Assembly (NCBI GenBank): GCA_031370005.1
Contig: JANMPT010000028.1
Span: forward strand, 128,001-192,000
Reading direction: 5' to 3'
Length of the DNA: 64,000 bases
Origin: Bdellovibrionales bacterium
GTDB taxonomy: Bacteria; Bdellovibrionota; Bdellovibrionia; Bdellovibrionales; Bdellovibrionaceae
In this document: positions 1 to 64,000 of the stretch, piece by piece
Numbering within the stretch: the stretch's first letter is position 1
Layout: every line of letters starts with the position of its first letter
Position numbers and translations under genes: made by a program
Notes under the pieces: model-generated
What the model was told of the DNA's origin: nothing
Seen by the model: the letters and a program-made list of their open reading frames with translations, nothing else
The model's database searches: none

Positions 1-589
1 CTGTTCCCTCGATATAAGTTACAAGACCACCATCACCATTGAGCTGAATACGACCGTCTAGTACGAATTCAACACGAGTTCCACTGGAGCGGTCCCAATC
101 CATAGTTTGTTTGTTCTTCAAGATACCTGTATTTGATTTGATATCCACATCCACTTGCGCAGACATGGCTTTTCTCATACTTTTTGTCTTTGAGATTACT
201 TGCACACCACGAGCATTGGTCATTTGAGCCCATGTTGTCGCTGCTGAGATACCTATTCCCTGTTGACCACGAGAACACTGTCCTCGACCAAATTTTGAAG
301 ATGCTAAGTACTCTCCATAAACCTTTGCAAGATCTTCCCCATCAATGCCCGGGCCATTATCTTCGACAACAATTCGAATAAGATCTGTATTCTTTGTCGA
401 ACCAATTCCAACTTTTGCAACTTCAATTAATATCTCAGGTAAAATTCCTGCTACCTCGCAGGCGTCTAATGAGTTATCTACGGCCTCTTTCAAAGTCGTC
501 AAAACTGCCTTCAAAGGAGAGGAAAAACCCACCTGCTGTAGGTTTTTTGCAAAATATTCGGCTGTACTACTTTTGGTAATTTTACTCAC
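1..589 (-). CDS. top6B: DNA topoisomerase VI subunit B, 5' part (runs off window start)
   Basis: Not in ORF track. Manual translation from GTG at 589: MSKITKSSTAEYFAKNLQQVGFSSPLKAVLTTLKEAVDNSLDACE...VEDNGPGI...YLASSKFGRGQCSRGQQGIGISAA, i.e. Top6B-type GHKL motifs. Confidence 0.9.
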   Translation of the reverse strand, partial: MSKITKSSTAEYFAKNLQQVGFSSPLKAVLTTLKEAVDNSLDACEVAGILPEILIEVAKVGIGSTKNTDLIRIVVEDNGPGIDGEDLAKVYGEYLASSKFGRGQCSRGQQGIGISAATTWAQMTNARGVQVISKTKSMRKAMSAQVDVDIKSNTGILKNKQTMDWDRSSGTRVEFVLDGRIQLNGDGGLVTYIEGT

Positions 590-736
590 AGCTGCTTTAT
601 CCCTTTTAATTTCAACAGGTTATATCCAAGGTCAAACATGGACCTAAGGAACACATATTTCTAGGTTAAGCCTATTGCGTGGTGTTAAAGCAAGGCTTTT
701 GAAGTCTTAGCTTATTTTTTAAGCATGCGCTGCGTC

Positions 737-1060
737 TTATTTAGACCCATCATCGCCCCTACCATCGGTCCCATTTTTTGCTATGTTTTCCATGGTAAGT
801 TCGACAGACATCTTATGGCCCTTTTTAGAGTTGCAGTCCTTACAAGAGGGAACACAGTTCTTTTTATTGGATTTGCCTCCCCGGACAATGGGCGTCAAAT
901 GATCCATTGTAAGCTCTGATGGCTTAAAGCTTCCCTTGCAGTGATAGCAAGTTCCCGTCCCCAATTGCTGCCTCCACCACTGACTTTGGCGCAATTCACG
1001 GGCTTTCGCTTTTTCGCGTTTTTGATGCTCAGGGCTTGCAGCTTGAAAAAAGATACTCAT
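737..1060 (-). CDS. HNH endonuclease
   Basis: CYHC...TMDHLTPIVRGG...NCVPSCKDCNSKK HNH/zinc motif. Confidence 0.85.
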   Translation of the reverse strand: MSIFFQAASPEHQKREKAKARELRQSQWWRQQLGTGTCYHCKGSFKPSELTMDHLTPIVRGGKSNKKNCVPSCKDCNSKKGHKMSVELTMENIAKNGTDGRGDDGSK

Positions 1061-1092
1061 ACTAGCAAAAGCTTATATCACAAGGAGCCACT

Positions 1093-1593
1093 ATGACCAA
1101 AACAGAAGTTGCAACACTTGCCGGAGGATGCTTTTGGGGTATGGAAGATTTATTAAAAAAACTTCCCGGGGTTCTTGATAGCGATGTGGGCTATACTGGA
1201 GGCAGCACTCCAAATGCCACCTATGAACAGGTTAAAACTGGCAAAACCGGACATGCAGAGGCCGTGCAAATTCAATTCGACCCAAAGATCCTTAGCTATG
1301 AAGACATACTTTTGTACTTTTTTAAGATCCATGATCCGACTACCGCCGAACAACAAGGCAACGATCTTGGCGACCAATATCGTTCGGCAGTTTTCTATGA
1401 TAGCGAAAGTCAGCGGGAAGTTGCCGAAAAGGTCATTGCTCGCGTAGATAAATCCAAGGCCTGGAAGCTTCCCCTTGTCACCACGATAAAGCCCTTGGAA
1501 AAGTTTTATCGAGCGGAGGATTACCATCAGGATTATTTAGAAAAACACTCCAATGGCTATACCTGCCATTTTTTGCGAAATATTAGTTTTTAA
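1093..1593 (+). CDS. msrA: Peptide-methionine (S)-S-oxide reductase
   Basis: GGCFWG motif, AEDYHQDY; AGGAG RBS. Confidence 0.95.
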   Translation: MTKTEVATLAGGCFWGMEDLLKKLPGVLDSDVGYTGGSTPNATYEQVKTGKTGHAEAVQIQFDPKILSYEDILLYFFKIHDPTTAEQQGNDLGDQYRSAVFYDSESQREVAEKVIARVDKSKAWKLPLVTTIKPLEKFYRAEDYHQDYLEKHSNGYTCHFLRNISF

Positions 1594-1615
1594 TTCGAAG
1601 CTTGCAAGTTCAGAA

Positions 1616-3535
1616 TTATTTTCCGCTGGGATAATAAAGGCGGTTATCCCACATGCCTTCGTTAAAATATTGAATAGATGCCTTGAGGCGCTCCTCTAGA
1701 TGATGACGACGGTCTTGAAGTCCCAAGAACGGAACTTTTTCGAAGGGGTCTTGGATCTTGTACATTTTCATTTCCGTGCCGACAAACCAATCTAAAAAAT
1801 AATCATCCGCTACCAGGAAATACCTGCCATCGAGATAAAGAGTTGCCGTACGCTCTCCAGGAATAAAAACCGAACGGCTCAGATAATTTTCTTCTTTATT
1901 TTCCAAGTCTAGAAAGTCCATTATAGAAGGTAAAATATCAATTTGTTGAACGACTTGATCTCGATTGATCTCTTTGGGCCACTGGTAGTTCGGATGATAA
2001 AATAAAATTGGAACCCGGAAGCGTGAGAGTTCGTTTTCGTTCTCTGGTCTATAATTAAAGCCCGTATGATCTGCGGTAATCACAAAAAGGGTATTTTGGT
2101 ACCAAGGTTCTTTAGCGGCTTCTTCAAAAAATCCTTGCAGAGAGTAATCCGCGTAAGCAATGCTCTCGAGAATTTCATTGGGACCCTTTGGGAATTTTCC
2201 TTTGTACTGATCGGGAATTCTATAGGGATTATGAGAGCTCAGCGTAAATACTGTCACAAAAAATGGCTGGCTCATTGTATTGATTTTTGTTTTCATAAAT
2301 TGCAAGAAAGGTTCATCAAAAATACCCCAAGTACCATCATTTTGACTCGCATCCGGAAATTCATTGGCTCCGTAATAACTATCAAAGCCCGCACTCTTAG
2401 CGAAGGAATCGAAATACATCGTACCATTGTTGCCACCGTGGAAGAAGCTTGTTGGATACTTTTGACTCGTCAACATGCTTCCTAGGCCTACGAAATAATT
2501 CGATGAAAAGTGCGAGGAAATAAAAGGCTCATTCATCATTGCCGGAATTCCTGCCGTCACCGCAGCAACGCCCTCGATGGATCTTCTTGCATTGGCAAAA
2601 CCATTTTTAAAAAATAAGCTTTTCCGAGCTAGAGAATCCAGAAACGGAGTGAAGCCCTTGCCTCCATTGACTTCCCCCATGTACTCAAGACTAAAGCTCT
2701 CAAGAATAATCACCACCACATTTTGAGATTTTTTCATTCGGCGCCCCGATAAAAGCGAAGGCACTTTGCTTGCTCCGTTCAGGTGGCTCAACATCTCATT
2801 CCGATCTGCAAAATAAACGTCATGAGACAGGCTTTCAGCTCCATAACTCTTGATGAAGGTAAATGTGGAATTTAGAATCAAGTTATTAAGAATAGGGGCT
2901 ACAAAAACATGGGCGTTAACAATGTTCAGAGGCTTTTTCTGTAAGCCACCACGAATGCCAATCACCACTGTCACTAGAACTAAAAAGACCGCAATGATGT
3001 AATAGGGGATTTCCCTACTAGACGAAAATAAATAAATACGTCTTGAGGGGCGGTGAAGAATTTTCCAAACGGCCCAAACAAAAAAGCCCATGGCGCTAAA
3101 ATTAATCACCGCCAAATGCCAATAAGAGCCCAAAATACCAGCCAATTTACTGTCCATCTCTCCGACAACAAAAAGCGCATCATAAGAAAAGCGCCGACCT
3201 ACAAAATTGATGAACTCAGTGTCTCCTAGATTCATAATCATAAAGGCCAAGAAAAATGGCGCATAAAGCCAGAAGGCCACGGTTTCCCAGGCTCTATGGC
3301 GTTTTTCAGACCAGGGCCAAAAGCTCCATAAAATCACTGGAACTAAACTCATACAGATAGCGGAAATATCAAAACGAAAACCTAGGAAAAAGGCCCAAAG
3401 AATGTCCAGATTCTCTTTGGATTTATAATGAGGCCAGTTCCATATCAGAAACTCCATCCGAGCGAAGAGATAAAACAATACTGAAAGGGCTACAAGACCC
3501 AAAAGTTTTTCAAAACGACGTAAAAATTCAGCCAT
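1616..3535 (-). CDS. LTA synthase family / sulfatase-like membrane protein
   Basis: N-terminal TM helices, then NVVVIILESF, TPFLDSL, TLSSHNPY, ITADH. Confidence 0.85.
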   Translation of the reverse strand: MAEFLRRFEKLLGLVALSVLFYLFARMEFLIWNWPHYKSKENLDILWAFFLGFRFDISAICMSLVPVILWSFWPWSEKRHRAWETVAFWLYAPFFLAFMIMNLGDTEFINFVGRRFSYDALFVVGEMDSKLAGILGSYWHLAVINFSAMGFFVWAVWKILHRPSRRIYLFSSSREIPYYIIAVFLVLVTVVIGIRGGLQKKPLNIVNAHVFVAPILNNLILNSTFTFIKSYGAESLSHDVYFADRNEMLSHLNGASKVPSLLSGRRMKKSQNVVVIILESFSLEYMGEVNGGKGFTPFLDSLARKSLFFKNGFANARRSIEGVAAVTAGIPAMMNEPFISSHFSSNYFVGLGSMLTSQKYPTSFFHGGNNGTMYFDSFAKSAGFDSYYGANEFPDASQNDGTWGIFDEPFLQFMKTKINTMSQPFFVTVFTLSSHNPYRIPDQYKGKFPKGPNEILESIAYADYSLQGFFEEAAKEPWYQNTLFVITADHTGFNYRPENENELSRFRVPILFYHPNYQWPKEINRDQVVQQIDILPSIMDFLDLENKEENYLSRSVFIPGERTATLYLDGRYFLVADDYFLDWFVGTEMKMYKIQDPFEKVPFLGLQDRRHHLEERLKASIQYFNEGMWDNRLYYPSGK

Positions 3536-3623
3536 TTCTAACTCTTACATCCGCGAGAAGCCCGCTGTCACCTGCTCAGTTAGCACTTGCGCCAAAACTA
3601 AGCTTCTGGTAGTTATTTTAGCT

Positions 3624-3854
3624 ATGACATCACAAGAAATGAAAGCTCGTTTAATCAGTGTTTATCCCGATGGCAATATTGAAATCTATGACACCACCGG
3701 AACCCAGGATCATTGGGAGGTCAGTGTTGAAAGTAAGGCTTTTGCAAGCCTCAGCCGCATTCAACAGCACCAGCATGTTATGGCTGTCTTTGGCCCTGAA
3801 CTTAAAACTGGCGAAGTCCATGCCCTTTCCATTAAAACTAAAGTGAAAATATAA
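3624..3854 (+). CDS. bolA: BolA/IbaG family protein
   Basis: SRIQQHQHV...VHALSIKT; adjacent to monothiol glutaredoxin. Confidence 0.9.
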   Translation: MTSQEMKARLISVYPDGNIEIYDTTGTQDHWEVSVESKAFASLSRIQQHQHVMAVFGPELKTGEVHALSIKTKVKI

Positions 3855-3882
3855 AATCTATAATCCTATTTTGGAGGACTGA

Positions 3883-4191
3883 ATGTCTGCAACTCATGAA
3901 CGTATCGAAAAACTTTTGAATGAAAACAAAGTCGTGCTTTTTATGAAGGGCACACAAAGCTTTCCAATGTGCGGGTTCTCTTCACGCGCGTGCTCCATAC
4001 TTCAAGACATGGGAGTCAAATTCCATGGCGTGAATATTCTTGAGGACGAAGACCTTCGCCAAGGAATCAAAGAATACGGTAACTGGCCAACAATCCCTCA
4101 GCTTTATATCAACAAGCAACTCGTTGGCGGAAGTGATATCATGATGGAAATGTATCAAAACGGCGAACTTCAAGAACTCGTGAAAAACTAG
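3883..4191 (+). CDS. grxD: Monothiol glutaredoxin (Grx4)
   Basis: LFMKG..PMCGFS and WPTIPQLY motifs. Confidence 0.95.
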   Translation: MSATHERIEKLLNENKVVLFMKGTQSFPMCGFSSRACSILQDMGVKFHGVNILEDEDLRQGIKEYGNWPTIPQLYINKQLVGGSDIMMEMYQNGELQELVKN

Positions 4192-4196
4192 CACTC

Positions 4197-4421
4197 ATGA
4201 GATGCAATGTTGCCCTTTGGGACCGCATTCTAAGATTTATCTTTGGTGTCGGTTTTTTCGCCTATGCCGTTGCCGGCGGTCCAGCGTGGGCTTTTGGCGG
4301 TGTGTATTTGATTTTTACTTCTGCCTGGGGCTTTTGCCCCTTGTATGCAAGTTTGAAAATTCGCACACTTCGGGAAGAAAAGAGATCGCCACGCATCAAT
4401 CCTTTTGAGGAACAATCATGA
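4197..4421 (+). CDS. DUF2892/YgaP-like small membrane protein
   Basis: NV..WDRILR, two TM segments, GFCPLY. Confidence 0.75.
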   Translation: MRCNVALWDRILRFIFGVGFFAYAVAGGPAWAFGGVYLIFTSAWGFCPLYASLKIRTLREEKRSPRINPFEEQS

Positions 4422-5806
4422 TTCATCAGCTTCCCGAGCTATCAAGGCTCCTTCCACAAGATCAAATAAAAACTGATCCTGAGTCTTTGAAGTACTACGG
4501 AAAAGATTGGTCTACATACTTTGATATTAATGCATCTGCAATTCTCTTTCCTTGCACGACGGAAGATGTAGTCAAAATTGTTCGATGGGCTCGCGAACAT
4601 AAAATTTCGTTAGTGCCTTCTGGTGGTCGTACGGGTCTGAGCGGGGCTGCCGCAGCAACCAAAGGCGAAGTGATTATTTCCTTTGAACGAATGAATCAAA
4701 TTCTGACTTTTAACCCCGTCGACCAAACGGTGGTTTGCCAAGCTGGTGTCGTCACTAAAGCATTGCAGGAATTTGCGCTTACCAAAAACCTTTATTATCC
4801 AGTAAATTTTGCGGCCAGCGGCTCTTCGCAGATTGGCGGAAATATTGCGACAAATGCAGGTGGTATCAAAGTTTTGCGCTATGGCCTGACTCGTGATTGG
4901 GTTGCCGGCTTAAAGGTTGTCACGGGTTCTGGTGAAATCATGGAGCTCAACAATGCTCTAGTGAAAAATGCCACAGGATTAGATTTTCGCCATTTATTCA
5001 TTGGCAGCGAGGGCATACTTGGTTTTATCACCGAATGCACAATGCGTCTGGCTCCGCCACCGCCCCCTATGAAGGTTATGGTTCTTGGAGTCCCAAGTCT
5101 TGATGCAATAATGAAAATCTTTGCGCAATTTAAAAGTAATACGACAGTTGTGGCCTTTGAAATGTTCTCGGACAAGGCATTAAAACATGTATTGGACAAC
5201 ACGGCTCTTCCTCGTCCTTTCGAGACTGAAACTCCATTTTATGTTTTAACAGAAGTGGAAGCTCGCAATGAAAAAGAAGAGGGGCTCGCTTTGGATGTAT
5301 TTGAAAGGTGCTTACTCGAGGGCTGGGTTTCTGATGGCGTCATGAGCCAGTCAGAAACACAGGCAGCTGCTTTCTGGCGCTTGCGTGAAGATATCAGTGA
5401 GTCTTTATCAAAGCACACTCCTTATAAAAATGATATCTCTGTAGCAATTTCTCAGGTTCCATCCTTTATGAACGAACTTGATGGTATTCTCTCTAAATCT
5501 TATCCAACGTGGGAAGTTGTTTGGTTTGGTCACATTGGTGATGGCAACCTGCATATTAATATTTTGCGCCCTATAGGGCTTCAAAAGGAAGACTTCATCA
5601 AAGAATGCCGCAAGGTTGATATCTTAGTTTTTGAAGCTGTCATGAAGCACAAGGGTTCCATCTCCGCTGAACATGGTGTCGGCTTGACCAAAAAACCGTT
5701 TTTGAGATTCACCCGTTCTCAAGCTGAAATTGAAATAATGAAGGGAATCAAAAAAGTTTTTGATCCCGATAATATTATGAATCCTGGCAAGGTCATCGAT
5801 CTTTAG
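4418..5806 (+). CDS. FAD-binding oxidoreductase, D-2-hydroxyglutarate dehydrogenase-like
   Basis: SGGRTGLSG, GGNIATNAGG, FGHIGDGNLH, SAEHGVG motifs. Confidence 0.85.
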   Translation: MIHQLPELSRLLPQDQIKTDPESLKYYGKDWSTYFDINASAILFPCTTEDVVKIVRWAREHKISLVPSGGRTGLSGAAAATKGEVIISFERMNQILTFNPVDQTVVCQAGVVTKALQEFALTKNLYYPVNFAASGSSQIGGNIATNAGGIKVLRYGLTRDWVAGLKVVTGSGEIMELNNALVKNATGLDFRHLFIGSEGILGFITECTMRLAPPPPPMKVMVLGVPSLDAIMKIFAQFKSNTTVVAFEMFSDKALKHVLDNTALPRPFETETPFYVLTEVEARNEKEEGLALDVFERCLLEGWVSDGVMSQSETQAAAFWRLREDISESLSKHTPYKNDISVAISQVPSFMNELDGILSKSYPTWEVVWFGHIGDGNLHINILRPIGLQKEDFIKECRKVDILVFEAVMKHKGSISAEHGVGLTKKPFLRFTRSQAEIEIMKGIKKVFDPDNIMNPGKVIDL

Positions 5807-7008
5807 TAGACCACGCGAGTACGGATACTACGGCTTAGTTTTTGAATTTCATCAGCCAGCTTCTGAGCGTGGGAAGAGTTTAAATCCATTACCATGTAGC
5901 CTACCATATCGTCCGTCGAAAGAAATTGGGCCTCGATATTAGCCCCCTCTTTCGAGATGATTCCATTGATTTCACCTAGAACACCGGGCTCATTGCGATG
6001 CACATTCAAAATTCTCGAAGTTCCCTGTTTTACTGGCAGATCAACATTCGGAAAATTCACGGCGCCACTGCTGGAGCCAATTTTTAGATAACGACAAAAG
6101 CTCTCGGCGACCTCAATACCAATAGAGTACTGTGCCTCCTCAGTGCTGCCCCCAATATGCGGAGTCAGGATCACGTTGCCAAGCCCTTGCAAGGATGAAG
6201 CAAATTTTTCTTTGTTTGAGGCCGGTTCTTCAGGGAAAACGTCGATTGCGCATCCGGCAATATGTTTTGACTTCAGGGCTTCGACAAGATCATCAATCAC
6301 CACCACACTGCCGCGGCTGGCATTGATCAGATAGCTCCCCTTTTTCATATGCTTTAACTGCTTTGCGGCTATCATGTCTTTGGTTTGTGGAGTCTCAGGG
6401 ACATGCATACTAACAAAGTCAGAAGCCTGCAGTAAATCATTCAATGAAGATTTCATGATAGCATTCCCAAGTGGTAATTTCTTAATCACGTCGTAAAAAA
6501 GAACCTTCATCCCAAGTGCTTCTGCTAAAATACTAACCTGACTACCAATGTGGCCATAACCCACAATGCCCAAAGTTTTACCGCGAACCTCACGAGAGCC
6601 CTCGGCACTTTTCATCCACTCACCTTTGTGGGCAAGTGTATTGCGATCCCCCAATTGACGAGACAACGCAATCATTTCAGCAATCACCAACTCGGCTACG
6701 CTGCGAGTATTTGAATGAGGCGCATTGAAAACTGCAATCCCCTCTTTACGGGCCGCTTTAAGATTAATTTGATTCGTACCGATGCAAAAAGCTCCCACAA
6801 CAAAAAGATGAGAATTTTTTTCGACGACCTTGGCGGTAAGTTCTGTTTTAGATCGAAGGCCAATAGCTTGATATTTCGGCAGTGTTTTTAAAAGCTCCTC
6901 TTCTGAAGGAGCATAAGGAATCAAATCGACCCTAAATCCCTCTTGCTCTAATTTTTCCTTGGCAACGGGGTGAATATTTTCGACTAACAGGATTTTCAAT
7001 GAATTCAT
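5803..7008 (-). CDS. serA: D-3-phosphoglycerate dehydrogenase (short ACT type)
   Basis: FCIGTNQ, GIVGYGHIG, TPHIGGSTEEAQ, C-terminal ACT domain; ATG 7008 follows GGGAG. Confidence 0.95.
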   Translation of the reverse strand: MNSLKILLVENIHPVAKEKLEQEGFRVDLIPYAPSEEELLKTLPKYQAIGLRSKTELTAKVVEKNSHLFVVGAFCIGTNQINLKAARKEGIAVFNAPHSNTRSVAELVIAEMIALSRQLGDRNTLAHKGEWMKSAEGSREVRGKTLGIVGYGHIGSQVSILAEALGMKVLFYDVIKKLPLGNAIMKSSLNDLLQASDFVSMHVPETPQTKDMIAAKQLKHMKKGSYLINASRGSVVVIDDLVEALKSKHIAGCAIDVFPEEPASNKEKFASSLQGLGNVILTPHIGGSTEEAQYSIGIEVAESFCRYLKIGSSSGAVNFPNVDLPVKQGTSRILNVHRNEPGVLGEINGIISKEGANIEAQFLSTDDMVGYMVMDLNSSHAQKLADEIQKLSRSIRTRVVY

Positions 7009-7130
7009 TGCGTGGACTCCCATTGAAAAAGTCTATCTCTTTCCATAAGCTTTACCAAGCCATCAAGCTCTTACCATAACGTCATGCGCTAATGGTAGCC
7101 AAAACAGATTACGAAAGGGATGCTTTCGAA

Positions 7131-8498
7131 ATGAAAACTTCTAGAGCATTTCATCTATTGGTTGTTGATGACGACACTTTAATTCACCAGTCGCTGAAGC
7201 TATGTATTTCTGCGCCTTGGAAGATCATTTCAGTCTCAAAAAAAGAACTAATTCCATATAGCAATTTCTACCATGCAGCCATGGTCGATATGCACCTGAC
7301 ACAAGGGAGTAAAGAACCTGAAGGCGTTCAAGTCATCGAAAAATTGGTCAAACACAATCCACAATTAGAAGTCATCGCAATGTCTGGGAATCTCAATCGC
7401 GAAACCATGGAGCTCTGTTTGAAAGCTGGAGCACAAAGGTTTCTTGCCAAGCCTTTACTTTCTGAAGAAGTACTTTTGGTTTTAAATAAAATTGAAGCAT
7501 ACTGGAGCATTCGCAATATTGACTCTGCAGGAAAAGGTATTTCGTGGACGGGCTCAGGCCCTACTTCGCAAAAAATCAAAAAGAGTATTGCCGATTTAAA
7601 GGGCGAAACAAAAACAATTCTAATCGAAGGCGAAACTGGTTGCGGTAAAGAGGTGGCGGCGCGCCTGCTGAACCAACAAGAAGATGAACGCCCTTTTGTT
7701 ACCGTAAATATATCAAGCATCCCAGAGAATCTTTTTGAATCTGAACTTTTTGGCCATGTGAAGGGAGCCTTCACTGGTGCCGATCAAAATAAAATTGGCC
7801 TAGCGGAGGCGGCGCATGGTGGCGATCTTTTCTTAGACGAAATTGAGTCTCTGCCTCTTTCACAACAAGTAAAGCTTTTGCGGTTCCTTGAATCTGGCGA
7901 AGTTCGTCGGGTGGGTGCTAAGGAGTCTTTTAATATCCAAACCCGAGTAATTGTAGCTAGCAATCAGCCTCTCAAAAAACTTGTGGCAGAGGGTAAATTC
8001 CGTGAAGACCTTTACTTTCGTCTCTCAGGCCAACGTATAGAGCTGCCGCCGTTAAGAGCACACAAGGAAGATATTCCCGATCTCGCAAAACATTTCTTAG
8101 ACCAAGAAAGGCCACGCAGAAATAAACAGTTCACTGAAGATGGCTTCACGGCCTTGCTTGATTACGATTGGCCCGGCAATGTGCGCGAGCTAAAACGCGT
8201 CTGCGAACAAATTAGTCTAACCTCACCGCTGCCCCTTATTCGCAGCGAAGATGTTGAAGCATTGCTAAACTCTGATGGCACAAAAAAAAGAAGCCAGATC
8301 AACTCACCCGCTTCTAATGAGGATATTGACTTCTCAAAGGGGTTAAATGTTCTAGTTGAAGAGTTCGAAGCAGATCTCATTCGCGCCTGTCTACGAACAA
8401 CCAAAGACGTGGAAGAGGCTTCCAAACTTTTCAAGGTATCACGTTCAAATCTATATAAAAAAATCAAAGATTATAAAATCGACGAGGGAACATTATGA
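7131..8498 (+). CDS. Sigma54-dependent NtrC-family response regulator
   Basis: REC domain, GETGCGKE, GAFTGA, WPGNVREL, Fis-like HTH; start may be 7092. Confidence 0.92.
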   Translation: MKTSRAFHLLVVDDDTLIHQSLKLCISAPWKIISVSKKELIPYSNFYHAAMVDMHLTQGSKEPEGVQVIEKLVKHNPQLEVIAMSGNLNRETMELCLKAGAQRFLAKPLLSEEVLLVLNKIEAYWSIRNIDSAGKGISWTGSGPTSQKIKKSIADLKGETKTILIEGETGCGKEVAARLLNQQEDERPFVTVNISSIPENLFESELFGHVKGAFTGADQNKIGLAEAAHGGDLFLDEIESLPLSQQVKLLRFLESGEVRRVGAKESFNIQTRVIVASNQPLKKLVAEGKFREDLYFRLSGQRIELPPLRAHKEDIPDLAKHFLDQERPRRNKQFTEDGFTALLDYDWPGNVRELKRVCEQISLTSPLPLIRSEDVEALLNSDGTKKRSQINSPASNEDIDFSKGLNVLVEEFEADLIRACLRTTKDVEEASKLFKVSRSNLYKKIKDYKIDEGTL

Positions 8499-9415
8499 TT
8501 GGCACCTCCTGGTCAAGCCCAATATACCAGCAAACCGTAATCATCGTCCTGAGTATTATTTTTGGTTCGGGCTTGATTGTTTATTTCCTTCGCAAGAGCA
8601 GCTATTACTTTAACGCAAGCTGGGCAAGCATTAAAAGCTGGCTCATTGTTGCCCCTATCCTTTTTGTATTAATGGGGCTACCAAGCCCCATGCCGCTGGT
8701 GGTTCTTGTAATGATTGCGATTATGGGGGCGAAGGTCTATTTCCAAATCATGGGAATGTTTCATCGCAGTTATTTTGTTTTGATTTGTTATGGGGGCATC
8801 ATCGCCTTAGGCGTCTGCACTTACTTCAATCGTGTGGACATCTACAATGTTATGCCCATGCTGGTTCTTGGTGTTTCATGCCTGGTCCCTATGGCGCGCA
8901 ATAGTTACAAGCAAATGATTCAATATATTTCACTGACACTTCTCGGATTCATTTTCCTCGGCTGGTCCTTCATGCATTTGGGCCTGATACTTCATCTCGA
9001 AAATGGAATCTATCAACTCACCTATCTAATCATCCTAACAGAGTTCTGCGACAATACAAATTTGGCCCTAGGTCGTTATATTGGAAAAACTAAAATCTTT
9101 CCTAAATTAAATCCAAGAAGAACTCTTGGAGGACTTTTTGTTTCTATTTTGCTGACTCTAGTTCTTGCTGGCATTATGAGGTTTTTATTACCAGATCGCT
9201 CCGATAAGTACTGGCTGACTGCCGGATTGATTGCAAGCTTAGGCGGCTTTATCGGCGATCTCGTAATGAGTGTGATCCGCAAAGACGCGGGTGTAAAAAT
9301 TGTAGGACCTTTTATTATTGGTCGCGGAGACTTCCTTCATCGTATGGATAGATTGATTTTCGTGGCTCCAATTTATTTTTATATCATGTTGTTACTTCCG
9401 GATATTTCCTTATGA
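8495..9415 (+). CDS. Phosphatidate cytidylyltransferase family (CdsA/YnbB-like)
   Basis: Polytopic; P.RTLGG, GDLVMSVIRKDAGVK, G.G..HRMD variant of the CTP_transf_1 motif. Confidence 0.85.
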   Translation: MIGTSWSSPIYQQTVIIVLSIIFGSGLIVYFLRKSSYYFNASWASIKSWLIVAPILFVLMGLPSPMPLVVLVMIAIMGAKVYFQIMGMFHRSYFVLICYGGIIALGVCTYFNRVDIYNVMPMLVLGVSCLVPMARNSYKQMIQYISLTLLGFIFLGWSFMHLGLILHLENGIYQLTYLIILTEFCDNTNLALGRYIGKTKIFPKLNPRRTLGGLFVSILLTLVLAGIMRFLLPDRSDKYWLTAGLIASLGGFIGDLVMSVIRKDAGVKIVGPFIIGRGDFLHRMDRLIFVAPIYFYIMLLLPDISL

Positions 9416-10179
9416 GGGACTGGAACTACGACAATGAGCAATGGACAAAGTTGCCGACTTATCTGAAGCATCTTCCACTCTTCACTAGGCATGTCGATTT
9501 ATTTAGCGCGTGCATGCGCTTTTTATGGTCAATTTTTCTGAAGGATATTGTTTTTAAATTTTATATTCGTCTTAAAGTCACCGGCGGAAGCTTTGCTCAG
9601 ATTTATAAAGAACACCCAAAGTTGCTAGTAATCTCGAATCATACAAGTCATTTGGATGCGACCTCCATCGCCGCCGCTATTCCAAGGCGTTACTGGCTGG
9701 ATCTTTACATTGCTGCCGCCAAAGATTACTTTTTCACAAATCCAGTATTTACTTTTTTCTCGAAGCACTGCTTAGGAGCCATACCTATCGATCGCAAGGA
9801 TCAACATGGACAAGCAATAAATTTAATTATTCGTCTGCTCCATGATTTGCCACGAATTTGGCTGATTATTTTCCCCGAAGGCACACGCTCAAAAGATGGG
9901 AAAATTCAGGAGTTCAAACGTGGAATCAGTATTTTTGCTGAGCGCACACAAACGCCCATTCTGTTTTTGTATATCGATGGCAATGCAAATTTATGGCCAA
10001 AGGGAAAGCTTCTGCCAAAACCAGGTAAGATAGTCTTACATGTTGGCCCGGTTCATCCACCATGCGATATTAAGACAGTGTATGCTGCTTACCGGGCTTG
10101 GGTTATCACTATCAATCCAAATGCCTTTTCCTTTAACCCGCAGGAGGAATCCAATGAACACTCAGAATCTGAAACTTAA
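9412..10179 (+). CDS. Lysophospholipid acyltransferase (PlsC-like)
   Basis: NHTSHLD and IFPEGTRS motifs. Confidence 0.9.
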   Translation: MRDWNYDNEQWTKLPTYLKHLPLFTRHVDLFSACMRFLWSIFLKDIVFKFYIRLKVTGGSFAQIYKEHPKLLVISNHTSHLDATSIAAAIPRRYWLDLYIAAAKDYFFTNPVFTFFSKHCLGAIPIDRKDQHGQAINLIIRLLHDLPRIWLIIFPEGTRSKDGKIQEFKRGISIFAERTQTPILFLYIDGNANLWPKGKLLPKPGKIVLHVGPVHPPCDIKTVYAAYRAWVITINPNAFSFNPQEESNEHSESET

Positions 10180-11053
10180 AATTGGCTCTTATGAAATCTG
10201 TCCGATCCCCACGGGAATTTTTGGCCTTGATGGTGGCGCAATGTTTGGAACAGTCCCAAAAATTCTTTGGGAAAAAAGCAACCCACCAGATGATAAAAAC
10301 CGCATACAAATGGAAGCCCGTGGATTGCTACTTAAATCTCCTGGCTGCAATATTCTGATTGATTGTGGAAATGGCGGACATTTTGTTGCAAAATATGGGG
10401 AAAAACTTGGTACGAAATTCAATGAGATGTACAATATTGATGACGAAGGCCCTGGCCTTGAAAAATCTCTGAAGGCTCACGGCCTTGGTCTCGACGATAT
10501 AAACCACGTGATCCTGACTCATTTTCATTTTGACCATGCCGGTGGTGCGACGGTTGAAAAGGACCACAAACTTGTGCCGACTTTTTCAAAAGCTAAGTAC
10601 TATGTGCAAAAAGAAAATCTCGAAACGGCAAGCCATCCAAATCTGCGAGAAAGAGCAAGCTACTTTCCAGCAAATTATCAGCCTCTGATTGAGGCCGGAG
10701 CCCTAACGATCCTAAACGGCCCCGAAGAAAATTTACTACCAGGAGTTTCAACACTCATCTCAAATGGCCACACTCAAGGTCAACAGCTAGTCAAGGTCAC
10801 TGACGGCCATACCACTTTGTTATACTGTGGCGACGTCATCCCGACCAGCTCCCATGTAAGAGTGCCTTGGCTTATGGGCTATGATTTGCATCCGCTCCTC
10901 TTAATGGAGGAAAAACAGAAGTATCTTTCAGTGGCCGCAGATCACTGCTGGTATTTGTTCTTTGAACATGATCCTTACTGCGATTCCGCACTGATTGAAA
11001 AAAAAGGCACTGACTTTAATGTAAAGGAACGCTACTGGTTATCGGATGATTAA
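10154..11053 (+). CDS. MBL-fold metallo-hydrolase
   Basis: LDGGAMFGTVPK, THFHFDHAGG, GHT; ATG 10154 after AGGAGG. Confidence 0.9.
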   Translation: MNTQNLKLKIGSYEICPIPTGIFGLDGGAMFGTVPKILWEKSNPPDDKNRIQMEARGLLLKSPGCNILIDCGNGGHFVAKYGEKLGTKFNEMYNIDDEGPGLEKSLKAHGLGLDDINHVILTHFHFDHAGGATVEKDHKLVPTFSKAKYYVQKENLETASHPNLRERASYFPANYQPLIEAGALTILNGPEENLLPGVSTLISNGHTQGQQLVKVTDGHTTLLYCGDVIPTSSHVRVPWLMGYDLHPLLLMEEKQKYLSVAADHCWYLFFEHDPYCDSALIEKKGTDFNVKERYWLSDD

Positions 11054-11885
11054 GAGATCCCGCTCGCTTTTACGGCTTTTCTTCAAAAAGATCCCTCTGA
11101 TGGGAAAAGACATTGTCGATCAGTTTCGCGATGGCGAAATTCAACTGGTAGCGGCCTCCTTGTCCTTTTCTACTCTTTTATCAATAGTCCCTTTCTTAGC
11201 CGTAATTCTAGCGACCTTTAAATTCTTAGGTGGCGACGACATTTTATATTCCCGCGTGGAGAATCTGGTGCTGCTTTATTTTAAGGAGGCGGCGGGGCCA
11301 CAGTTTGCTTTGATCATTAAAACTGCAATCCGCAACATCCATGCCGGGGGCTTAGGACTTGTTAGTGCAGTTTTTTTAGTTTTAACAAGTTTTCGGCTGA
11401 TGCATGAAATGGAATATGGAATCCTTCGAGTGTGGAACCAAAAAAATACGCGACCTTTATTAAAGCGTTTTTTCGTCTATTGGTTTCTGGTGATTATATT
11501 GCCTGTTTTTTTAGCAATCTATGTAGGTTTCACAACCCTGGTCCGTATGCAGTTTGGGCGACAATACCTGCCGGGCGCTCTATCGGGAATGTCCACACTC
11601 TGTTTGGTCTTATATTTAACTTATAAATACGTGCCTGATATAAAGGTAAAGACTAAATCAGCCCTTTTTTCGGCCCTGCTGGCCTCTCTTGGTCTATTTG
11701 TAGTTCAGAGTACCTTCACCTGGGTCGCGATAAAGCTTTTCCGCATGAACAATATCTATGGAAGCTTTGCGGCCCTACCGATTTTTTTGATTTGGGTACT
11801 CACAATTTGGTTTGTAATTTTGGGTGGCGTGGCTATCTGCGCCTCAACCCAAAGACGCCAATTGTTAGAGAATGACTTGACTTAG
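11046..11885 (+). CDS. YihY/BrkB family membrane protein
   Basis: AASLSFSTLLSIVP, IYGSFAALPIFLIW. Confidence 0.88.
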   Translation: MIKRSRSLLRLFFKKIPLMGKDIVDQFRDGEIQLVAASLSFSTLLSIVPFLAVILATFKFLGGDDILYSRVENLVLLYFKEAAGPQFALIIKTAIRNIHAGGLGLVSAVFLVLTSFRLMHEMEYGILRVWNQKNTRPLLKRFFVYWFLVIILPVFLAIYVGFTTLVRMQFGRQYLPGALSGMSTLCLVLYLTYKYVPDIKVKTKSALFSALLASLGLFVVQSTFTWVAIKLFRMNNIYGSFAALPIFLIWVLTIWFVILGGVAICASTQRRQLLENDLT

Positions 11886-11926
11886 AGCGTCCCAATTCAT
11901 AAACCTTAAAACTCGAATTTCATCTC

Positions 11927-11966
11927 GGTGCTGTAGCTCAGCTGGATAGAGCAATTGCCTTCTAAG
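11927..11966 (+). pseudogene. 5' half of tRNA-Arg(UCU), ending just after the anticodon loop
   Basis: GGTGCTGTAGCTCAGCTGGATAGAGCAATTGCCTTCTAAG matches 12061-12100 at 37/40; no T-arm or 3' acceptor strand follows. Confidence 0.85.
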
Positions 11967-12060
11967 GTGTTGCTCCATTGTACGGTAGCTGAAAGGACTA
12001 AGGTTTTTTGGATATTTTTTTTTGTGACAGTGATTTTGACAGTTGAACGTTCTTTGAAAT

Positions 12061-12137
12061 GGTACCGTAGCTCAGTTGGATAGAGCAATTGCCTTCTAAG
12101 CAATAGGTCCCTGGTTCGAATCCAGGCGGTATCACCA
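12061..12137 (+). tRNA. tRNA-Arg (anticodon TCT)
   Basis: Cloverleaf: GGTACCG/CGGTATC acceptor, ATTGC-CTTCTAA-GCAAT anticodon arm, CCTGG-TTCGAAT-CCAGG T arm, encoded CCA. Confidence 0.97.
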
Positions 12138-12178
12138 ATTTCTCTTTTTTTTTCAATAACTTACAATTTCGATTTTTT

Positions 12179-12210
12179 CTACTGTCAGCGTTTTTCATCG
12201 CTGACAGTAG
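12179..12210. repeat. Perfect 12-bp inverted repeat
   Basis: CTACTGTCAGCG-N8-CGCTGACAGTAG; TGACAGT also occurs twice upstream of the tRNA (12025, 12037). Confidence 0.8.
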
Positions 12211-12500
12211 GGCTAGAAGGTAACGACCATGCCGAGGAATGCATCATTAGAGCCAAAGCCCGACGCAAGCGCCAGCGCTTCAAGAAACCAAAACGTCTGT
12301 GACAACTTCAAGTTTTCAGAGCTTGAAGAACTATTCTTAGAGCAGTGGAAAGGTTTTTTCACTCCAGACAGATTTCGCTTACGGACTTGCTCGAAGACTC
12401 TGGTCAATGGGGCCTTTGCGAACGCCGAGATGCTCCGCAAACTCGAATCTTGAATCGAGAGTCTTGCCCTTGCTGCAAAAAATTCTGTTTAGATTTTTAA

Positions 12501-12887
12501 ATGAAGATGACGAGTTTTATTTTTCTCATAGTTTTTTTTAATTCAACGAGCTGGGCACAAATAAACGAACTCGAAATTCAAAGAGAAGACGTAAGGCAAG
12601 TTCTTCGGACTCGTGCTTGTGGAGTCTGCCATATTCCACTTGGAAACGAAAAGGCTCTGAAAATCTATAATTTGGACAATGCAAATTGGTATATGACTCT
12701 TTCAGACAAGCAATTGGAGCAATTTAAATGGCGCATTCTAGTCAAAGGCGATGAAATAAAAGAGATGCACGGCAATCCGAAAAAGCACCAATTTACTGAA
12801 TTTGAGATTCAAGCTGTCACCAAGTACGTTGATACTGAAATCAAAAGTCGAGATCCAATCAAAAATTTTCTACATCTAATCAGATAG
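12501..12887 (+). CDS. Secreted monoheme c-type cytochrome-like protein
   Basis: Signal peptide plus a single CGVCH motif. Confidence 0.65.
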   Translation: MKMTSFIFLIVFFNSTSWAQINELEIQREDVRQVLRTRACGVCHIPLGNEKALKIYNLDNANWYMTLSDKQLEQFKWRILVKGDEIKEMHGNPKKHQFTEFEIQAVTKYVDTEIKSRDPIKNFLHLIR

Positions 12888-13033
12888 TCGCTCTGACGAA
12901 GGTCGAGATCATTTTCGCGAAGCCAGTTGCGTAGAAGGCTGCATTTCCGGCATAAAATGCAGATCTTCATGCAAATAGCCAAATGTTTCATTATGAGAAA
13001 ACTTTCTTTATCATGTGTTTACAATCACTTATG

Positions 13034-13093
13034 ATGTAAATTACATGACATTTAAATAATTTTCTTTACATTTAAAAGGCTCTCGCCGATACT
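13034..13093 (+). promoter_or_regulatory. Candidate promoter and operator of the AbiE operon
   Basis: Palindrome ATGTAA-A-TTACAT (13034-13046); TTTACA-N17-GATACT (13065-13093). Confidence 0.45.
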
Positions 13094-13116
13094 ATCATTG
13101 GAGAAATGAGACGTTT

Positions 13117-13704
13117 ATGAACGCTTTAGAGAGAATGAAAAAATATCTAGTTCCAGGACAAGCCTATCGCAGAAGCGAGCTTGCCGCTCTTTCTTCAAAT
13201 GTTGATAGAAATCTCCATTCTCTAGTAAAGGAAGGTTTCCTAAAAAAACTCTCTACAGGTCTTTATCTCGCTCCTAAAAAAACAGCCTTTGGAGATGCTT
13301 TACCAGAAGAGAACTCTTTGCTTGAAACATTTCTCAACGACGACCATTTTGTTGTTTATAGCCCAAGTCAGTTCAACTCCCTGGGATTAGGCTCTACGCA
13401 ACTTTATAACTTAAGAGTAGTCTTCAATCGAAAAAGAACTGGCGAACTTACTGTTGGCGGCAGAACGTATTCTTTCAAACTTTGGAGAGAAGCTCCCAAG
13501 GCGTTGTCCGAAGAATTTTTAGTTGTTGAGTTGCTAAATAGAATAAATGAACTTGCCGAAGATCGCGAGGCTTTGCTTGCAAGACTTCGAGAAAAGCTTC
13601 CTACCTTCAATAAGGCGAAATTGCATAATGCTGCCAATCGCTTTGGAACTTTATCTGCTCAGAAAAAACTAAAAACGCTTCTACAAGATCAACAAAAGGC
13701 CTAA
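13117..13704 (+). CDS. AbiEi-like type IV antitoxin / transcriptional regulator
   Basis: N-terminal wHTH (L..LVKEG.LKKLSTGLY..P); directly upstream of an AbiEii gene. Confidence 0.8.
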   Translation: MNALERMKKYLVPGQAYRRSELAALSSNVDRNLHSLVKEGFLKKLSTGLYLAPKKTAFGDALPEENSLLETFLNDDHFVVYSPSQFNSLGLGSTQLYNLRVVFNRKRTGELTVGGRTYSFKLWREAPKALSEEFLVVELLNRINELAEDREALLARLREKLPTFNKAKLHNAANRFGTLSAQKKLKTLLQDQQKA

Positions 13705-13709
13705 AGACA

Positions 13710-14684
13710 ATGGCAAATTTTCTTCATGAACATGCAGACTTTAAAGCCCTTTTGGAGATAGTAGCTCAAGAGCAAAATATTAAAGATCCGTATTTGGTCG
13801 AAAAAGACTATTGGATCATGCATTGCCTCTGGGGACTCGCTGACTTAGGCCTTAAGTTTGAGCTAAAAGGTGGAACTTCGCTTTCAAAAGGTTATCAATG
13901 CATTAACCGTTTTTCTGAAGACATTGATATAAAAATTAATCCTCATACGCTTTATAAAGAGCCACTTTTTATTGGGAAAAACCAACAGAATGACAAACAC
14001 ATTGAATCACGCAAAAAATTTTTTGAGTGGATTCGAAGTTTTCTAGATGAAAAAATCCACGGACTAACTTCGGTAATTCATGATACGAATTTTGATGATG
14101 AAGATTCTCGAAGTTGCGGCATTAGGCTAATTTACAAATCGCACTTTGGAATACCCACTGGTGGATTGAAAGAAGGCGTTTTATTAGAAATTGGTTTTGA
14201 TACAACTACACCAAATCAACCATTAGATATTTGCTCTTGGGCTCTAGAAAAAGCACGAGGTACACCGAGCGTTGATGTCAAAGACAACAGCGCAAAAGGC
14301 GTTATTTGTTATGAGCCAAAGCATACATTTGTTGAAAAGCTTCAGGCTGTCGTAAAAAAATTTAAGCAATACAAAGATGGAAAAAAAGGGAAAGGAAACC
14401 TGCCTGAAAATTTCATCAGGCACTATTACGATTTGTACCAATTGATTGACAGAAAAGATGTACAAGAATTTATTGGGACGCCCCAATACAATGAATTTAA
14501 AAAGGAACGCTTTAAGTCGTTAGATAATAAAGTTTCGAATAGCGATGCGTTCAAATTATCAAACGCAGAAGACAAAACTATCTTTGAAAAAGAGTACAAT
14601 CGAAGCTCAGATCTGTATTACAGGGGTCGCCCAACCCTTGACGAAATCCTCCAGAGATTCGCCAAGGACTTAGAACGTCTTTAA
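13710..14684 (+). CDS. AbiEii/AbiGii family nucleotidyltransferase toxin
   Basis: LVEKDYW, LKGGTSLSKGY, RFSEDID, TFVEKL, RHYYDL motifs. Confidence 0.92.
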   Translation: MANFLHEHADFKALLEIVAQEQNIKDPYLVEKDYWIMHCLWGLADLGLKFELKGGTSLSKGYQCINRFSEDIDIKINPHTLYKEPLFIGKNQQNDKHIESRKKFFEWIRSFLDEKIHGLTSVIHDTNFDDEDSRSCGIRLIYKSHFGIPTGGLKEGVLLEIGFDTTTPNQPLDICSWALEKARGTPSVDVKDNSAKGVICYEPKHTFVEKLQAVVKKFKQYKDGKKGKGNLPENFIRHYYDLYQLIDRKDVQEFIGTPQYNEFKKERFKSLDNKVSNSDAFKLSNAEDKTIFEKEYNRSSDLYYRGRPTLDEILQRFAKDLERL

Positions 14685-15008
14685 TACATTTCGTTTTTAC
14701 TTTGATGCAATATCCATTCGAAAAAATTCATTTTCAGAAAATTAAATGCCAATTTCAATGTAGCAAAAAATAGAAAAGGGCCATTACGCAAAACCGTAAG
14801 GTGTTTCAATTTAACTCCTCAACAAAGAAAACGCCAATTCTTCACTCACACTTTTTCAAACATAAAGATCTCTATAACCCAAAAATGCAAATTACACATC
14901 AAAATGAAACTAGTTATGTAATGTTTTATATACTACGTGGGTCGGATAATCATGACACACCTTCTTGCCGAAGAGTCCGACTCTGAATATTGGCGTTGAT
15001 AAGCTTCA

Positions 15009-15134
15009 TTATTTCTTTGAAATCTTATTAATCAAGACAGCCAGCAAGACCACCACCAGGACGCCGATCACAGGCCAAATCCACATCCCTCCAACCATCG
15101 CACCATTCATCCAACCAACTCTATAATTCATCAT
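15009..15134 (-). CDS. Small 41-aa single-pass membrane protein
   Basis: Below ORF-track cutoff: MMNYRVGWMNGAMVGGMWIWPVIGVLVVVLLAVLINKISKK; Met/Gly-rich head, TM helix, basic tail. Confidence 0.7.
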   Translation of the reverse strand: MMNYRVGWMNGAMVGGMWIWPVIGVLVVVLLAVLINKISKK

Positions 15135-15323
15135 AAAGACCAACACTCTCTTTAGCGTATTTTATGAGACCCTATATTCCAGATCGCCAGTTCTTCAAAT
15201 CAACAATTAAAAGGCGAAAAGTCCTTTCGCTAAGGTTCTACGCTACTATGAAATTATTATGAAGATGTGATAAGTCGTTGCTGTTTTAAGCCAGAGCAAT
15301 GAAAAATCAGGTTAATTGGCACT

Positions 15324-18300
15324 CTATTTAGTCTTTCCTTCTTCAAGCCAAATGTACAATGCGGGCAACAAAATAAGTGTCAACAATGTAGAAGAAATTA
15401 GTCCTCCAATGACAACAGTCGCCAGTGGCCTTTGAACTTCTGCGCCCATCCCAGTATTTAAAGCCATTGGAAGAAATCCAAGTCCAGCCACAAGTGCCGT
15501 CATAATCACCGGGCGGAGTCTTGTCGTGGCCCCAAAAATAACTGCATCCCGTACCGCCACACCCTTTACACGCTGCTGATTGATGAAGTCCACAAGTACC
15601 ATGCTATTTAAAATAGCGATTCCCAAGAGGGCGATAAAACCCACCCCGGCAGAAATACTAAATGAAATTCCGCGAAGATATAGTGACAGTATTCCCCCTG
15701 TAACAGCCAGTGGAATACTGCTATATACCAGCAACGTTAACCTTATGCTTTCAAAGTTTTTAAGCAAAATCATAAAAATGATCAAAAGGGTGATCGGCAC
15801 AATCAAGAGCAATCTCAGTCTTGCCTTCTCGAGATTTTTAAATTGCCCACCCCAATCAAGAGTATATCCCTTTTCGAGGTTTAATTCCGACTCTATTTTT
15901 TTCTTGGCCTCAGTCACGAAACTCGCAACATCCCTGTCCTTTAAAAAAATTGAGAGTGCCGCATACCTTTTCGAATAACTTCTAGCTATTGTTGTCACTT
16001 GCTCAGTTTGATCAAAACTTGCAATTGATTTAAGAGGGACACTCCCACCGTCAGGCAATCCAATGGGTATGTTTTCAATAAACTTAGGAGACTCCCTTTG
16101 CTCTTCGGAAAGATGAAGTATAATTGGAAATCGTCGGTCTGCCTCGTGGAAATTTCCCACCCGAATTCCCCCCATAGCCATTTGTAAAGTACTATTGGCT
16201 TCACTCAGACTTACTCCTAACTTCGCCATTTTTTCATAGTTAAGATTAATGTCCAACATAGGACTTTTTCTTAAAGCAGTGAGCGCGTCCATCTCGGACT
16301 CATCAACTCCTTCAATTTTTTCTATAATCTCTTTTGACCTATCAATATACTCGACCAACTTATTCAGGTCTGGTCCAAATATCCTCAACGCGACATCAGC
16401 TCTACTGCCCTCTAATATCTCGTTGAACCTCATCTCAATGGGTTGTGAGGGGCTAAACTCGTGCCCTGGCAGCTCTTTTTTAATTCTGTCAGCGATCACC
16501 TCATATAGCTCATTCTTTGTCCTAGCCCGAACCGTCCCATCTTCCATTTTAATTTTTGGCCACTGATCGTGATCTTTTTTTAGAATTATAAAGGTATCTG
16601 CAAAATTCACTCCCATTGGATCGGTTGCAGATTCTGGTGTACCCATTCTGGAAAATGCTATGTCTACCTCAGGAAAGGTCCTAATGATCACTTCCGCTTT
16701 ATTTTGTTCTTTAATCGACTCATCTATACCAATGCCAGTGTCCCTAACAAGTCCGATGACAAGATCCCCTTCGTCGAGTTGAGGTATGAAATCAGACCCG
16801 AGATGCGTAAATAAAAAACCACAAACCAAGGCAAAGCCAATCGCACAGCTTACAACAATATTTCTATTCTGAATTCCAAAAAAAAGCATGGGTCTGTATA
16901 ACCTACTTATAGCGGAAAAAGCTTTGGGCTCCTGATGCACACCTGTACTCTTCGGGAATTTAATAAATATAAAGCCTAATATCGGCATAAGCATGAACGC
17001 AATTAAGAGACTTGCCCCCAGGGCCATCAAGACAGTCATTGCCATAGGATGAAACATCTTCCCTTCAATGCCCTCAAGGGCCAAAATAGGAACATAGACC
17101 ACCATAATTATGAAAAGACCAAGGACAACTGGCTTTGCCACCTCAAGAGCCGAGTCTTTTACCAGCTCCAATTTCTGAGCAATAGACAGACTCTGAGGGT
17201 TTATTTGTTCTTCAAAACGCCGCAAAAGATTTTCTATCATAACAACAGAGCCATCGACAAGAAGTCCGAAATCTATCGCACCTAATGACATAAGATTCGC
17301 TGAAATCCCAAAGAACCTCATACCAATAAAAGCAAAAAGCATCGATACAGGGATTGATAAAGCCACCAAAACTGATGCGCGAAAGTTGCCAAGTAGCAAA
17401 AGTAACACGACTATGACGAGGGCGGCCCCCTCTGCCAGGCTTTTTGCGACAGTTTTAATTGTTTGATTGACTAGAAAACTGCGCGTATAGACAACATCAA
17501 TTTGGACATCATCAGGAAGTTGAAGCTTATTAATAGCCTCTACTACATCGATAGAGACCTCACGACTATTAGCTCCGATATACATAAGGGCAGTACCAAG
17601 CACCGTCTCACGTCCGTTATAAGTGGCCGCACCAAGACGCTGTGAGTGATCTTCTCTGACATTTGCCACCTTGCTTAGAGGAACCACTTCGCCACGAACT
17701 CCAATTTTAATCGGTATTTTTTCAATTATTTTAAGATCTGGAAGCTTACTTGAGGCGCGAACAATAATTTGCCTTCCATTCTCTTGAATATACCCCCCAC
17801 CGTAACTATCACCAATCGTCTGTAGCTTCTTGTAAAGATCTTCAAAAGTAATCCCATATTTCTCCATGGCCAAAATGTCGGCATTCACGTGTATTTCTTT
17901 TCTGTAACCACCCGAGCTATCTACCTCAGCTATACCAGAAACTTTCTTAAGTTGAGCCCTGACAATATAGTCCTGAATCGTCCTTAGATAGAGAAGTCTT
18001 TGTTTTTCAGGAGTCTTCTCTAGGTCCGATCCTGGCCTGGCAACCACAGTGTACATCACCACCTCGCCGAGTCCGGTCGTCACTGGAGCAAGCTCTGGGG
18101 TAACCCCCTCTGGTAACAGTTCCCTTAGGTTTTGAAGTCGCTGCGACACCTGCTGGCGAACAAAATAGAGGTCTGTTCCATCCTTGAACACCAGTATGAC
18201 TTGAGATAACCCATACTTTGAAATAGAACGTATGTCCTCTAGACCATGCAGCCCTGACATTTCAGTTTCGACAACTGAAGTTACCGTCTTCTCAATTTTT

Positions 18301-18476
18301 TCAGGATCCAGAGCCCCCGTCTTTGCATTAATCATAACTTGTACATTAGTAATGTCTGGAACCGCATCAATCGGCAGTTTAGTTACCTCAAATAAACCCC
18401 ACAGGCTTCCTACAGCAAACATACCTACAATCCACGTACGGTTCTTGAATGTGGTTTCGATGATACTTTTAAACAT
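15324..18476 (-). CDS. CzcA-type heavy-metal RND efflux permease
   Basis: LPIDAVPDITNVQV; TM4 GAIDFGLLVDGSVVMIEN; GAEVQRPLATVVIGG. Confidence 0.93.
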   Translation of the reverse strand: MFKSIIETTFKNRTWIVGMFAVGSLWGLFEVTKLPIDAVPDITNVQVMINAKTGALDPEKIEKTVTSVVETEMSGLHGLEDIRSISKYGLSQVILVFKDGTDLYFVRQQVSQRLQNLRELLPEGVTPELAPVTTGLGEVVMYTVVARPGSDLEKTPEKQRLLYLRTIQDYIVRAQLKKVSGIAEVDSSGGYRKEIHVNADILAMEKYGITFEDLYKKLQTIGDSYGGGYIQENGRQIIVRASSKLPDLKIIEKIPIKIGVRGEVVPLSKVANVREDHSQRLGAATYNGRETVLGTALMYIGANSREVSIDVVEAINKLQLPDDVQIDVVYTRSFLVNQTIKTVAKSLAEGAALVIVVLLLLLGNFRASVLVALSIPVSMLFAFIGMRFFGISANLMSLGAIDFGLLVDGSVVMIENLLRRFEEQINPQSLSIAQKLELVKDSALEVAKPVVLGLFIIMVVYVPILALEGIEGKMFHPMAMTVLMALGASLLIAFMLMPILGFIFIKFPKSTGVHQEPKAFSAISRLYRPMLFFGIQNRNIVVSCAIGFALVCGFLFTHLGSDFIPQLDEGDLVIGLVRDTGIGIDESIKEQNKAEVIIRTFPEVDIAFSRMGTPESATDPMGVNFADTFIILKKDHDQWPKIKMEDGTVRARTKNELYEVIADRIKKELPGHEFSPSQPIEMRFNEILEGSRADVALRIFGPDLNKLVEYIDRSKEIIEKIEGVDESEMDALTALRKSPMLDINLNYEKMAKLGVSLSEANSTLQMAMGGIRVGNFHEADRRFPIILHLSEEQRESPKFIENIPIGLPDGGSVPLKSIASFDQTEQVTTIARSYSKRYAALSIFLKDRDVASFVTEAKKKIESELNLEKGYTLDWGGQFKNLEKARLRLLLIVPITLLIIFMILLKNFESIRLTLLVYSSIPLAVTGGILSLYLRGISFSISAGVGFIALLGIAILNSMVLVDFINQQRVKGVAVRDAVIFGATTRLRPVIMTALVAGLGFLPMALNTGMGAEVQRPLATVVIGGLISSTLLTLILLPALYIWLEEGKTK

Positions 18477-18479
18477 AAA

Positions 18480-19715
18480 TTATTTCTCCAAGAAAAGCTG
18501 CTCTTCACCGGTCAAAGTTTGCAAGTTCGAGATGCTTTTGACGACATCAAGTTGTGCATCAAAAATAGCAGATACGCTTTCAAAATGCTGAGTATCAGCC
18601 TCTAAATATGTTAAAAGATCAACTTGACCTCTCATAAAGCCGCGATCCGTTTCCCGAATCGATTTTTCCAGATCTTTCACTTTTTGAACCGCTAGCCCAG
18701 CTAACAACTTTTTTGCAAGCTGAAATTCTAAAAATGCTGAGTTAATACTTTTAAGGGTTTGCTCTTTTAAATAACTTAATCGCTCCCATTCTGATCTAAG
18801 CCTGAAGCTGGTCGCCGCCCTCGAGGCACGATTCGTATTAAAAAATGGCAAGGGAAATGAAACTCCCAATCCATAAATTTTCTCAGGACTATAACCTGAA
18901 CTAGCTGAATAACCTCCAGAAACGGTTAAGCTTGGCCACGACTCAACTTTTGCAAGTTCGACTTCATCTTTTGATTGTTGCAATTTAATATTTTGCACTT
19001 GCAATTCGAGACTGTTAGAGATCGCTCTCACGGTGAGATTTTGTATTGCTAAATCGGGCCCTTTTTCGTACCAAGAAATACTAATATCTGGTTCTGAAGT
19101 CAGCTTTAAATACGAATTAAGTTCATTCCAAAGATTCTCTTTTTGGCTTTGAATATGAAGCAGCTCTCTTTGCAAAACAAGTAGCTTCCCTACCACAATA
19201 CTCGCTTCAGTCTTTTTCTGAGGAGACGCAAAAACTCTGAACTTTAAAAAAGACTCGACTGTCTGAAATCTCACTAATCTTTCAGAGGCATAGCTAAACT
19301 TTTTCTTCGCTATTTCGTATTCATAAATTAAATTCAACAGCTTGGAACGTAGCTCAATCTCCTTATTTCTCAATTCAGCTTTGGCAATTTCAAAATCCCC
19401 ATGTGTTATCTTTTGCTTCGACGAAAACTTCCCAGGCATATACAAAGTCTGAGAAAAACCATAACGAATTAAGTCTGTATCTCCGCCAGGTTCTTTTTTA
19501 CTCTCCGTTGAAATATCAAATTTTGGATTTTCCCACTCAGCCGCTTGATCGGAAAGCTTTTGCTTCTCTTCAACAATCAAGCGCTGAGAGCTAATAAGAT
19601 AGCTATTTTTAAGACCTATCTCTATTAATTTAGCCGGAGTGACTGTTTCAGCACTGGCACTCGTCGCATGCCCAATGATACAAGTTAGAATAAATCTACG
19701 CACATTGATTCGCAT
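18480..19715 (-). CDS. TolC/CzcC-family outer membrane efflux protein
   Basis: Signal peptide, two OEP-like repeats, GVSFPLPFFNTNR; 3 nt from the RND start. Confidence 0.85.
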   Translation of the reverse strand: MRINVRRFILTCIIGHATSASAETVTPAKLIEIGLKNSYLISSQRLIVEEKQKLSDQAAEWENPKFDISTESKKEPGGDTDLIRYGFSQTLYMPGKFSSKQKITHGDFEIAKAELRNKEIELRSKLLNLIYEYEIAKKKFSYASERLVRFQTVESFLKFRVFASPQKKTEASIVVGKLLVLQRELLHIQSQKENLWNELNSYLKLTSEPDISISWYEKGPDLAIQNLTVRAISNSLELQVQNIKLQQSKDEVELAKVESWPSLTVSGGYSASSGYSPEKIYGLGVSFPLPFFNTNRASRAATSFRLRSEWERLSYLKEQTLKSINSAFLEFQLAKKLLAGLAVQKVKDLEKSIRETDRGFMRGQVDLLTYLEADTQHFESVSAIFDAQLDVVKSISNLQTLTGEEQLFLEK

Positions 19716-19795
19716 AATAATCCTCGGATTAATTGTTTAAAGATCAATACGAACGCCTTTTCGTGATCCAAATTTCATCTTTTATTTTAAAACAA

Positions 19796-20668
19796 CTAAA
19801 AGTTTGCAAGCATGCTCAAACTATAAGTTGTTTCTTCAGCTCGAAAAAATGTCGAAGCGATGCTTCTGCCAGCCGGCCTTTCCGCACCCTTTCTTATCGA
19901 AATGGAGTTCGTAATATCTGGAATTAACATCACCTTACCAAGGCTAATGTACATTCCGGTGCTGATATCAAGACTTTCATCTAAAAGCGTAAGACTGGAG
20001 GATCTGAAATCCTCCGTAGTGCCAACGCTTTGATAGATAGAAAATATATCAGAAAAATTATAAGAAAAGCTTCCCGCATGTATCCATGTACTGTGCGAAA
20101 AAACCTCGCTCCCATCAGGTCCAACTGCGGTGGGCAAGAATGACTGACGAGGATCCAAGTAATAAGTGAAGCTCCATTTTGGATCTATTGTCCAATTGAT
20201 AAATGCAGAGGCTCTGAGCTTTCCATTACTCCTATCTTGAATCGCTTTCTCCGTTGTTGGCAGGTAATACCAAATCACGGGAGCTACCTCGTCAGAGCCC
20301 CAGAATCCAGGAAGCCTTTGTGAATAGGTTAGAGTGGTAGTCGCCATATCAAACTTACTTCCCTTATCGACGTCGTTTAGATATGTAAAATACTGCCGCA
20401 TCCCAATTTTTGAATCTGAGCTGATCTTGTATGTCATACCGATGGCATTTACTGTATTAAGAGCCGCCCTAGAGTTTCGATCTCTAAGGTCATCGGCAGC
20501 AACCTGAAGAGCTGAAATAGCAAGAAAACCATAAGAAGATTTTTTACTTAGATCCCTCGTGTCCGCCCCTGAATTCTGAACGGTTGAAGAGGAGGACTGC
20601 GTAGAAACCTGTTGTGCAAACACTTGCGTAGACAAAAGAAGTCCAACTACAACGCCTATGGTTCTCAT
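19796..20668 (-). CDS. Hypothetical secreted protein, probable outer-membrane beta-barrel
   Basis: Signal peptide, alternating aromatic/hydrophobic strands, C-terminal YSLSMLANF. Confidence 0.6.
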   Translation of the reverse strand: MRTIGVVVGLLLSTQVFAQQVSTQSSSSTVQNSGADTRDLSKKSSYGFLAISALQVAADDLRDRNSRAALNTVNAIGMTYKISSDSKIGMRQYFTYLNDVDKGSKFDMATTTLTYSQRLPGFWGSDEVAPVIWYYLPTTEKAIQDRSNGKLRASAFINWTIDPKWSFTYYLDPRQSFLPTAVGPDGSEVFSHSTWIHAGSFSYNFSDIFSIYQSVGTTEDFRSSSLTLLDESLDISTGMYISLGKVMLIPDITNSISIRKGAERPAGRSIASTFFRAEETTYSLSMLANF

Positions 20669-21015
20669 TTAATTACCTCACGTTTTAGTAGTTCATATTC
20701 TGTGTTAGGCAAAATCGAGCCTTCATTAAACTCTACGGTAGAAATCTGATTATTTATACCCACAATTCTTCCGATTCCCCCAAGCTTTCTGAGGCAAGAT
20801 ATTCGCTCTCTATCCTTGAAGTAATGGGTTACGCAGTCCTTATTTAGGGCAGTCACTTCACGACCAACCAAAGCCTTATCATTTTCATCAAACTTAACCT
20901 GTACTTGTGTGACACCGTCTTTAAAGTAAATCGGTCTGGACTCTGGCGAATGTGAAAGCGTAGTGCATGCTCCTAGAAAAAATGGCAGCGTTAAAACTAT
21001 TATAAAATAATTCAC
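20665..21015 (-). CDS. Hypothetical lipoprotein
   Basis: Lipobox LGAC; GTG start after GGAG; ATGA overlap with next gene. Confidence 0.7.
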   Translation of the reverse strand: MNYFIIVLTLPFFLGACTTLSHSPESRPIYFKDGVTQVQVKFDENDKALVGREVTALNKDCVTHYFKDRERISCLRKLGGIGRIVGINNQISTVEFNEGSILPNTEYELLKREVIK

Positions 21016-21108
21016 GACATATCTCCGAATTAATATTTGGATGAAGTAAGACCTTCATCAATTTTTTAGATTTGACTAAACAATTAAACTAGCCTGTGTG
21101 AATGAAAA

Positions 21109-21444
21109 CTATGTTATCGGAGGCCTGACTAGGCCATCTATGGTGGGGCTTTCGTAGATCAAATTCCTTCCGTCCAAAATAAGCAAACTTAAGGACAGAA
21201 TTATAAAAACTGTTTTTCGTGGTACATCTGAAGCGCAGTGGCAAGCATGTCCGAAATGACAAGTATGACTTTCTGGGTGACAGTCGCCCTCCTCATGCTG
21301 AGGCCCATGCATTAGATTATCTGCAGCTACTACCGAGGCAATACTGTTGGCATCACTACCAAAAATTGGTTCACAATAACTGCCAGAGAAGCAGAATAGC
21401 AAAAAGATAATAAGCGATAAAGATAAGCTGATGGAATTACGCAT
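21109..21444 (-). CDS. His/Cys-rich exported small protein ending in RPP (CzcI/DUF2946-like)
   Basis: MRNSISLSLSLIIFLLFCF...HGPQHEEGDCHPESHTCHFGHACHC...SPTIDGLVRPPIT; TTGACA-N17-AATATT upstream. Confidence 0.7.
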   Translation of the reverse strand: MRNSISLSLSLIIFLLFCFSGSYCEPIFGSDANSIASVVAADNLMHGPQHEEGDCHPESHTCHFGHACHCASDVPRKTVFIILSLSLLILDGRNLIYESPTIDGLVRPPIT

Positions 21445-21771
21445 GTCATCCCACAATAAACAGATTATTTGTCTATTACAATCAATATTCATCTGCGCAA
21501 TCATTTTGTCAAATATGCCCAAAGGCAAAGGATCGTCGCTGAGCCAAATGACATTTTGGGTCGACAATTCCGCAACTTAGTTAATTTTTAAAAGTAAGCG
21601 CTGTGCCCCCTTTTTTAGAAACAATTGTATGTAAATACTCTATCTATAGAGTGCGTTGCGGCAGCGTCGGATGTTTATGAGGCAGGAGTGAGCTCCCCGT
21701 ATCAAAAGTGAATCTGAATTGCAATCACATACCGTAGCGGATAAAGTCGCCGCAAATCGGAGGAAGTACTG

Positions 21772-23043
21772 GTGAGTAACTTTCAACAAAGGACATTTCA
21801 TTTTCACATGCTGATTATGGTTGTCGCTTTTGTCTCAACCATAATTACATATTTCTTTGGCGCCAATGCCTTTGCTGATTCGCAACCACTTACTCTTAAT
21901 GCTGCAATTGATATAGCGAAACTTCAGAGTCCTGATAGGGCTTTGCTTAATGCAAACCGCGAATCACTCCTTGCGCAAAACAGAAGATCCCTTGCCCCTG
22001 CTCCCCCAAGCTTTGATCTTGGTCTTGGGGATATTGCCGCACGCCCCAGCGAAGAAAACTCAAGCCTTAGAACGTACCAACTAAGCCAGAGTTTTGGCTT
22101 CCCAGGAAAAGCCACTTCAGAAGCAAAAAGCTTCGAGCTTGAAGCTGAAAGTGTCCGCTACGATCTCGAGGCAAAGGATCGAGAGATCACGCGCCTTGTA
22201 CAAACTGCTTTCTATAGATTTTATCTTGCTAAAATGAAACTTCAGCTGATTGAGCTTAAAAAGTTGTCGTTTACCAAAATTCTTACGATTGCCAAACGAA
22301 GAATGGTGAAAAACACAACGACTGAAGTCGAATATCTCTCAACCCAAGGGGCCCTACAAAGTACTGAAAACGAAAAGGCAGATCTTGGATTGGAAGAAAA
22401 AAATGCACGTGTAGAGTTTAATATTCTTTTGGGAAGAGCTCCTGGCGCAGAGCTTAATGTTGAGTCCCCTCAAATACCCTCTTCCCCGTTTAAGCCAGAT
22501 CGCTCGAGATTAAAAGCTGCCTTCACACAAGAAAGTCCACAACTAAAAGCCTCAGAGCTGCTGATTAAGGCTTCTGAGTCTCGTGTGATTCAAGCAAAAC
22601 GAAGCTTACTTCCAGATTTTAAGCTCATGGTCGGAACTAATAACTATGGAGGGTTTGCGGGTAACATAGAGCTATCATTTCCGCTTTGGTACATCTGGGA
22701 CGAGAATGAGAATATTAAAAGCGCCCGGCAAATAACTCTCTTACAGCAAGCCAAGGCAGAATCCCTTAGACGACAGCTGATGCAGACTTTTGAGGAAAGA
22801 ATCAACAAGCTGGAGGCTTTAAGTAAAAAGATCGCAAACTATAAATCAGAACTTATTCCAACTTCGAAGCGTGCATTTGAGGTGGCGCTTAAGAATTATA
22901 ATTATGGAAAGATCGATTTTTCGACTTTTACAACGTCGACGAATACCTATGTCAACTCTCAGCTAGAGTACCAAGTCTTGCTCTCAGACTTTCTTATTGG
23001 AAAAGCACAGTTGGATGAAATGACCGTCGGTACCTTGCCATGA
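21772..23043 (+). CDS. TolC-family outer membrane efflux protein
   Basis: GTG after GGAGG; LSQSFGFPGK, ELSFPLW, NYNYGKIDF. Confidence 0.85.
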   Translation: MSNFQQRTFHFHMLIMVVAFVSTIITYFFGANAFADSQPLTLNAAIDIAKLQSPDRALLNANRESLLAQNRRSLAPAPPSFDLGLGDIAARPSEENSSLRTYQLSQSFGFPGKATSEAKSFELEAESVRYDLEAKDREITRLVQTAFYRFYLAKMKLQLIELKKLSFTKILTIAKRRMVKNTTTEVEYLSTQGALQSTENEKADLGLEEKNARVEFNILLGRAPGAELNVESPQIPSSPFKPDRSRLKAAFTQESPQLKASELLIKASESRVIQAKRSLLPDFKLMVGTNNYGGFAGNIELSFPLWYIWDENENIKSARQITLLQQAKAESLRRQLMQTFEERINKLEALSKKIANYKSELIPTSKRAFEVALKNYNYGKIDFSTFTTSTNTYVNSQLEYQVLLSDFLIGKAQLDEMTVGTLP

Positions 23044-23513
23044 AGTCAACTTTGAAAAGTATTTTATTCCCACCAGCTCTCTTGCTTATCTTTACCGCTC
23101 TCGCTATCTGGTCATTTCGTGTGAGCCGCCATGAGCTTGAGCAAGAGCAAGTGGGAGATACGCCTATACAGATTCCGTCAAGAGTTAAAAAAACTGACAG
23201 CGGGGAAACCGTAATCACTCTTGATGAAAATACTCAGCGGCTTATTGGAATAGAAATTAAAAGACTTCAGCTCGTGGGCGGTGAAATCGTATTCCCAGCT
23301 TCAGCTATTTTACATCAAGCCGGACAGACATGGGTTTATGTCCAAGTTAAACCTAATGAATTCATTCGCCGAGAGGTCCATCTAACACGAACGAAAAGTC
23401 CACATCGACTCATCAACCGAGACCTCTCTGCTCAAACTCCTGTTGTTTCCTCTGGCGCTGAGATTCTTCTTTCTGAGGAGTTCAAATCACAGATTCAACC
23501 GGGTGGGGACTAA
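23040..23513 (+). CDS. Miniature periplasmic adaptor (MFP)-like protein
   Basis: TM anchor, ITLDENTQRLIGIE joined directly to FPASAILHQAGQTWVYV...PVVSSGAEILLSEE; lies between TolC and RND genes. Confidence 0.7.
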   Translation: MKSTLKSILFPPALLLIFTALAIWSFRVSRHELEQEQVGDTPIQIPSRVKKTDSGETVITLDENTQRLIGIEIKRLQLVGGEIVFPASAILHQAGQTWVYVQVKPNEFIRREVHLTRTKSPHRLINRDLSAQTPVVSSGAEILLSEEFKSQIQPGGD

Positions 23514-23515
23514 AA

Positions 23516-26500
23516 ATGCTAAGACGTCTCATTCATTTTTCTATTCTTCATCAAGGTGTAACAATAACGTTGGCTATTCTGTTAACACTCTATGGCCTCT
23601 ATGCTACATCTCGCTCAAAAGTAGACATTTTTCCGGAGTTTGCTCCACCTCAGATTGTCGTGTTTACAAATGCCCCAGGGCTTTCTCCTGAGGAGGTAGA
23701 ACAGCTCGTTACTCGTCCCATCGAGACCGCAATTAATGGAGCGCCTAATCTTAAAACTTTACGTTCGCAATCAATTCAGGGAATTTCCTTTGTAACCGCC
23801 ATTTTCAATGAGCAAACGCAAATCATGCTTGCAAGGCAAGTTGTAGGAGAACGCCTTGCTGAGGTGGCCAGCAAACTCCCGCGAGGAATAAAGGCCCCCA
23901 TCATGGAGCCACTAACGAGCGCCATGAGTCTTGTTCTGATGGCGGGAATCACTTCCCAAACGAGAACTCTAAAAGACCTGCGCTCCCTTGCCGACTGGAC
24001 GCTTTTGCCCAGACTACTTGCAGTACCAGGCGTGGCAAAGGTTGTTATTTACGGTGGAGAAGTTCGCGAATTTCAAATTGAACTTCTTCCAGATCTAATG
24101 AAAGCTTTTGGTATTAGCTTTGATGAGATATTAGCTGGTGCATCACAAGCCACCGGCATTCGCGGCTCAGGTTTTATCGAAACCAAAAACCAAAGAATTA
24201 TCTTGAGATCCGAAGGGCAATCTCTCACTGCTGAAAAACTTGAAAATATTGTGATCCGCAGAACACCAGGCCTGAGCGTTAGGATCAAGGACGTTGCAAG
24301 GGTGGTGGATGGCTTTGCACCAAAAATTGGTGACGCCCAAATCCTAGGTCAATCCGGAATAATTCTGGCCATTTCCAGCCAGTATGGAGCGAACACGCTC
24401 CAGGTTGCAGAGGCGGTCAAAAAAAAATTTAATGACCTTGGCCCTTTACTCCAGGCGGAACAAGTTTCATTAAAACCAGATCTTTTCCAGCCTGCGGAAT
24501 TCATTCAAAAAGGAATCAGTAATGTCAAATCGTCACTCCTCTTGGGTGCCATTCTTGTAGTAAGTGTCTTATTTATTTTTCTTTGGAACCTGCGAATTTC
24601 ATTTATTTCCGCGACTGCCATTCCGCTTTCCTTACTGATCGCCATAGTGTTATTGGATTACATTGGCATTTCACTCAACACCATGACCCTTGGTGGACTG
24701 GCAATCGCTCTTGGTGAGGTTGTGGATGATGCGATCATAGACGTTGAAAATATTTTCCGACGGCTAAAAGAAAATGCAAAATTAAACGTACCAAAACAAC
24801 GACTAAAAGTAATTTTGAACGCTTCAATTGAAGTTCGCTCAGCGGTTGTATTTGCGACTTTTGTTGTTATCGTGGTCTTTCTTCCCGTAATTAACTTAAG
24901 TGGCATCCAAGGGAAGCTCTTTGCTCCCCTTGGATACGCCTATATTTTCTCTATCCTCGCCTCACTACTTGTAGCACTCACACTAACTCCAGCATTATCC
25001 TCCTTATTACTTGGCGCAAAGACACTCCGTCACGAGGAACCTACGGCGGTGAGCTGGTTAAAAAAAGTCTATCAACTCCACTTAGAACGTATTCTTGCAA
25101 AACCAAAACACATGATAATAATAGCGGTTACTCTTGTGCTGGCGTCTTTGGCGACAATTCCTTTCTTTGGCGGAGCCTTTCTTCCAGATTTTCAAGAGGG
25201 TCGTCTAATTATTCACATGGCACTTCTTCCTGGAACTTCGCTTTCTGAGTCGCAACGCTTTGGAAAACTCATAACGAAAGAGTTGCTCAAACTAACTGAA
25301 ATTCATTCCATATCTCAAATCACGGGTACTGCTGAGGCTTCAGATGATACACTCGGCACCTTTGAGAGTGAATTTCAAGTAGAGCTAAAACCCGATCAGA
25401 TAGAAAACACTGAGGCTGTCCAAGGAAAAATTAGACAGGTGCTCGCTAAATTCCCCGGAGCCTCATTTGCAATGAATACTTTTCTGACCGAGCGAATTGA
25501 GGAAACAATTTCTGGCTCAACCGCTCCAGTTGTAGTTCATATTTTCGGTGATGACTTAAAGATACTCGATCAAAAGTCAAAGGAAGTGGCCCGTCTTCTT
25601 GCGCACATTTCAGGTGCGACAGATGTTCGAATGGAGGCTCGTCCGACAATTCCAGAGGTTCATATTTCTTTAAAACCAGAGCGTTTAACAAGCCTTGGAT
25701 TTGAGCCCGACCTTGTCTTAAATGCTATACAGACAGCATACCAGGGCTCACCTGTGTCTGAAGTTTACCAAGGAAATCGGGTGACCCAAATTGTAGCGCT
25801 ACTTGATGCACATGTGCGAGCAGACCCAGAACAAATTGCAAGCCTACCAATTCGGAATACTGAAGGACGTTGGGTTGAATTAGGCGAGCTTGCTGATATA
25901 CGTGAAGACTCTGGCCGCTATAGCATTTTACATGAGAATACGAGCCGAAGAGCACTCGTAAGCTGTAATGTCATTGGACGTGATGTAACCTCATTCACAA
26001 AAGAACTCGAAATACGCCTTTTAAGGGAAGTCACTCTCCCAAATAACATGTACACTATTGTTTCCGGTGCAGCTGTAGCAAGATCACAAGCAAGCCATGA
26101 AATTCTTGTCCAAGCACTCCTTGCAGGAGGAATTATCATCCTGCTTTTATGGATCGTGTTTCAAAGTGCACGAAACCTCATTCTTGTTCTCATAAATTTG
26201 CCCTTCGCTTTTGTGGGTGGCCTGCTCGCTGTATTTTGCACAGGGGGTTGGCTCTCACTTGGATCACTCATCGGCTTTGTGAGTCTTTTTGGAATTACAA
26301 CTCGAAATTCCATCATGCTTATTTCCCACTATAAACACCTTGTACAAAAGGAAAATGCATCTTGGGACATTCGCACTGCCATTCGTGGAGCTACTGAGCG
26401 ACTTTTGCCCATTCTCATGACGGCCACAGTTACAGGGTTGGGACTTCTACCCCTCGCAATCGGAAGCGGAGCCTCCGGAAGAGAAATCGAAGGGCCGATG

Positions 26501-26635
26501 GCCATTGTTATTTTGGGCGGACTCCTCAGCTCCACAATACTGAATCTTCTCATGCTTCCCGCCTTAGCCCTTAGATACGGCCAATTTGACAAGCCTAAGT
26601 CGAGGGTCTCAAGCGCTTGTACTCAAGCCAAGTGA
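23516..26635 (+). CDS. CusA/CzcA-family RND efflux permease
   Basis: VDIFPEFAPPQ; TM4 GGLAIALGEVVDDAIIDVEN; GREIEGPMAIVILGG. Confidence 0.92.
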   Translation: MLRRLIHFSILHQGVTITLAILLTLYGLYATSRSKVDIFPEFAPPQIVVFTNAPGLSPEEVEQLVTRPIETAINGAPNLKTLRSQSIQGISFVTAIFNEQTQIMLARQVVGERLAEVASKLPRGIKAPIMEPLTSAMSLVLMAGITSQTRTLKDLRSLADWTLLPRLLAVPGVAKVVIYGGEVREFQIELLPDLMKAFGISFDEILAGASQATGIRGSGFIETKNQRIILRSEGQSLTAEKLENIVIRRTPGLSVRIKDVARVVDGFAPKIGDAQILGQSGIILAISSQYGANTLQVAEAVKKKFNDLGPLLQAEQVSLKPDLFQPAEFIQKGISNVKSSLLLGAILVVSVLFIFLWNLRISFISATAIPLSLLIAIVLLDYIGISLNTMTLGGLAIALGEVVDDAIIDVENIFRRLKENAKLNVPKQRLKVILNASIEVRSAVVFATFVVIVVFLPVINLSGIQGKLFAPLGYAYIFSILASLLVALTLTPALSSLLLGAKTLRHEEPTAVSWLKKVYQLHLERILAKPKHMIIIAVTLVLASLATIPFFGGAFLPDFQEGRLIIHMALLPGTSLSESQRFGKLITKELLKLTEIHSISQITGTAEASDDTLGTFESEFQVELKPDQIENTEAVQGKIRQVLAKFPGASFAMNTFLTERIEETISGSTAPVVVHIFGDDLKILDQKSKEVARLLAHISGATDVRMEARPTIPEVHISLKPERLTSLGFEPDLVLNAIQTAYQGSPVSEVYQGNRVTQIVALLDAHVRADPEQIASLPIRNTEGRWVELGELADIREDSGRYSILHENTSRRALVSCNVIGRDVTSFTKELEIRLLREVTLPNNMYTIVSGAAVARSQASHEILVQALLAGGIIILLLWIVFQSARNLILVLINLPFAFVGGLLAVFCTGGWLSLGSLIGFVSLFGITTRNSIMLISHYKHLVQKENASWDIRTAIRGATERLLPILMTATVTGLGLLPLAIGSGASGREIEGPMAIVILGGLLSSTILNLLMLPALALRYGQFDKPKSRVSSACTQAK

Positions 26636-27083
26636 GAATAATCACAAAGACATCAAGGAATGAAAGTACCAAGAGCCAGACTGAATGGGTGAGAGTATAG
26701 CGATAAACTTGGTAGATCAGGAATAGTCCAAACGCCACTATTGCAATTGGATAAGCCCAAAATTTCTTTCGCCATAGGGCCCACACCACTCCGACCTTAA
26801 TCACTCCATGCCACAACAAAAAGGCCGCCGCAAAGATTTTAGTACTCACTGATAGATGCTGAGCAGAGCGCAGGATCAAGCCAGCAACCAAATCATGTGG
26901 GTCCTCTATCAACTCATGTTGAGTGAATGCACCTAACAGCCCGTGGATCTGGCCGGGACTAACAAAAAATAGCAGAGCGCCACCGATAATTTCGAAAACG
27001 CCATCAACCGCTTTGCTGATGACCCCAATAACAAAGAGGATATGGACTATCTTGTTTCTCTTACTTATTTCCATAATAGCCAT
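26595..27083 (-). CDS. DUF2127-like membrane protein
   Basis: KAVDGVFEIIGG, HELIEDPHD, WAYP, YQVYRY, LTWLEY. Confidence 0.8.
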   Translation of the reverse strand: MAIMEISKRNKIVHILFVIGVISKAVDGVFEIIGGALLFFVSPGQIHGLLGAFTQHELIEDPHDLVAGLILRSAQHLSVSTKIFAAAFLLWHGVIKVGVVWALWRKKFWAYPIAIVAFGLFLIYQVYRYTLTHSVWLLVLSFLDVFVIILTWLEYKRLRPST

Positions 27084-27294
27084 CTTAAGCTTTGCCTCCA
27101 CCAAGGATAACGTTTTATTTCTAATTTCCGGTAAGTAAATTGAAACTGTGTGATTTCAACAGTCTTTGTGCCTTAGCAAATTGTTATTATTTAATTTAAC
27201 AAACCGATGAAAGATTCAGACGGTTCAATTGACTTGGATTTGTAGAATTGATTTTCTTGTGTTCTCAAACTTTAACGTTCACTGGTGCAAATTT

Positions 27295-28797
27295 ATGAAA
27301 ACAATTTTTAACTCAATTCTAGCGATCCTACTTGTACTTACAGGAGCAGGCATTGCACAGGCACAAGGGAAACTAAGTAGTAACAATGATACGCCGGTCG
27401 AAAAAGGTGGTCCCTATGATCGGGTTTATTACCCGAAAAATGCACCAGCTGCAGGTGAGGGCGCTTTTTTTCCTCAAGAATGGCTATATGCTTACGGCAA
27501 TATAGAGCGTAATGCGCCAGCACCCCAAGTACTTGATAGCGCTCCTGCTTGGGTCAGGGATGGGGTTTCTTGGCAGTTCGCTGAGGCGCGCTCATGGCCC
27601 CTTGCAAATAAATCCTACGACAGTTATGCGATTGGCGAAGCCAGTAGTGATACAACCATGACCCAGTGGATGGGAAATACGCTGGGAGTGACTGCAGTTG
27701 ATGGCATTATCTACGCACAAAGCAGTGATCAATTTATTTATGCGGTGAATGCCCAAACTGGAAAGCTCATCTGGCGCACCAGTCCTGTTAGCACAACCTT
27801 CATGGGACAGCCGCTTGTTCAAGGAGATATTGTATATGTAAATGCTGGAACGGTTGGCTTTAACTTCTCTAATATTCAAGCCTTTGCAAAAGTTGGCAGC
27901 GCAATTCGCGGTGCCGGCGTGGAGTTCAACGGCATTTATGCGCTGAACCGCCGGACGGGAGAATTACTGTGGCATTTCGATACCAAGGGCGATGCTATGC
28001 CGACACCTGCAATCAATGATGGGCAACTCATTTTTTCTACAGGTGCCGGTGAAGTATTCGCACTTGATTCAAAATCGGGTAAACAGCTATGGGTGAACAA
28101 GGTCGGCGGAATGGGCAATATGTCCAGTCCGGCAGTTTACAATAATAAAATTTACGTCGGCATGTCATCTCCGGCTTTCCTGTTTTGTCTTGATGCTAAA
28201 ACTGGCAAGACACTCTGGAAAGGGCAAATTCCACAAGCAGTTAATACTGGCATAGGAGATGTCTCTCCGGCGGTATCCGATGGGATTGTAGTAACAGATG
28301 CCGTCTCTTCCTCAAAAACCATCAATGGCAAAGACACCGTGGATGTTACGATCGGGGCATTCAACAGTGAAACTGGAAAACTACTGTGGACCCATAAGAT
28401 GGGACGCGGATCCAAACCTCCTGCCTTTAAAGGCGGTGTTCCGATGATTCATGACGGAACGGTATATGTCGGCGCGCCCGTCAAAAGCCTCTACCAGGCG
28501 CTCGATCTAAAAACTGGCAAGCTTCTCTGGACCTGGATGGTCCCAGAACCAGGACCTGCGGGCGCTGCACGCGGCCCTGCCACCTTCTATGACGGAGTAT
28601 TATACATTGCTACTGTTGGCTCCGTTTATGCTGTAAATCCAAAAACTGGTGTCCTCCTTGGTCAAAAACATATTGGCGGGCGCTTCGGCCTCGTTAGCCC
28701 AACCATCGTCGGTGGTACAATCTATCTAGGTAACTCATGGGACTGGATAATCGCGCTCCCCGTATCAGAGGTGAATCCAAATTGGCATCACCTGTAG
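27295..28797 (+). CDS. tetH: Tetrathionate hydrolase (TetH/Tth)-like secreted beta-propeller protein
   Basis: 500 aa, signal peptide; GVSWQFAEARSWPLAN, FNGIYALNR, GGMGNMSS, NTGIGDVSPA, PAFKGGVPMIH, IVGGTIYLGNSWDWI match the recalled Acidithiobacillus TetH sequence end to end. Confidence 0.85.
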   Translation: MKTIFNSILAILLVLTGAGIAQAQGKLSSNNDTPVEKGGPYDRVYYPKNAPAAGEGAFFPQEWLYAYGNIERNAPAPQVLDSAPAWVRDGVSWQFAEARSWPLANKSYDSYAIGEASSDTTMTQWMGNTLGVTAVDGIIYAQSSDQFIYAVNAQTGKLIWRTSPVSTTFMGQPLVQGDIVYVNAGTVGFNFSNIQAFAKVGSAIRGAGVEFNGIYALNRRTGELLWHFDTKGDAMPTPAINDGQLIFSTGAGEVFALDSKSGKQLWVNKVGGMGNMSSPAVYNNKIYVGMSSPAFLFCLDAKTGKTLWKGQIPQAVNTGIGDVSPAVSDGIVVTDAVSSSKTINGKDTVDVTIGAFNSETGKLLWTHKMGRGSKPPAFKGGVPMIHDGTVYVGAPVKSLYQALDLKTGKLLWTWMVPEPGPAGAARGPATFYDGVLYIATVGSVYAVNPKTGVLLGQKHIGGRFGLVSPTIVGGTIYLGNSWDWIIALPVSEVNPNWHHL

Positions 28798-28819
28798 TAT
28801 AAGCGCCTCGGCGCTTATA
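28798..28819. terminator. Hairpin between convergent genes
   Basis: TATAAGCGC-CTCG-GCGCTTATA. Confidence 0.6.
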
Positions 28820-28829
28820 TACGGTCGGC

Positions 28830-29462
28830 TTACCTCTGCCCAAAGAAAAGAAAGAAGTCTTTATCATTGTATTTTTTCATAAAGAAATATTGATGGCCAT
28901 GCTTCATCTTTTTAGCTGCTTCCTGAATTGCAAGAGCTTTCAAACACCCCAAAGTAAGACGCTTTTCCTCAATGCAATAGGGGGGAACATCTTCTACTTT
29001 CGAAAACGGAACCCATGTTATATTAAAGTAATCCAGCCCTAAGGGGCGAACCTTCAGATCAATAAAGTCATTGAGGGTCAGCTCATTTGCCTTTTTATTT
29101 GGTAAAAGAAGCCAACAGGGCTTCGCGCAGGAGCGAATTTCCTCTGGGCTCGCCGTTTCGGCGTCTTCCAAGAGATGCACAGGAGTATGAAATATTTTTT
29201 CATACTCCGCCTTCAAAAGCTCAAGAACCTTCTGAGAGTCCTCTGACTGCGGCAGAAATCCCCAAATAACATAATGGGCACTCTGAAATTCAGGGGACAG
29301 GCGAAAAACAACTCCGTCAGCAATATTATGTAGATCCGGAGAAATTACAGAAACATCAATAATCGGTGCTGAACGAAGACTAACCCCGACCTTCACTAAA
29401 TAAATCATGCAGGCCGAAATTAACAAAAAAGCAATGGATAAAATAAGAACTATTTTTTTCAT
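28830..29462 (-). CDS. Hypothetical membrane-anchored protein
   Basis: 210-aa ORF, N-terminal TM, coupled to the upstream regulator. Confidence 0.7.
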   Translation of the reverse strand: MKKIVLILSIAFLLISACMIYLVKVGVSLRSAPIIDVSVISPDLHNIADGVVFRLSPEFQSAHYVIWGFLPQSEDSQKVLELLKAEYEKIFHTPVHLLEDAETASPEEIRSCAKPCWLLLPNKKANELTLNDFIDLKVRPLGLDYFNITWVPFSKVEDVPPYCIEEKRLTLGCLKALAIQEAAKKMKHGHQYFFMKKYNDKDFFLFFGQR

Positions 29463-30148
29463 TAAACGCGTTTTCTACTTCGCACCCAAAGTCGCAAAGG
29501 TGTAAGTTCTTTTTCACTCAATCCCACGAAATTTCCAGTAATTTTTCGAACACCATCCTGAGCCGGAATTTCTTCCGTAGAGACAACTCGCAGGGTTGGC
29601 ATCGGAATACCGATTTCTTTAAAAACTTCACTATGAACTTTAATCAAAGCGCCCGCTGCCGCATAAATATTGGATTGCATTGTGCAGCCGAACTCAGACA
29701 AAGATACGATTTCAGTCTTAGTCTCCAACTCCGCTTTTACGTGGATAGCCGCTTCGGCAAAGCGCGGAGGCTCTTGCTGGGCCTTATCAATAATATTTTT
29801 AATCTTTGCCAATAGAAGAGTAGGGTCAATCGGTTTAACAACATAATCATCAGCTCCCGCTTGGATACCCTTTTCAACATCTGTTTTCTCTCTTTTGCCA
29901 GTTAATAAAATCACCGGAAGACGAGCTAATTGCGGCTGACCTCTTATCGTTCGTAATAAGGCCAAACCTGTTCCTCCCACAGACATCACCACATCCGAGA
30001 TTACGAGATCAAAAGGCTCTTGACCTAAACGTGCCATGGCATCAATGGCGTTAGTGCAGGAGGTCACTAGGTGATTTTCACTTTTAAGCAATGCCTCTAG
30101 GGTCAACAAAACGCTTTGCTGATCATCGACAATAAGAATGTGTGCCAT
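29462..30148 (-). CDS. Response regulator with PilZ-like C-terminal domain
   Basis: ILIVDD, ISDVVM, GADDYVVKP; C-terminal SLSEFG. Confidence 0.85.
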   Translation of the reverse strand: MAHILIVDDQQSVLLTLEALLKSENHLVTSCTNAIDAMARLGQEPFDLVISDVVMSVGGTGLALLRTIRGQPQLARLPVILLTGKREKTDVEKGIQAGADDYVVKPIDPTLLLAKIKNIIDKAQQEPPRFAEAAIHVKAELETKTEIVSLSEFGCTMQSNIYAAAGALIKVHSEVFKEIGIPMPTLRVVSTEEIPAQDGVRKITGNFVGLSEKELTPLRLWVRSRKRV

Positions 30149-30159
30149 AAAAACTCCGC

Positions 30160-32670
30160 TTACGCCGCTACTCGAGTTGAGTACTTCTGCAACTCAAATA
30201 AACTTTTTGCCAGTTGATCATCAATTGAAACTAATAATGACTTGACCTCATCCAGGCTCGCAGCATCTTCGATAGTCTGACAAAGTTTTGCAAGGCCTGT
30301 CGCACCAAGTGTCGCACTGGTTGATTTTAACGCGTGCGCCGCCTCATGAATTTCAATTAGGTTACCCTTCTGAAAAGAAGAAGTGATAACATTCACCAAA
30401 TTTGGCGCAGTGCTCGCGAAATCCTCAATCAATGCTTCTGTGAGACTCTTGTTGTTTACAACAAATTTACGAAGCTTCTCTAATGCCGCTTCATCTATAA
30501 CTTTCGGCGAAGTTTTTAGCCAGCGATGTAGCACCTTGGTCAAACGATCTAGCTCTAGGGGCTTAGTTAGAAAATCATCCATACCGACGGCAAAACAAAT
30601 ATTCCGTTCACCACTGGCTCCTTCCGCCGTCAACGCAATTATTGGTATTTTCTCGCCCGTCTGTACTTCACGAATTTTTTTCGTGGCGTCATAACCCGTC
30701 ATAACTGGCATCTGGCAATCCATAAACACGAGATCATAGGAGTTCTGCTGAATTTTTTCTACTGCGATCTGTCCATTATTGGCTACATCTACCTCTAAAC
30801 CTAATTTCTGCAAATAAGTTACGGCCACTCGCTGGTTAACTAGCTGATCTTCGGCCAAGAGGACACGACCTTTAAAAATCGGTGCGAAATGGCTTTCTTT
30901 CTCAACCGAAATTTGGTCTAAGGCGGCTTCTGGCAACTCAAGATTAAACCAGAATGTAGACCCCAAACCCACCTTACTATGAAGTCCAATCTGCCCACCC
31001 ATCAATTCAATAAGCTGGCGACAAATTGAAAGACCCAGACCAGTTCCTCCGAATTTCATACCTGATTTAGTCTGAAAGTACTTTTGAAAAAGTGACTGAC
31101 TCTCGTCCTCAGTCATTCCAGCACCCGTGTCCATCACGGAGATTTTAAGGCTGGATTTCTGCGCGTAGGACCTTACACACTCCACAGTAATACGAATATG
31201 ACCGCGCTCCGTAAACTTTACTGCATTGCCGATAAGGTTCACCATGACTTGGCGTAACCTTTCAGGATCAGCTACAAATGCCCACTCATCGCGGCCGAGA
31301 AAGCTGATCTCAAGGCCAATATTCTTTTCTTGAACTGTTGGGAAAAAAAGCTCTAAAACATCTTCACAAAGAAATTTTAAATCGAATGATCGCGGGTTTA
31401 TTTGAATCTTACCAGCTTCAATTTTCGAGTGGTCCAAGATGTCATTGATCAACCTTAAAAGGGCCTCTGCGGATCTTTTGATGATTCCCACATAGTCTTT
31501 TTGCTCTTCAGTCAGCGAGGTTTCAGCTAATAAAGTCGACATCCCCATCACACCGTTCATCGGTGTGCGAATTTCGTGGCTCATGGCCGCCAAAAAATCA
31601 GATTTCTTTCGAGCAGTGTCTAACGCAGATTCACGGGCTCTTAGCCACTCCTGCTCTGTTGCTTTACGGCGACTAATGTCACGAAACACGACAAGAGCAC
31701 CGCGAATACTGCCATCGATATCACGAAGATACCGACTGCTAATGCTGATGTAAATACCCTCAGGGTTTACCTCGTTTTGTACAAAGATCTCAAGATCTTC
31801 AACCTGCTCTCCGCGCAGTGCGCGAGCAAATGGAAGCTCCAACAGACCAATTTGCTTTAAACTATTGATTTCAAAAAAACCAAACTCCTTGGCATCTGTA
31901 TCCGAAGAAATACTTTTAATTTTATTTCCGATAATCCGCTGAGCTGCTGTATTGTAGCGGGTAAAATAACCCCTCTCATCAACAACGATCAAGGCCTCAC
32001 TAATACTATTTAGAATTCCATCTAAGAGAATTGACTGAATTTTTAGATCTGAGATATCTTTCTTCTGCTCCTTAAAGGAGTTCTCTTGCAAATAGCGACT
32101 CATCAGTATGCAATAACAAGAAACCACAAGCCCCAATAAAAAATACCAAAGCGCAGCTGGCAGTGTCATGCCAAAAAGACTCAATGGCTGTGACGTATTT
32201 TCACGTATGTCCTTGATCATGCCGTCCAAAAGAACAACCACCTCGCCGGACTCTGGCACTCCAGCCACAACCCGATCACCGTGGGACCTGCCGCTTTGTT
32301 TTCTCTCGAGCCTTTCATTTAGGCCCAAAAAATAAGACCGAGATTTTTTCTGAATCTCAACGAATTTTTTTTGTTGCTCAGGAATCTTTTTAAAGCTGTC
32401 TGACAATTCGCTAAAACGCCGTGCGAGCTGGACAATCTCTAGATTATAATCATCTAGATCTTTACTTCTGCCATTCGTCAAATACTGCGCGCTATTTTTT
32501 GCGGCCTGATTAATACGTTGGCGCGTTTCAAGAAGTAAAGAAAGACTATAAATATCTGACTTTGAGGTGTTCTCTTGGAAGTAATAGAAACTTGATGCAA
32601 CAATTAACAGTACCCCGAATTGGGTTCCGAAACGTCTTAATAAAAAATGGAATAACGAAGACTTATCCAT
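30160..32670 (-). CDS. Hybrid sensor histidine kinase (PAS-HisKA-HATPase-REC-Hpt)
   Basis: MSHEIRTPMNG, NLIGNAVKFT, GGTGLGLSI, FMDCQMP, AAHALKS. Confidence 0.93.
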   Translation of the reverse strand: MDKSSLFHFLLRRFGTQFGVLLIVASSFYYFQENTSKSDIYSLSLLLETRQRINQAAKNSAQYLTNGRSKDLDDYNLEIVQLARRFSELSDSFKKIPEQQKKFVEIQKKSRSYFLGLNERLERKQSGRSHGDRVVAGVPESGEVVVLLDGMIKDIRENTSQPLSLFGMTLPAALWYFLLGLVVSCYCILMSRYLQENSFKEQKKDISDLKIQSILLDGILNSISEALIVVDERGYFTRYNTAAQRIIGNKIKSISSDTDAKEFGFFEINSLKQIGLLELPFARALRGEQVEDLEIFVQNEVNPEGIYISISSRYLRDIDGSIRGALVVFRDISRRKATEQEWLRARESALDTARKKSDFLAAMSHEIRTPMNGVMGMSTLLAETSLTEEQKDYVGIIKRSAEALLRLINDILDHSKIEAGKIQINPRSFDLKFLCEDVLELFFPTVQEKNIGLEISFLGRDEWAFVADPERLRQVMVNLIGNAVKFTERGHIRITVECVRSYAQKSSLKISVMDTGAGMTEDESQSLFQKYFQTKSGMKFGGTGLGLSICRQLIELMGGQIGLHSKVGLGSTFWFNLELPEAALDQISVEKESHFAPIFKGRVLLAEDQLVNQRVAVTYLQKLGLEVDVANNGQIAVEKIQQNSYDLVFMDCQMPVMTGYDATKKIREVQTGEKIPIIALTAEGASGERNICFAVGMDDFLTKPLELDRLTKVLHRWLKTSPKVIDEAALEKLRKFVVNNKSLTEALIEDFASTAPNLVNVITSSFQKGNLIEIHEAAHALKSTSATLGATGLAKLCQTIEDAASLDEVKSLLVSIDDQLAKSLFELQKYSTRVAA

Positions 32671-32753
32671 CTGTAACGTATCGGTAAAATATGTTTTTTT
32701 TTAATATGTCAGACGCTACATCAATGCTTTGGTCTAGCCATAAACCTTAAAAA

Positions 32754-34175
32754 TTACTCTTCTTCTCCTAAATGAGCCTCAGGCATATCGCCTCCCATAG
32801 CATTATCTTCAAGATCTCTGTCAGAAAATTCGAAATTCATCTCTTGTGTTTTTACCACACGATGACTGGATTTTAAAAGTTCGCGTCCGTCGCGAAGCAC
32901 GCTGACTGAGAGTTTCGAGTTGTTCCTTAAAAAGGGTGCCGCCATCGGCAGTGAGAGAGTTGCATTTTCGGAGCGATGAATAATCTGCCCATCGGCTTTC
33001 CAAACATACTCTTTCATCCCAATATTCATATCTGGACTAGCCTTACCAGAGATGTTTGCTGAAATCTCCTGAGGATTACTCATTTCCATTTTTACATTGA
33101 TATCCAAAGGCTTCACAGAAGCAATACGTAGCGAGTTCAGTGAAGTCTGAGGGGCCTTGTCAAAACGGCCCTCTTTATATGCCGCCAACGTTGCTGCTGG
33201 AATACTTTCCATAAAGTTCTCAAGCTCTTTATATGTCACACATTTCACTTCTGGCTTAGTACAAACCTCACGAGCAAACTCCCTCATTGCATCCCAATAT
33301 GCGCTACCATTCCACTTGCTAAAATGGTGGCCAATGTGAATCGGAGCGCGATTGCCGTAATAATTCGTATCAAAATAACCCATATAAGTATTTAGCATTT
33401 CAGCTTTATACTTTCGATAATTTGAAGAATCATCTTTGCCACCTGATTGAGTGTAAAAAAAATTGTAATCCATCGTAAGAGTTCTTTTGCCGGTACCAGC
33501 AATACGAATTCGCGCCAAAGGAAAATTCCAAACGTCATTAATTTTTTGCGGCCAATAATTCATCGAGGCGGTCTTACTTGTGTCGTAAGTATATTTGTAC
33601 TCTTTCAAAACATTGTACATATCAGGATTATTGCCTAATTGTGGTGCTCTAAATCCAGTTATTTCTTTTGGCGTAAAGTGATAAGGATTAGCATTCGTTG
33701 TCATTCTGATTTTATTAAGGTTGAAAACATTAAAAACCAAATTGTAGAACTGTTTGAATTCACTTTCCCAATCTGCCAATGACCAGGTCGCTCCTGTGAA
33801 GTGACCATTTGCATGAGAAGCGATTTCATTGCCAGAATCATAAGCCTGATTCACAAAGCCTACGCGAGCCTTAATATCTTCCTTTGATTTTCCACCCCAT
33901 CCGATTGCTGAAACGCCAACGCCATGGGTAGGCTCCACATAGTTCGCCTTTTCTGACTTAAGTAAAAAATATACTCCGCTGATAAAATATGTAAACTTTA
34001 GATTATTATCATGAGCAAAACGAAGGGTTTCATCCCACATATCCAAATTCAAAGAGCCATCAAAGCCAAGCAATACATATTGCGGAGGCCTTTCCACTCT
34101 TATGGCTTCCTGTGCCTGGACAAAATTCCCAAAAAGACTTGCGGACATGCAAAGTGCTATAATTATGCTTTTCAT
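32754..34175 (-). CDS. Secreted polysaccharide deacetylase family protein
   Basis: Signal peptide; RPPQYVLLGFDG, EIASHANGH, GFRAPQLG. Confidence 0.75.
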   Translation of the reverse strand: MKSIIIALCMSASLFGNFVQAQEAIRVERPPQYVLLGFDGSLNLDMWDETLRFAHDNNLKFTYFISGVYFLLKSEKANYVEPTHGVGVSAIGWGGKSKEDIKARVGFVNQAYDSGNEIASHANGHFTGATWSLADWESEFKQFYNLVFNVFNLNKIRMTTNANPYHFTPKEITGFRAPQLGNNPDMYNVLKEYKYTYDTSKTASMNYWPQKINDVWNFPLARIRIAGTGKRTLTMDYNFFYTQSGGKDDSSNYRKYKAEMLNTYMGYFDTNYYGNRAPIHIGHHFSKWNGSAYWDAMREFAREVCTKPEVKCVTYKELENFMESIPAATLAAYKEGRFDKAPQTSLNSLRIASVKPLDINVKMEMSNPQEISANISGKASPDMNIGMKEYVWKADGQIIHRSENATLSLPMAAPFLRNNSKLSVSVLRDGRELLKSSHRVVKTQEMNFEFSDRDLEDNAMGGDMPEAHLGEEE

Positions 34176-34334
34176 TTGGCACCTGCTTTCCCATTGAGCT
34201 CATTTTGAGCTCAGGGCAATAAAGCCCTGATCAGTCTCCAATGCGACATTCATACCGGTGTTGAAAAACAGTTTGTTTTGATTTAACACTCCGAGGGGTG
34301 TCTAAACTCTTTACAGATGCCGTTAATTTTCGGC

Positions 34335-35693
34335 TCACACTCTCTTGTAATCATCTTGATATCGAACGATATCATCTTCCCCAAAATAACTTCCCAATTG
34401 GACTTCGACAAATTCAAGGATCTCTTCAGAGATATTACGGATGCGGTGCTTTGCTTGAATTGGAATGAAAATATGACTGCCTGCTTTTACTGAAATAACT
34501 TGATCATTAAGAATCACCTCACCCACCCCGCGCGTAATAATCCAGTGCTCGGCTCGTTTACTATGTGATTGGTATGAGATCTGTGACATCGGATTGACAG
34601 TAATAATTTTAGATTTGAAGTGATCAGTGTCACAAAGAATCTCAAAAGCCCCCCAAGGTCGTTTCTCAAAGACATGGTCCTTGATAAGTGTTGAGCCCTG
34701 CTTTTGCAAAGCTTCAACGACTTGCTTAACTTCTTGAGACTCACCCTTTTTAACTACCATTAAAGCGTCAGCTGTATCTACCAAAATAAGATCATTAGTA
34801 CCTACGAAAGAATAGGCTTTTCCTTGGCGACCGAAAACGAAATTGTGATGACCATTTACCTCTAGAGATTTATTGGCAGCATGCCCCTCGGCGACCTGAG
34901 CCACTGCATCCCAGGACCCCACATCACTCCACGCCATATCCGCTGGAATACATGCGAGTTCTTCTGAGCTTAGTTTCTCCATAATTGCGTAATCGATAGA
35001 AACATTTTGGAACTGAGAATAAACTTCGCTGAGATTACTCAGGTCGGATTTTAATTGAGAGACTGTTTTGAAAAGATCTGGTTGAAGTCTTTGAAACTTC
35101 TCAAGGATTGATTTCGCTTTAAAAATAAACATTCCCGCATTCCAAAAATAATCACCAGAAGCCAAAAACTTCTTAGCATTTTCTAATGACGGCTTTTCAT
35201 GAAACTTCAAAACCTTGTTTGACCTAGCTTCTTTTTGAATATAACCATAGCCCGTCGCTGGGTGATCTGGTTGAATACCAAGCGTGACAATTTTATTTTG
35301 TAGTGCTAACTTCTCGGCCTCTTTTACGGCTTGATAAAAAGTCTCAGTGTTTTGAATCAAGTGATCTGATGGAAACACACCAACAACCTCTTCGCCCAAG
35401 CCACGCTGAACCAAAATCTGCGCGAGCACTGCCACCGCCGGTGCGGTGTTTTTCGCCTCTGGTTCATAAATAATATTCACATCTTGAAAACGCAGGTCTT
35501 TCAAGTTGGATTCCGTCAAGACTTTCAATGCTATGCCTGTAACTATCCAAAGCGAACCGAGGCGTTCGCACCTTTTCAAAGTAAGGCTTTGCAAGGAGTC
35601 TTCAAAAATCTCACAGAACTGTTTAGGGAAATTTGCACGAGAAACTGGCCACAGACGAACCCCGCTTCCGCCGGATAAAATTACTGGAATCAC
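34335..35693 (-). CDS. manC: Mannose-1-phosphate guanylyltransferase / mannose-6-phosphate isomerase
   Basis: ILSGGSGVRLWP..PKQF, WSDVGSW, RPWG cupin; GTG after GAGGAGG. Confidence 0.93.
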   Translation of the reverse strand: MIPVILSGGSGVRLWPVSRANFPKQFCEIFEDSLQSLTLKRCERLGSLWIVTGIALKVLTESNLKDLRFQDVNIIYEPEAKNTAPAVAVLAQILVQRGLGEEVVGVFPSDHLIQNTETFYQAVKEAEKLALQNKIVTLGIQPDHPATGYGYIQKEARSNKVLKFHEKPSLENAKKFLASGDYFWNAGMFIFKAKSILEKFQRLQPDLFKTVSQLKSDLSNLSEVYSQFQNVSIDYAIMEKLSSEELACIPADMAWSDVGSWDAVAQVAEGHAANKSLEVNGHHNFVFGRQGKAYSFVGTNDLILVDTADALMVVKKGESQEVKQVVEALQKQGSTLIKDHVFEKRPWGAFEILCDTDHFKSKIITVNPMSQISYQSHSKRAEHWIITRGVGEVILNDQVISVKAGSHIFIPIQAKHRIRNISEEILEFVEVQLGSYFGEDDIVRYQDDYKRV

Positions 35694-35864
35694 AATGGTT
35701 CCTCCTCTAACAAAGGACCATAAAACCAAAAGGTCTGGTCAAGGTCTACTAATAGCCACAGATTGATTCAGATGGTCATCTAAATCTGAGTCTTATTCGC
35801 GACAGTGTCGAAGAAAACCCACAAAAATCCGCTGAATTTGGACTGCTTTTTCGTCGTGAAAAAT

Positions 35865-35893
35865 TAGACTTTTTGCAATGATAGAGACATAAT
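35865..35893 (+). promoter_or_regulatory. Sigma70-like promoter
   Basis: TAGACT-N17-CATAAT, 27 nt upstream of the aminotransferase ATG. Confidence 0.5.
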
Positions 35894-35920
35894 TAAATCC
35901 TTATCTGGAGGATTTAATTC

Positions 35921-37030
35921 ATGAGCATTCCTTTTATTGACCTGAAAACACAGTATAAAGCCCTTAAGACTTCCATCGACTCGCGTATCCAAAAAGTCCT
36001 TGATCATGGTGCCTATATAAACGGCCCAGAAATTGCCGAACTCGAAGCAAAACTCGCACAACACTCCGGCGCAAAATACGCTCTCACCTGTGCCAGTGGT
36101 ACTGACGCCCTTGTATTACCTTTGATGGCCTTAGGCATAGGCTCTGGCGATGAGGTTATCACCACAGCCTTCTCTTTTATTGCAACGGCAGAGACCATTT
36201 GTCTTGTTGGCGCAAAGCCTATCTTTGTAGACATTGATCCTATCACCTACAATATTGATTTAAAAGCCCTGGAGAAAGCTATCACGCCAAAAACAAAAGC
36301 CATAATGCCTGTTTCTTTGTATGGTCAAATGGCAGACATGGATGAAATCAATGTCCTCGCTAAAAAACACAATCTTTTTGTGATTGAAGATGCGGCACAA
36401 AGTTACGGCGCAAGTTACAAAGACCGCAAATCTTGTAACACCTCTCTTGTTGGCGCAACGAGTTTCTTTCCAGCAAAACCGCTTGGTTGCTATGGAGATG
36501 GTGGTGCAGTTTTTACCAATGACGAAAAACTTTTAAAAGTAATGAAGGAAATCCGCGAGCACGGTTCTGAGTCTCGTTACTATCACACGCGCTTAGGCAT
36601 CAACGGCCGTTTGGACACCATCCAATGCGCTATTCTTTTGGCTAAAATGGAAAGATACGACTGGGAAATTGAACAAAGACAAAAAATTGCCACCCGCTTT
36701 AATGAAGCTTTTTCAGCTATCAAGGCCCCAGGTTTTACTACTCCAGTAGTTAAAGCCGACCGTCAAAGCGCTTGGGCACAATACACCTTGTCTGTGGAAA
36801 ACCGCACTGAATTCCAGAAGAAACTCACAGACGCGGGCGTGCCCACTTCTGTGCATTATCCTCGCACGATGCCAGATCAACCTTGGTACAAAGAAAATAC
36901 GCCTTGCAATAACGACATCTCCAGGGCTCGCCACGCTGCGGAGCATGTGATTAGCTTGCCAATGTTTCCAGATATGGATACAGCAACTCAGGACAAAATC
37001 ATTGCCACTGTTATCAGCGCAATGAAGTAA
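35921..37030 (+). CDS. DegT/DnrJ/EryC1/StrS sugar aminotransferase (WbpE-like)
   Basis: SGTDAL, IEDAAQS, SFFPAKPLGCYGDGGA. Confidence 0.92.
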   Translation: MSIPFIDLKTQYKALKTSIDSRIQKVLDHGAYINGPEIAELEAKLAQHSGAKYALTCASGTDALVLPLMALGIGSGDEVITTAFSFIATAETICLVGAKPIFVDIDPITYNIDLKALEKAITPKTKAIMPVSLYGQMADMDEINVLAKKHNLFVIEDAAQSYGASYKDRKSCNTSLVGATSFFPAKPLGCYGDGGAVFTNDEKLLKVMKEIREHGSESRYYHTRLGINGRLDTIQCAILLAKMERYDWEIEQRQKIATRFNEAFSAIKAPGFTTPVVKADRQSAWAQYTLSVENRTEFQKKLTDAGVPTSVHYPRTMPDQPWYKENTPCNNDISRARHAAEHVISLPMFPDMDTATQDKIIATVISAMK

Positions 37031-37038
37031 GGATTTTC

Positions 37039-37890
37039 ATGTCTACGGGTTTTAAAGCGCTTGAAAAAACAGTAACCATGCAAACCTCTCAGGGACCCAT
37101 TACTTGGGGAGATGGGAAGAATTTCGTTCTCTTCGCGGGCCCTGATATTATTGAAGATGAGGGTATGGTTTTAGAAACAGGCAAAGAAATTCAAAGAATC
37201 ACAAAGGCTTTAGGTATTCCGTGGATTTTGAAATGCTCTTTTGACAAAGCAAATCGTCAAAGTGCTAGTAGCTTCCGTGGTCCTGGAACTAATAGTGCGC
37301 TTAGAAGCTTAGATAAAATCAAAACCGAATTAAACTGCCCACTTTTAACAGATATCCATGAAACCATTCAGGTTGAAGACACAGCAAAGGTTGCCGACGT
37401 TTTGCAAATCCCCGCCTTTCTTTCTCGTCAAACAGACTTGTTAGTGGCCGCTGCAAAAACACAGAAAATCATTCATATCAAAAAGGGTCAGTTCTTGGCT
37501 CCTTGGGATATGAGGGCTATCGCCAATAAAGCCGTAGCTGCGGGGAACAGCAAGCTTCTTCTTTGTGAGCGTGGAACAACTTTTGGATACAATCGTTTAA
37601 TTAACGATATGACGGGCTTGATCGAAATGCGCAATCTTGGGTTCCCGGTAATTATGGATGCAACTCACTCCACTCAACTTCCGGGAGCTACTGGCGAAAG
37701 CAGCGGCGGCCGCGGCGAGATGGTTTGGCCCTTAGCTAGAGCGGCGGTAGCTGTGGGCGTAGATGGAGTTTTTCTAGAAACGCATCCAAATCCGGAAGTG
37801 GCACTTTGCGATGGTCCGACATCACTTCCGCTTAGAAATTTAGAAGCAATGCTTAAGAATCTACAAAAAATCTGGCAAACACACTTCTAA
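37039..37890 (+). CDS. kdsA: KDO 8-phosphate synthase
   Basis: SFDKANR, QIPAFLSRQTDL, KKGQFLAP, DATHS. Confidence 0.93.
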   Translation: MSTGFKALEKTVTMQTSQGPITWGDGKNFVLFAGPDIIEDEGMVLETGKEIQRITKALGIPWILKCSFDKANRQSASSFRGPGTNSALRSLDKIKTELNCPLLTDIHETIQVEDTAKVADVLQIPAFLSRQTDLLVAAAKTQKIIHIKKGQFLAPWDMRAIANKAVAAGNSKLLLCERGTTFGYNRLINDMTGLIEMRNLGFPVIMDATHSTQLPGATGESSGGRGEMVWPLARAAVAVGVDGVFLETHPNPEVALCDGPTSLPLRNLEAMLKNLQKIWQTHF

Positions 37891-37907
37891 TTCGACGGAT
37901 CTAACTC

Positions 37908-38888
37908 ATGCAGAAAAAAGTAAAGAACATCCTCATCCAAACTCTAAAGATTGGCTTTTCTGCGGGCCTTATTTTTTGGCTTATCCAATCAGGCAAATTG
38001 AATTTTAAAGCTCTTGCCAGCCTCTTGCGTCCGGAATATTTAATACCAGGATTTTTACTAATCGCTGGAAGCATGTATCTAACCAGCGAGCGTTGGCGCA
38101 TTCTTTTGCAAACCCAAAGCCATCATCTCAAATCATGGAAAACTTTTAAGCTAACCATGATCGGAGTTTTTTTTAACTTTGCAGTCCCTGGCGGCGTTGG
38201 CGGAGACATTGTTAAAGCTTTCTATTTCACTAAAGATTATCCTGAGTCCAAAATGGCGGCCGCGACAAGCGTCCTCATGGACCGTATTCTCGGACTTTAT
38301 GCGATGATCTTAATGGCTCTCCTTGCTATGCTTTTTGACTGGAAGCATATCCAAACAAACAGCTCCCTACATTTCCTTTTGATAATCGTCTTAACCTTGT
38401 TCTGCGGCGCCTCCGTCGCTTTTGCATTAGTATTTTCGCAAAAAATATACGATCGAGGATCTTTTAAAAGACGACTTGAGAAGCTTCCGCTTCACAACAA
38501 AACTATTCGTATTTATGAGTCTATTCATCTCTATGGCCGCAGTTATAAAAATCTTATCAGCAGTATTTCTATCAGTCTCTTGGCTCAATCATTCTCAATT
38601 GTATTCATGATCTTAGCTGGTCACGCTTCAGGACTCGGCACAGAGATGCAATGGTCTACTTACTTCCTCGTGGCTCCACTTGGATTTATGGCTACAGCTA
38701 TCCCTATTTCGCCGGCAGGGGTCGGCATTGGCCAAGCTGCCTTTTACTTTCTATTTAATCTTTATACCGGGCACGCCACTGACTTGGGGCCAACCGTAGT
38801 CACCGCCTACCAAGTAACTCAGTTTCTTCTGGGACTCCTTGGTGCTTTTTTCTATATGCAAAGAAAAGAAAAAGCGCCAAGTCCATAG
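37908..38888 (+). CDS. Lysylphosphatidylglycerol synthase TM / flippase-like protein
   Basis: RWRILL, FFN..PGGVGGD, DRILGL, PISPAGVG. Confidence 0.85.
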   Translation: MQKKVKNILIQTLKIGFSAGLIFWLIQSGKLNFKALASLLRPEYLIPGFLLIAGSMYLTSERWRILLQTQSHHLKSWKTFKLTMIGVFFNFAVPGGVGGDIVKAFYFTKDYPESKMAAATSVLMDRILGLYAMILMALLAMLFDWKHIQTNSSLHFLLIIVLTLFCGASVAFALVFSQKIYDRGSFKRRLEKLPLHNKTIRIYESIHLYGRSYKNLISSISISLLAQSFSIVFMILAGHASGLGTEMQWSTYFLVAPLGFMATAIPISPAGVGIGQAAFYFLFNLYTGHATDLGPTVVTAYQVTQFLLGLLGAFFYMQRKEKAPSP

Positions 38889-38898
38889 TTTCTATTTT

Positions 38899-39498
38899 TT
38901 AAATTAAAATTTCCGAAAAATTCGCAATCAATTTATATTTGAAATCAGAATGTGTCTTTTGAAATTCTTGAAGTTTCAAAATCTCGTGCTCTTGCTTTTC
39001 TGAAGTCACAAGATAGAGCCTACGCACTCCTGACAAAAATGCCGGCATCAAATCTGTTGCACTATCACCCACCATTGCCGAGGAAAAAAATGAAACACCC
39101 AACTCTTCTTCCGCATGTTTAAACATGCCGACATCAGGCTTGCGATAGTGTGGACGAGCTTGCGCCTGTTTAAACTCCGTCCCATCGTAGTATGGCGCAC
39201 AAAGTGCCAAATCTGCCCACTCACCTTGAGCCGCAAGCAACTGACACATTTTCTGATGAACCTGACGATAGGCCGTCCAAGAAAAATAACCACGCCCAAG
39301 TCCTGATTGATTGCTTACGATCACAATCCACATGCCAAGGCCATGAGCTTTTTTAAAGAGTTCTATTACTCCAGGCCTTAAGGTCACCTTTGAAAGATCT
39401 GTATTGTAAGGAATGTCATGAATGATCACACCATCACGATCCAAAAACAAACAAGCTTGTGTTCCAAAACCCTCTAAGGACCTCTCGCTCTTTGACAT
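38899..39498 (-). CDS. gmhB: D-glycero-D-manno-heptose bisphosphate phosphatase (HAD IIIA)
   Basis: FLDRDGVI, SNQSG, RKPD.GM, MVGD. Confidence 0.88.
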   Translation of the reverse strand: MSKSERSLEGFGTQACLFLDRDGVIIHDIPYNTDLSKVTLRPGVIELFKKAHGLGMWIVIVSNQSGLGRGYFSWTAYRQVHQKMCQLLAAQGEWADLALCAPYYDGTEFKQAQARPHYRKPDVGMFKHAEEELGVSFFSSAMVGDSATDLMPAFLSGVRRLYLVTSEKQEHEILKLQEFQKTHSDFKYKLIANFSEILI

Positions 39499-40107
39499 TT
39501 AGGAGTACTTCACCAATCCGGCCTCAACGAGAGCCTTTTCGATCATGAAACACAAAGTGTGATAAGTCGCAATATGCGCTTCCTGGATATTCGCCGTGTT
39601 TGAACCTGGAGCGATGATATAGTGATCAGCCAAATTCATGGCTTTAATTTTTCCACCACCCTTACCCGAAAGAAGTATGCTCTTCGCACCGACCTTACGG
39701 CAGGCCTCCAGGGCAGTGATAATATTGCTCGAATTACCAGAAGTAGTAATTGCCAAAAACGTGTCTTCGGGCTTCATCAAACCCATCACTTGACGTGAAA
39801 AAATATGATCATAACCATAGTCATTACCAACGGCCGTCAAAAAAGAAGTATCCACAGTTAATGCAAATGCACGAATCGGGGTACGATCCTGGGCAAGTTT
39901 TCCAACAAGTTCTGCAGAAATATGCTGTGCATCGGCTGCTGAACCGCCGTTCCCAGCAATATATAGGCATCCGCCCTTTTTATAAGACTCTACGATCACC
40001 TCAATTGCTCCAACGAAGCAATTGAGAACCTCCTCAGATTGAGATAGGGCTAGCATGTTTTGAGCGGACATTTGAAAACTCTCACGTATATAGGCCTTGT
40101 AATCCAT
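39499..40107 (-). CDS. gmhA: Phosphoheptose isomerase
   Basis: GNGGSAADAQH, NDYGY, TTSGNS, IQEAH. Confidence 0.93.
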   Translation of the reverse strand: MDYKAYIRESFQMSAQNMLALSQSEEVLNCFVGAIEVIVESYKKGGCLYIAGNGGSAADAQHISAELVGKLAQDRTPIRAFALTVDTSFLTAVGNDYGYDHIFSRQVMGLMKPEDTFLAITTSGNSSNIITALEACRKVGAKSILLSGKGGGKIKAMNLADHYIIAPGSNTANIQEAHIATYHTLCFMIEKALVEAGLVKYS

Positions 40108-40282
40108 TAAAACCCCACAAAAAAACAGCATAGCAAAGAAGCCCTCCAGAATCACCTGCGTTCTGCCACAGCTGCCATCTCTACTCACTGCGAAAAATCA
40201 AAAGATTGCCAATGCTTAGCTGTCTTTCTAACCTGGGTATGTTCACCTCTGAATCGTACTAACAAAATACACTAGGAGAGTT

Positions 40283-40807
40283 ATGACTTTGCTATTAAAG
40301 CAGATTTTTTCCTTCTTCCAGCTTCTGAACTCAGAAACTGGCACCAACCAATTAGCAGCTGGTTTGGCTTGCGGACTAATTTTGGGGTTCTCCCCGTTCC
40401 TGTCCATTCAAACCCTGCTGATTCTCTGCCTGGTATTCTTCTTTCGCATTCAAATGGGCGCGGCCTTTTTGTCGGCCTTTTTCTTTAAATTTGTGGCCTT
40501 TGTCACAGATCCGATAGCAGATCATTTAGGACGCACAGTCCTTGAGACCGAATCCCTGCGCCCCCTATTCACACAAATGTACAATATGCCATTAGTTCCG
40601 TTCACTCGCTTCAATAATTCCGTTGTAATGGGTTCGGCGATTGTCGGTCTGATATTAGTAATTCCAGCATTTTTTATTTTTCGCGTCTTGATCTTGAAAT
40701 ATCGCGCCACTTTCGTTGCCAGATTTAAAGGCACGAAAATTTGGAGAAGCTTCGCCGCGACAAAAGTTTATGGCTGGTACTCTAAATACAACGAACTTCG
40801 CGGGTGA
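40283..40807 (+). CDS. TIGR03546 family membrane protein
   Basis: LNSETGTNQLA, YNMP..PFTRFNNSVVMG. Confidence 0.85.
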   Translation: MTLLLKQIFSFFQLLNSETGTNQLAAGLACGLILGFSPFLSIQTLLILCLVFFFRIQMGAAFLSAFFFKFVAFVTDPIADHLGRTVLETESLRPLFTQMYNMPLVPFTRFNNSVVMGSAIVGLILVIPAFFIFRVLILKYRATFVARFKGTKIWRSFAATKVYGWYSKYNELRG

Positions 40808-42789
40808 TGACGATGAATACGGAACAAGTAAAAAAAACCAAAGGCCCCATTCGCTTAAATATCCTTATTCCTTTCACCATTATCTGCATTTTGACTTTCA
40901 TCTACTTCCATTTCTTCTTCGACTTCAATCTCAGAAAGGGTTTCGAATGGGCCGGTTACAAAGCCGTCGGGGCTGAGGTAAATATCAATCGACTTGAAAC
41001 CAGTTTTTTTAAAGCAAGCCTCTACATTCGCGGAGTTGAGATCACCGACGCCGATAAGCCTAGGCAAAATATACTAGAAATTGGTGAAATTCGCTGGAGC
41101 ATGTCTTGGGATGCGCTTCTACGCGGAAAAATCCTCATCAATGAAGCTGTAATCGAAAATATTCAATTCGCAACAGCTCGCGAGTTTCCTGGTAAGGTAG
41201 CCCCCCCCACGCCACCTCAAAAACCAGGGCCAGGAATGCTTGAGCAAGAGGCTCAAAAACTTAAAGAGGAAGCCATCGCCAAAGCTCAACAAAACTACGC
41301 TGACAATATGCTCGGCGATCTCGCGGCCATCTTAGGCGGAACTGATGCCCACACTCAACTCGGCAAAATCGAAAGTAGCCTGGCTTCAAAAAAGAAAGCA
41401 CAAGAAATCGAACTCGACATTAAAACAAAGCAAAAAATTTGGGATGAAAAACTTAAAACCCTTCCTCAAGGAAAAGAAATTCAAGCCTTGAGCGATCGCT
41501 TAAATAAAATCAAAACTAAGGACTTTAAAACCCCTCAAGAACTTCAAGCTTCATTGCAAGAGTTTGACGCGGTTTTGAAGCAAGGAGACTCCTTCTACAA
41601 GCAGATAGGCACCACCGGTCAGGACCTTGATAAAGATCTCAAGAAGATCGATGCTGACATCAAAGAACTCGACCTTTTAATTAAGTCAGATGTAAAAGCA
41701 TTAGAGGCGCGCTTCCGCATTCCCGCAATTAACACGAAGGAACTAACTCGCGCGCTTTTCAATAAGTATCTGGGTAAATATGTAGCAAAGATCAATCGCT
41801 ACCGTGCAATGGCTGAAAAGTACATACCACCAAAATATATTAATAAAATTACGGGAAAGAATAAAGCCGGAGCTGTGGACCCAAATGATGTGCCAATCCA
41901 ACCGCATCCGCGTGAAGATGGTATTTCCTATGAGTTCGGACGCAAGAACTCATACCCGCTTTTATGGATCAAAAAAGCTGCGATCAGCTCTCAAGCGGGT
42001 ATGTCACCAAAATCAGGCAACATCCTCGGGCAAATTCTTGATATTAGCTCCAATCAATCACTCACGGGCCATCCGACAGTGATGACGATCAATGGAGACT
42101 TCCCTACAGAACAAATTAAAGACTTGCTGTTAAAATTAGTCTTGGATAATACAAAAGTAGATAGCCTAATTACTTATCAAGTATCCGTGGGTTCCTACCC
42201 GATTAAGGAGGCAGATCTAGTCAACTCCTCGGATGTCAAAATCGGCCTCAAGTCGGCCACTGGTAAATTAAATATTGAAGGCCAGCTCAAGGCTCTGAGA
42301 GAACTCAAAATGAATTTAAACAACCAGTTCACCACTGTAGATTTCGATATTAGCGCAAAAGATGAAAATATCGACAGCATCCTGAAAAAAACGTTCGCAG
42401 AACTACCACTAATCACACTCACGGGCAATGCCTCGGGATATTTACCAAGTATCAGCTTCGACGTCACCTCGAACCTGGGCAGTGAGCTCGAAAAAAGCTT
42501 GCGCAAGCAAGTTGAAACCAAAATTGCCGAAGCCCACAGACAAATCACCGAGTATGTTAACAGAGAGGTTGGGAAACAGCGCGACCAGATCGATGCGCAA
42601 GTAAAACAGATTCGTGAGCAGGTTGACAGCGAAGTTAAAAAAATCCAATCCCAGCTAAATACCCAAAAGAAACAAGCTGAAGGCAAAGCCGATCAAGCAA
42701 AAAAAGATGCGGAAAGCCAAGCCCGAAAAAAACTCGGCGAACAGGGGCAAAAAGCCGTTGATGATTTAAAAAAGAAATTTGGCTTCTAA
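40804..42789 (+). CDS. TIGR03545 family (AsmA-like) protein
   Basis: N-terminal TM, GAEVNI, coiled-coil segments; paired with TIGR03546. Confidence 0.8.
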   Translation: MMTMNTEQVKKTKGPIRLNILIPFTIICILTFIYFHFFFDFNLRKGFEWAGYKAVGAEVNINRLETSFFKASLYIRGVEITDADKPRQNILEIGEIRWSMSWDALLRGKILINEAVIENIQFATAREFPGKVAPPTPPQKPGPGMLEQEAQKLKEEAIAKAQQNYADNMLGDLAAILGGTDAHTQLGKIESSLASKKKAQEIELDIKTKQKIWDEKLKTLPQGKEIQALSDRLNKIKTKDFKTPQELQASLQEFDAVLKQGDSFYKQIGTTGQDLDKDLKKIDADIKELDLLIKSDVKALEARFRIPAINTKELTRALFNKYLGKYVAKINRYRAMAEKYIPPKYINKITGKNKAGAVDPNDVPIQPHPREDGISYEFGRKNSYPLLWIKKAAISSQAGMSPKSGNILGQILDISSNQSLTGHPTVMTINGDFPTEQIKDLLLKLVLDNTKVDSLITYQVSVGSYPIKEADLVNSSDVKIGLKSATGKLNIEGQLKALRELKMNLNNQFTTVDFDISAKDENIDSILKKTFAELPLITLTGNASGYLPSISFDVTSNLGSELEKSLRKQVETKIAEAHRQITEYVNREVGKQRDQIDAQVKQIREQVDSEVKKIQSQLNTQKKQAEGKADQAKKDAESQARKKLGEQGQKAVDDLKKKFGF

Positions 42790-42812
42790 GTGAATCTACT
42801 TAGTTATAGAGA

Positions 42813-43454
42813 TTAGTTGTGATCCTCATCATCGGCACCCATTGCTGAAGGAGGACTCGCTGTTGATTTTTGATTTGGAAATACAAGTTGCTTGATATAG
42901 GCAACCGCATCATCAGTATGCCAATCAATAGTTCCAGTAATCTTTTTTACAAGCTTAAGTTCCTTATTAAGTAAAAAAGACTCCGGCAGCCGATAGATCT
43001 GGTATTGCTGCGAGAGTTTCTTGTCCTCATCCCATACCACATGAATATTCGGCAATGTCTTCATCTCCGGGAAGGACTTCATAAAACTATCAATATCCTC
43101 TCGCGTAGAATCACCAGAAACAGCAATGAGCTCGAGATCATTTGGAAAAGCCTGCATAAGCTTAATCAGTGATGGAACCTCTTCAACACAGGGCCCGCAC
43201 CAAGACGCCCAGAAATTAACAACAAGTACTTTTCCCTTGAACTGAGAAAGTTTTATGCCACGTCCATCAAGAGTCTTAGATTCAAAGCCAGGCAATTCTT
43301 GATTAATAAGAATCGAGCCCTTCACCGCTTCGGCAGCACGATCAGCAGTTTCTTGCGTTTTCTGCATATAGAGACCAGCTCCTACCAAAATGAGTGCTGC
43401 GATCCCGCCTACAATTAATAATGCTCTAAAGTGCTTATTCATATCTACGCTCAC
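42813..43454 (-). CDS. TlpA-family thiol:disulfide oxidoreductase
   Basis: VNFWASWCGPC; N-terminal TM. Confidence 0.9.
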   Translation of the reverse strand: MSVDMNKHFRALLIVGGIAALILVGAGLYMQKTQETADRAAEAVKGSILINQELPGFESKTLDGRGIKLSQFKGKVLVVNFWASWCGPCVEEVPSLIKLMQAFPNDLELIAVSGDSTREDIDSFMKSFPEMKTLPNIHVVWDEDKKLSQQYQIYRLPESFLLNKELKLVKKITGTIDWHTDDAVAYIKQLVFPNQKSTASPPSAMGADDEDHN

Positions 43455-43465
43455 TCTTGGGATTC

Positions 43466-43500
43466 AAAACAATAAAGCCCAGGTTTCCCCAGGCTTTATG
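43466..43500 (-). terminator. Intrinsic terminator after rplQ
   Basis: AAAGCCTGGG-GAAA-CCTGGGCTTT followed by ATTGTTTT on the minus strand. Confidence 0.65.
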
Positions 43501-43533
43501 TTAATCATTTTTAAAGGGATTGGGAGCCTAAAG

Positions 43534-44067
43534 TTAAGCTCTTGCTTCGGCTCTATTTTTCTTTTGAATTTTTTTGACGGATTTCTTTTTCCCGGCAACT
43601 GCTTTTGCAGTTACCTTCTTAGCTTTGGAAACTACTTTTTTAGTGCCTTTTTCATCAGCCTTTGTATCAGATACTTTTGCTGACTTACTAGTAGCATTGG
43701 CCTCAAAATCATAATCTACAAACTCAAGAAAAGCCATCTCAGCTGTATCGCCAGGACGACGTCCAATTTTAATAATACGGGTGTAACCACCGGGGCGTGT
43801 CTTAAAACGAACTGATAGATCATCAAGAATAGTTGATCCAACTTTATTTGCCGGGTACCTAGAAAGCAATAAACGACGAGTCGCTAAATCACCTTTTTTT
43901 CCAAGTGTGATCGCTTTTTCGATATGCCTTCTTACCTCTTTCGCCCTATCAACAGTCGTTGTTATGCGGCCATGCTCAACTAAGGAGCTCAAAATGCCAC
44001 TTAACAAGGCCTTACGGGGTCCAGATTTACGACTAAAATGCTTAACTCTTCTTCTGTGTGAACTCAT
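43534..44067 (-). CDS. rplQ: 50S ribosomal protein L17 with Lys-rich C-terminal tail
   Basis: RITTTV.RAKE, RPGGYTRIIK. Confidence 0.96.
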   Translation of the reverse strand: MSSHRRRVKHFSRKSGPRKALLSGILSSLVEHGRITTTVDRAKEVRRHIEKAITLGKKGDLATRRLLLSRYPANKVGSTILDDLSVRFKTRPGGYTRIIKIGRRPGDTAEMAFLEFVDYDFEANATSKSAKVSDTKADEKGTKKVVSKAKKVTAKAVAGKKKSVKKIQKKNRAEARA

Positions 44068-44085
44068 TTTTAACTCCGAGAATAA

Positions 44086-45114
44086 TTACTGAGCTTCTCT
44101 CTTTTGAGGTGGCTGATTAGGATCCCATCCTGGAGGCGGCCATCCGTCTATCTTCATACCCAAACCAAGTCCCATTTCCGATAAAATCTCTTTAATTTCG
44201 TTAAGAGACTTCCTGCCGAAGTTTTTTGTTTTAAGCATTTCAGCTTCAGAGCGCACAACCAACTCGCCGATATAGCGAATATTCGCATTCTTCAAGCAGT
44301 TAGCACTACGAACCGAAAGCTCAAGATCATCAACTGATCTGAAAAGGTTTTCGTTTAATGTAGGAGAAGAGGAGTCTCTAGCTTCCTCAGAAGGCTCCAT
44401 TGTTTCGTCAAAAGTAAGAAAAATTTGCAGTTGTTCTTTCATAATTTTAGATGAAAGAGCAACTGCCTCTTCTGGCTTCAAGGAACCATCAGTCCAGACT
44501 TCCAAGGCCAATGCGTCATAATCAGTTCTTTGTCCAACACGGGCATTAGAGACGCTGTAGTTAACTTTACTAATTGGACTATAAAGAGCATCTACGCCAA
44601 CGTAGCCTACAGGAAATTCTTTTTCTCTGTTTTCAGTTGGAACATATCCACGACCAAAATCAACAATGATTTCAGCACTGAAATTTGCATTCGCGCCTAG
44701 GGTAGCAATGTGCTGCTCAGGATTCAAAACTTCTACTTTATCAGAAGTCACAATATCACCTGCGGTCACTTTGCCGAGACCTTTTTTGGAAATCTTAAGT
44801 GTTAAGCTATCACTCGTATATTGACGAAAGCGAACCTGCTTAAGATTCAAAATAATATCCGTTACGTCCTCAAGAACATCAGTGATTGTGGTGAACTCAT
44901 GAAGAACACCTTCGAACTTAACTGCAGTAATGGCCGATCCCATCATTGAGCTAAGAAGAATCCTTCTCAAAGAATTACCAAGAGTTACGCCAAAACCTCT
45001 CTCGAGTGGGCGAATAATAAATTTTGCGTAGTCATCACGAAGAGTCTCACGATCAACCTCAAATGCCTTAGGCTTGATCATTTCTCTCCAGAATTTATAA
45101 TAGTGTTCTTGCAT
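44086..45114 (-). CDS. rpoA: RNA polymerase alpha subunit
   Basis: [32 protein letters not shown]. Confidence 0.98.
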
Positions 45115-45132
45115 AGCTCCCCCGCGACGTAA

Positions 45133-45759
45133 TTATCTTGAGTAGTATTCTACGATCATATTTTCTTCAACCTGAAGTGCAATATCGTCTCTCACCGGAG
45201 AGTCTTTTACAATACCTTTGAAGTTAGTATGATCAGCTTCAAGCCATGAAGGTACAGATCTTCTCGCAACAGCCTGCACGGCAGATTGGATCTTAACGAC
45301 TTCTTTACTTGCCTCAGTGACTTGAATCACATCACCTTTTTGAACCAGAATACTTGGAATATTTGATCTCTTACCATTCAATAGAAAATGGTTATGCTTT
45401 ACAAGTTGCCTTGCCTCTCTACGGGAATTTGCGTAACCCAATACGTAAACCACATTGTCGAGTCTCATCTCAAGATTCTTAAGAAGTGCAGTCCCCGTCA
45501 ACTCTTTAGAGCGACTTGCCTCTTTAACGTACTTAACAAACTGACCTTCGGAAACACCGTAGTATCTTTTGGTCTTCTGCTTTTCACGAAGCTGAAGGGC
45601 AAACTCGGAAAACTTCAAACGAGACTGTCCATGTTGTCCTGGTGGATAAGGGCGTCTTTCGAAGGCACACTTATCAGTGTAACAACGGTCTCCCTTAAGG
45701 AACAACTTCACATTTTCGCGACGGCAAAGCTTACAGACACTTTGATTAATGCAGCTCAC
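45133..45759 (-). CDS. rpsD: 30S ribosomal protein S4
   Basis: CKLCRRE, PPGQHG, EMRLDN. Confidence 0.97.
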   Translation of the reverse strand: MSCINQSVCKLCRRENVKLFLKGDRCYTDKCAFERRPYPPGQHGQSRLKFSEFALQLREKQKTKRYYGVSEGQFVKYVKEASRSKELTGTALLKNLEMRLDNVVYVLGYANSRREARQLVKHNHFLLNGKRSNIPSILVQKGDVIQVTEASKEVVKIQSAVQAVARRSVPSWLEADHTNFKGIVKDSPVRDDIALQVEENMIVEYYSR

Positions 45760-45770
45760 GACAAATCTCC

Positions 45771-46166
45771 TTAAATTCTTCTACGCTTAGGTGGACGGCA
45801 ACCGTTATGAGGAACGGGAGTAACGTCTTTCAGGGAAAGGATTCTCATACCAGTGGCAGCCAAAGCTCTGATAGCAGGCTCACGACCTGCTCCAGGGCCT
45901 TTAAGATAGACGTCTAAAGACTTCATACCTGCCTCCATGGCCTTTTTTGCGGCGTCTTCAGCAGCAACTTGTGCCGCAAAAGGCGTGCCTTTACGGCTGC
46001 CTTTGAAGCCTAAGTGGCCGGCCGATGACCAAGAAACAGTGTCACCATTAGGATCGGTAATAGTCACGATGACATTGCCGAACCCAGCTTGGATGTAACA
46101 ATTCCCCTGAGGAACATTTCTTTTAACTTTTTTCTTAGCAACAGGCTTCTTTTCCACATTATTCAT
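45771..46166 (-). CDS. rpsK: 30S ribosomal protein S11
   Basis: [17 protein letters not shown]. Confidence 0.97.
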
Positions 46167-46183
46167 TGATTAGCCACTCCTAG

Positions 46184-46558
46184 TTATACGGCTTTTTTCT
46201 TATTTGCCACAGTCTTCTTAGGCCCCTTGCGAGTACGTGCATTAGAGCGTGTATTCTGACCACGAACCGGCAAGCCTTTACGATGACGAATTCCACGATA
46301 ACAGTTCAAATCCATCAAGCGTTTAATAGCAAGACCGATTTCACGACGAAGATCACCCTCTACCTTAAAGCTTGTCTCGATAACAGAACGCATTTTTGCA
46401 ATCTGTTCATCCGTAAGACCCTCAGTTCTCAAGGTTTGAGGAATTCCAGCATCTTTACAGATTTTACGAGCACGAGGGCGACCAATACCATAGATATAGG
46501 TCAATGCAACTTCCACTCGTTTATTTCTAGGTAAATCGACACCAAGTAAGCGTGCCAT
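46184..46558 (-). CDS. rpsM: 30S ribosomal protein S13
   Basis: [15 protein letters not shown]. Confidence 0.97.
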
Positions 46559-46560
46559 GA

Positions 46561-46674
46561 TTAGCCCTGCCTTTGCTTATGTTTAGGGTTCTCGCAAATA
46601 ACGCGAATCACACCTTTTCTTTTGATAATCTTACACTTATTACAGATTTTCTTTACTGAAGGTCTAACTTTCAT
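46561..46674 (-). CDS. rpmJ: 50S ribosomal protein L36 (zinc-ribbon type)
   Basis: Manual translation: [37 protein letters not shown]. Confidence 0.96.
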
Positions 46675-46790
46675 AACTTAATTCCCAAGGTACAAGATAA
46701 TATTAAAAATCTCGAATCTATAACAAATACAAATGCGGTCCGGAAAAATAACATTCGGGTAGGCCCTTGTCTATCGGTATTTTTAAGATT

Positions 46791-47426
46791 CTAAGAAATA
46801 AGCTTCTTTAAATCTAAAAATATATCCTCAGCCTCTCTCTTGCCATTTACCTCTACATACTTGTGCGACTTCATATAATAGTCCTTCAATGGACTCGTAT
46901 ACTCATCATAACTCTTTAACCGAGCCTCAATGACCTCGGCCTTATCATCACTACGCTGGACAACTTGGCCACCGCAGCTATCGCATATTCCCTCAGTTTT
47001 CGGAGGTCTGCTAATCTCATGATAAACTGCTCCGCAATTTTTACATACCCGTCTGCCAGTCAGGCGACTCATAAGTTCAACTTTAGGTACTTCTAAAAAA
47101 ATAGCTTTAGAAATAGATAAGCAAAGCTTATTCAAAAGTCCATCCAAAGCCTCAGCTTGGGGCACAGTTCTTGGGAAGCCATCCAGTATGAAATTCTTTA
47201 CGCCACTTTTAAGCACTTCCTCAACCATTCCAATAACAATAGTATCAGGAACTAATTGGCCCTTATCCATGTACGACTGAGCCCTAATACCTAGCTCAGT
47301 TTTATTTTTAATCGCTGCCCTAAAAAGATCTCCGGTACTGATTTGAGTCATTCCTTCCCTCTCAACTAACAAGGCAGACTGGGTTCCCTTACCTGCCCCT
47401 GGAGCGCCGAAAAGAATAATGCTCAA
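46791..47426 (-). CDS. adk: Adenylate kinase
   Basis: [17 protein letters not shown], zinc lid. Confidence 0.96.
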
Positions 47427-48748
47427 AATGTAACCCTTCTACTTCTGATTTTAGTTCCCTTAAGGAAACCCTCATATTTTTGGGTATAAATATGAGATTG
47501 AATTTGTTGCGCCGTATCCAAGGCGACGCCTACAAGAATCAACAAACTAGTTCCGCCGAAATAAAATGGAACATTGAATTGGCTCGATAACACGCCCGGG
47601 AGAATGCAGACGACACAAAGATAAATACAGCCAGCAACATTCAAACGATCCAAAACTTTTTGAATATACTCCGCTGTACTTTTGCCAGCTCTTACGCCAG
47701 GAATAAAGCCACCGTATTTTTTTAGATTATCCGCAACTTCACTTGGGTTGAAGACGATCTCAGTATAGAAAAAAGAGAAGAACACAATTAAACCAACAAA
47801 GATAATGTTGTAAATAACTCCAGATGGGTTCAGAGAATCCTGCAAAGACTTCAACCACGGAGCATGAACAAATTGAGCCATTGTTGCTGGAAACATTAAG
47901 AGTGAACTTGCAAAAATTGGTGGAATTACACCAGAGAAGTTAATTTTAATTGGCAAATGACTGCTTGGAGTCTGCATAGACTGCATTCCAGCTCCCTGTC
48001 TTTGAGAATACTGAATTGCAATACGTCTTTGTGCTACTTCCATATAAATAACTGCAGCAATAATAGCAATCATCAATACCAACAACAAAAGCGCCACTGC
48101 CGTACGCATTTCATTAGAGGTCACTAGTTCCCACATTTTATGAGCGCCGCTAGGCACTGAAGACGCAATACCCGTGAATATAATTAAACTTGAGCCGTTT
48201 CCGATTCCACGCTCAGTAATTTGCTCTCCCAGCCACATCACAAAACATGTGCCGGCCGTTAAAGTTATAATTGTCATCATTTGGAATGGGAGGAAGCCAA
48301 CGAATGGCGCAATTACAAGAGATTGGCCAGTTGGACTTGTTGAGTGCATTAGCCAAGAGCTGATTCCATAACCTTGAATAATAGCCAAAGCCACTGTTGC
48401 ATAACGAGTGTATTGATTTATTTTCTTTGTACCCTGTTGACCCTCTTTTTTTAGCGCCTCCAAATAGGGAACCGCCGAGGTCAATAATTGAAAAATGATC
48501 GATGCTGAAATGTAAGGCATGATTCCCAATGCAAAAATACTGAATTGGGAAAGAGCTCCACCCGTAAAGGTGTTAAACAAACCAAAGATTCCGCTACTTT
48601 GAGCCTGAAAAAAAGAAAGAACAGCACTACTATCTACACCAGGAGTTGGCACATGAACCCCGATGCGATACACGGCTAGCATTGCCAAAGTGAAAAAAAT
48701 GCGATTTCTAAGATCAGAATTTTTTGCGATGCTATCTACAGCAGACAC
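47423..48748 (-). CDS. secY: Preprotein translocase SecY
   Basis: [30 protein letters not shown]. Confidence 0.98.
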
Positions 48749-49185
48749 TACTTAATTACCTCAATCTTACCACCAGCTGCCTCGATAGCCTTTTTCGCGC
48801 CTTCGCTAAACTTGTGGGCTTTAACAGTTAAAGCTTTTTTAAGTTCGCCATTACCAAGAATCTTAACCAAGCCTTTACCAGCAATACCATGTTGACAAAG
48901 AATCTCAGGATTAACTTCGCCAGAAAGCTTAGTCAATTGGCCAAGGTTCACAATGTTATATTCAGTCGCAAATGCAACGTTGCTAAAGCCAAACTTAGGA
49001 AGGCGTCTCATCAGAGGAGTTTGACCGCCTTCGAAGCCACGACGTACCTTACCACCGGTCCGAGCTAATTGACCTTTATGACCTTTGGCGGCAGTTCCAC
49101 CAAGGCCAGAGCCGATACCGCGACCGACTCTTTTTGGAGCATGCTTAGAACCCGCCTTTGGAGCAAGTGAACTTAAAAGACTCAT
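48748..49185 (-). CDS. rplO: 50S ribosomal protein L15
   Basis: [18 protein letters not shown]. Confidence 0.97.
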
Positions 49186-49188
49186 AAA

Positions 49189-49374
49189 TTACCCCTTAAT
49201 ATCTACGGTGATAAGGTGCTGAACTTTCATAATTTGGCCTCGATTAGCTTTGGTATCATTTACCTCAGCACTTTGACGAATTTTTTTAAGACCAAGACAT
49301 CTTGCCGTATCTTTTTGATCTTGAGTGCAGCCAATCAGAGATCTTTTTAATGTTACAATAAATATTTTTGCCAT
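49189..49374 (-). CDS. rpmD: 50S ribosomal protein L30
   Basis: VTLKRSLIG, LGLKKI; position. Confidence 0.93.
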   Translation of the reverse strand: MAKIFIVTLKRSLIGCTQDQKDTARCLGLKKIRQSAEVNDTKANRGQIMKVQHLITVDIKG

Positions 49375-49402
49375 TTTCTACCTATACAATCCACAGAGAG
49401 GT

Positions 49403-49858
49403 TTAAATCTGTCTCATTAGTTTAAGTTGTTTCAAGCCATCAATTGTAGCTCTGACCGCATTGTGCGGATTGCGCGTGCCAACACATTTGGTAAGAATAT
49501 CCTTAACACCGACAGACTCTAGAACCGCGCGAACGGCACCGCCTGCAATTACGCCAGTACCAGGAGCGGCAGGCTTCATAACCACCTTCGCTGCGCCGAA
49601 CTTACCAATAACCTCGTGAGGAATAGTTCCCTCTAGCAAATTAATGCCATTGGAATTCTTTTTAGCTGCACGACTAGCCTTACCAATCGCCTCAGGAACT
49701 TCACCAGCTTTACCGGAACCGAATCCGATCTCACCCGCTCCATTACCCACAACAACTAGCGCCGCAAAAGAAAAGCGACGACCGCCTTTAACGACTTTTG
49801 TAACGCGATTAATGGCGACTACACGCTCTTCGAATTCAGCTGTTGAAACTTTCTCCAC
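49403..49858 (-). CDS. rpsE: 30S ribosomal protein S5
   Basis: [14 protein letters not shown]. Confidence 0.97.
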
Positions 49859-49868
49859 AATTCACTCC

Positions 49869-50240
49869 TTAGAAATTAAGGCCGCCCTCACGCGCGCCTT
49901 CAGCAAGAGACTTAACTCGACCATGATACAAATAGCCGTTTCTATCAAAAACTACATTTTTAATATTTTTAGCTAATGCAACTTTTGCAACTGCAATGCC
50001 CACTTCTTTGGCAAGATCTTTACCAGAATTTTTGGTTTCAATACTTACAGAGGAGGCCGCAACCAACGTATGCCCATTAACATCGTTCACAACTTGCGCG
50101 TACATATGCTTACCGCTTCTGAACACACACAAGCGAGGGCGCTCTTCAGTTCCATTAACTGTTTTTCTGATTCTAATTTTCTTGGTGAGACGATTTTTTT
50201 TACGCTCACCTGTATGTTTGCTCATTTTCAACTTCATCAT
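49869..50240 (-). CDS. rplR: 50S ribosomal protein L18
   Basis: VVFDRNGYLYHGRV. Confidence 0.97.
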   Translation of the reverse strand: MMKLKMSKHTGERKKNRLTKKIRIRKTVNGTEERPRLCVFRSGKHMYAQVVNDVNGHTLVAASSVSIETKNSGKDLAKEVGIAVAKVALAKNIKNVVFDRNGYLYHGRVKSLAEGAREGGLNF

Positions 50241-50252
50241 AACTCACCCCAA

Positions 50253-50795
50253 TTATTTACCAGCAGATTTACCAGTTTTGCGTCTGATATGCTCACCCGC
50301 ATAACGAACACCTTTTCCAAGATAAGGCTCTGGCGGACGAAAGCTGCGAACCTTTGCAGCCACTTGTCCAACAAGCTCTTTACTGGCACCAGTAATGCTA
50401 ATAGTTGTTTGCTTATCGACTTTGATCTCTATGCCCTCAGGAATATCGAAAATTACAGGGTGACTGAAACCTAAAGAAAGTTCCAATTTTTTTCCTGTGG
50501 CATTTGCACGATAACCGACACCATGGAGCTCAAGACCTTTAGTGAAACCTTTAGTTACACCAATAACTGCATTTTGAATAAGTGACCTGTATAGGCCATG
50601 AAGCGCCTTGCTCTCTTTAGAGTCATCTACGCGGGAAAGAACAACTTTCTTGCCATCCAACTTTGCCGTAACTGCTGGCAACATATGAATGCTCAAAGAG
50701 CTTTTTGCTCCTTTAACAAGTACTTCGTTCTTAGGAGTTAAACTCACTTGAACCTTATCATCAAAAATTACTGGAGCCTTACCTATACGAGACAT
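50253..50795 (-). CDS. rplF: 50S ribosomal protein L6
   Basis: MSRIGK, RPPEPY.GKG. Confidence 0.97.
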   Translation of the reverse strand: MSRIGKAPVIFDDKVQVSLTPKNEVLVKGAKSSLSIHMLPAVTAKLDGKKVVLSRVDDSKESKALHGLYRSLIQNAVIGVTKGFTKGLELHGVGYRANATGKKLELSLGFSHPVIFDIPEGIEIKVDKQTTISITGASKELVGQVAAKVRSFRPPEPYLGKGVRYAGEHIRRKTGKSAGK

Positions 50796-50802
50796 AATTC
50801 AC

Positions 50803-51192
50803 CTACCAAACAGTGCAAAGAAGTTCACCACCAAGATTTTTCTCGGTAGCTTGCTTGTCGCTTAAGATTCCCTTACTAGTACTCAAAATACACATGCCAA
50901 GACCAGATCTTACTTTAGGAATCTGAGTTGCTTTCACATATAAGCGACGGCCCGGAGTACTTACCTTATCTAAAGAAGTAATCGCATGCTGACCATCTTC
51001 CGAATATTTTAAGTAAACACGCATAACACCTTGCTTAGAGTCCTTAGCAACTTTAAAGCTACGAATGTAACCTTCGTTAACTAAAATTTGAGCAATACCA
51101 GTCCTAATTTTAGAGGCCGGCAGGTCAACTTTTTCGTGTTGAGATCTTCCTGCGTTGCGAATAACTGTAAGAAATTGAGCAATTGTATCCAT
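50803..51192 (-). CDS. rpsH: 30S ribosomal protein S8
   Basis: STPGRRLY, STSKG, GGELLC. Confidence 0.97.
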   Translation of the reverse strand: MDTIAQFLTVIRNAGRSQHEKVDLPASKIRTGIAQILVNEGYIRSFKVAKDSKQGVMRVYLKYSEDGQHAITSLDKVSTPGRRLYVKATQIPKVRSGLGMCILSTSKGILSDKQATEKNLGGELLCTVW

Positions 51193-51200
51193 AGTTTCCT

Positions 51201-51506
51201 CTACCAGCTTGCCTTAGTTACGCCCGGCAATTTACCATCAAGGGCCAATTGTCTGAATGCGAGTCTTGAAAGACCGAATTTTTTATAGTTGCCTCGTGGT
51301 CGGCCAGTAATCTCACAACGTGTAATAACACGGTTTACGTTAGTGTCTCGAGGCAAGGCCTGAAGCTTTTTACGAGCCAAGGCCCTTTCGTCATCAGAAG
51401 CCTTTGCATCCACTGCTTTTGTTCTAAGCTCTTCTCTATGCTTGAAATATCTTTTAGCGAGAGCTTTTCTTTTATTATTTTTCTCAATACTTGCTTTGCG
51501 AGCCAA
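51201..51506 (-). CDS. rpsN: 30S ribosomal protein S14 (long, zinc-free type)
   Basis: 101 aa, [10 protein letters not shown]...LPGVTKASW. Confidence 0.96.
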
Positions 51507-51520
51507 ATGACACCTATCCT

Positions 51521-52060
51521 TTATTTTCTGAATGGCATGCCGAGTGCTTCTAGAAGAGCTCTTCCATCAGCATCATTTTTAGCAGTTGTACATACTGTGA
51601 TATTCATGCCGCGCACTTTATCAACTCTATCATAGTTGATCTCGGGAAACACAATTTGCTCTTTCAAGCCCATGTTATAATTTCCACGTCCATCGAAACC
51701 TTTAGCAGGAAGACCGCGAAAATCTCTCACTCGCGGGAGCGCTAAAGTATTTAAACGGTCGATGAAGGACCACATTTTTTCTCTTCTCAAGGTCACACGA
51801 ACGCCAAGAGGAATACCAGCTCTTAATTTAAAGTTGGAAATCGCCTTTTTCGCTTTCGTAATAACCGCTTTTTGACCAGTTATCGCAGTGATTTCATCAA
51901 CGACAGTATTCAAAATCTTAGGATTCTGCACTGCCTCACTCAAGCAAACACTCAACACAATTTTCTCTAATCGAGGAACTTGCATTACATTTTTAGCACC
52001 CATTTTTTTCATCAAAGAAGGGGCAATTTCTTTGTTATATCTATTTTGCAAGCGATTCAC
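51521..52060 (-). CDS. rplE: 50S ribosomal protein L5
   Basis: [22 protein letters not shown]. Confidence 0.97.
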
Positions 52061-52070
52061 ATCACACCTC

Positions 52071-52439
52071 TCAGAGTACTTCTGGAGCTAAAGAAACAAT
52101 TTTCACGAATTGTTTCGCTCTTAGCTCTCTTGCTACTGGGCCAAATATACGAGTTCCGATAGGCTCTTTTGACGCATTGATGAGAACAGCTGAGTTATCA
52201 TCAAAACGAATGTATGAGCCATCTGGGCGTCGCAACTTATGGATAGTTCTTACAACAACTGCCTTAGCCACATCGCCTTTTTTTACTTTTGTATTTGGAA
52301 GCGCCTCTTTAATAGAAACAACAATAATGTCTCCAATTGAAGCCACTCTTCTTTTAGAGCCGCCAAGTACTTTGATGCAAAATACTTCTTTTGCACCAGA
52401 GTTGTCAGCCACATTGAGCCTTGTTTGCATTTGAATCAT
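52071..52439 (-). CDS. rplN: 50S ribosomal protein L14
   Basis: [20 protein letters not shown]. Confidence 0.98.
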
Positions 52440-52717
52440 AAAACACCCTGGCCTTTTACGGCCTCAACAACTTCACTTAGCGCCCAACGTTTAGTTTTGC
52501 TCAAAGGACGAGTCTCATAAATCTTTACAACATCGCCAATTTTTGCCGTATTTTTTTCATCATGAGCTTTAAACACAGAAGTTTTTTTCACAAACTTGCC
52601 ATATTTTTTATGCTTCACCATACGAAAGATCAAAACTGAAATGGTCTTATCCATCTTGTTACTGATCACTTCACCGATAACTTCGTTTCTACGTCCTCTA
52701 GAATTTGTTTCCATCAT
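52436..52717 (-). CDS. rpsQ: 30S ribosomal protein S17
   Basis: [16 protein letters not shown]. Confidence 0.96.
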
Positions 52718-52726
52718 ATTCCCCAA

Positions 52727-52918
52727 TTACCTAGCTACTTTTTTAACAATAGCCGTATTAATTTTAGCAATATCACGGCGAAGGTTTCTAATTTCAATTG
52801 GACTTGAAAGCTGCCCAATTGTATTTTTAATACGGGCCTGAAAGAGTTCTTCACTCAAGCCCGCTCTTTTCTTTTTAAGTTCAACAACAGATAAATCTTT
52901 AATTTCGGTAAATTTCAT
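52727..52918 (-). CDS. rpmC: 50S ribosomal protein L29
   Basis: [10 protein letters not shown]...RRDIAKINT. Confidence 0.94.
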
Positions 52919-52922
52919 ACAT

Positions 52923-53330
52923 CTACTCCCGAGCCAAAAATCTGGTTTTAAATGGAAGCTTATGTGATGCACGCTCAAAGGCTTCTTTAGCCTGCTCGCG
53001 AGTAACACCATTCATTTCAAAAAGAACTTTTCCTGGAAGAATTCGTGCCACCCAGAATTCAGGATTACCCTTGCCGCTACCCATGCGAGTTTCAGCAGCT
53101 TTTTTGGTAACTGGTATATTAGGGAAAACGCGACACCAGATTTTACCGCCACGCTTAACGCTTCTTGAAATTGCAATACGAGCTGCTTCAAGCTGACGCG
53201 CAGTCATACGATGTTCCTCAGTTGCTTGAAGTCCATAGTCTCCAAAATCAAGGTTAGCACCACGAACCGCAAAGCCAGTAGCACGCCCAACAAATTGCTT
53301 ACGCCATTTAACTCTCTTAGGACTTAACAC
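52923..53330 (-). CDS. rplP: 50S ribosomal protein L16
   Basis: GTG start; [18 protein letters not shown]. Confidence 0.97.
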
Positions 53331-53982
53331 GGCCAGCCTCCTCAACTTCACGAGCGCTCAAAATATCGCCCTTATATATCCATACTTTGAGACCAATAAT
53401 ACCGTATGTAGTCAAGGCCTCAGCCGTACCGTAATCAATATCCGCTCTCAAAGTATGCAAGGGTACGCTCTTCTCGTTGTACCACTCAGAACGAGCAATT
53501 TCAGCACCATCAAGACGGCCAGATACACGTACTTTAATACCTCTAACCCCGCCTTTGATTGCCGCAGCGATAGCTTTTTTCAAAGCTCTTCTCCAAGAAA
53601 TACGCTTCTCAAGCTGAAGCGCAATACTTTCTGCAACCAATTGCGCATCAAGATCAGGCTTACGAACTTCTTGAATGCTCAAAAATACTTCATTTGGAGT
53701 CAATTTTTGAACATCTGCCTTAAGAGCATCAATTCCAGTACCTTTTTTACCAATAACAACGCCAGGACGAGCCGTAGAGATAATGATTTTAATTTTTTTA
53801 GCCGCCCGCTCCATTTCAATTTTAGCAACTCCGGCATGCTTCAATTTAGCCTTCAAATATTTTCTAAGGCGAATGTCTTCATGAAGATTCTCATAATATT
53901 GTTGGCCTTTAGCATACCAACGAGAGTCCCAAGTTCTGATAACACCGATTCTAAGTCCAATTGGATTAACCTTTTGTCCCAC
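53317..53982 (-). CDS. rpsC: 30S ribosomal protein S3
   Basis: [19 protein letters not shown]. Confidence 0.98.
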
Positions 53983-53984
53983 GA

Positions 53985-54317
53985 CTATTTCTCCTCGAGA
54001 ACTACGTTAATGTGGCTAGTCTTCTTACGAATACCGAAAGCACGACCTTGAGCGCGAGGACGAAATCTTTTTAAAACTGGTCCCTGATCAACCCAAATAG
54101 ATTTTATATATAGGTTATCAATGTCCATAACTTTTTTGTACTCAGCATTAGCTACAGCAGATTCAATCAACTTCTTAATCACGGATGCAGATTTTTTGTT
54201 CAGGAAAGTAAGAGTCTTCACAGCCTCATTCACACCCTTCCCACGAACAACATCAGCAACCAGTCTTGCCTTTTGTGCGCCTACTCTTGCATAATTTAGA
54301 CTCGCTTTAACTTCCAT
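53985..54317 (-). CDS. rplV: 50S ribosomal protein L22
   Basis: [11 protein letters not shown]. Confidence 0.97.
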
Positions 54318-54325
54318 AAATTCCT

Positions 54326-54622
54326 CTATTTCTTTGCCGCAGGCGCTGCTGAAGGAGCAGCTTTTTTCTCTGCGTGGCCATGAAAGGTTCTAGATGGCGC
54401 AAACTCACCATACTTGTGACCAATCATGTTCTCTGTCACGTACACAGGAACAAATTTCCTTCCATTGTGAACCGCAAATGTCAGTCCCAAAGCTTCAGGA
54501 AGAACCGTAGAGCGGCGTGACCAAGTCTTAATAACCTTTTTATCGTTTTTCTGGATCGCGTTGTCGATCTTCTTTAATAAAGAATCGTCAATGAACGGCC
54601 CTTTTTTTGTCGAACGTGCCAC
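54326..54622 (-). CDS. rpsS: 30S ribosomal protein S19
   Basis: KTWSRRS, GHK.GEFAP. Confidence 0.97.
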
Positions 54623-54631
54623 TTTTTACCC

Positions 54632-55450
54632 CTACTTGCGTCTCTTAACAATTGAAGAGTCAGTACGTTTATTATGTCTAGTCTTATATCCCTTACAAGG
54701 TTGGCCCCACGGAGTTACTGGATGATGACCTTTACCCACGCCTTCACCACCACCAAGCGGGTGATCAACTGGATTCATTGCCATACCCCTAACGCCAGGA
54801 CGAATACCTCTCCAACGAGAGCGACCAGCCTTACCTAAAGAAATATTTTCATTATCAGTGTTACCAACCTGACCAACTGAGGCGCGACAAACTGTTAATA
54901 CCTGCTTCAATTCACCAGATGGCAAACGAACTTGGCAGTACTTCTCGCCTTTGCCGGCCAAAGTAGCACCCGCTCCCGCTCCACGACCAACTTGGCCGCC
55001 TTTACCGGGGCGTAGCTCAATATTGTGAATAGTTGTTCCAACTGGAATCGCACCAAGAGACAAAGAATTTCCTGGTTTGATATCCGCCTTGTCGCTAGAC
55101 AAAACTGCATCTCCAACATTCAGACCAACAGGAGCTAAGATATAAGCCTTAGCGCCATCGGCATATGAAATCAAAGCTATCCGGCAAGTCCTGTTTGGAT
55201 CATACTCAATAGCTACTACTTTCGCTGGTACTTCCAGTTTTTCGCGTTTAAAATCAATCAAACGATATTTTCTCTTATGGCCGCCGCCAATATGTCTCAT
55301 GGTAATTTGTCCATGATTGTTACGCGCGGCTTTTTTATTCAGAGGTGCTGTGAGTGATTTCTCAGGAGTTTTTTTAGTGATCTCCTTGAAATCAAAACCA
55401 GTCATTCCCCTTCTTCCATCAGAGCGTGGGCTAAATACTTTGATCCCCAT
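54632..55450 (-). CDS. rplB: 50S ribosomal protein L2
   Basis: [20 protein letters not shown]. Confidence 0.98.
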
Positions 55451-55452
55451 CT

Positions 55453-55731
55453 CTATACTCCCTCAAAGAGTGCAATTTTCTCACCAGCAAAAAGCTTCAC
55501 ATAGGCTTTTTTCCAGTAAGGAACCTTAGTTGCACCGAATTTACTATTTTTAGAATGGCCTCTGCAGACACTTGTTCTAACGCTGTCCACTTTAACTTTA
55601 AAGTTCTTTTCAACAGCCGTACGGATTTCGATTTTTGAAGACTTCATATCAACTTCAAAAACATACACACCAGCTGCATTGTGATAAGTGTTTTTCTCAG
55701 TAATGAGAGGGGCTTTAATTATATTTTTCAT
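55453..55731 (-). CDS. rplW: 50S ribosomal protein L23
   Basis: [14 protein letters not shown]. Confidence 0.96.
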
Positions 55732-56360
55732 CGCGCCTTCTCCAGTGAACATCTGTCGATTATCTTCGCAACAGAATCTTTTGTAATGATCGCCGCATCG
55801 TACTTAAGAAGGTCAAAAACATTCAAACCCTCTACTGGGAAATACTTGAATGTCTCAAGGTTACGACTTGCGCGGCTAAAGTTCTCATCAACGCTTGCGT
55901 CAATAAGCAATGCTTTATTCAATCCGAAGTGTTTCAGTCGTTTTTGAAGTTCGTTGGTTTTACCCTCAGACTTCATGCTATCGACAACAAAAAGCTTTCC
56001 CTCACTATGAAGATGAGAAAGCGCCATGCTGAGGCCCAAACGGCGTACTTTTTTCGGAAGCACATAGGCATAGCTGCGAGGCTGCGGTCCAAACATAGTA
56101 CCACCGCCTGGCATCAAAGGGGATCGATTAGATCCTTGACGGGCGCCCCCAGTCCCTTTTTGCTTAAATGGCTTCTTACCGCCACCACTAACTAGACCCT
56201 TTGTTTTGGTCATATGAGTGCCTTGTCGGCGACTCGCAAGTTGCCACTGAACTACGTTGTGAAGAATATCCTTTTTAACAGGAGCTTCAAAAACATCCGC
56301 AGCCAAGTCAACTTGACCAACTTTTTCTTTTTTCCAATTAAGAACGTTCACGACTGCCAT
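55728..56360 (-). CDS. rplD: 50S ribosomal protein L4
   Basis: KPFKQKGTG.ARQGS. Confidence 0.97.
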   Translation of the reverse strand: MAVVNVLNWKKEKVGQVDLAADVFEAPVKKDILHNVVQWQLASRRQGTHMTKTKGLVSGGGKKPFKQKGTGGARQGSNRSPLMPGGGTMFGPQPRSYAYVLPKKVRRLGLSMALSHLHSEGKLFVVDSMKSEGKTNELQKRLKHFGLNKALLIDASVDENFSRASRNLETFKYFPVEGLNVFDLLKYDAAIITKDSVAKIIDRCSLEKAR

Positions 56361-56361
56361 A

Positions 56362-57051
56362 CTATTCTCTCACTAATTTCACTAAAGTGTTTCTAGCACC
56401 AGGAACCGGTCCTTTAACTAAAACAACGTTTTCCACAGCATTGATTTCAACAATTTCAACATTTCTTACTGTAATTGTTTCAGAGCCCAATTGACCTGGA
56501 AACTTCTTGCCTGGCATCACACGGCCTGGCCAAGTTCTATTACCTGAAGAACCTGGGCGGCGATGAAAATGCGATCCATGCGTAGCTGGTCCGCCAGCAA
56601 AGCCCCATCGCTTCACTGAACCCGCAAAACCTTTACCCTTAGATTTAGAGGTGATTTTTACAAAATCACCCTTTGCAAGACTATCGATAGAAACTTGCGC
56701 ACCAAGCGAGGCCCCTTCTGGAAGATCCAGTCGAAGTTCTTTTATAAATTGAGCACCATTTTCAAATCCAGCTTTCCCCAAGTGACCTTTTTCAGATTTA
56801 TTGGAGTTCTTAGCTTTTTTGGGATGGCACGCCACCTGAATCGCCTTGTAACCATCTTTGTCACTTGTTTTGATTTGAGAAACAATCCAAGGTTCATAAC
56901 GAAGAACTGTCACTGGCACAGCCTCGCCCTGGTCATTAAAAATTGTAGACATACCTTCTTTGAAGGCAAAAATGCCATTGAGCTTTAGTCCTTGCTCAGA
57001 AGAGGTGTTTTTTGTTGGCGCTTCAGCGCCTGTATTTGTAGCTTCGCTCAC
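56362..57051 (-). CDS. rplC: 50S ribosomal protein L3
   Basis: KGKGFAG, HRRPGS, KGPVPG. Confidence 0.97.
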   Translation of the reverse strand: MSEATNTGAEAPTKNTSSEQGLKLNGIFAFKEGMSTIFNDQGEAVPVTVLRYEPWIVSQIKTSDKDGYKAIQVACHPKKAKNSNKSEKGHLGKAGFENGAQFIKELRLDLPEGASLGAQVSIDSLAKGDFVKITSKSKGKGFAGSVKRWGFAGGPATHGSHFHRRPGSSGNRTWPGRVMPGKKFPGQLGSETITVRNVEIVEINAVENVVLVKGPVPGARNTLVKLVRE

Positions 57052-57063
57052 GACTTACTCCTA

Positions 57064-57381
57064 TCAGACCGCTGACAGTTTAATTTCAACATCTACGCCA
57101 GCTGAGAGGTCGAGTTTCATGAGCTGATCGACAGTCTGCTGTGTTGGTTCTAAAATATCCAGCATGCGCTTGTGGGTACGCACCTCAAATTGTTCACGTG
57201 ATTTTTTGTCAACGTGAGGTGAGCGCAGGACTGTATAACGATTGATACGGGTTGGCAAGGGGATTGGACCAGCAACTTTAGCACCAGTACGGCGTGCCGT
57301 TTCTACGATTTCTTTCGTAGATTGATCTAAAAGTTTGTGGTCAAAAGCCTTCAACCTAATTCTGATTTTCTGACTTTGCAT
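57064..57381 (-). CDS. rpsJ: 30S ribosomal protein S10
   Basis: [20 protein letters not shown]. Confidence 0.98.
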
Positions 57382-57538
57382 AAGACACTCTTCTTTTGTT
57401 AAGGTATCGTAAATACTTGTAAAATCTAATCAAAAACACCGTTGTCCCATCGAAAACCGTCTCTGGATGGACCCTTGCGATCCTGAAATTACCCTAATTC
57501 AGAGAGTTTTTTGTAAACTCAAGTGTTTCAAGTGCGCG

Positions 57539-57568
57539 AGTATGCACCGAGGAGTTGAATAATGTCAA
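57539..57568 (-). promoter_or_regulatory. Sigma70-like promoter for the S10 operon
   Basis: TTGACA-N18-CATACT on the minus strand, about 160 nt upstream of rpsJ. Confidence 0.55.
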
Positions 57569-57589
57569 AGGCAAATCGAAAAAAAATAA

Positions 57590-59695
57590 TTATAATCGAC
57601 CTAGTTTTGTTAAAATTTCCGATTTCACTTTTGGAGGCACCACTGCGTACTCCAAAAACTCCATGCTGAAGTTCGCGCGCCCCTGGCTTAAGCTACGGAC
57701 ATCTGTGGCATAACCAAAGAGATTCGCTAATGGCACTTCGGCCAGTATGATCTGACCTCCACCCGGTTTCATATTCATTGAAATAATCTTTCCGCGGCGA
57801 GAGTTTAAATCTCCAACAACATTGCCTATAAATTCATCTGGACCCGTAACCTCTAGCTTAAACATTGGCTCAAGAAGCACAGTTGTCACCTTTTTTACAG
57901 CCTCGCGGAATGCCAAAGAGGCCGCCGCCTTAAAGGCAATCTCATTCGAAGACTCCTGACGAGCCTCCACAGCTAGCAGTGTTCCACGAACACCAATCAT
58001 CGAATAGCCAGCCAAGGGCCCTACTTCAGTAGACTCCCTGAACCCATTCTCCACGGCTTTGAGATATCCTGGCTGAATAAGAGAGGTCTGCATGACCTTT
58101 GTTGCAAACTGAACTCCGTCCGCCAATGCTGCCGGCTCAATCTTCAATTGCACCTTTGCAAAATGCTCCTCACCACCTAGTTGACGTTCGTAAACGTAAT
58201 CGATAGTTACTGAAGATGTAATGGCTTCACGATAAGAAACCTGTGGCTTTCCAACATTTGCCTGAATTTTGTATTCACGCAAAAGGCGGTCTATCAAGAT
58301 CTCAAGATGGAGCTCTCCCATTCCTGAAAGAAGAATTTGCCCTGTCTCTGAATCATTTCTGACCTCACAAGAGGGATCTTCCTTTTCTAGTTTTGACAAG
58401 CCTGACAACATCTTCTCTTGGTCTGCAGAAGATTTGGCCTCAATAGCTACAGAAATCACAGGCTCGGGGAATGTAATTGTTTCAAGTACAACTGGGTGAG
58501 AAGACTCGCAGAGAGTATCGCCCGTTCCTGTATACTTAAGACCAATAACAGCTCCAATATCGCCGGCCTTGAGAGACTGAATTTCTTCACGGGAATTCGC
58601 ATGGAGCTTTACAAGTTTTTGAATGCGTTCTTTTTTCTCCGACCGAGGGTTGAAAAGCTGATCACCAACCTTAACCTCGCCAGAATAAACCCGAATATAG
58701 GTAAGCGTTCCTGCAAATGAATCGTTGGCGATCTTAAATGCAAGAGCTGCAACATTCGCTTCGAAGTCCGTCTTACAAAGGATTTTTTTGTCTGGTTTTT
58801 CGGGATCATGACCTTCCATTGGCGGAACATCTAAAGGGGATGGGAGATAGTCAATTACCCCATCAAGGAGTGGCTGCACTCCTCTGTTTTTAAAGGCAGC
58901 ACCACAGAAGGTCGGGACTGCTTTGAGAGCCAAGGTCCCTTTTCTAAGGGCTGCTTTTAGCTCAGAAACGGTAACGTCTTCCTCGTTTAAATATTTTTCC
59001 AAAAGGGCATCGTCAAATTCGACAATTTTTTCAATAACCTCAAGACGATATTTTTCAACTTCTGTCTTCATCTCTTCAGGCACATCCGTGATTATGAATT
59101 GCTCATCTTTACCACCTGTGTCCCAAATGTAGGCTTTGTTTTCTAAAAGATCTACAACACCTTTAAATGTATCTTCAATGCCCACAGGAACCTGAACAGC
59201 AATAGGATTTCCCCCGAGCTTTTCTTTGATGGAGTTCAAGCTCATTACAAAGTCTGCACCAACTCGATCCATTTTATTTATGAAGCAAATACGAGGAACA
59301 TGATACTTATCAGCCTGTCGCCAGACTGTTTCTGATTGAGGCTCCACCCCATTCACACCATCGAAAACAGTGATCGCTCCATCGAGAACACGAAGTGAAC
59401 GTTCCACTTCAATAGTGAAGTCGACATGGCCTGGGGTGTCGATGATATTAACACGGTAATCTTTCCAAAAGCACATTGTGGCAGCAGAAGTGATTGTAAT
59501 ACCACGCTCTTGCTCCTGGACCATCCAATCCATGGTGGCCGCACCATCGTGGACTTCACCAATTTTATGACTTTTGCCTGTGTAATAAAGAATTCGCTCT
59601 GTGGTGGTCGTTTTCCCGGCATCAATATGAGCCATGATGCCGATATTACGGGTGAACTTTAGATCAGCTACAATTTTGGGATCTTTCGCTGACAT
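57590..59695 (-). CDS. fusA: Elongation factor G (divergent domain IV)
   Basis: [27 protein letters not shown]; follows rpsG. Confidence 0.95.
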
Positions 59696-59704
59696 TAGAA
59701 AGAA

Positions 59705-60178
59705 TTACCAATTGTAGTGAGAGAATGCCTTATTCGCCTCAGCCATTCTATGAACGTCATCTTTCTTTTTAATAGAGTTTCCTCTGTTATTGAAAGCATC
59801 CATCAGTTCAGCAGCAAGACGTTTTGAGAAGTCTTTTTCCCCACGCTCACGTGAGTAAGAGATCAACCACCTCATTGCCAAGGCAAGGCGACGAGAGGGA
59901 CGCACGTCTACGGGAACTTGGTAAGTGGCTCCGCCTACACGACGAGAGCGAACTTCGATAGAAGGTTTTACGTTTTCCAATGCTTTCTTTAAGATAGCAA
60001 TTGGCTCTTCATTAGGTATTTTGCCTTTGAGCTCTTCAAGGGCTCCATAGAAAAGCGCTTGGGCAACACCCTTTTTTCCTTGGATCATCATTTTGTTAAC
60101 GAATTTCGCAACAACAAGATCTTTGAAAACTGGGTCTGGAATAATTTCTCTTTTAAAGGTCTTTTTACGACGTGACAT
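59705..60178 (-). CDS. rpsG: 30S ribosomal protein S7
   Basis: [22 protein letters not shown]. Confidence 0.98.
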
Positions 60179-60197
60179 TTTTATAACCTCTTAATGA

Positions 60198-60572
60198 CTA
60201 TTTCTTAGGTCGTTTAGCGCCATATTTAGATCGCGAACGAAGACGTCCGTTAACACCCTGAAGGTCCAATACACCGCGAATAATATGATAGCGAACACCA
60301 GGTAAATCTTTTACACGACCACCGCGAATCAAAACTACGCTATGCTCTTGTAAGTTATGACCAATTCCAGGAATGTAAGATGTCACTTCATAACCATTAG
60401 ACAATCTAACACGAGCTACTTTTCTCAAAGCAGAATTCGGCTTCTTTGGAGTCGTCGTATATACGCGGGTACAAACACCACGGCGCTGAGGACATTGAGT
60501 CAGAGCTGGCGACTTCGTTTGGTTCTTTTGAACAATACGCTCACTTTTGATGAGCTGATTAATTGTTGGCAC
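60198..60572 (-). CDS. rpsL: 30S ribosomal protein S12
   Basis: [20 protein letters not shown]. Confidence 0.98.
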
Positions 60573-60710
60573 TTTTTACCCCTTATAACAATTATTCCCA
60601 ATATACGGATCAGGAACCTAACCCTCGATCATCAACGGGTCAAGTCCTAGTTTATAAATTTTGTACTCAAGAAGCCGTTTCCAGCTCCTCCCACTTAAAT
60701 AATTACATGC

Positions 60711-63700
60711 CTAAGGTGCTGCCGTTACTGGTACACCACCTGGTAGAGGGGCAGTGAAAACCACATCGTCATCTTCCTTAACAACAACTTTCCAACGCTT
60801 GTAAGAGGTTAAACCAGTGCCGGCAGGAATTAATCGGCCCATGATAATATTCTCTTTGAGTCCCCTGAGATAATCAGTTCTGGAGTTAATTGCCGCTTCC
60901 GTAAGAACCTTGGTAGTCTCTTGGAAAGATGCCGCAGAAATCCAACTATCTGTGCTGAGAGAAACTTTTGTGATACCAAGGAGCAATGGTGCGTAGGTCG
61001 CAGCTTGGCCGCCTTCACTATTCACACGTTTCATCTCTTGCTCAAAGGCATATTTCTCAACCTGCTCACCAGCTAAGAAACGTGTATCACCCGGATCACG
61101 AACCTCAACTTTGCGAAGCATTTGACGAACAATCACTTCAATATGCTTGTCATTAATACCGACACCCTGAAGTCTGTAAACTTCTTGAATTTCATTCACA
61201 AGATACGCTGACAATGCTTTTTCACCGAGTACAGATAGGATATCATGCGGATTCGTAGGCCCATCCATAAGGGCCTCTCCGGCTCTTACGTACTCGCCCT
61301 CACGAACAGCCACGTGCTTACCTTTAGGGATAAGATATTCTTTTTGCTCACCCACTTCAGGAGTTACGATTACACGCTGTTTACCCTTCACATCTTTACC
61401 AAAAGTCACATAGCCATCGATCTCAGAAATAATTGCAGCTTCTTTTGGTTTACGAGCCTCAAAAAGCTCAGCAACCCGCGGAAGACCACCCGTGATATCC
61501 TTCGTTTTAGAAGCCTCACGATGCATTTTTGCAACTACATCACCAGCATGAACCTCTTGTCCATCAGCAACAAGTAGCTGAGCCCCAACAGGAATCAAAT
61601 ATCGCGCAGGTATATCACGCCCTGGCAATATTAATGGTTTAGTGTTTGCATCAGTCAGGAACACTGTCGGCTTAACATCTGAAGATTTACTTTCAATAAT
61701 AACTTTTGTCGCAAAACCGGTTACAGCATCAACCTGCTCGGTCATGGTCGCGCCCTCTTCGATATCTTGATATGCAATCTTACCAGTCAACTCGGCAATG
61801 ATTGGATTTGAATAAGGATCCCATTCTGCAACAGTACTTCCTTTTACAATCTTTTCGCCTTCCTTGAAGCTAAGAACAGCACCATATACAAGCTTAAATC
61901 TTTCTCTTTCACGACCAGATTCATCGATAACAAGCGCCTCGCCATTACGATTCATAACAGTTAGCTTGCCCTGACGATTTGAAACCGCGTGTACATTTGT
62001 TAATTTAACTGTTCCATCATAACGAGTCGTATGAACGGATTGCTCAACCGAACGAGAGGCTGCACCACCTAAGTGAAAGGTTCTCATCGTCAACTGCGTA
62101 CCAGGCTCACCAATTGATTGAGCGGCAATGATACCGACAGTCTCGCCCATATTGACTGTGGCTCCACGAGCCAAGTCGCGACCATAACATCGGATACAAA
62201 CTCCACGAAGAGATTGGCAGGTCAATGCCGAACGAATAACCACTTTATCAATGCCTAGCCCCTCAACCTTCTTCACGTCGTTCTCAGTGAACTCATGATT
62301 GGCAGGAATCACTACGCTATTATTATATGGATCTAAAATATCTTTCAATGCAGTTCGACCAAGAAGCCGTTCGCCGATTGGCTGAATTATTTCCCCGGCC
62401 TCATAGAGTGGAGTCACTTCCAAACCATCCGTTGTGCCACAATCAGTTTCGCTAACTACTACGTCTTGGGCGACATCCACCAAACGACGTGTCAAGTAGC
62501 CAGAGTTCGCTGTTTTCAGGGCGGTATCGGCTAAGCCTTTACGCGCACCGTGCGTAGAAATGAAGTACTGAAGGACTGTCAATCCTTCACGGAAGTTCGC
62601 CGTGATCGGAGTCTCGATGATCTCACCAGAGGGCTTCGCCATCAAACCCCGCATACCACCCAGCTGTCGAATCTGATTCGCTGATCCACGGGCTCCGGAA
62701 TCAGCCATAATGAATATCGGATTGAAGGAAGGTCCTACGGTCTCTTTGCCATCAATAATAAACTTTTGTTTCTCAATGGCATTCATACCTTCTTTAGCAA
62801 CACGGTCAGCAGTTTGAGCCCAGATATCCACCACTTTATTGTAGCGCTCACCATCGGTAATCAAACCTTCATCGTACTGCTGTTGAATTTCCTGAACATG
62901 CTTCTCAGCTTCGCCAATCAAAGTAGCTTTGGCGACAGGGATAACCATGTCATCAATACAAATAGACATACCTGCGGCAGTTGAGTATTTAAAGCCAAGC
63001 TCCATAATTTTATCAGCTAAAATACAAGTCGCTTTCGCACCGGCAAGACGGAAAGTCTTATCAATCAACGCCGCGATTTGCTTCTTGTTCATCACCAGGT
63101 TCACTTCATTAAAAGGAACTTCGCGAGGGACTGAGTCAGAAAGAATTGCACGTCCAACAGTTGTCTCTTCAAGTTTTCCATTGATACGTACCTTACAAGT
63201 AGATTGAAGGTCTACAAGGCCTGTTTCATAAGCGTATTGCGCCTCTGTAACACCTGAGAAAATCTTACCTGTCCCTTTTGCCCCTGGTCGAGAGCGAGTC
63301 AACCAATACATTCCCAAGATAATATCTTGAGATGGATTGATGATCGGTTTGCCAGACGCGGGTGAAAGAATATTGTTAGTCGACATCATCAAAACGCGGG
63401 CTTCCACCTGAGCTTCTACTGACAGCGGGACGTGAACAGCCATTTGGTCACCATCGAAGTCAGCATTGAATGCCGTACAAACGAGTGGGTGTAATTGAAT
63501 CGCTTTACCCTCATGTAGAACAGGCTCAAAAGCCTGAATTCCAAGTCTGTGAAGCGTTGGTGCGCGATTCAAGAGAACCGGATGCTCCTTAACCACGTCA
63601 GAAAGGATATCCCAAACCTCAACTGCTTGTTGCTCCACAATTTTCTTAGATTGCTTAATTGTAGTCGAAAAACCTTTTTCCTCGAGCTTGTTGTACACAA

Positions 63701-64000
63701 AAGGTTTAAATAACTCTAGAGCCATCGCCTTAGGCAAGCCGCACTGATGAAGCTTCAAGGTAGGACCCACTACGATTACAGAGCGACCCGAGTAATCCAC
63801 ACGTTTTCCGAGAAGATTTTGACGGAAACGCCCCTGCTTACCTTTAAGCATGTCGGAAAGTGAGCGGAGAGGGCGCTTATTTGGACCAGTGAATGTTTTG
63901 CCGCGACGGCCATTGTCCAATAACGCATCCACAGCCTCTTGGAGCATGCGCTTTTCATTACGAATGATAATGTCTGGAGCATTTAGCTCTTGAAGGCGCT
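60711..64000 (-). CDS. rpoC: RNA polymerase beta' subunit, 3' part (start lies beyond window end)
   Basis: [17 protein letters not shown]; frame stays open to the window edge ([19 protein letters not shown]). Confidence 0.98.

Follow-up and report, generated by a model that had tools for sequence, protein, structure and literature searches.

A Bdellovibrio-like bacterium assembled from a metagenome carries, within the 64,000-nucleotide stretch of DNA analysed here (the window), what alignment identifies as a full-length orthologue of tetrathionate hydrolase (TetH), complete with the catalytic aspartate and matching the family far beyond chance. Together with foreign thiosulfate-oxidation genes on another contig of the same genome, tetH probably belongs to an acquired, physically split version of the S4-intermediate pathway of thiosulfate oxidation. 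In that pathway, thiosulfate is converted to tetrathionate by DoxDA/TQO or TSD, after which TetH acts.

In the mechanism that we propose, the Bdellovibrio-like lineage would have gained tetH from a Pseudomonadota donor and kept it by purifying selection. The product would be a Sec-exported, cofactor-free eight-bladed propeller enzyme in which Asp322, acting as general acid, starts the cleavage of tetrathionate to sulfate and disulfane monosulfonate, the latter then decaying to thiosulfate and sulfur. TsdB-TsdA would oxidise thiosulfate to tetrathionate, with the electrons passing to a cbb3-like haem-copper oxidase of their own, and TetH would recycle the tetrathionate so made; a SoxB-like hydrolase encoded on a third contig may assist. 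The split pathway would thereby offer an extra respiratory electron source to an organoheterotrophic, probably predatory host living in freshwater sediment.

Family assignment, fold and catalytic residue

The best PDB match to the protein in a phmmer search was the tetrathionate hydrolase Af-Tth of Acidithiobacillus ferrooxidans (6l8a_A; E 3.7e-159, 533.8 bits), in one stretch that pairs query residues 33–493 with residues 7–466 of the chain and takes in motifs outside the repeats, both at the N-terminus and in the loops. The next unrelated family, BamB, followed at about 1e-12 to 1e-14 and over part of the protein. A Foldseek search with the AF2 model (pLDDT 79, pTM 0.83), the structural superposition proposed in the preliminary description, gave the same answer: the best 12 matches were all Af-Tth chains (TM on target 0.88–0.91), followed by BamB at about 0.7. 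The predicted fold is an eight-bladed beta-propeller with two insertion loops; segments 100–127 and 187–210, probably the loops, have pLDDT below 50, and their geometry is not fixed by the model. The protein shares with Af-Tth (6L8A; D325N variant, 7CQY) its length class, colinearity over residues 33–493 and the propeller with insertion loops, as well as the aspartate of NTGIGDVSPA, a putative export signal at the N-terminus and one cysteine, dispensable in Af-Tth, at equal spacing.

Codon reading confirmed the sole cysteine, Cys298, and the aspartate 24 residues further on, Asp322. Since the D325N structure 7cqy reads gigNvspa where the query reads gigDvspa, Asp322 aligns with Asp325 of Af-Tth. 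In this motif G319, G321, D322, V323 and P325 are the same in all 24 aligned sequences, and the present protein keeps all 97 columns that are invariant among the 23 others. The points of comparison given in the preliminary description hold: the three non-repeat motifs (GVSW.F.EAR.WPLAN, PAFKGGVPMIH and NSWDWI) all align with 6l8a, and in Af-Tth Cys301 is the sole cysteine and Asp325 is essential, as stated in the accessible part of PMC10859504. The same text reports that the C301A mutant retains activity, and the Cys298 column varies across our 24-sequence alignment; the weight formerly placed on the lone cysteine was therefore misplaced, and no catalytic role is expected for Cys298.

The reading frame extends from an ATG at 27295 to a stop at 28795–28797. 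It opens with a signal-peptide-like segment, MKTIFNSILAILLVLTGAGIAQA, followed by QGK, which on reading of the sequence rather than by a predictor displays a basic residue, a hydrophobic core and an AQA-Q junction, with no lipobox cysteine. The closest homologues have a similar signal-like N-terminus, and a longer TTG start at 27229 is unlikely because they too begin at MKT.

As anticipated, automated annotation would see a PQQ-repeat protein, since Pfam assigns PQQ_2 alone (155 bits) and no NCBIfam model scores above its cut-off; database names are likewise 'PQQ-like repeat protein', 'BamB' and 'polyvinyl alcohol dehydrogenase'. The repeat type is common to TetH and the BamB/PQQ_2 propellers, the similarity to BamB being partial. 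BamB was rejected as an identity (TIGR03300, 99 bits against a cut-off of 285; NF008351, 98 against 423), as was a BamB-type lipoprotein signal (the signal region has no Cys) and a PQQ-dependent alcohol dehydrogenase (TIGR03075, 88 bits against 480). The best other match to TetH in the genome is a 394-residue open frame on contig C7, 29–35% identical over short stretches.

According to the accessible text of PMC10859504, the tetrathionate hydrolases assayed come nearly all from acidophiles, the characterised enzymes have optima of pH 1–4, and Af-Tth is active at acid pH only, its recombinant form requiring acid refolding. The earlier statement that TetH needs low pH nevertheless has an exception: the enzyme of M. 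cuprina works best at pH 6.0 and yields thiosulfate, pentathionate and hexathionate, as given in the accessible part of PMC11818568. Such a product range and pH peak could mean that the present protein keeps the fold and the aspartate while acting on another substrate (higher polythionates, trithionate or organic polysulfanes) or giving a different product spectrum near neutrality. We regard this as improbable. It would suit a protein that is only about 50–60% identical to Af-Tth, in a clade known from sequence alone, and a composition unlike that of the acidophile enzymes: there are 6 histidines against 11–15 in Acidithiobacillus proteins, and 3–9 in the clade as a whole against 11–18 in the tabulated Acidithiobacillus/Acidiferrobacter-group rows, although the Nitrospirota rows (8–13) overlap, and only the His count separates the clade from most acidophile rows. 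However, NTG(I/M)GDVSPA is conserved along with every family-invariant column, and in the donor clade the gene is linked to TsdA, whose product is tetrathionate. Isoelectric point was rejected as a signature of acid adaptation (mature protein, 7.2; 5.4–10.2 over the clades), there being no clean split between clades.

Foreign origin and genomic context of tetH

KdsA of the host shares 92–94% identity with proteins that carry the name Bdellovibrio sp. or Pseudobdellovibrionaceae, which marks the genome as Bdellovibrio-like, in agreement with the preliminary description. The tetH gene was found in none of 60 relatives and in none of 400 further genomes of the phylum. In a midpoint-rooted tree built with no outgroup it is nested in a 30-row clade (SH-aLRT 99) whose named members, seven of seven, are Pseudomonadota (Betaproteobacteria, Thiobacillus), those of the MAGs L006, L007, L008 and L010 being 77–88% identical to the protein. 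The horizontal acquisition suggested earlier is thus borne out, and the phylogeny points to a Betaproteobacteria/Thiobacillus-like donor within the Pseudomonadota; prey as that donor would be pure inference. The GC3 of tetH (0.44) is close to the host mean (0.42) and below that of the closest named homologues (0.57–0.65), suggesting a long stay without decay in a host-like genome, or else a low-GC donor. Pairwise dN/dS against six close homologues is 0.025–0.129, values that cannot isolate the host branch, so that recent relaxation is possible; with the invariant columns kept and GC3 host-like, the gene looks functional.

The host genome was binned from a metagenome and comprises 123 contigs, and a gene from a co-occurring Betaproteobacterium might have been misjoined to a Bdellovibrio-like contig. 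The tetH contig (C94) is 259 kb long, and the sequences on either side of the island have matches in same-genus genomes. In sequence run X1, probably the source sample and therefore not independent, contigs bridge both tetH gene junctions: one 5163-nt unitig runs from the second RND pump gene through the DUF2127 gene into tetH, of which it covers the first 690 nt, the 3' end is joined to native genes by a 30.9-kb contig, and depth is 10–11 on either side. Within the gene, X1 unitigs break three times, no single contig spans 27987–28740, and a 38-nt piece has about twice the depth, as a misjoin might produce; yet GC3 stays in the host-like range from end to end (0.34–0.50) and identity to the nearest homologue is steady, with no step. 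We consider an artefact very remote. Run X2 contained only a small share of the sequence words, in scattered 150–190-nt pieces, a metagenome contig scan with the TetH protein returned three fragments only, and 20500–22500, including the repeat at 21692–21728, lies outside the coverage of the run contigs compared.

The gene is the last of an accessory island (Table 1), placed, as originally described, at the edge of a set of metal-resistance genes. Homology to same-genus genomes ends after a tRNA-Arg gene, and synteny with the tetH-less genome G001 resumes at 28830; a clean empty site past the 210-residue gene cannot be defined in G001 because the genomes are rearranged there. No integrase was recognised by eye among stop-to-stop frames of at least 35 residues at the tRNA end (12138–13120). 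The pump of the first efflux set scores 1064 bits with TIGR00914 (cut-off 701) and that of the second 670, slightly below the cut-off, TIGR00914 still being its best family. The divergent DUF2127 gene, also an island member, occurs in none of 40 family relatives.

Table 1. Coordinates of tetH, its island and the partner genes (window positions unless contig C31 is named).
Feature	Position	Strand	Evidence
tRNA-Arg(TCT), left island border	12061..12137	+	85% identical in same-genus genomes
Accessory island, ~16.7 kb, tetH last gene	12140..28810	.	absent at DNA level from 5/5 same-genus genomes
Efflux set 1: CusA/CzcA-type RND pump (1050 aa), outer-membrane factor	15324..19715	-	TIGR00914
Decayed tetH 3'-end copy (last 12 codons), upstream of efflux set 2	21692..21728	+	
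Efflux set 2: outer-membrane factor, 157-aa ORF, CusA/CzcA-like RND pump (1039 aa)	21772..26635	+	TIGR00914
DUF2127 membrane protein	26595..27104	-	
tetH, tetrathionate hydrolase orthologue, 500 aa	27295..28797	+	phmmer, alignment, Foldseek
Signal-peptide-like N-terminus	27295..27363	+	sequence reading
Cys298 codon, in LFCLDA	28186..28188	+	sequence reading
Asp322 codon (GAT, NTGIGDVSPA), counterpart of Asp325 of Af-Tth	28258..28260	+	7cqy alignment
Hairpin, 9-bp stem, between convergent tetH and 210-aa gene	28798..28819	.	RNAfold -13.5 kcal/mol
Native 210-aa ORF, response regulator, hybrid histidine kinase	28830..32670	-	syntenic in G001
tsdA and tsdB genes	C31:44005-45689		PDB sequence matches
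tsdB-tsdA-ccoN-ccoO cluster	C31:44005-48398		60-76% identical to L008/L010

The three native genes beyond tetH are 59%, 81% and 72% identical to their G001 counterparts at the amino acid level. As the two-component genes among them occur in a genome that lacks tetH, they are not tetH-specific regulators; their reading as a dedicated RsrRS/TcsRS pair was rejected, the genes being convergent with tetH and native in G001. The hairpin separating them from tetH may be a bidirectional terminator lacking a T-run. Consensus scans around tetH found no terminator, and no promoter upstream; the one promoter-like site that they returned lies within the gene and on the opposite strand. Both counts were lower than in shuffles. 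The decayed repeat of the last 12 tetH codons agrees with 28755–28791 at 31 of 37 positions (in 12 of 12 shuffles the best 37-nt window reached at most 28 matches) and indicates a past rearrangement.

A silent passenger of the metal-efflux island, whose product might for instance not work at periplasmic pH in this host, could leave such a rearranged repeat and a consensus scan empty of upstream promoter-like sites, and the acid optima and acid refolding described in PMC10859504, as far as its accessible part goes, would be in keeping with it. The intact frame, dN/dS of 0.03–0.13, the 97 retained columns and a GC3 that is already host-like all speak against it, and we give this explanation little credence.

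Partner genes elsewhere in the genome

The preliminary description held that tetH stands alone. This is correct inside the window; genome-wide it is not, since tsdB-tsdA genes with a cbb3-like oxidase lie on contig C31 and a SoxB-like gene on contig C81. The TsdA-like protein matches the TsdBA fusion 5lo9 (E 7e-79) and, at about 2e-45, TsdA of A. vinosum, in alignments that take in CxxCH and the 'qgCf.ysmn' motif. The gene in front of it encodes a cytochrome that matches the TsdB part of 5lo9; an enzyme predicted to turn thiosulfate into tetrathionate is accordingly present in the same organism as TetH. Homology to same-genus genomes (five of five) stops at C31:43955, and the cluster has a GC content of 0.52–0.53 against 0.436 for the genome, which identifies it as foreign DNA inserted into a contig that is itself genuinely Bdellovibrio-like. 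The C31 genes differ from tetH in GC3 (0.47–0.56 against 0.44), so separate acquisitions fit as well as co-transfer. The two loci are on different contigs, unlinked rather than clustered as S4 genes would be; C31 stops 280 bp past the cluster, in a 141-bp repeat, and its distance to tetH is therefore not fixed.

The SoxB-like hydrolase scores 333 bits with the NCBIfam SoxB model (cut-off 550), and its match begins at about model position 110, so the N-terminal region of SoxB is missing. A genome search found neither SoxY nor SoxZ, which leaves the Sox system incomplete, nor DoxD or a Mo sulfite oxidase, and thus no route for sulfur products among these four.

In other genomes, TsdA, TsdB, ccoN or SoxB-like genes lie beside tetH in 16 of 79 loci examined, namely in all seven named loci of the clade to which the present gene belongs and all nine of a Bacteroidota/Ignavibacteriota clade, against none of the 63 others. 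The full order tsdB-tsdA-ccoN-ccoO-tetH occurs in L008 (a groundwater Gammaproteobacteria MAG) and L010 (a Thiobacillus sp. MAG), where tetH directly follows the cluster from which, in the present genome, it is detached within a metal-efflux island; of the loci with both tetH and the cluster, L010 is the nearest. A SoxB-like gene lies downstream of tetH in L006 and L007 (Betaproteobacteria MAGs), L010 and L072, immediately so in L006 and L072. A literature search outside subscription journals found no publication that deals with a Bdellovibrio tetH, nor one describing a tsdBA-cco-tetH cluster.

These loci bear on a stand-alone role for tetH in polythionate detoxification or sulfur scavenging, as suggested in the preliminary description, with a substrate formed abiotically or supplied by neighbours or prey and with no link to respiration. 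The gene looks monocistronic between its divergent DUF2127 and convergent native neighbours, none of 11 neighbouring proteins of the window recurs next to tetH at the 79 loci apart from generic matches to RND and two-component proteins, its company of heavy-metal efflux genes suits a stress island, and its composition is unlike that of the C31 cluster. Against this, the same genome holds foreign tsdBA and oxidase genes that are present in just two of the 60 relatives, both distant, and that are the immediate neighbours of tetH in the donor clade; that such rare genes should meet by chance in one Bdellovibrio-like genome is unlikely. We judge a stand-alone role unlikely as well, and favour the split S4-intermediate pathway.

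Relation to known pathways and implications

Like other S4-intermediate systems, the split pathway combines a thiosulfate-oxidising enzyme and TetH, both predicted to be periplasmic, in one genome. It differs from that of Acidithiobacillus in its first enzyme, here the dihaem cytochrome TsdA with TsdB instead of DoxDA, in bringing a cbb3-like oxidase of its own, and in being spread over three insertions. The genome has no doxDA beside tetH or elsewhere, and the host is a Bdellovibrio-like organoheterotroph from a run labelled freshwater sediment, whereas that of Af-Tth is an acidophilic autotroph. The accessible part of PMC7608252 describes a TsdA and a SoxB-family hydrolase without SoxYZ in Erythrobacter flavus 21-3, the same combination as here, to which the present genome adds TetH, although its SoxB-like protein scores below the cut-off.

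The finding of a foreign tetH and of tsdBA partner genes means that the host may gain energy from inorganic sulfur. More tentatively, at least three horizontal acquisitions (TsdBA with its cbb3-like oxidase, a TetH active near neutrality and the SoxB-like protein) might amount to a working lithoheterotrophic module that supports thiosulfate respiration between prey. Bdellovibrio-like bacteria are regarded as strict organoheterotrophs that feed on prey. Three foreign pieces of thiosulfate and tetrathionate metabolism kept under selection suggest an inorganic energy supplement, which would alter how survival between prey is modelled; the module, if true, would give Bdellovibrionota their first demonstrated inorganic energy source.

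For the family, tetH is a clean example of routine mislabelling, under the names PQQ repeat protein, BamB and polyvinyl alcohol dehydrogenase. Genes of its clade occur with tsdBA and a haem-copper oxidase in the genomes of Thiobacillus-like and groundwater bacteria, and with tsdA and SoxB-like genes in Bacteroidota; they are direct candidates for the tetrathionate-degrading enzyme of non-acid habitats. If the lithoheterotrophic module is real, the present genome would give the first evidence that the non-acidophile tsdBA-cco-tetH clade represents a neutral-pH tetrathionate pathway.

Sequence and fold of the tetH product

The single cysteine of the tetH product is Cys298, and its N-terminus (MKTIFNSILAILLVLTGAGIAQA, followed by QGK) reads as signal-peptide-like. 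The preliminary description had presented a 500-residue frame with a lone cysteine and, 24 residues later, an aspartate equivalent to Asp325 of the characterised Acidithiobacillus ferrooxidans tetrathionate hydrolase (Af-Tth), and this reading proved exact. Consistent with a full-length homologue, a phmmer search of all PDB chain sequences returned Af-Tth (6l8a) as the best match (E 3.7e-159) in one alignment of query residues 33–493 to chain residues 7–466, and the asparagine of the D325N mutant entry 7cqy falls opposite Asp322 of the query; BamB was the next family (1e-14). An AlphaFold2 model computed from a 24-sequence alignment (pLDDT 79, pTM 0.83, low at residues 100–127 and 187–210) has Af-Tth chains as all of its top 12 PDB matches (TM on target 0.88–0.91), followed by BamB. 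All 97 columns invariant among 23 other aligned TetH homologues are kept in the window protein, and pairwise dN/dS against six close homologues is 0.025–0.129. Because Pfam assigns PQQ_2 only and no NCBIfam model scores above its cut-off, the gene would be overlooked by routine annotation, which had been expected to report a PQQ-repeat protein.

Coordinates of the main features (unprefixed positions count within the window; C31 and C81 are other contigs of the same genome, and L094 and L095 are loci on them)
Feature	Position	Strand or location	Details
tRNA-Arg(TCT)	12061-12137	left border of island	same-genus DNA homology runs up to here
First island ORF	12501-12887	+	128 aa, signal-peptide-like start, CGVCH (CxxCH) haem-c motif
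Toxin pair in island	13117-14684	+	DUF6088 (AbiEi-like), 23.8 bits, just below Pfam cut-off 25; AbiEii nucleotidyltransferase
tetH	27295-28797	+	open frame, 500 aa
Asp322 codon of tetH	28258-28260	+	24 residues past Cys298
tsdB, tsdA, ccoN-like, ccoO/P-like	C31:44005-48398	own genome	60-76% identity to loci L008 and L010 of other genomes
Foreign 4.7-kb insertion	C31:44005-48604 = L094:15125-19724	outside window	four cluster genes and 70-aa membrane ORF
SoxB-like hydrolase	C81:118227-119675 = L095:6227-7675	outside window	482 aa; TIGR04486 333 bits, cut-off 550

Distribution and origin of tetH

At E 1e-30 or better, tetH was found in none of the 60 relatives searched (36 from the family, 6 of these congeneric, and 24 from the order), and at E 1e-40 or better in none of 400 other genomes of the phylum; counting its own genome, a single one of 401 genomes and of 203 genera carries the gene. 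A collection of 5.8 billion proteins, from which 8000 candidates were scored, contains at least 314 matches at E 1e-20 or better. The 23 closest of those scored, nearly all unnamed metagenome proteins, are 67–88% identical to the window protein, and the acidophile proteins 50–57%. Among species-representative genomes, 167 stretches encode TetH relatives, and the best 80 were taken, corresponding to 79 loci. The tree (IQ-TREE quick search, LG+C20, midpoint root) comprises 101 rows, namely 78 of these loci, 22 from the set of 23 close metagenome proteins and the window protein; L071, with a match shorter than 400 aa, and the metagenome protein P0019, which is too short, were left out.

The window protein is nested in a 30-row clade (SH-aLRT 99) in which every named member, seven in total, belongs to the Pseudomonadota: two Betaproteobacteria MAGs, a Thiobacillus MAG, a groundwater Gammaproteobacteria MAG, a Pseudomonadota MAG, an Acetobacteraceae MAG and Sphingobium faniae, the last on a long branch. 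Bacteroidota with Ignavibacteriota, Sulfuriferula with Thermithiobacillus, and the acidophiles Acidithiobacillus, Nitrospirota and Acidiferrobacter fall into clades of their own. Both the absence from relatives and this nesting favour the horizontal acquisition proposed earlier. The parsimonious reading is that the gene moved into the Bdellovibrio-like lineage; that prey was the donor we can only infer. The window protein contains 6 His and 35 Asp plus Glu (3–9 and 29–40 in its clade), while His counts reach 11–18 in the Acidithiobacillus and Acidiferrobacter-group clades, with overlapping Nitrospirota rows at 8–13, and Acidiferrobacter-group proteins have merely 18–24 Asp plus Glu. These counts, compared across loci L006-L084, might serve as a compositional indicator of habitat pH.

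Genomic island and authenticity of the gene

DNA homology of same-genus genomes to the window stops at the tRNA-Arg gene, with nothing substantial from there to the end of tetH; synteny with the tetH-less relative G001 resumes at a 210-aa gene (28830-29462) and continues through 40188 (protein identity 59–92%); and the DUF2127 gene left of tetH is found in none of 40 family relatives. Thus, an island of ~16.7 kb has tetH as its final gene. Besides the AbiEi/AbiEii pair, the island cargo includes two RND efflux sets of heavy-metal type, whose pumps score 1064 and 670 bits on the CusA/CzcA model TIGR00914 (cut-off 701), in agreement with the initial placement at the edge of a metal-resistance island. 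None of the window neighbours accompanies tetH elsewhere in the best 79 loci. A response regulator and hybrid kinase to its right were considered as RsrRS-like regulators of tetH and rejected because both are native genes. The first island ORF, which has no match in Pfam or NCBIfam, may encode a small periplasmic cytochrome.

A partial copy of the tRNA (5' 58 nt, 81% identity) lies at 11927-11984, 134 bp upstream of the intact gene, and visual inspection of 12138-13120, next to the tRNA end, revealed no recognisable integrase. A decayed direct repeat of the last 12 tetH codons (28755-28791; 31/37 nt) occupies 21692-21728, right upstream of the second efflux operon, with similarity extending to the stop codon; each of 12 shuffles gave at most 28/37 matches. 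The repeats bracket a 7063-bp unit (OEP, a 157-aa ORF, RND, DUF2127 and tetH), which suggests either an old duplication or integration of the unit via the tetH 3' end.

The KDO-8-P synthase encoded in the window (37039-37890) shares 92–94% identity with proteins assigned by name to Bdellovibrio sp. or Pseudobdellovibrionaceae. The contig measures 259 kb in a 3.2-Mb genome of 123 contigs (completeness 99.8%, contamination 1.1%) with one copy of tetH. The GC3 of the gene (0.44) falls where that of the host genes does (1425 long ORFs, mean 0.42, sd 0.08) and varies along it from 0.34 to 0.50 with no step; its closest homologues have 0.57–0.65. The public run that best covers the DNA carries the label freshwater sediment metagenome and could be its source. 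Regarding assembly continuity across 27–29 kb, both junctions of tetH are bridged in the public run X1 at depth 10–11, by a 5163-nt contig joining the second CusA/CzcA-like pump, the DUF2127 gene and the 5' part of tetH, and by a 30.9-kb contig connecting its 3' end with native genes; the unitig chain has three breaks inside the gene (27958-28783), with low-depth variants differing by 1–2 letters, and a 38-nt unitig (27958-27995) at depth 21.6. The breaks and the double-depth piece could reflect strain microdiversity or a conserved stretch common to another tetH in the sample. Since X1 is probably the source sample, the bridging tests consistency and does not amount to independent proof.

Partner genes and a proposed split sulfur pathway

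A Pfam scan of 14 loci, followed by searches of all 79 with the proteins so found, detected TsdA-, TsdB-, CcoN- or SoxB-like genes beside tetH in 16 (from the best 80 of 167 stretches): all seven named loci of the window's clade, and all nine from the Bacteroidota/Ignavibacteriota clade; the remaining 63 showed none. The complete order in L008 and L010 is cytochrome c (TsdB), TsdA, CcoN-like, CcoO/P-like and tetH. A SoxB-like 5'-nucleotidase-family gene lies downstream of tetH in L006, L007, L010 and L072; in the first and last of these it follows tetH directly. In L007 (positions 20-7600, a Betaproteobacteria MAG), a 2526-aa ORF precedes tetH in place of the tsdBA-cco cluster.

The gene set on C31 matches the one that precedes tetH in L008 and L010. 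Its TsdA-like protein finds the TsdBA fusion 5lo9 at E 7e-79 and Allochromatium vinosum TsdA at about 2e-45; its haem motif and its 'qgCf.ysmn' cysteine motif both align. The cytochrome encoded ahead of it corresponds to the TsdB half of 5lo9. As a contig, C31 is genuinely Bdellovibrio-like: DNA identity to all five same-genus genomes compared is 70–80% up to C31:43955, where homology ends, and all five lack the insertion. The cluster has a GC of 0.52–0.53 against 0.436 genome-wide, and the contig terminates 280 bp past it, in a 141-bp repeat common to contigs C61 and C49 and not in tetH. TsdA-like genes occur in 2 of the 60 relatives (38–39% identity). The same-family genome G025 has a distant TsdA-like gene (C161:7813-8475, 38%) and a distant SoxB-like gene (C103:190-1620, 34%) and lacks TetH; accessory genes connected with sulfur may be recurrent in the family.

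The SoxB-like protein on C81 has SoxB 2wdc as its best PDB match (2.6e-45) and is 45–49% identical to the SoxB-like proteins whose genes, in Bacteroidota loci, follow tetH at a distance of a few kb. Its gene adjoins a FeeM/PilZ gene in a ~4-kb insertion between native genes, the third (L095 about 3730-7760), which same-genus genomes lack; 1 of 60 relatives has a counterpart. Searches of the genome for DoxD, SoxY, SoxZ and Mo sulfite oxidase found none. The solitary tetH of the preliminary description holds inside the window but not for the genome as a whole, and the reading of the gene changes because partner genes exist elsewhere.

Enzymes of the TsdA family oxidise two thiosulfate to tetrathionate. 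Judging from gene order in the acquired cluster, electrons would pass from TsdA via TsdB to the adjacent cbb3-like oxidase. TetH would hand some of the sulfur back in the form of thiosulfate, averting tetrathionate build-up. In Af-Tth, Asp325 is described as giving a proton to tetrathionate's S-alpha atom, after which water attacks the terminal sulfur, releasing sulfate and disulfane monosulfonate; Cys301, >25 Å from the site, is dispensable (PMC10859504). By homology, Asp322 would act likewise. Characterised tetrathionate hydrolases have acid optima, yet the M. cuprina enzyme is reported to peak at pH 6.0 (PMC11818568), which makes a near-neutral optimum plausible for the window's clade. Co-transfer of tetH and the C31 cluster as a single operon is argued against by their being unlinked and by their differing GC3 (0.44 vs 0.47–0.56). 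We lean towards the view that TetH belongs to a split S4-intermediate pathway that was acquired. The original observation is confirmed and its interpretation survives in part.

In earlier reports, TetH homologues have been annotated in organisms other than extreme acidophiles, such as Methylovirgula thiovorans, where thiosulfate induces DoxAD/TetH (PMC9371685); a survey of neutrophilic sulfur oxidisers included tetH in its gene search (PMC6397845); purified enzymes come only from acidophiles, per a review (PMC10859504); and a TsdA-plus-SoxB route is described in Erythrobacter flavus (PMC7608252). No report of tetH in Bdellovibrio or of a tsdBA-cco-tetH cluster came up in the literature searched. 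The gene is a TetH-family member in an unexpected host, and the main point of interest is a dispersed, foreign toolkit of S4-intermediate type in a Bdellovibrio-like genome.
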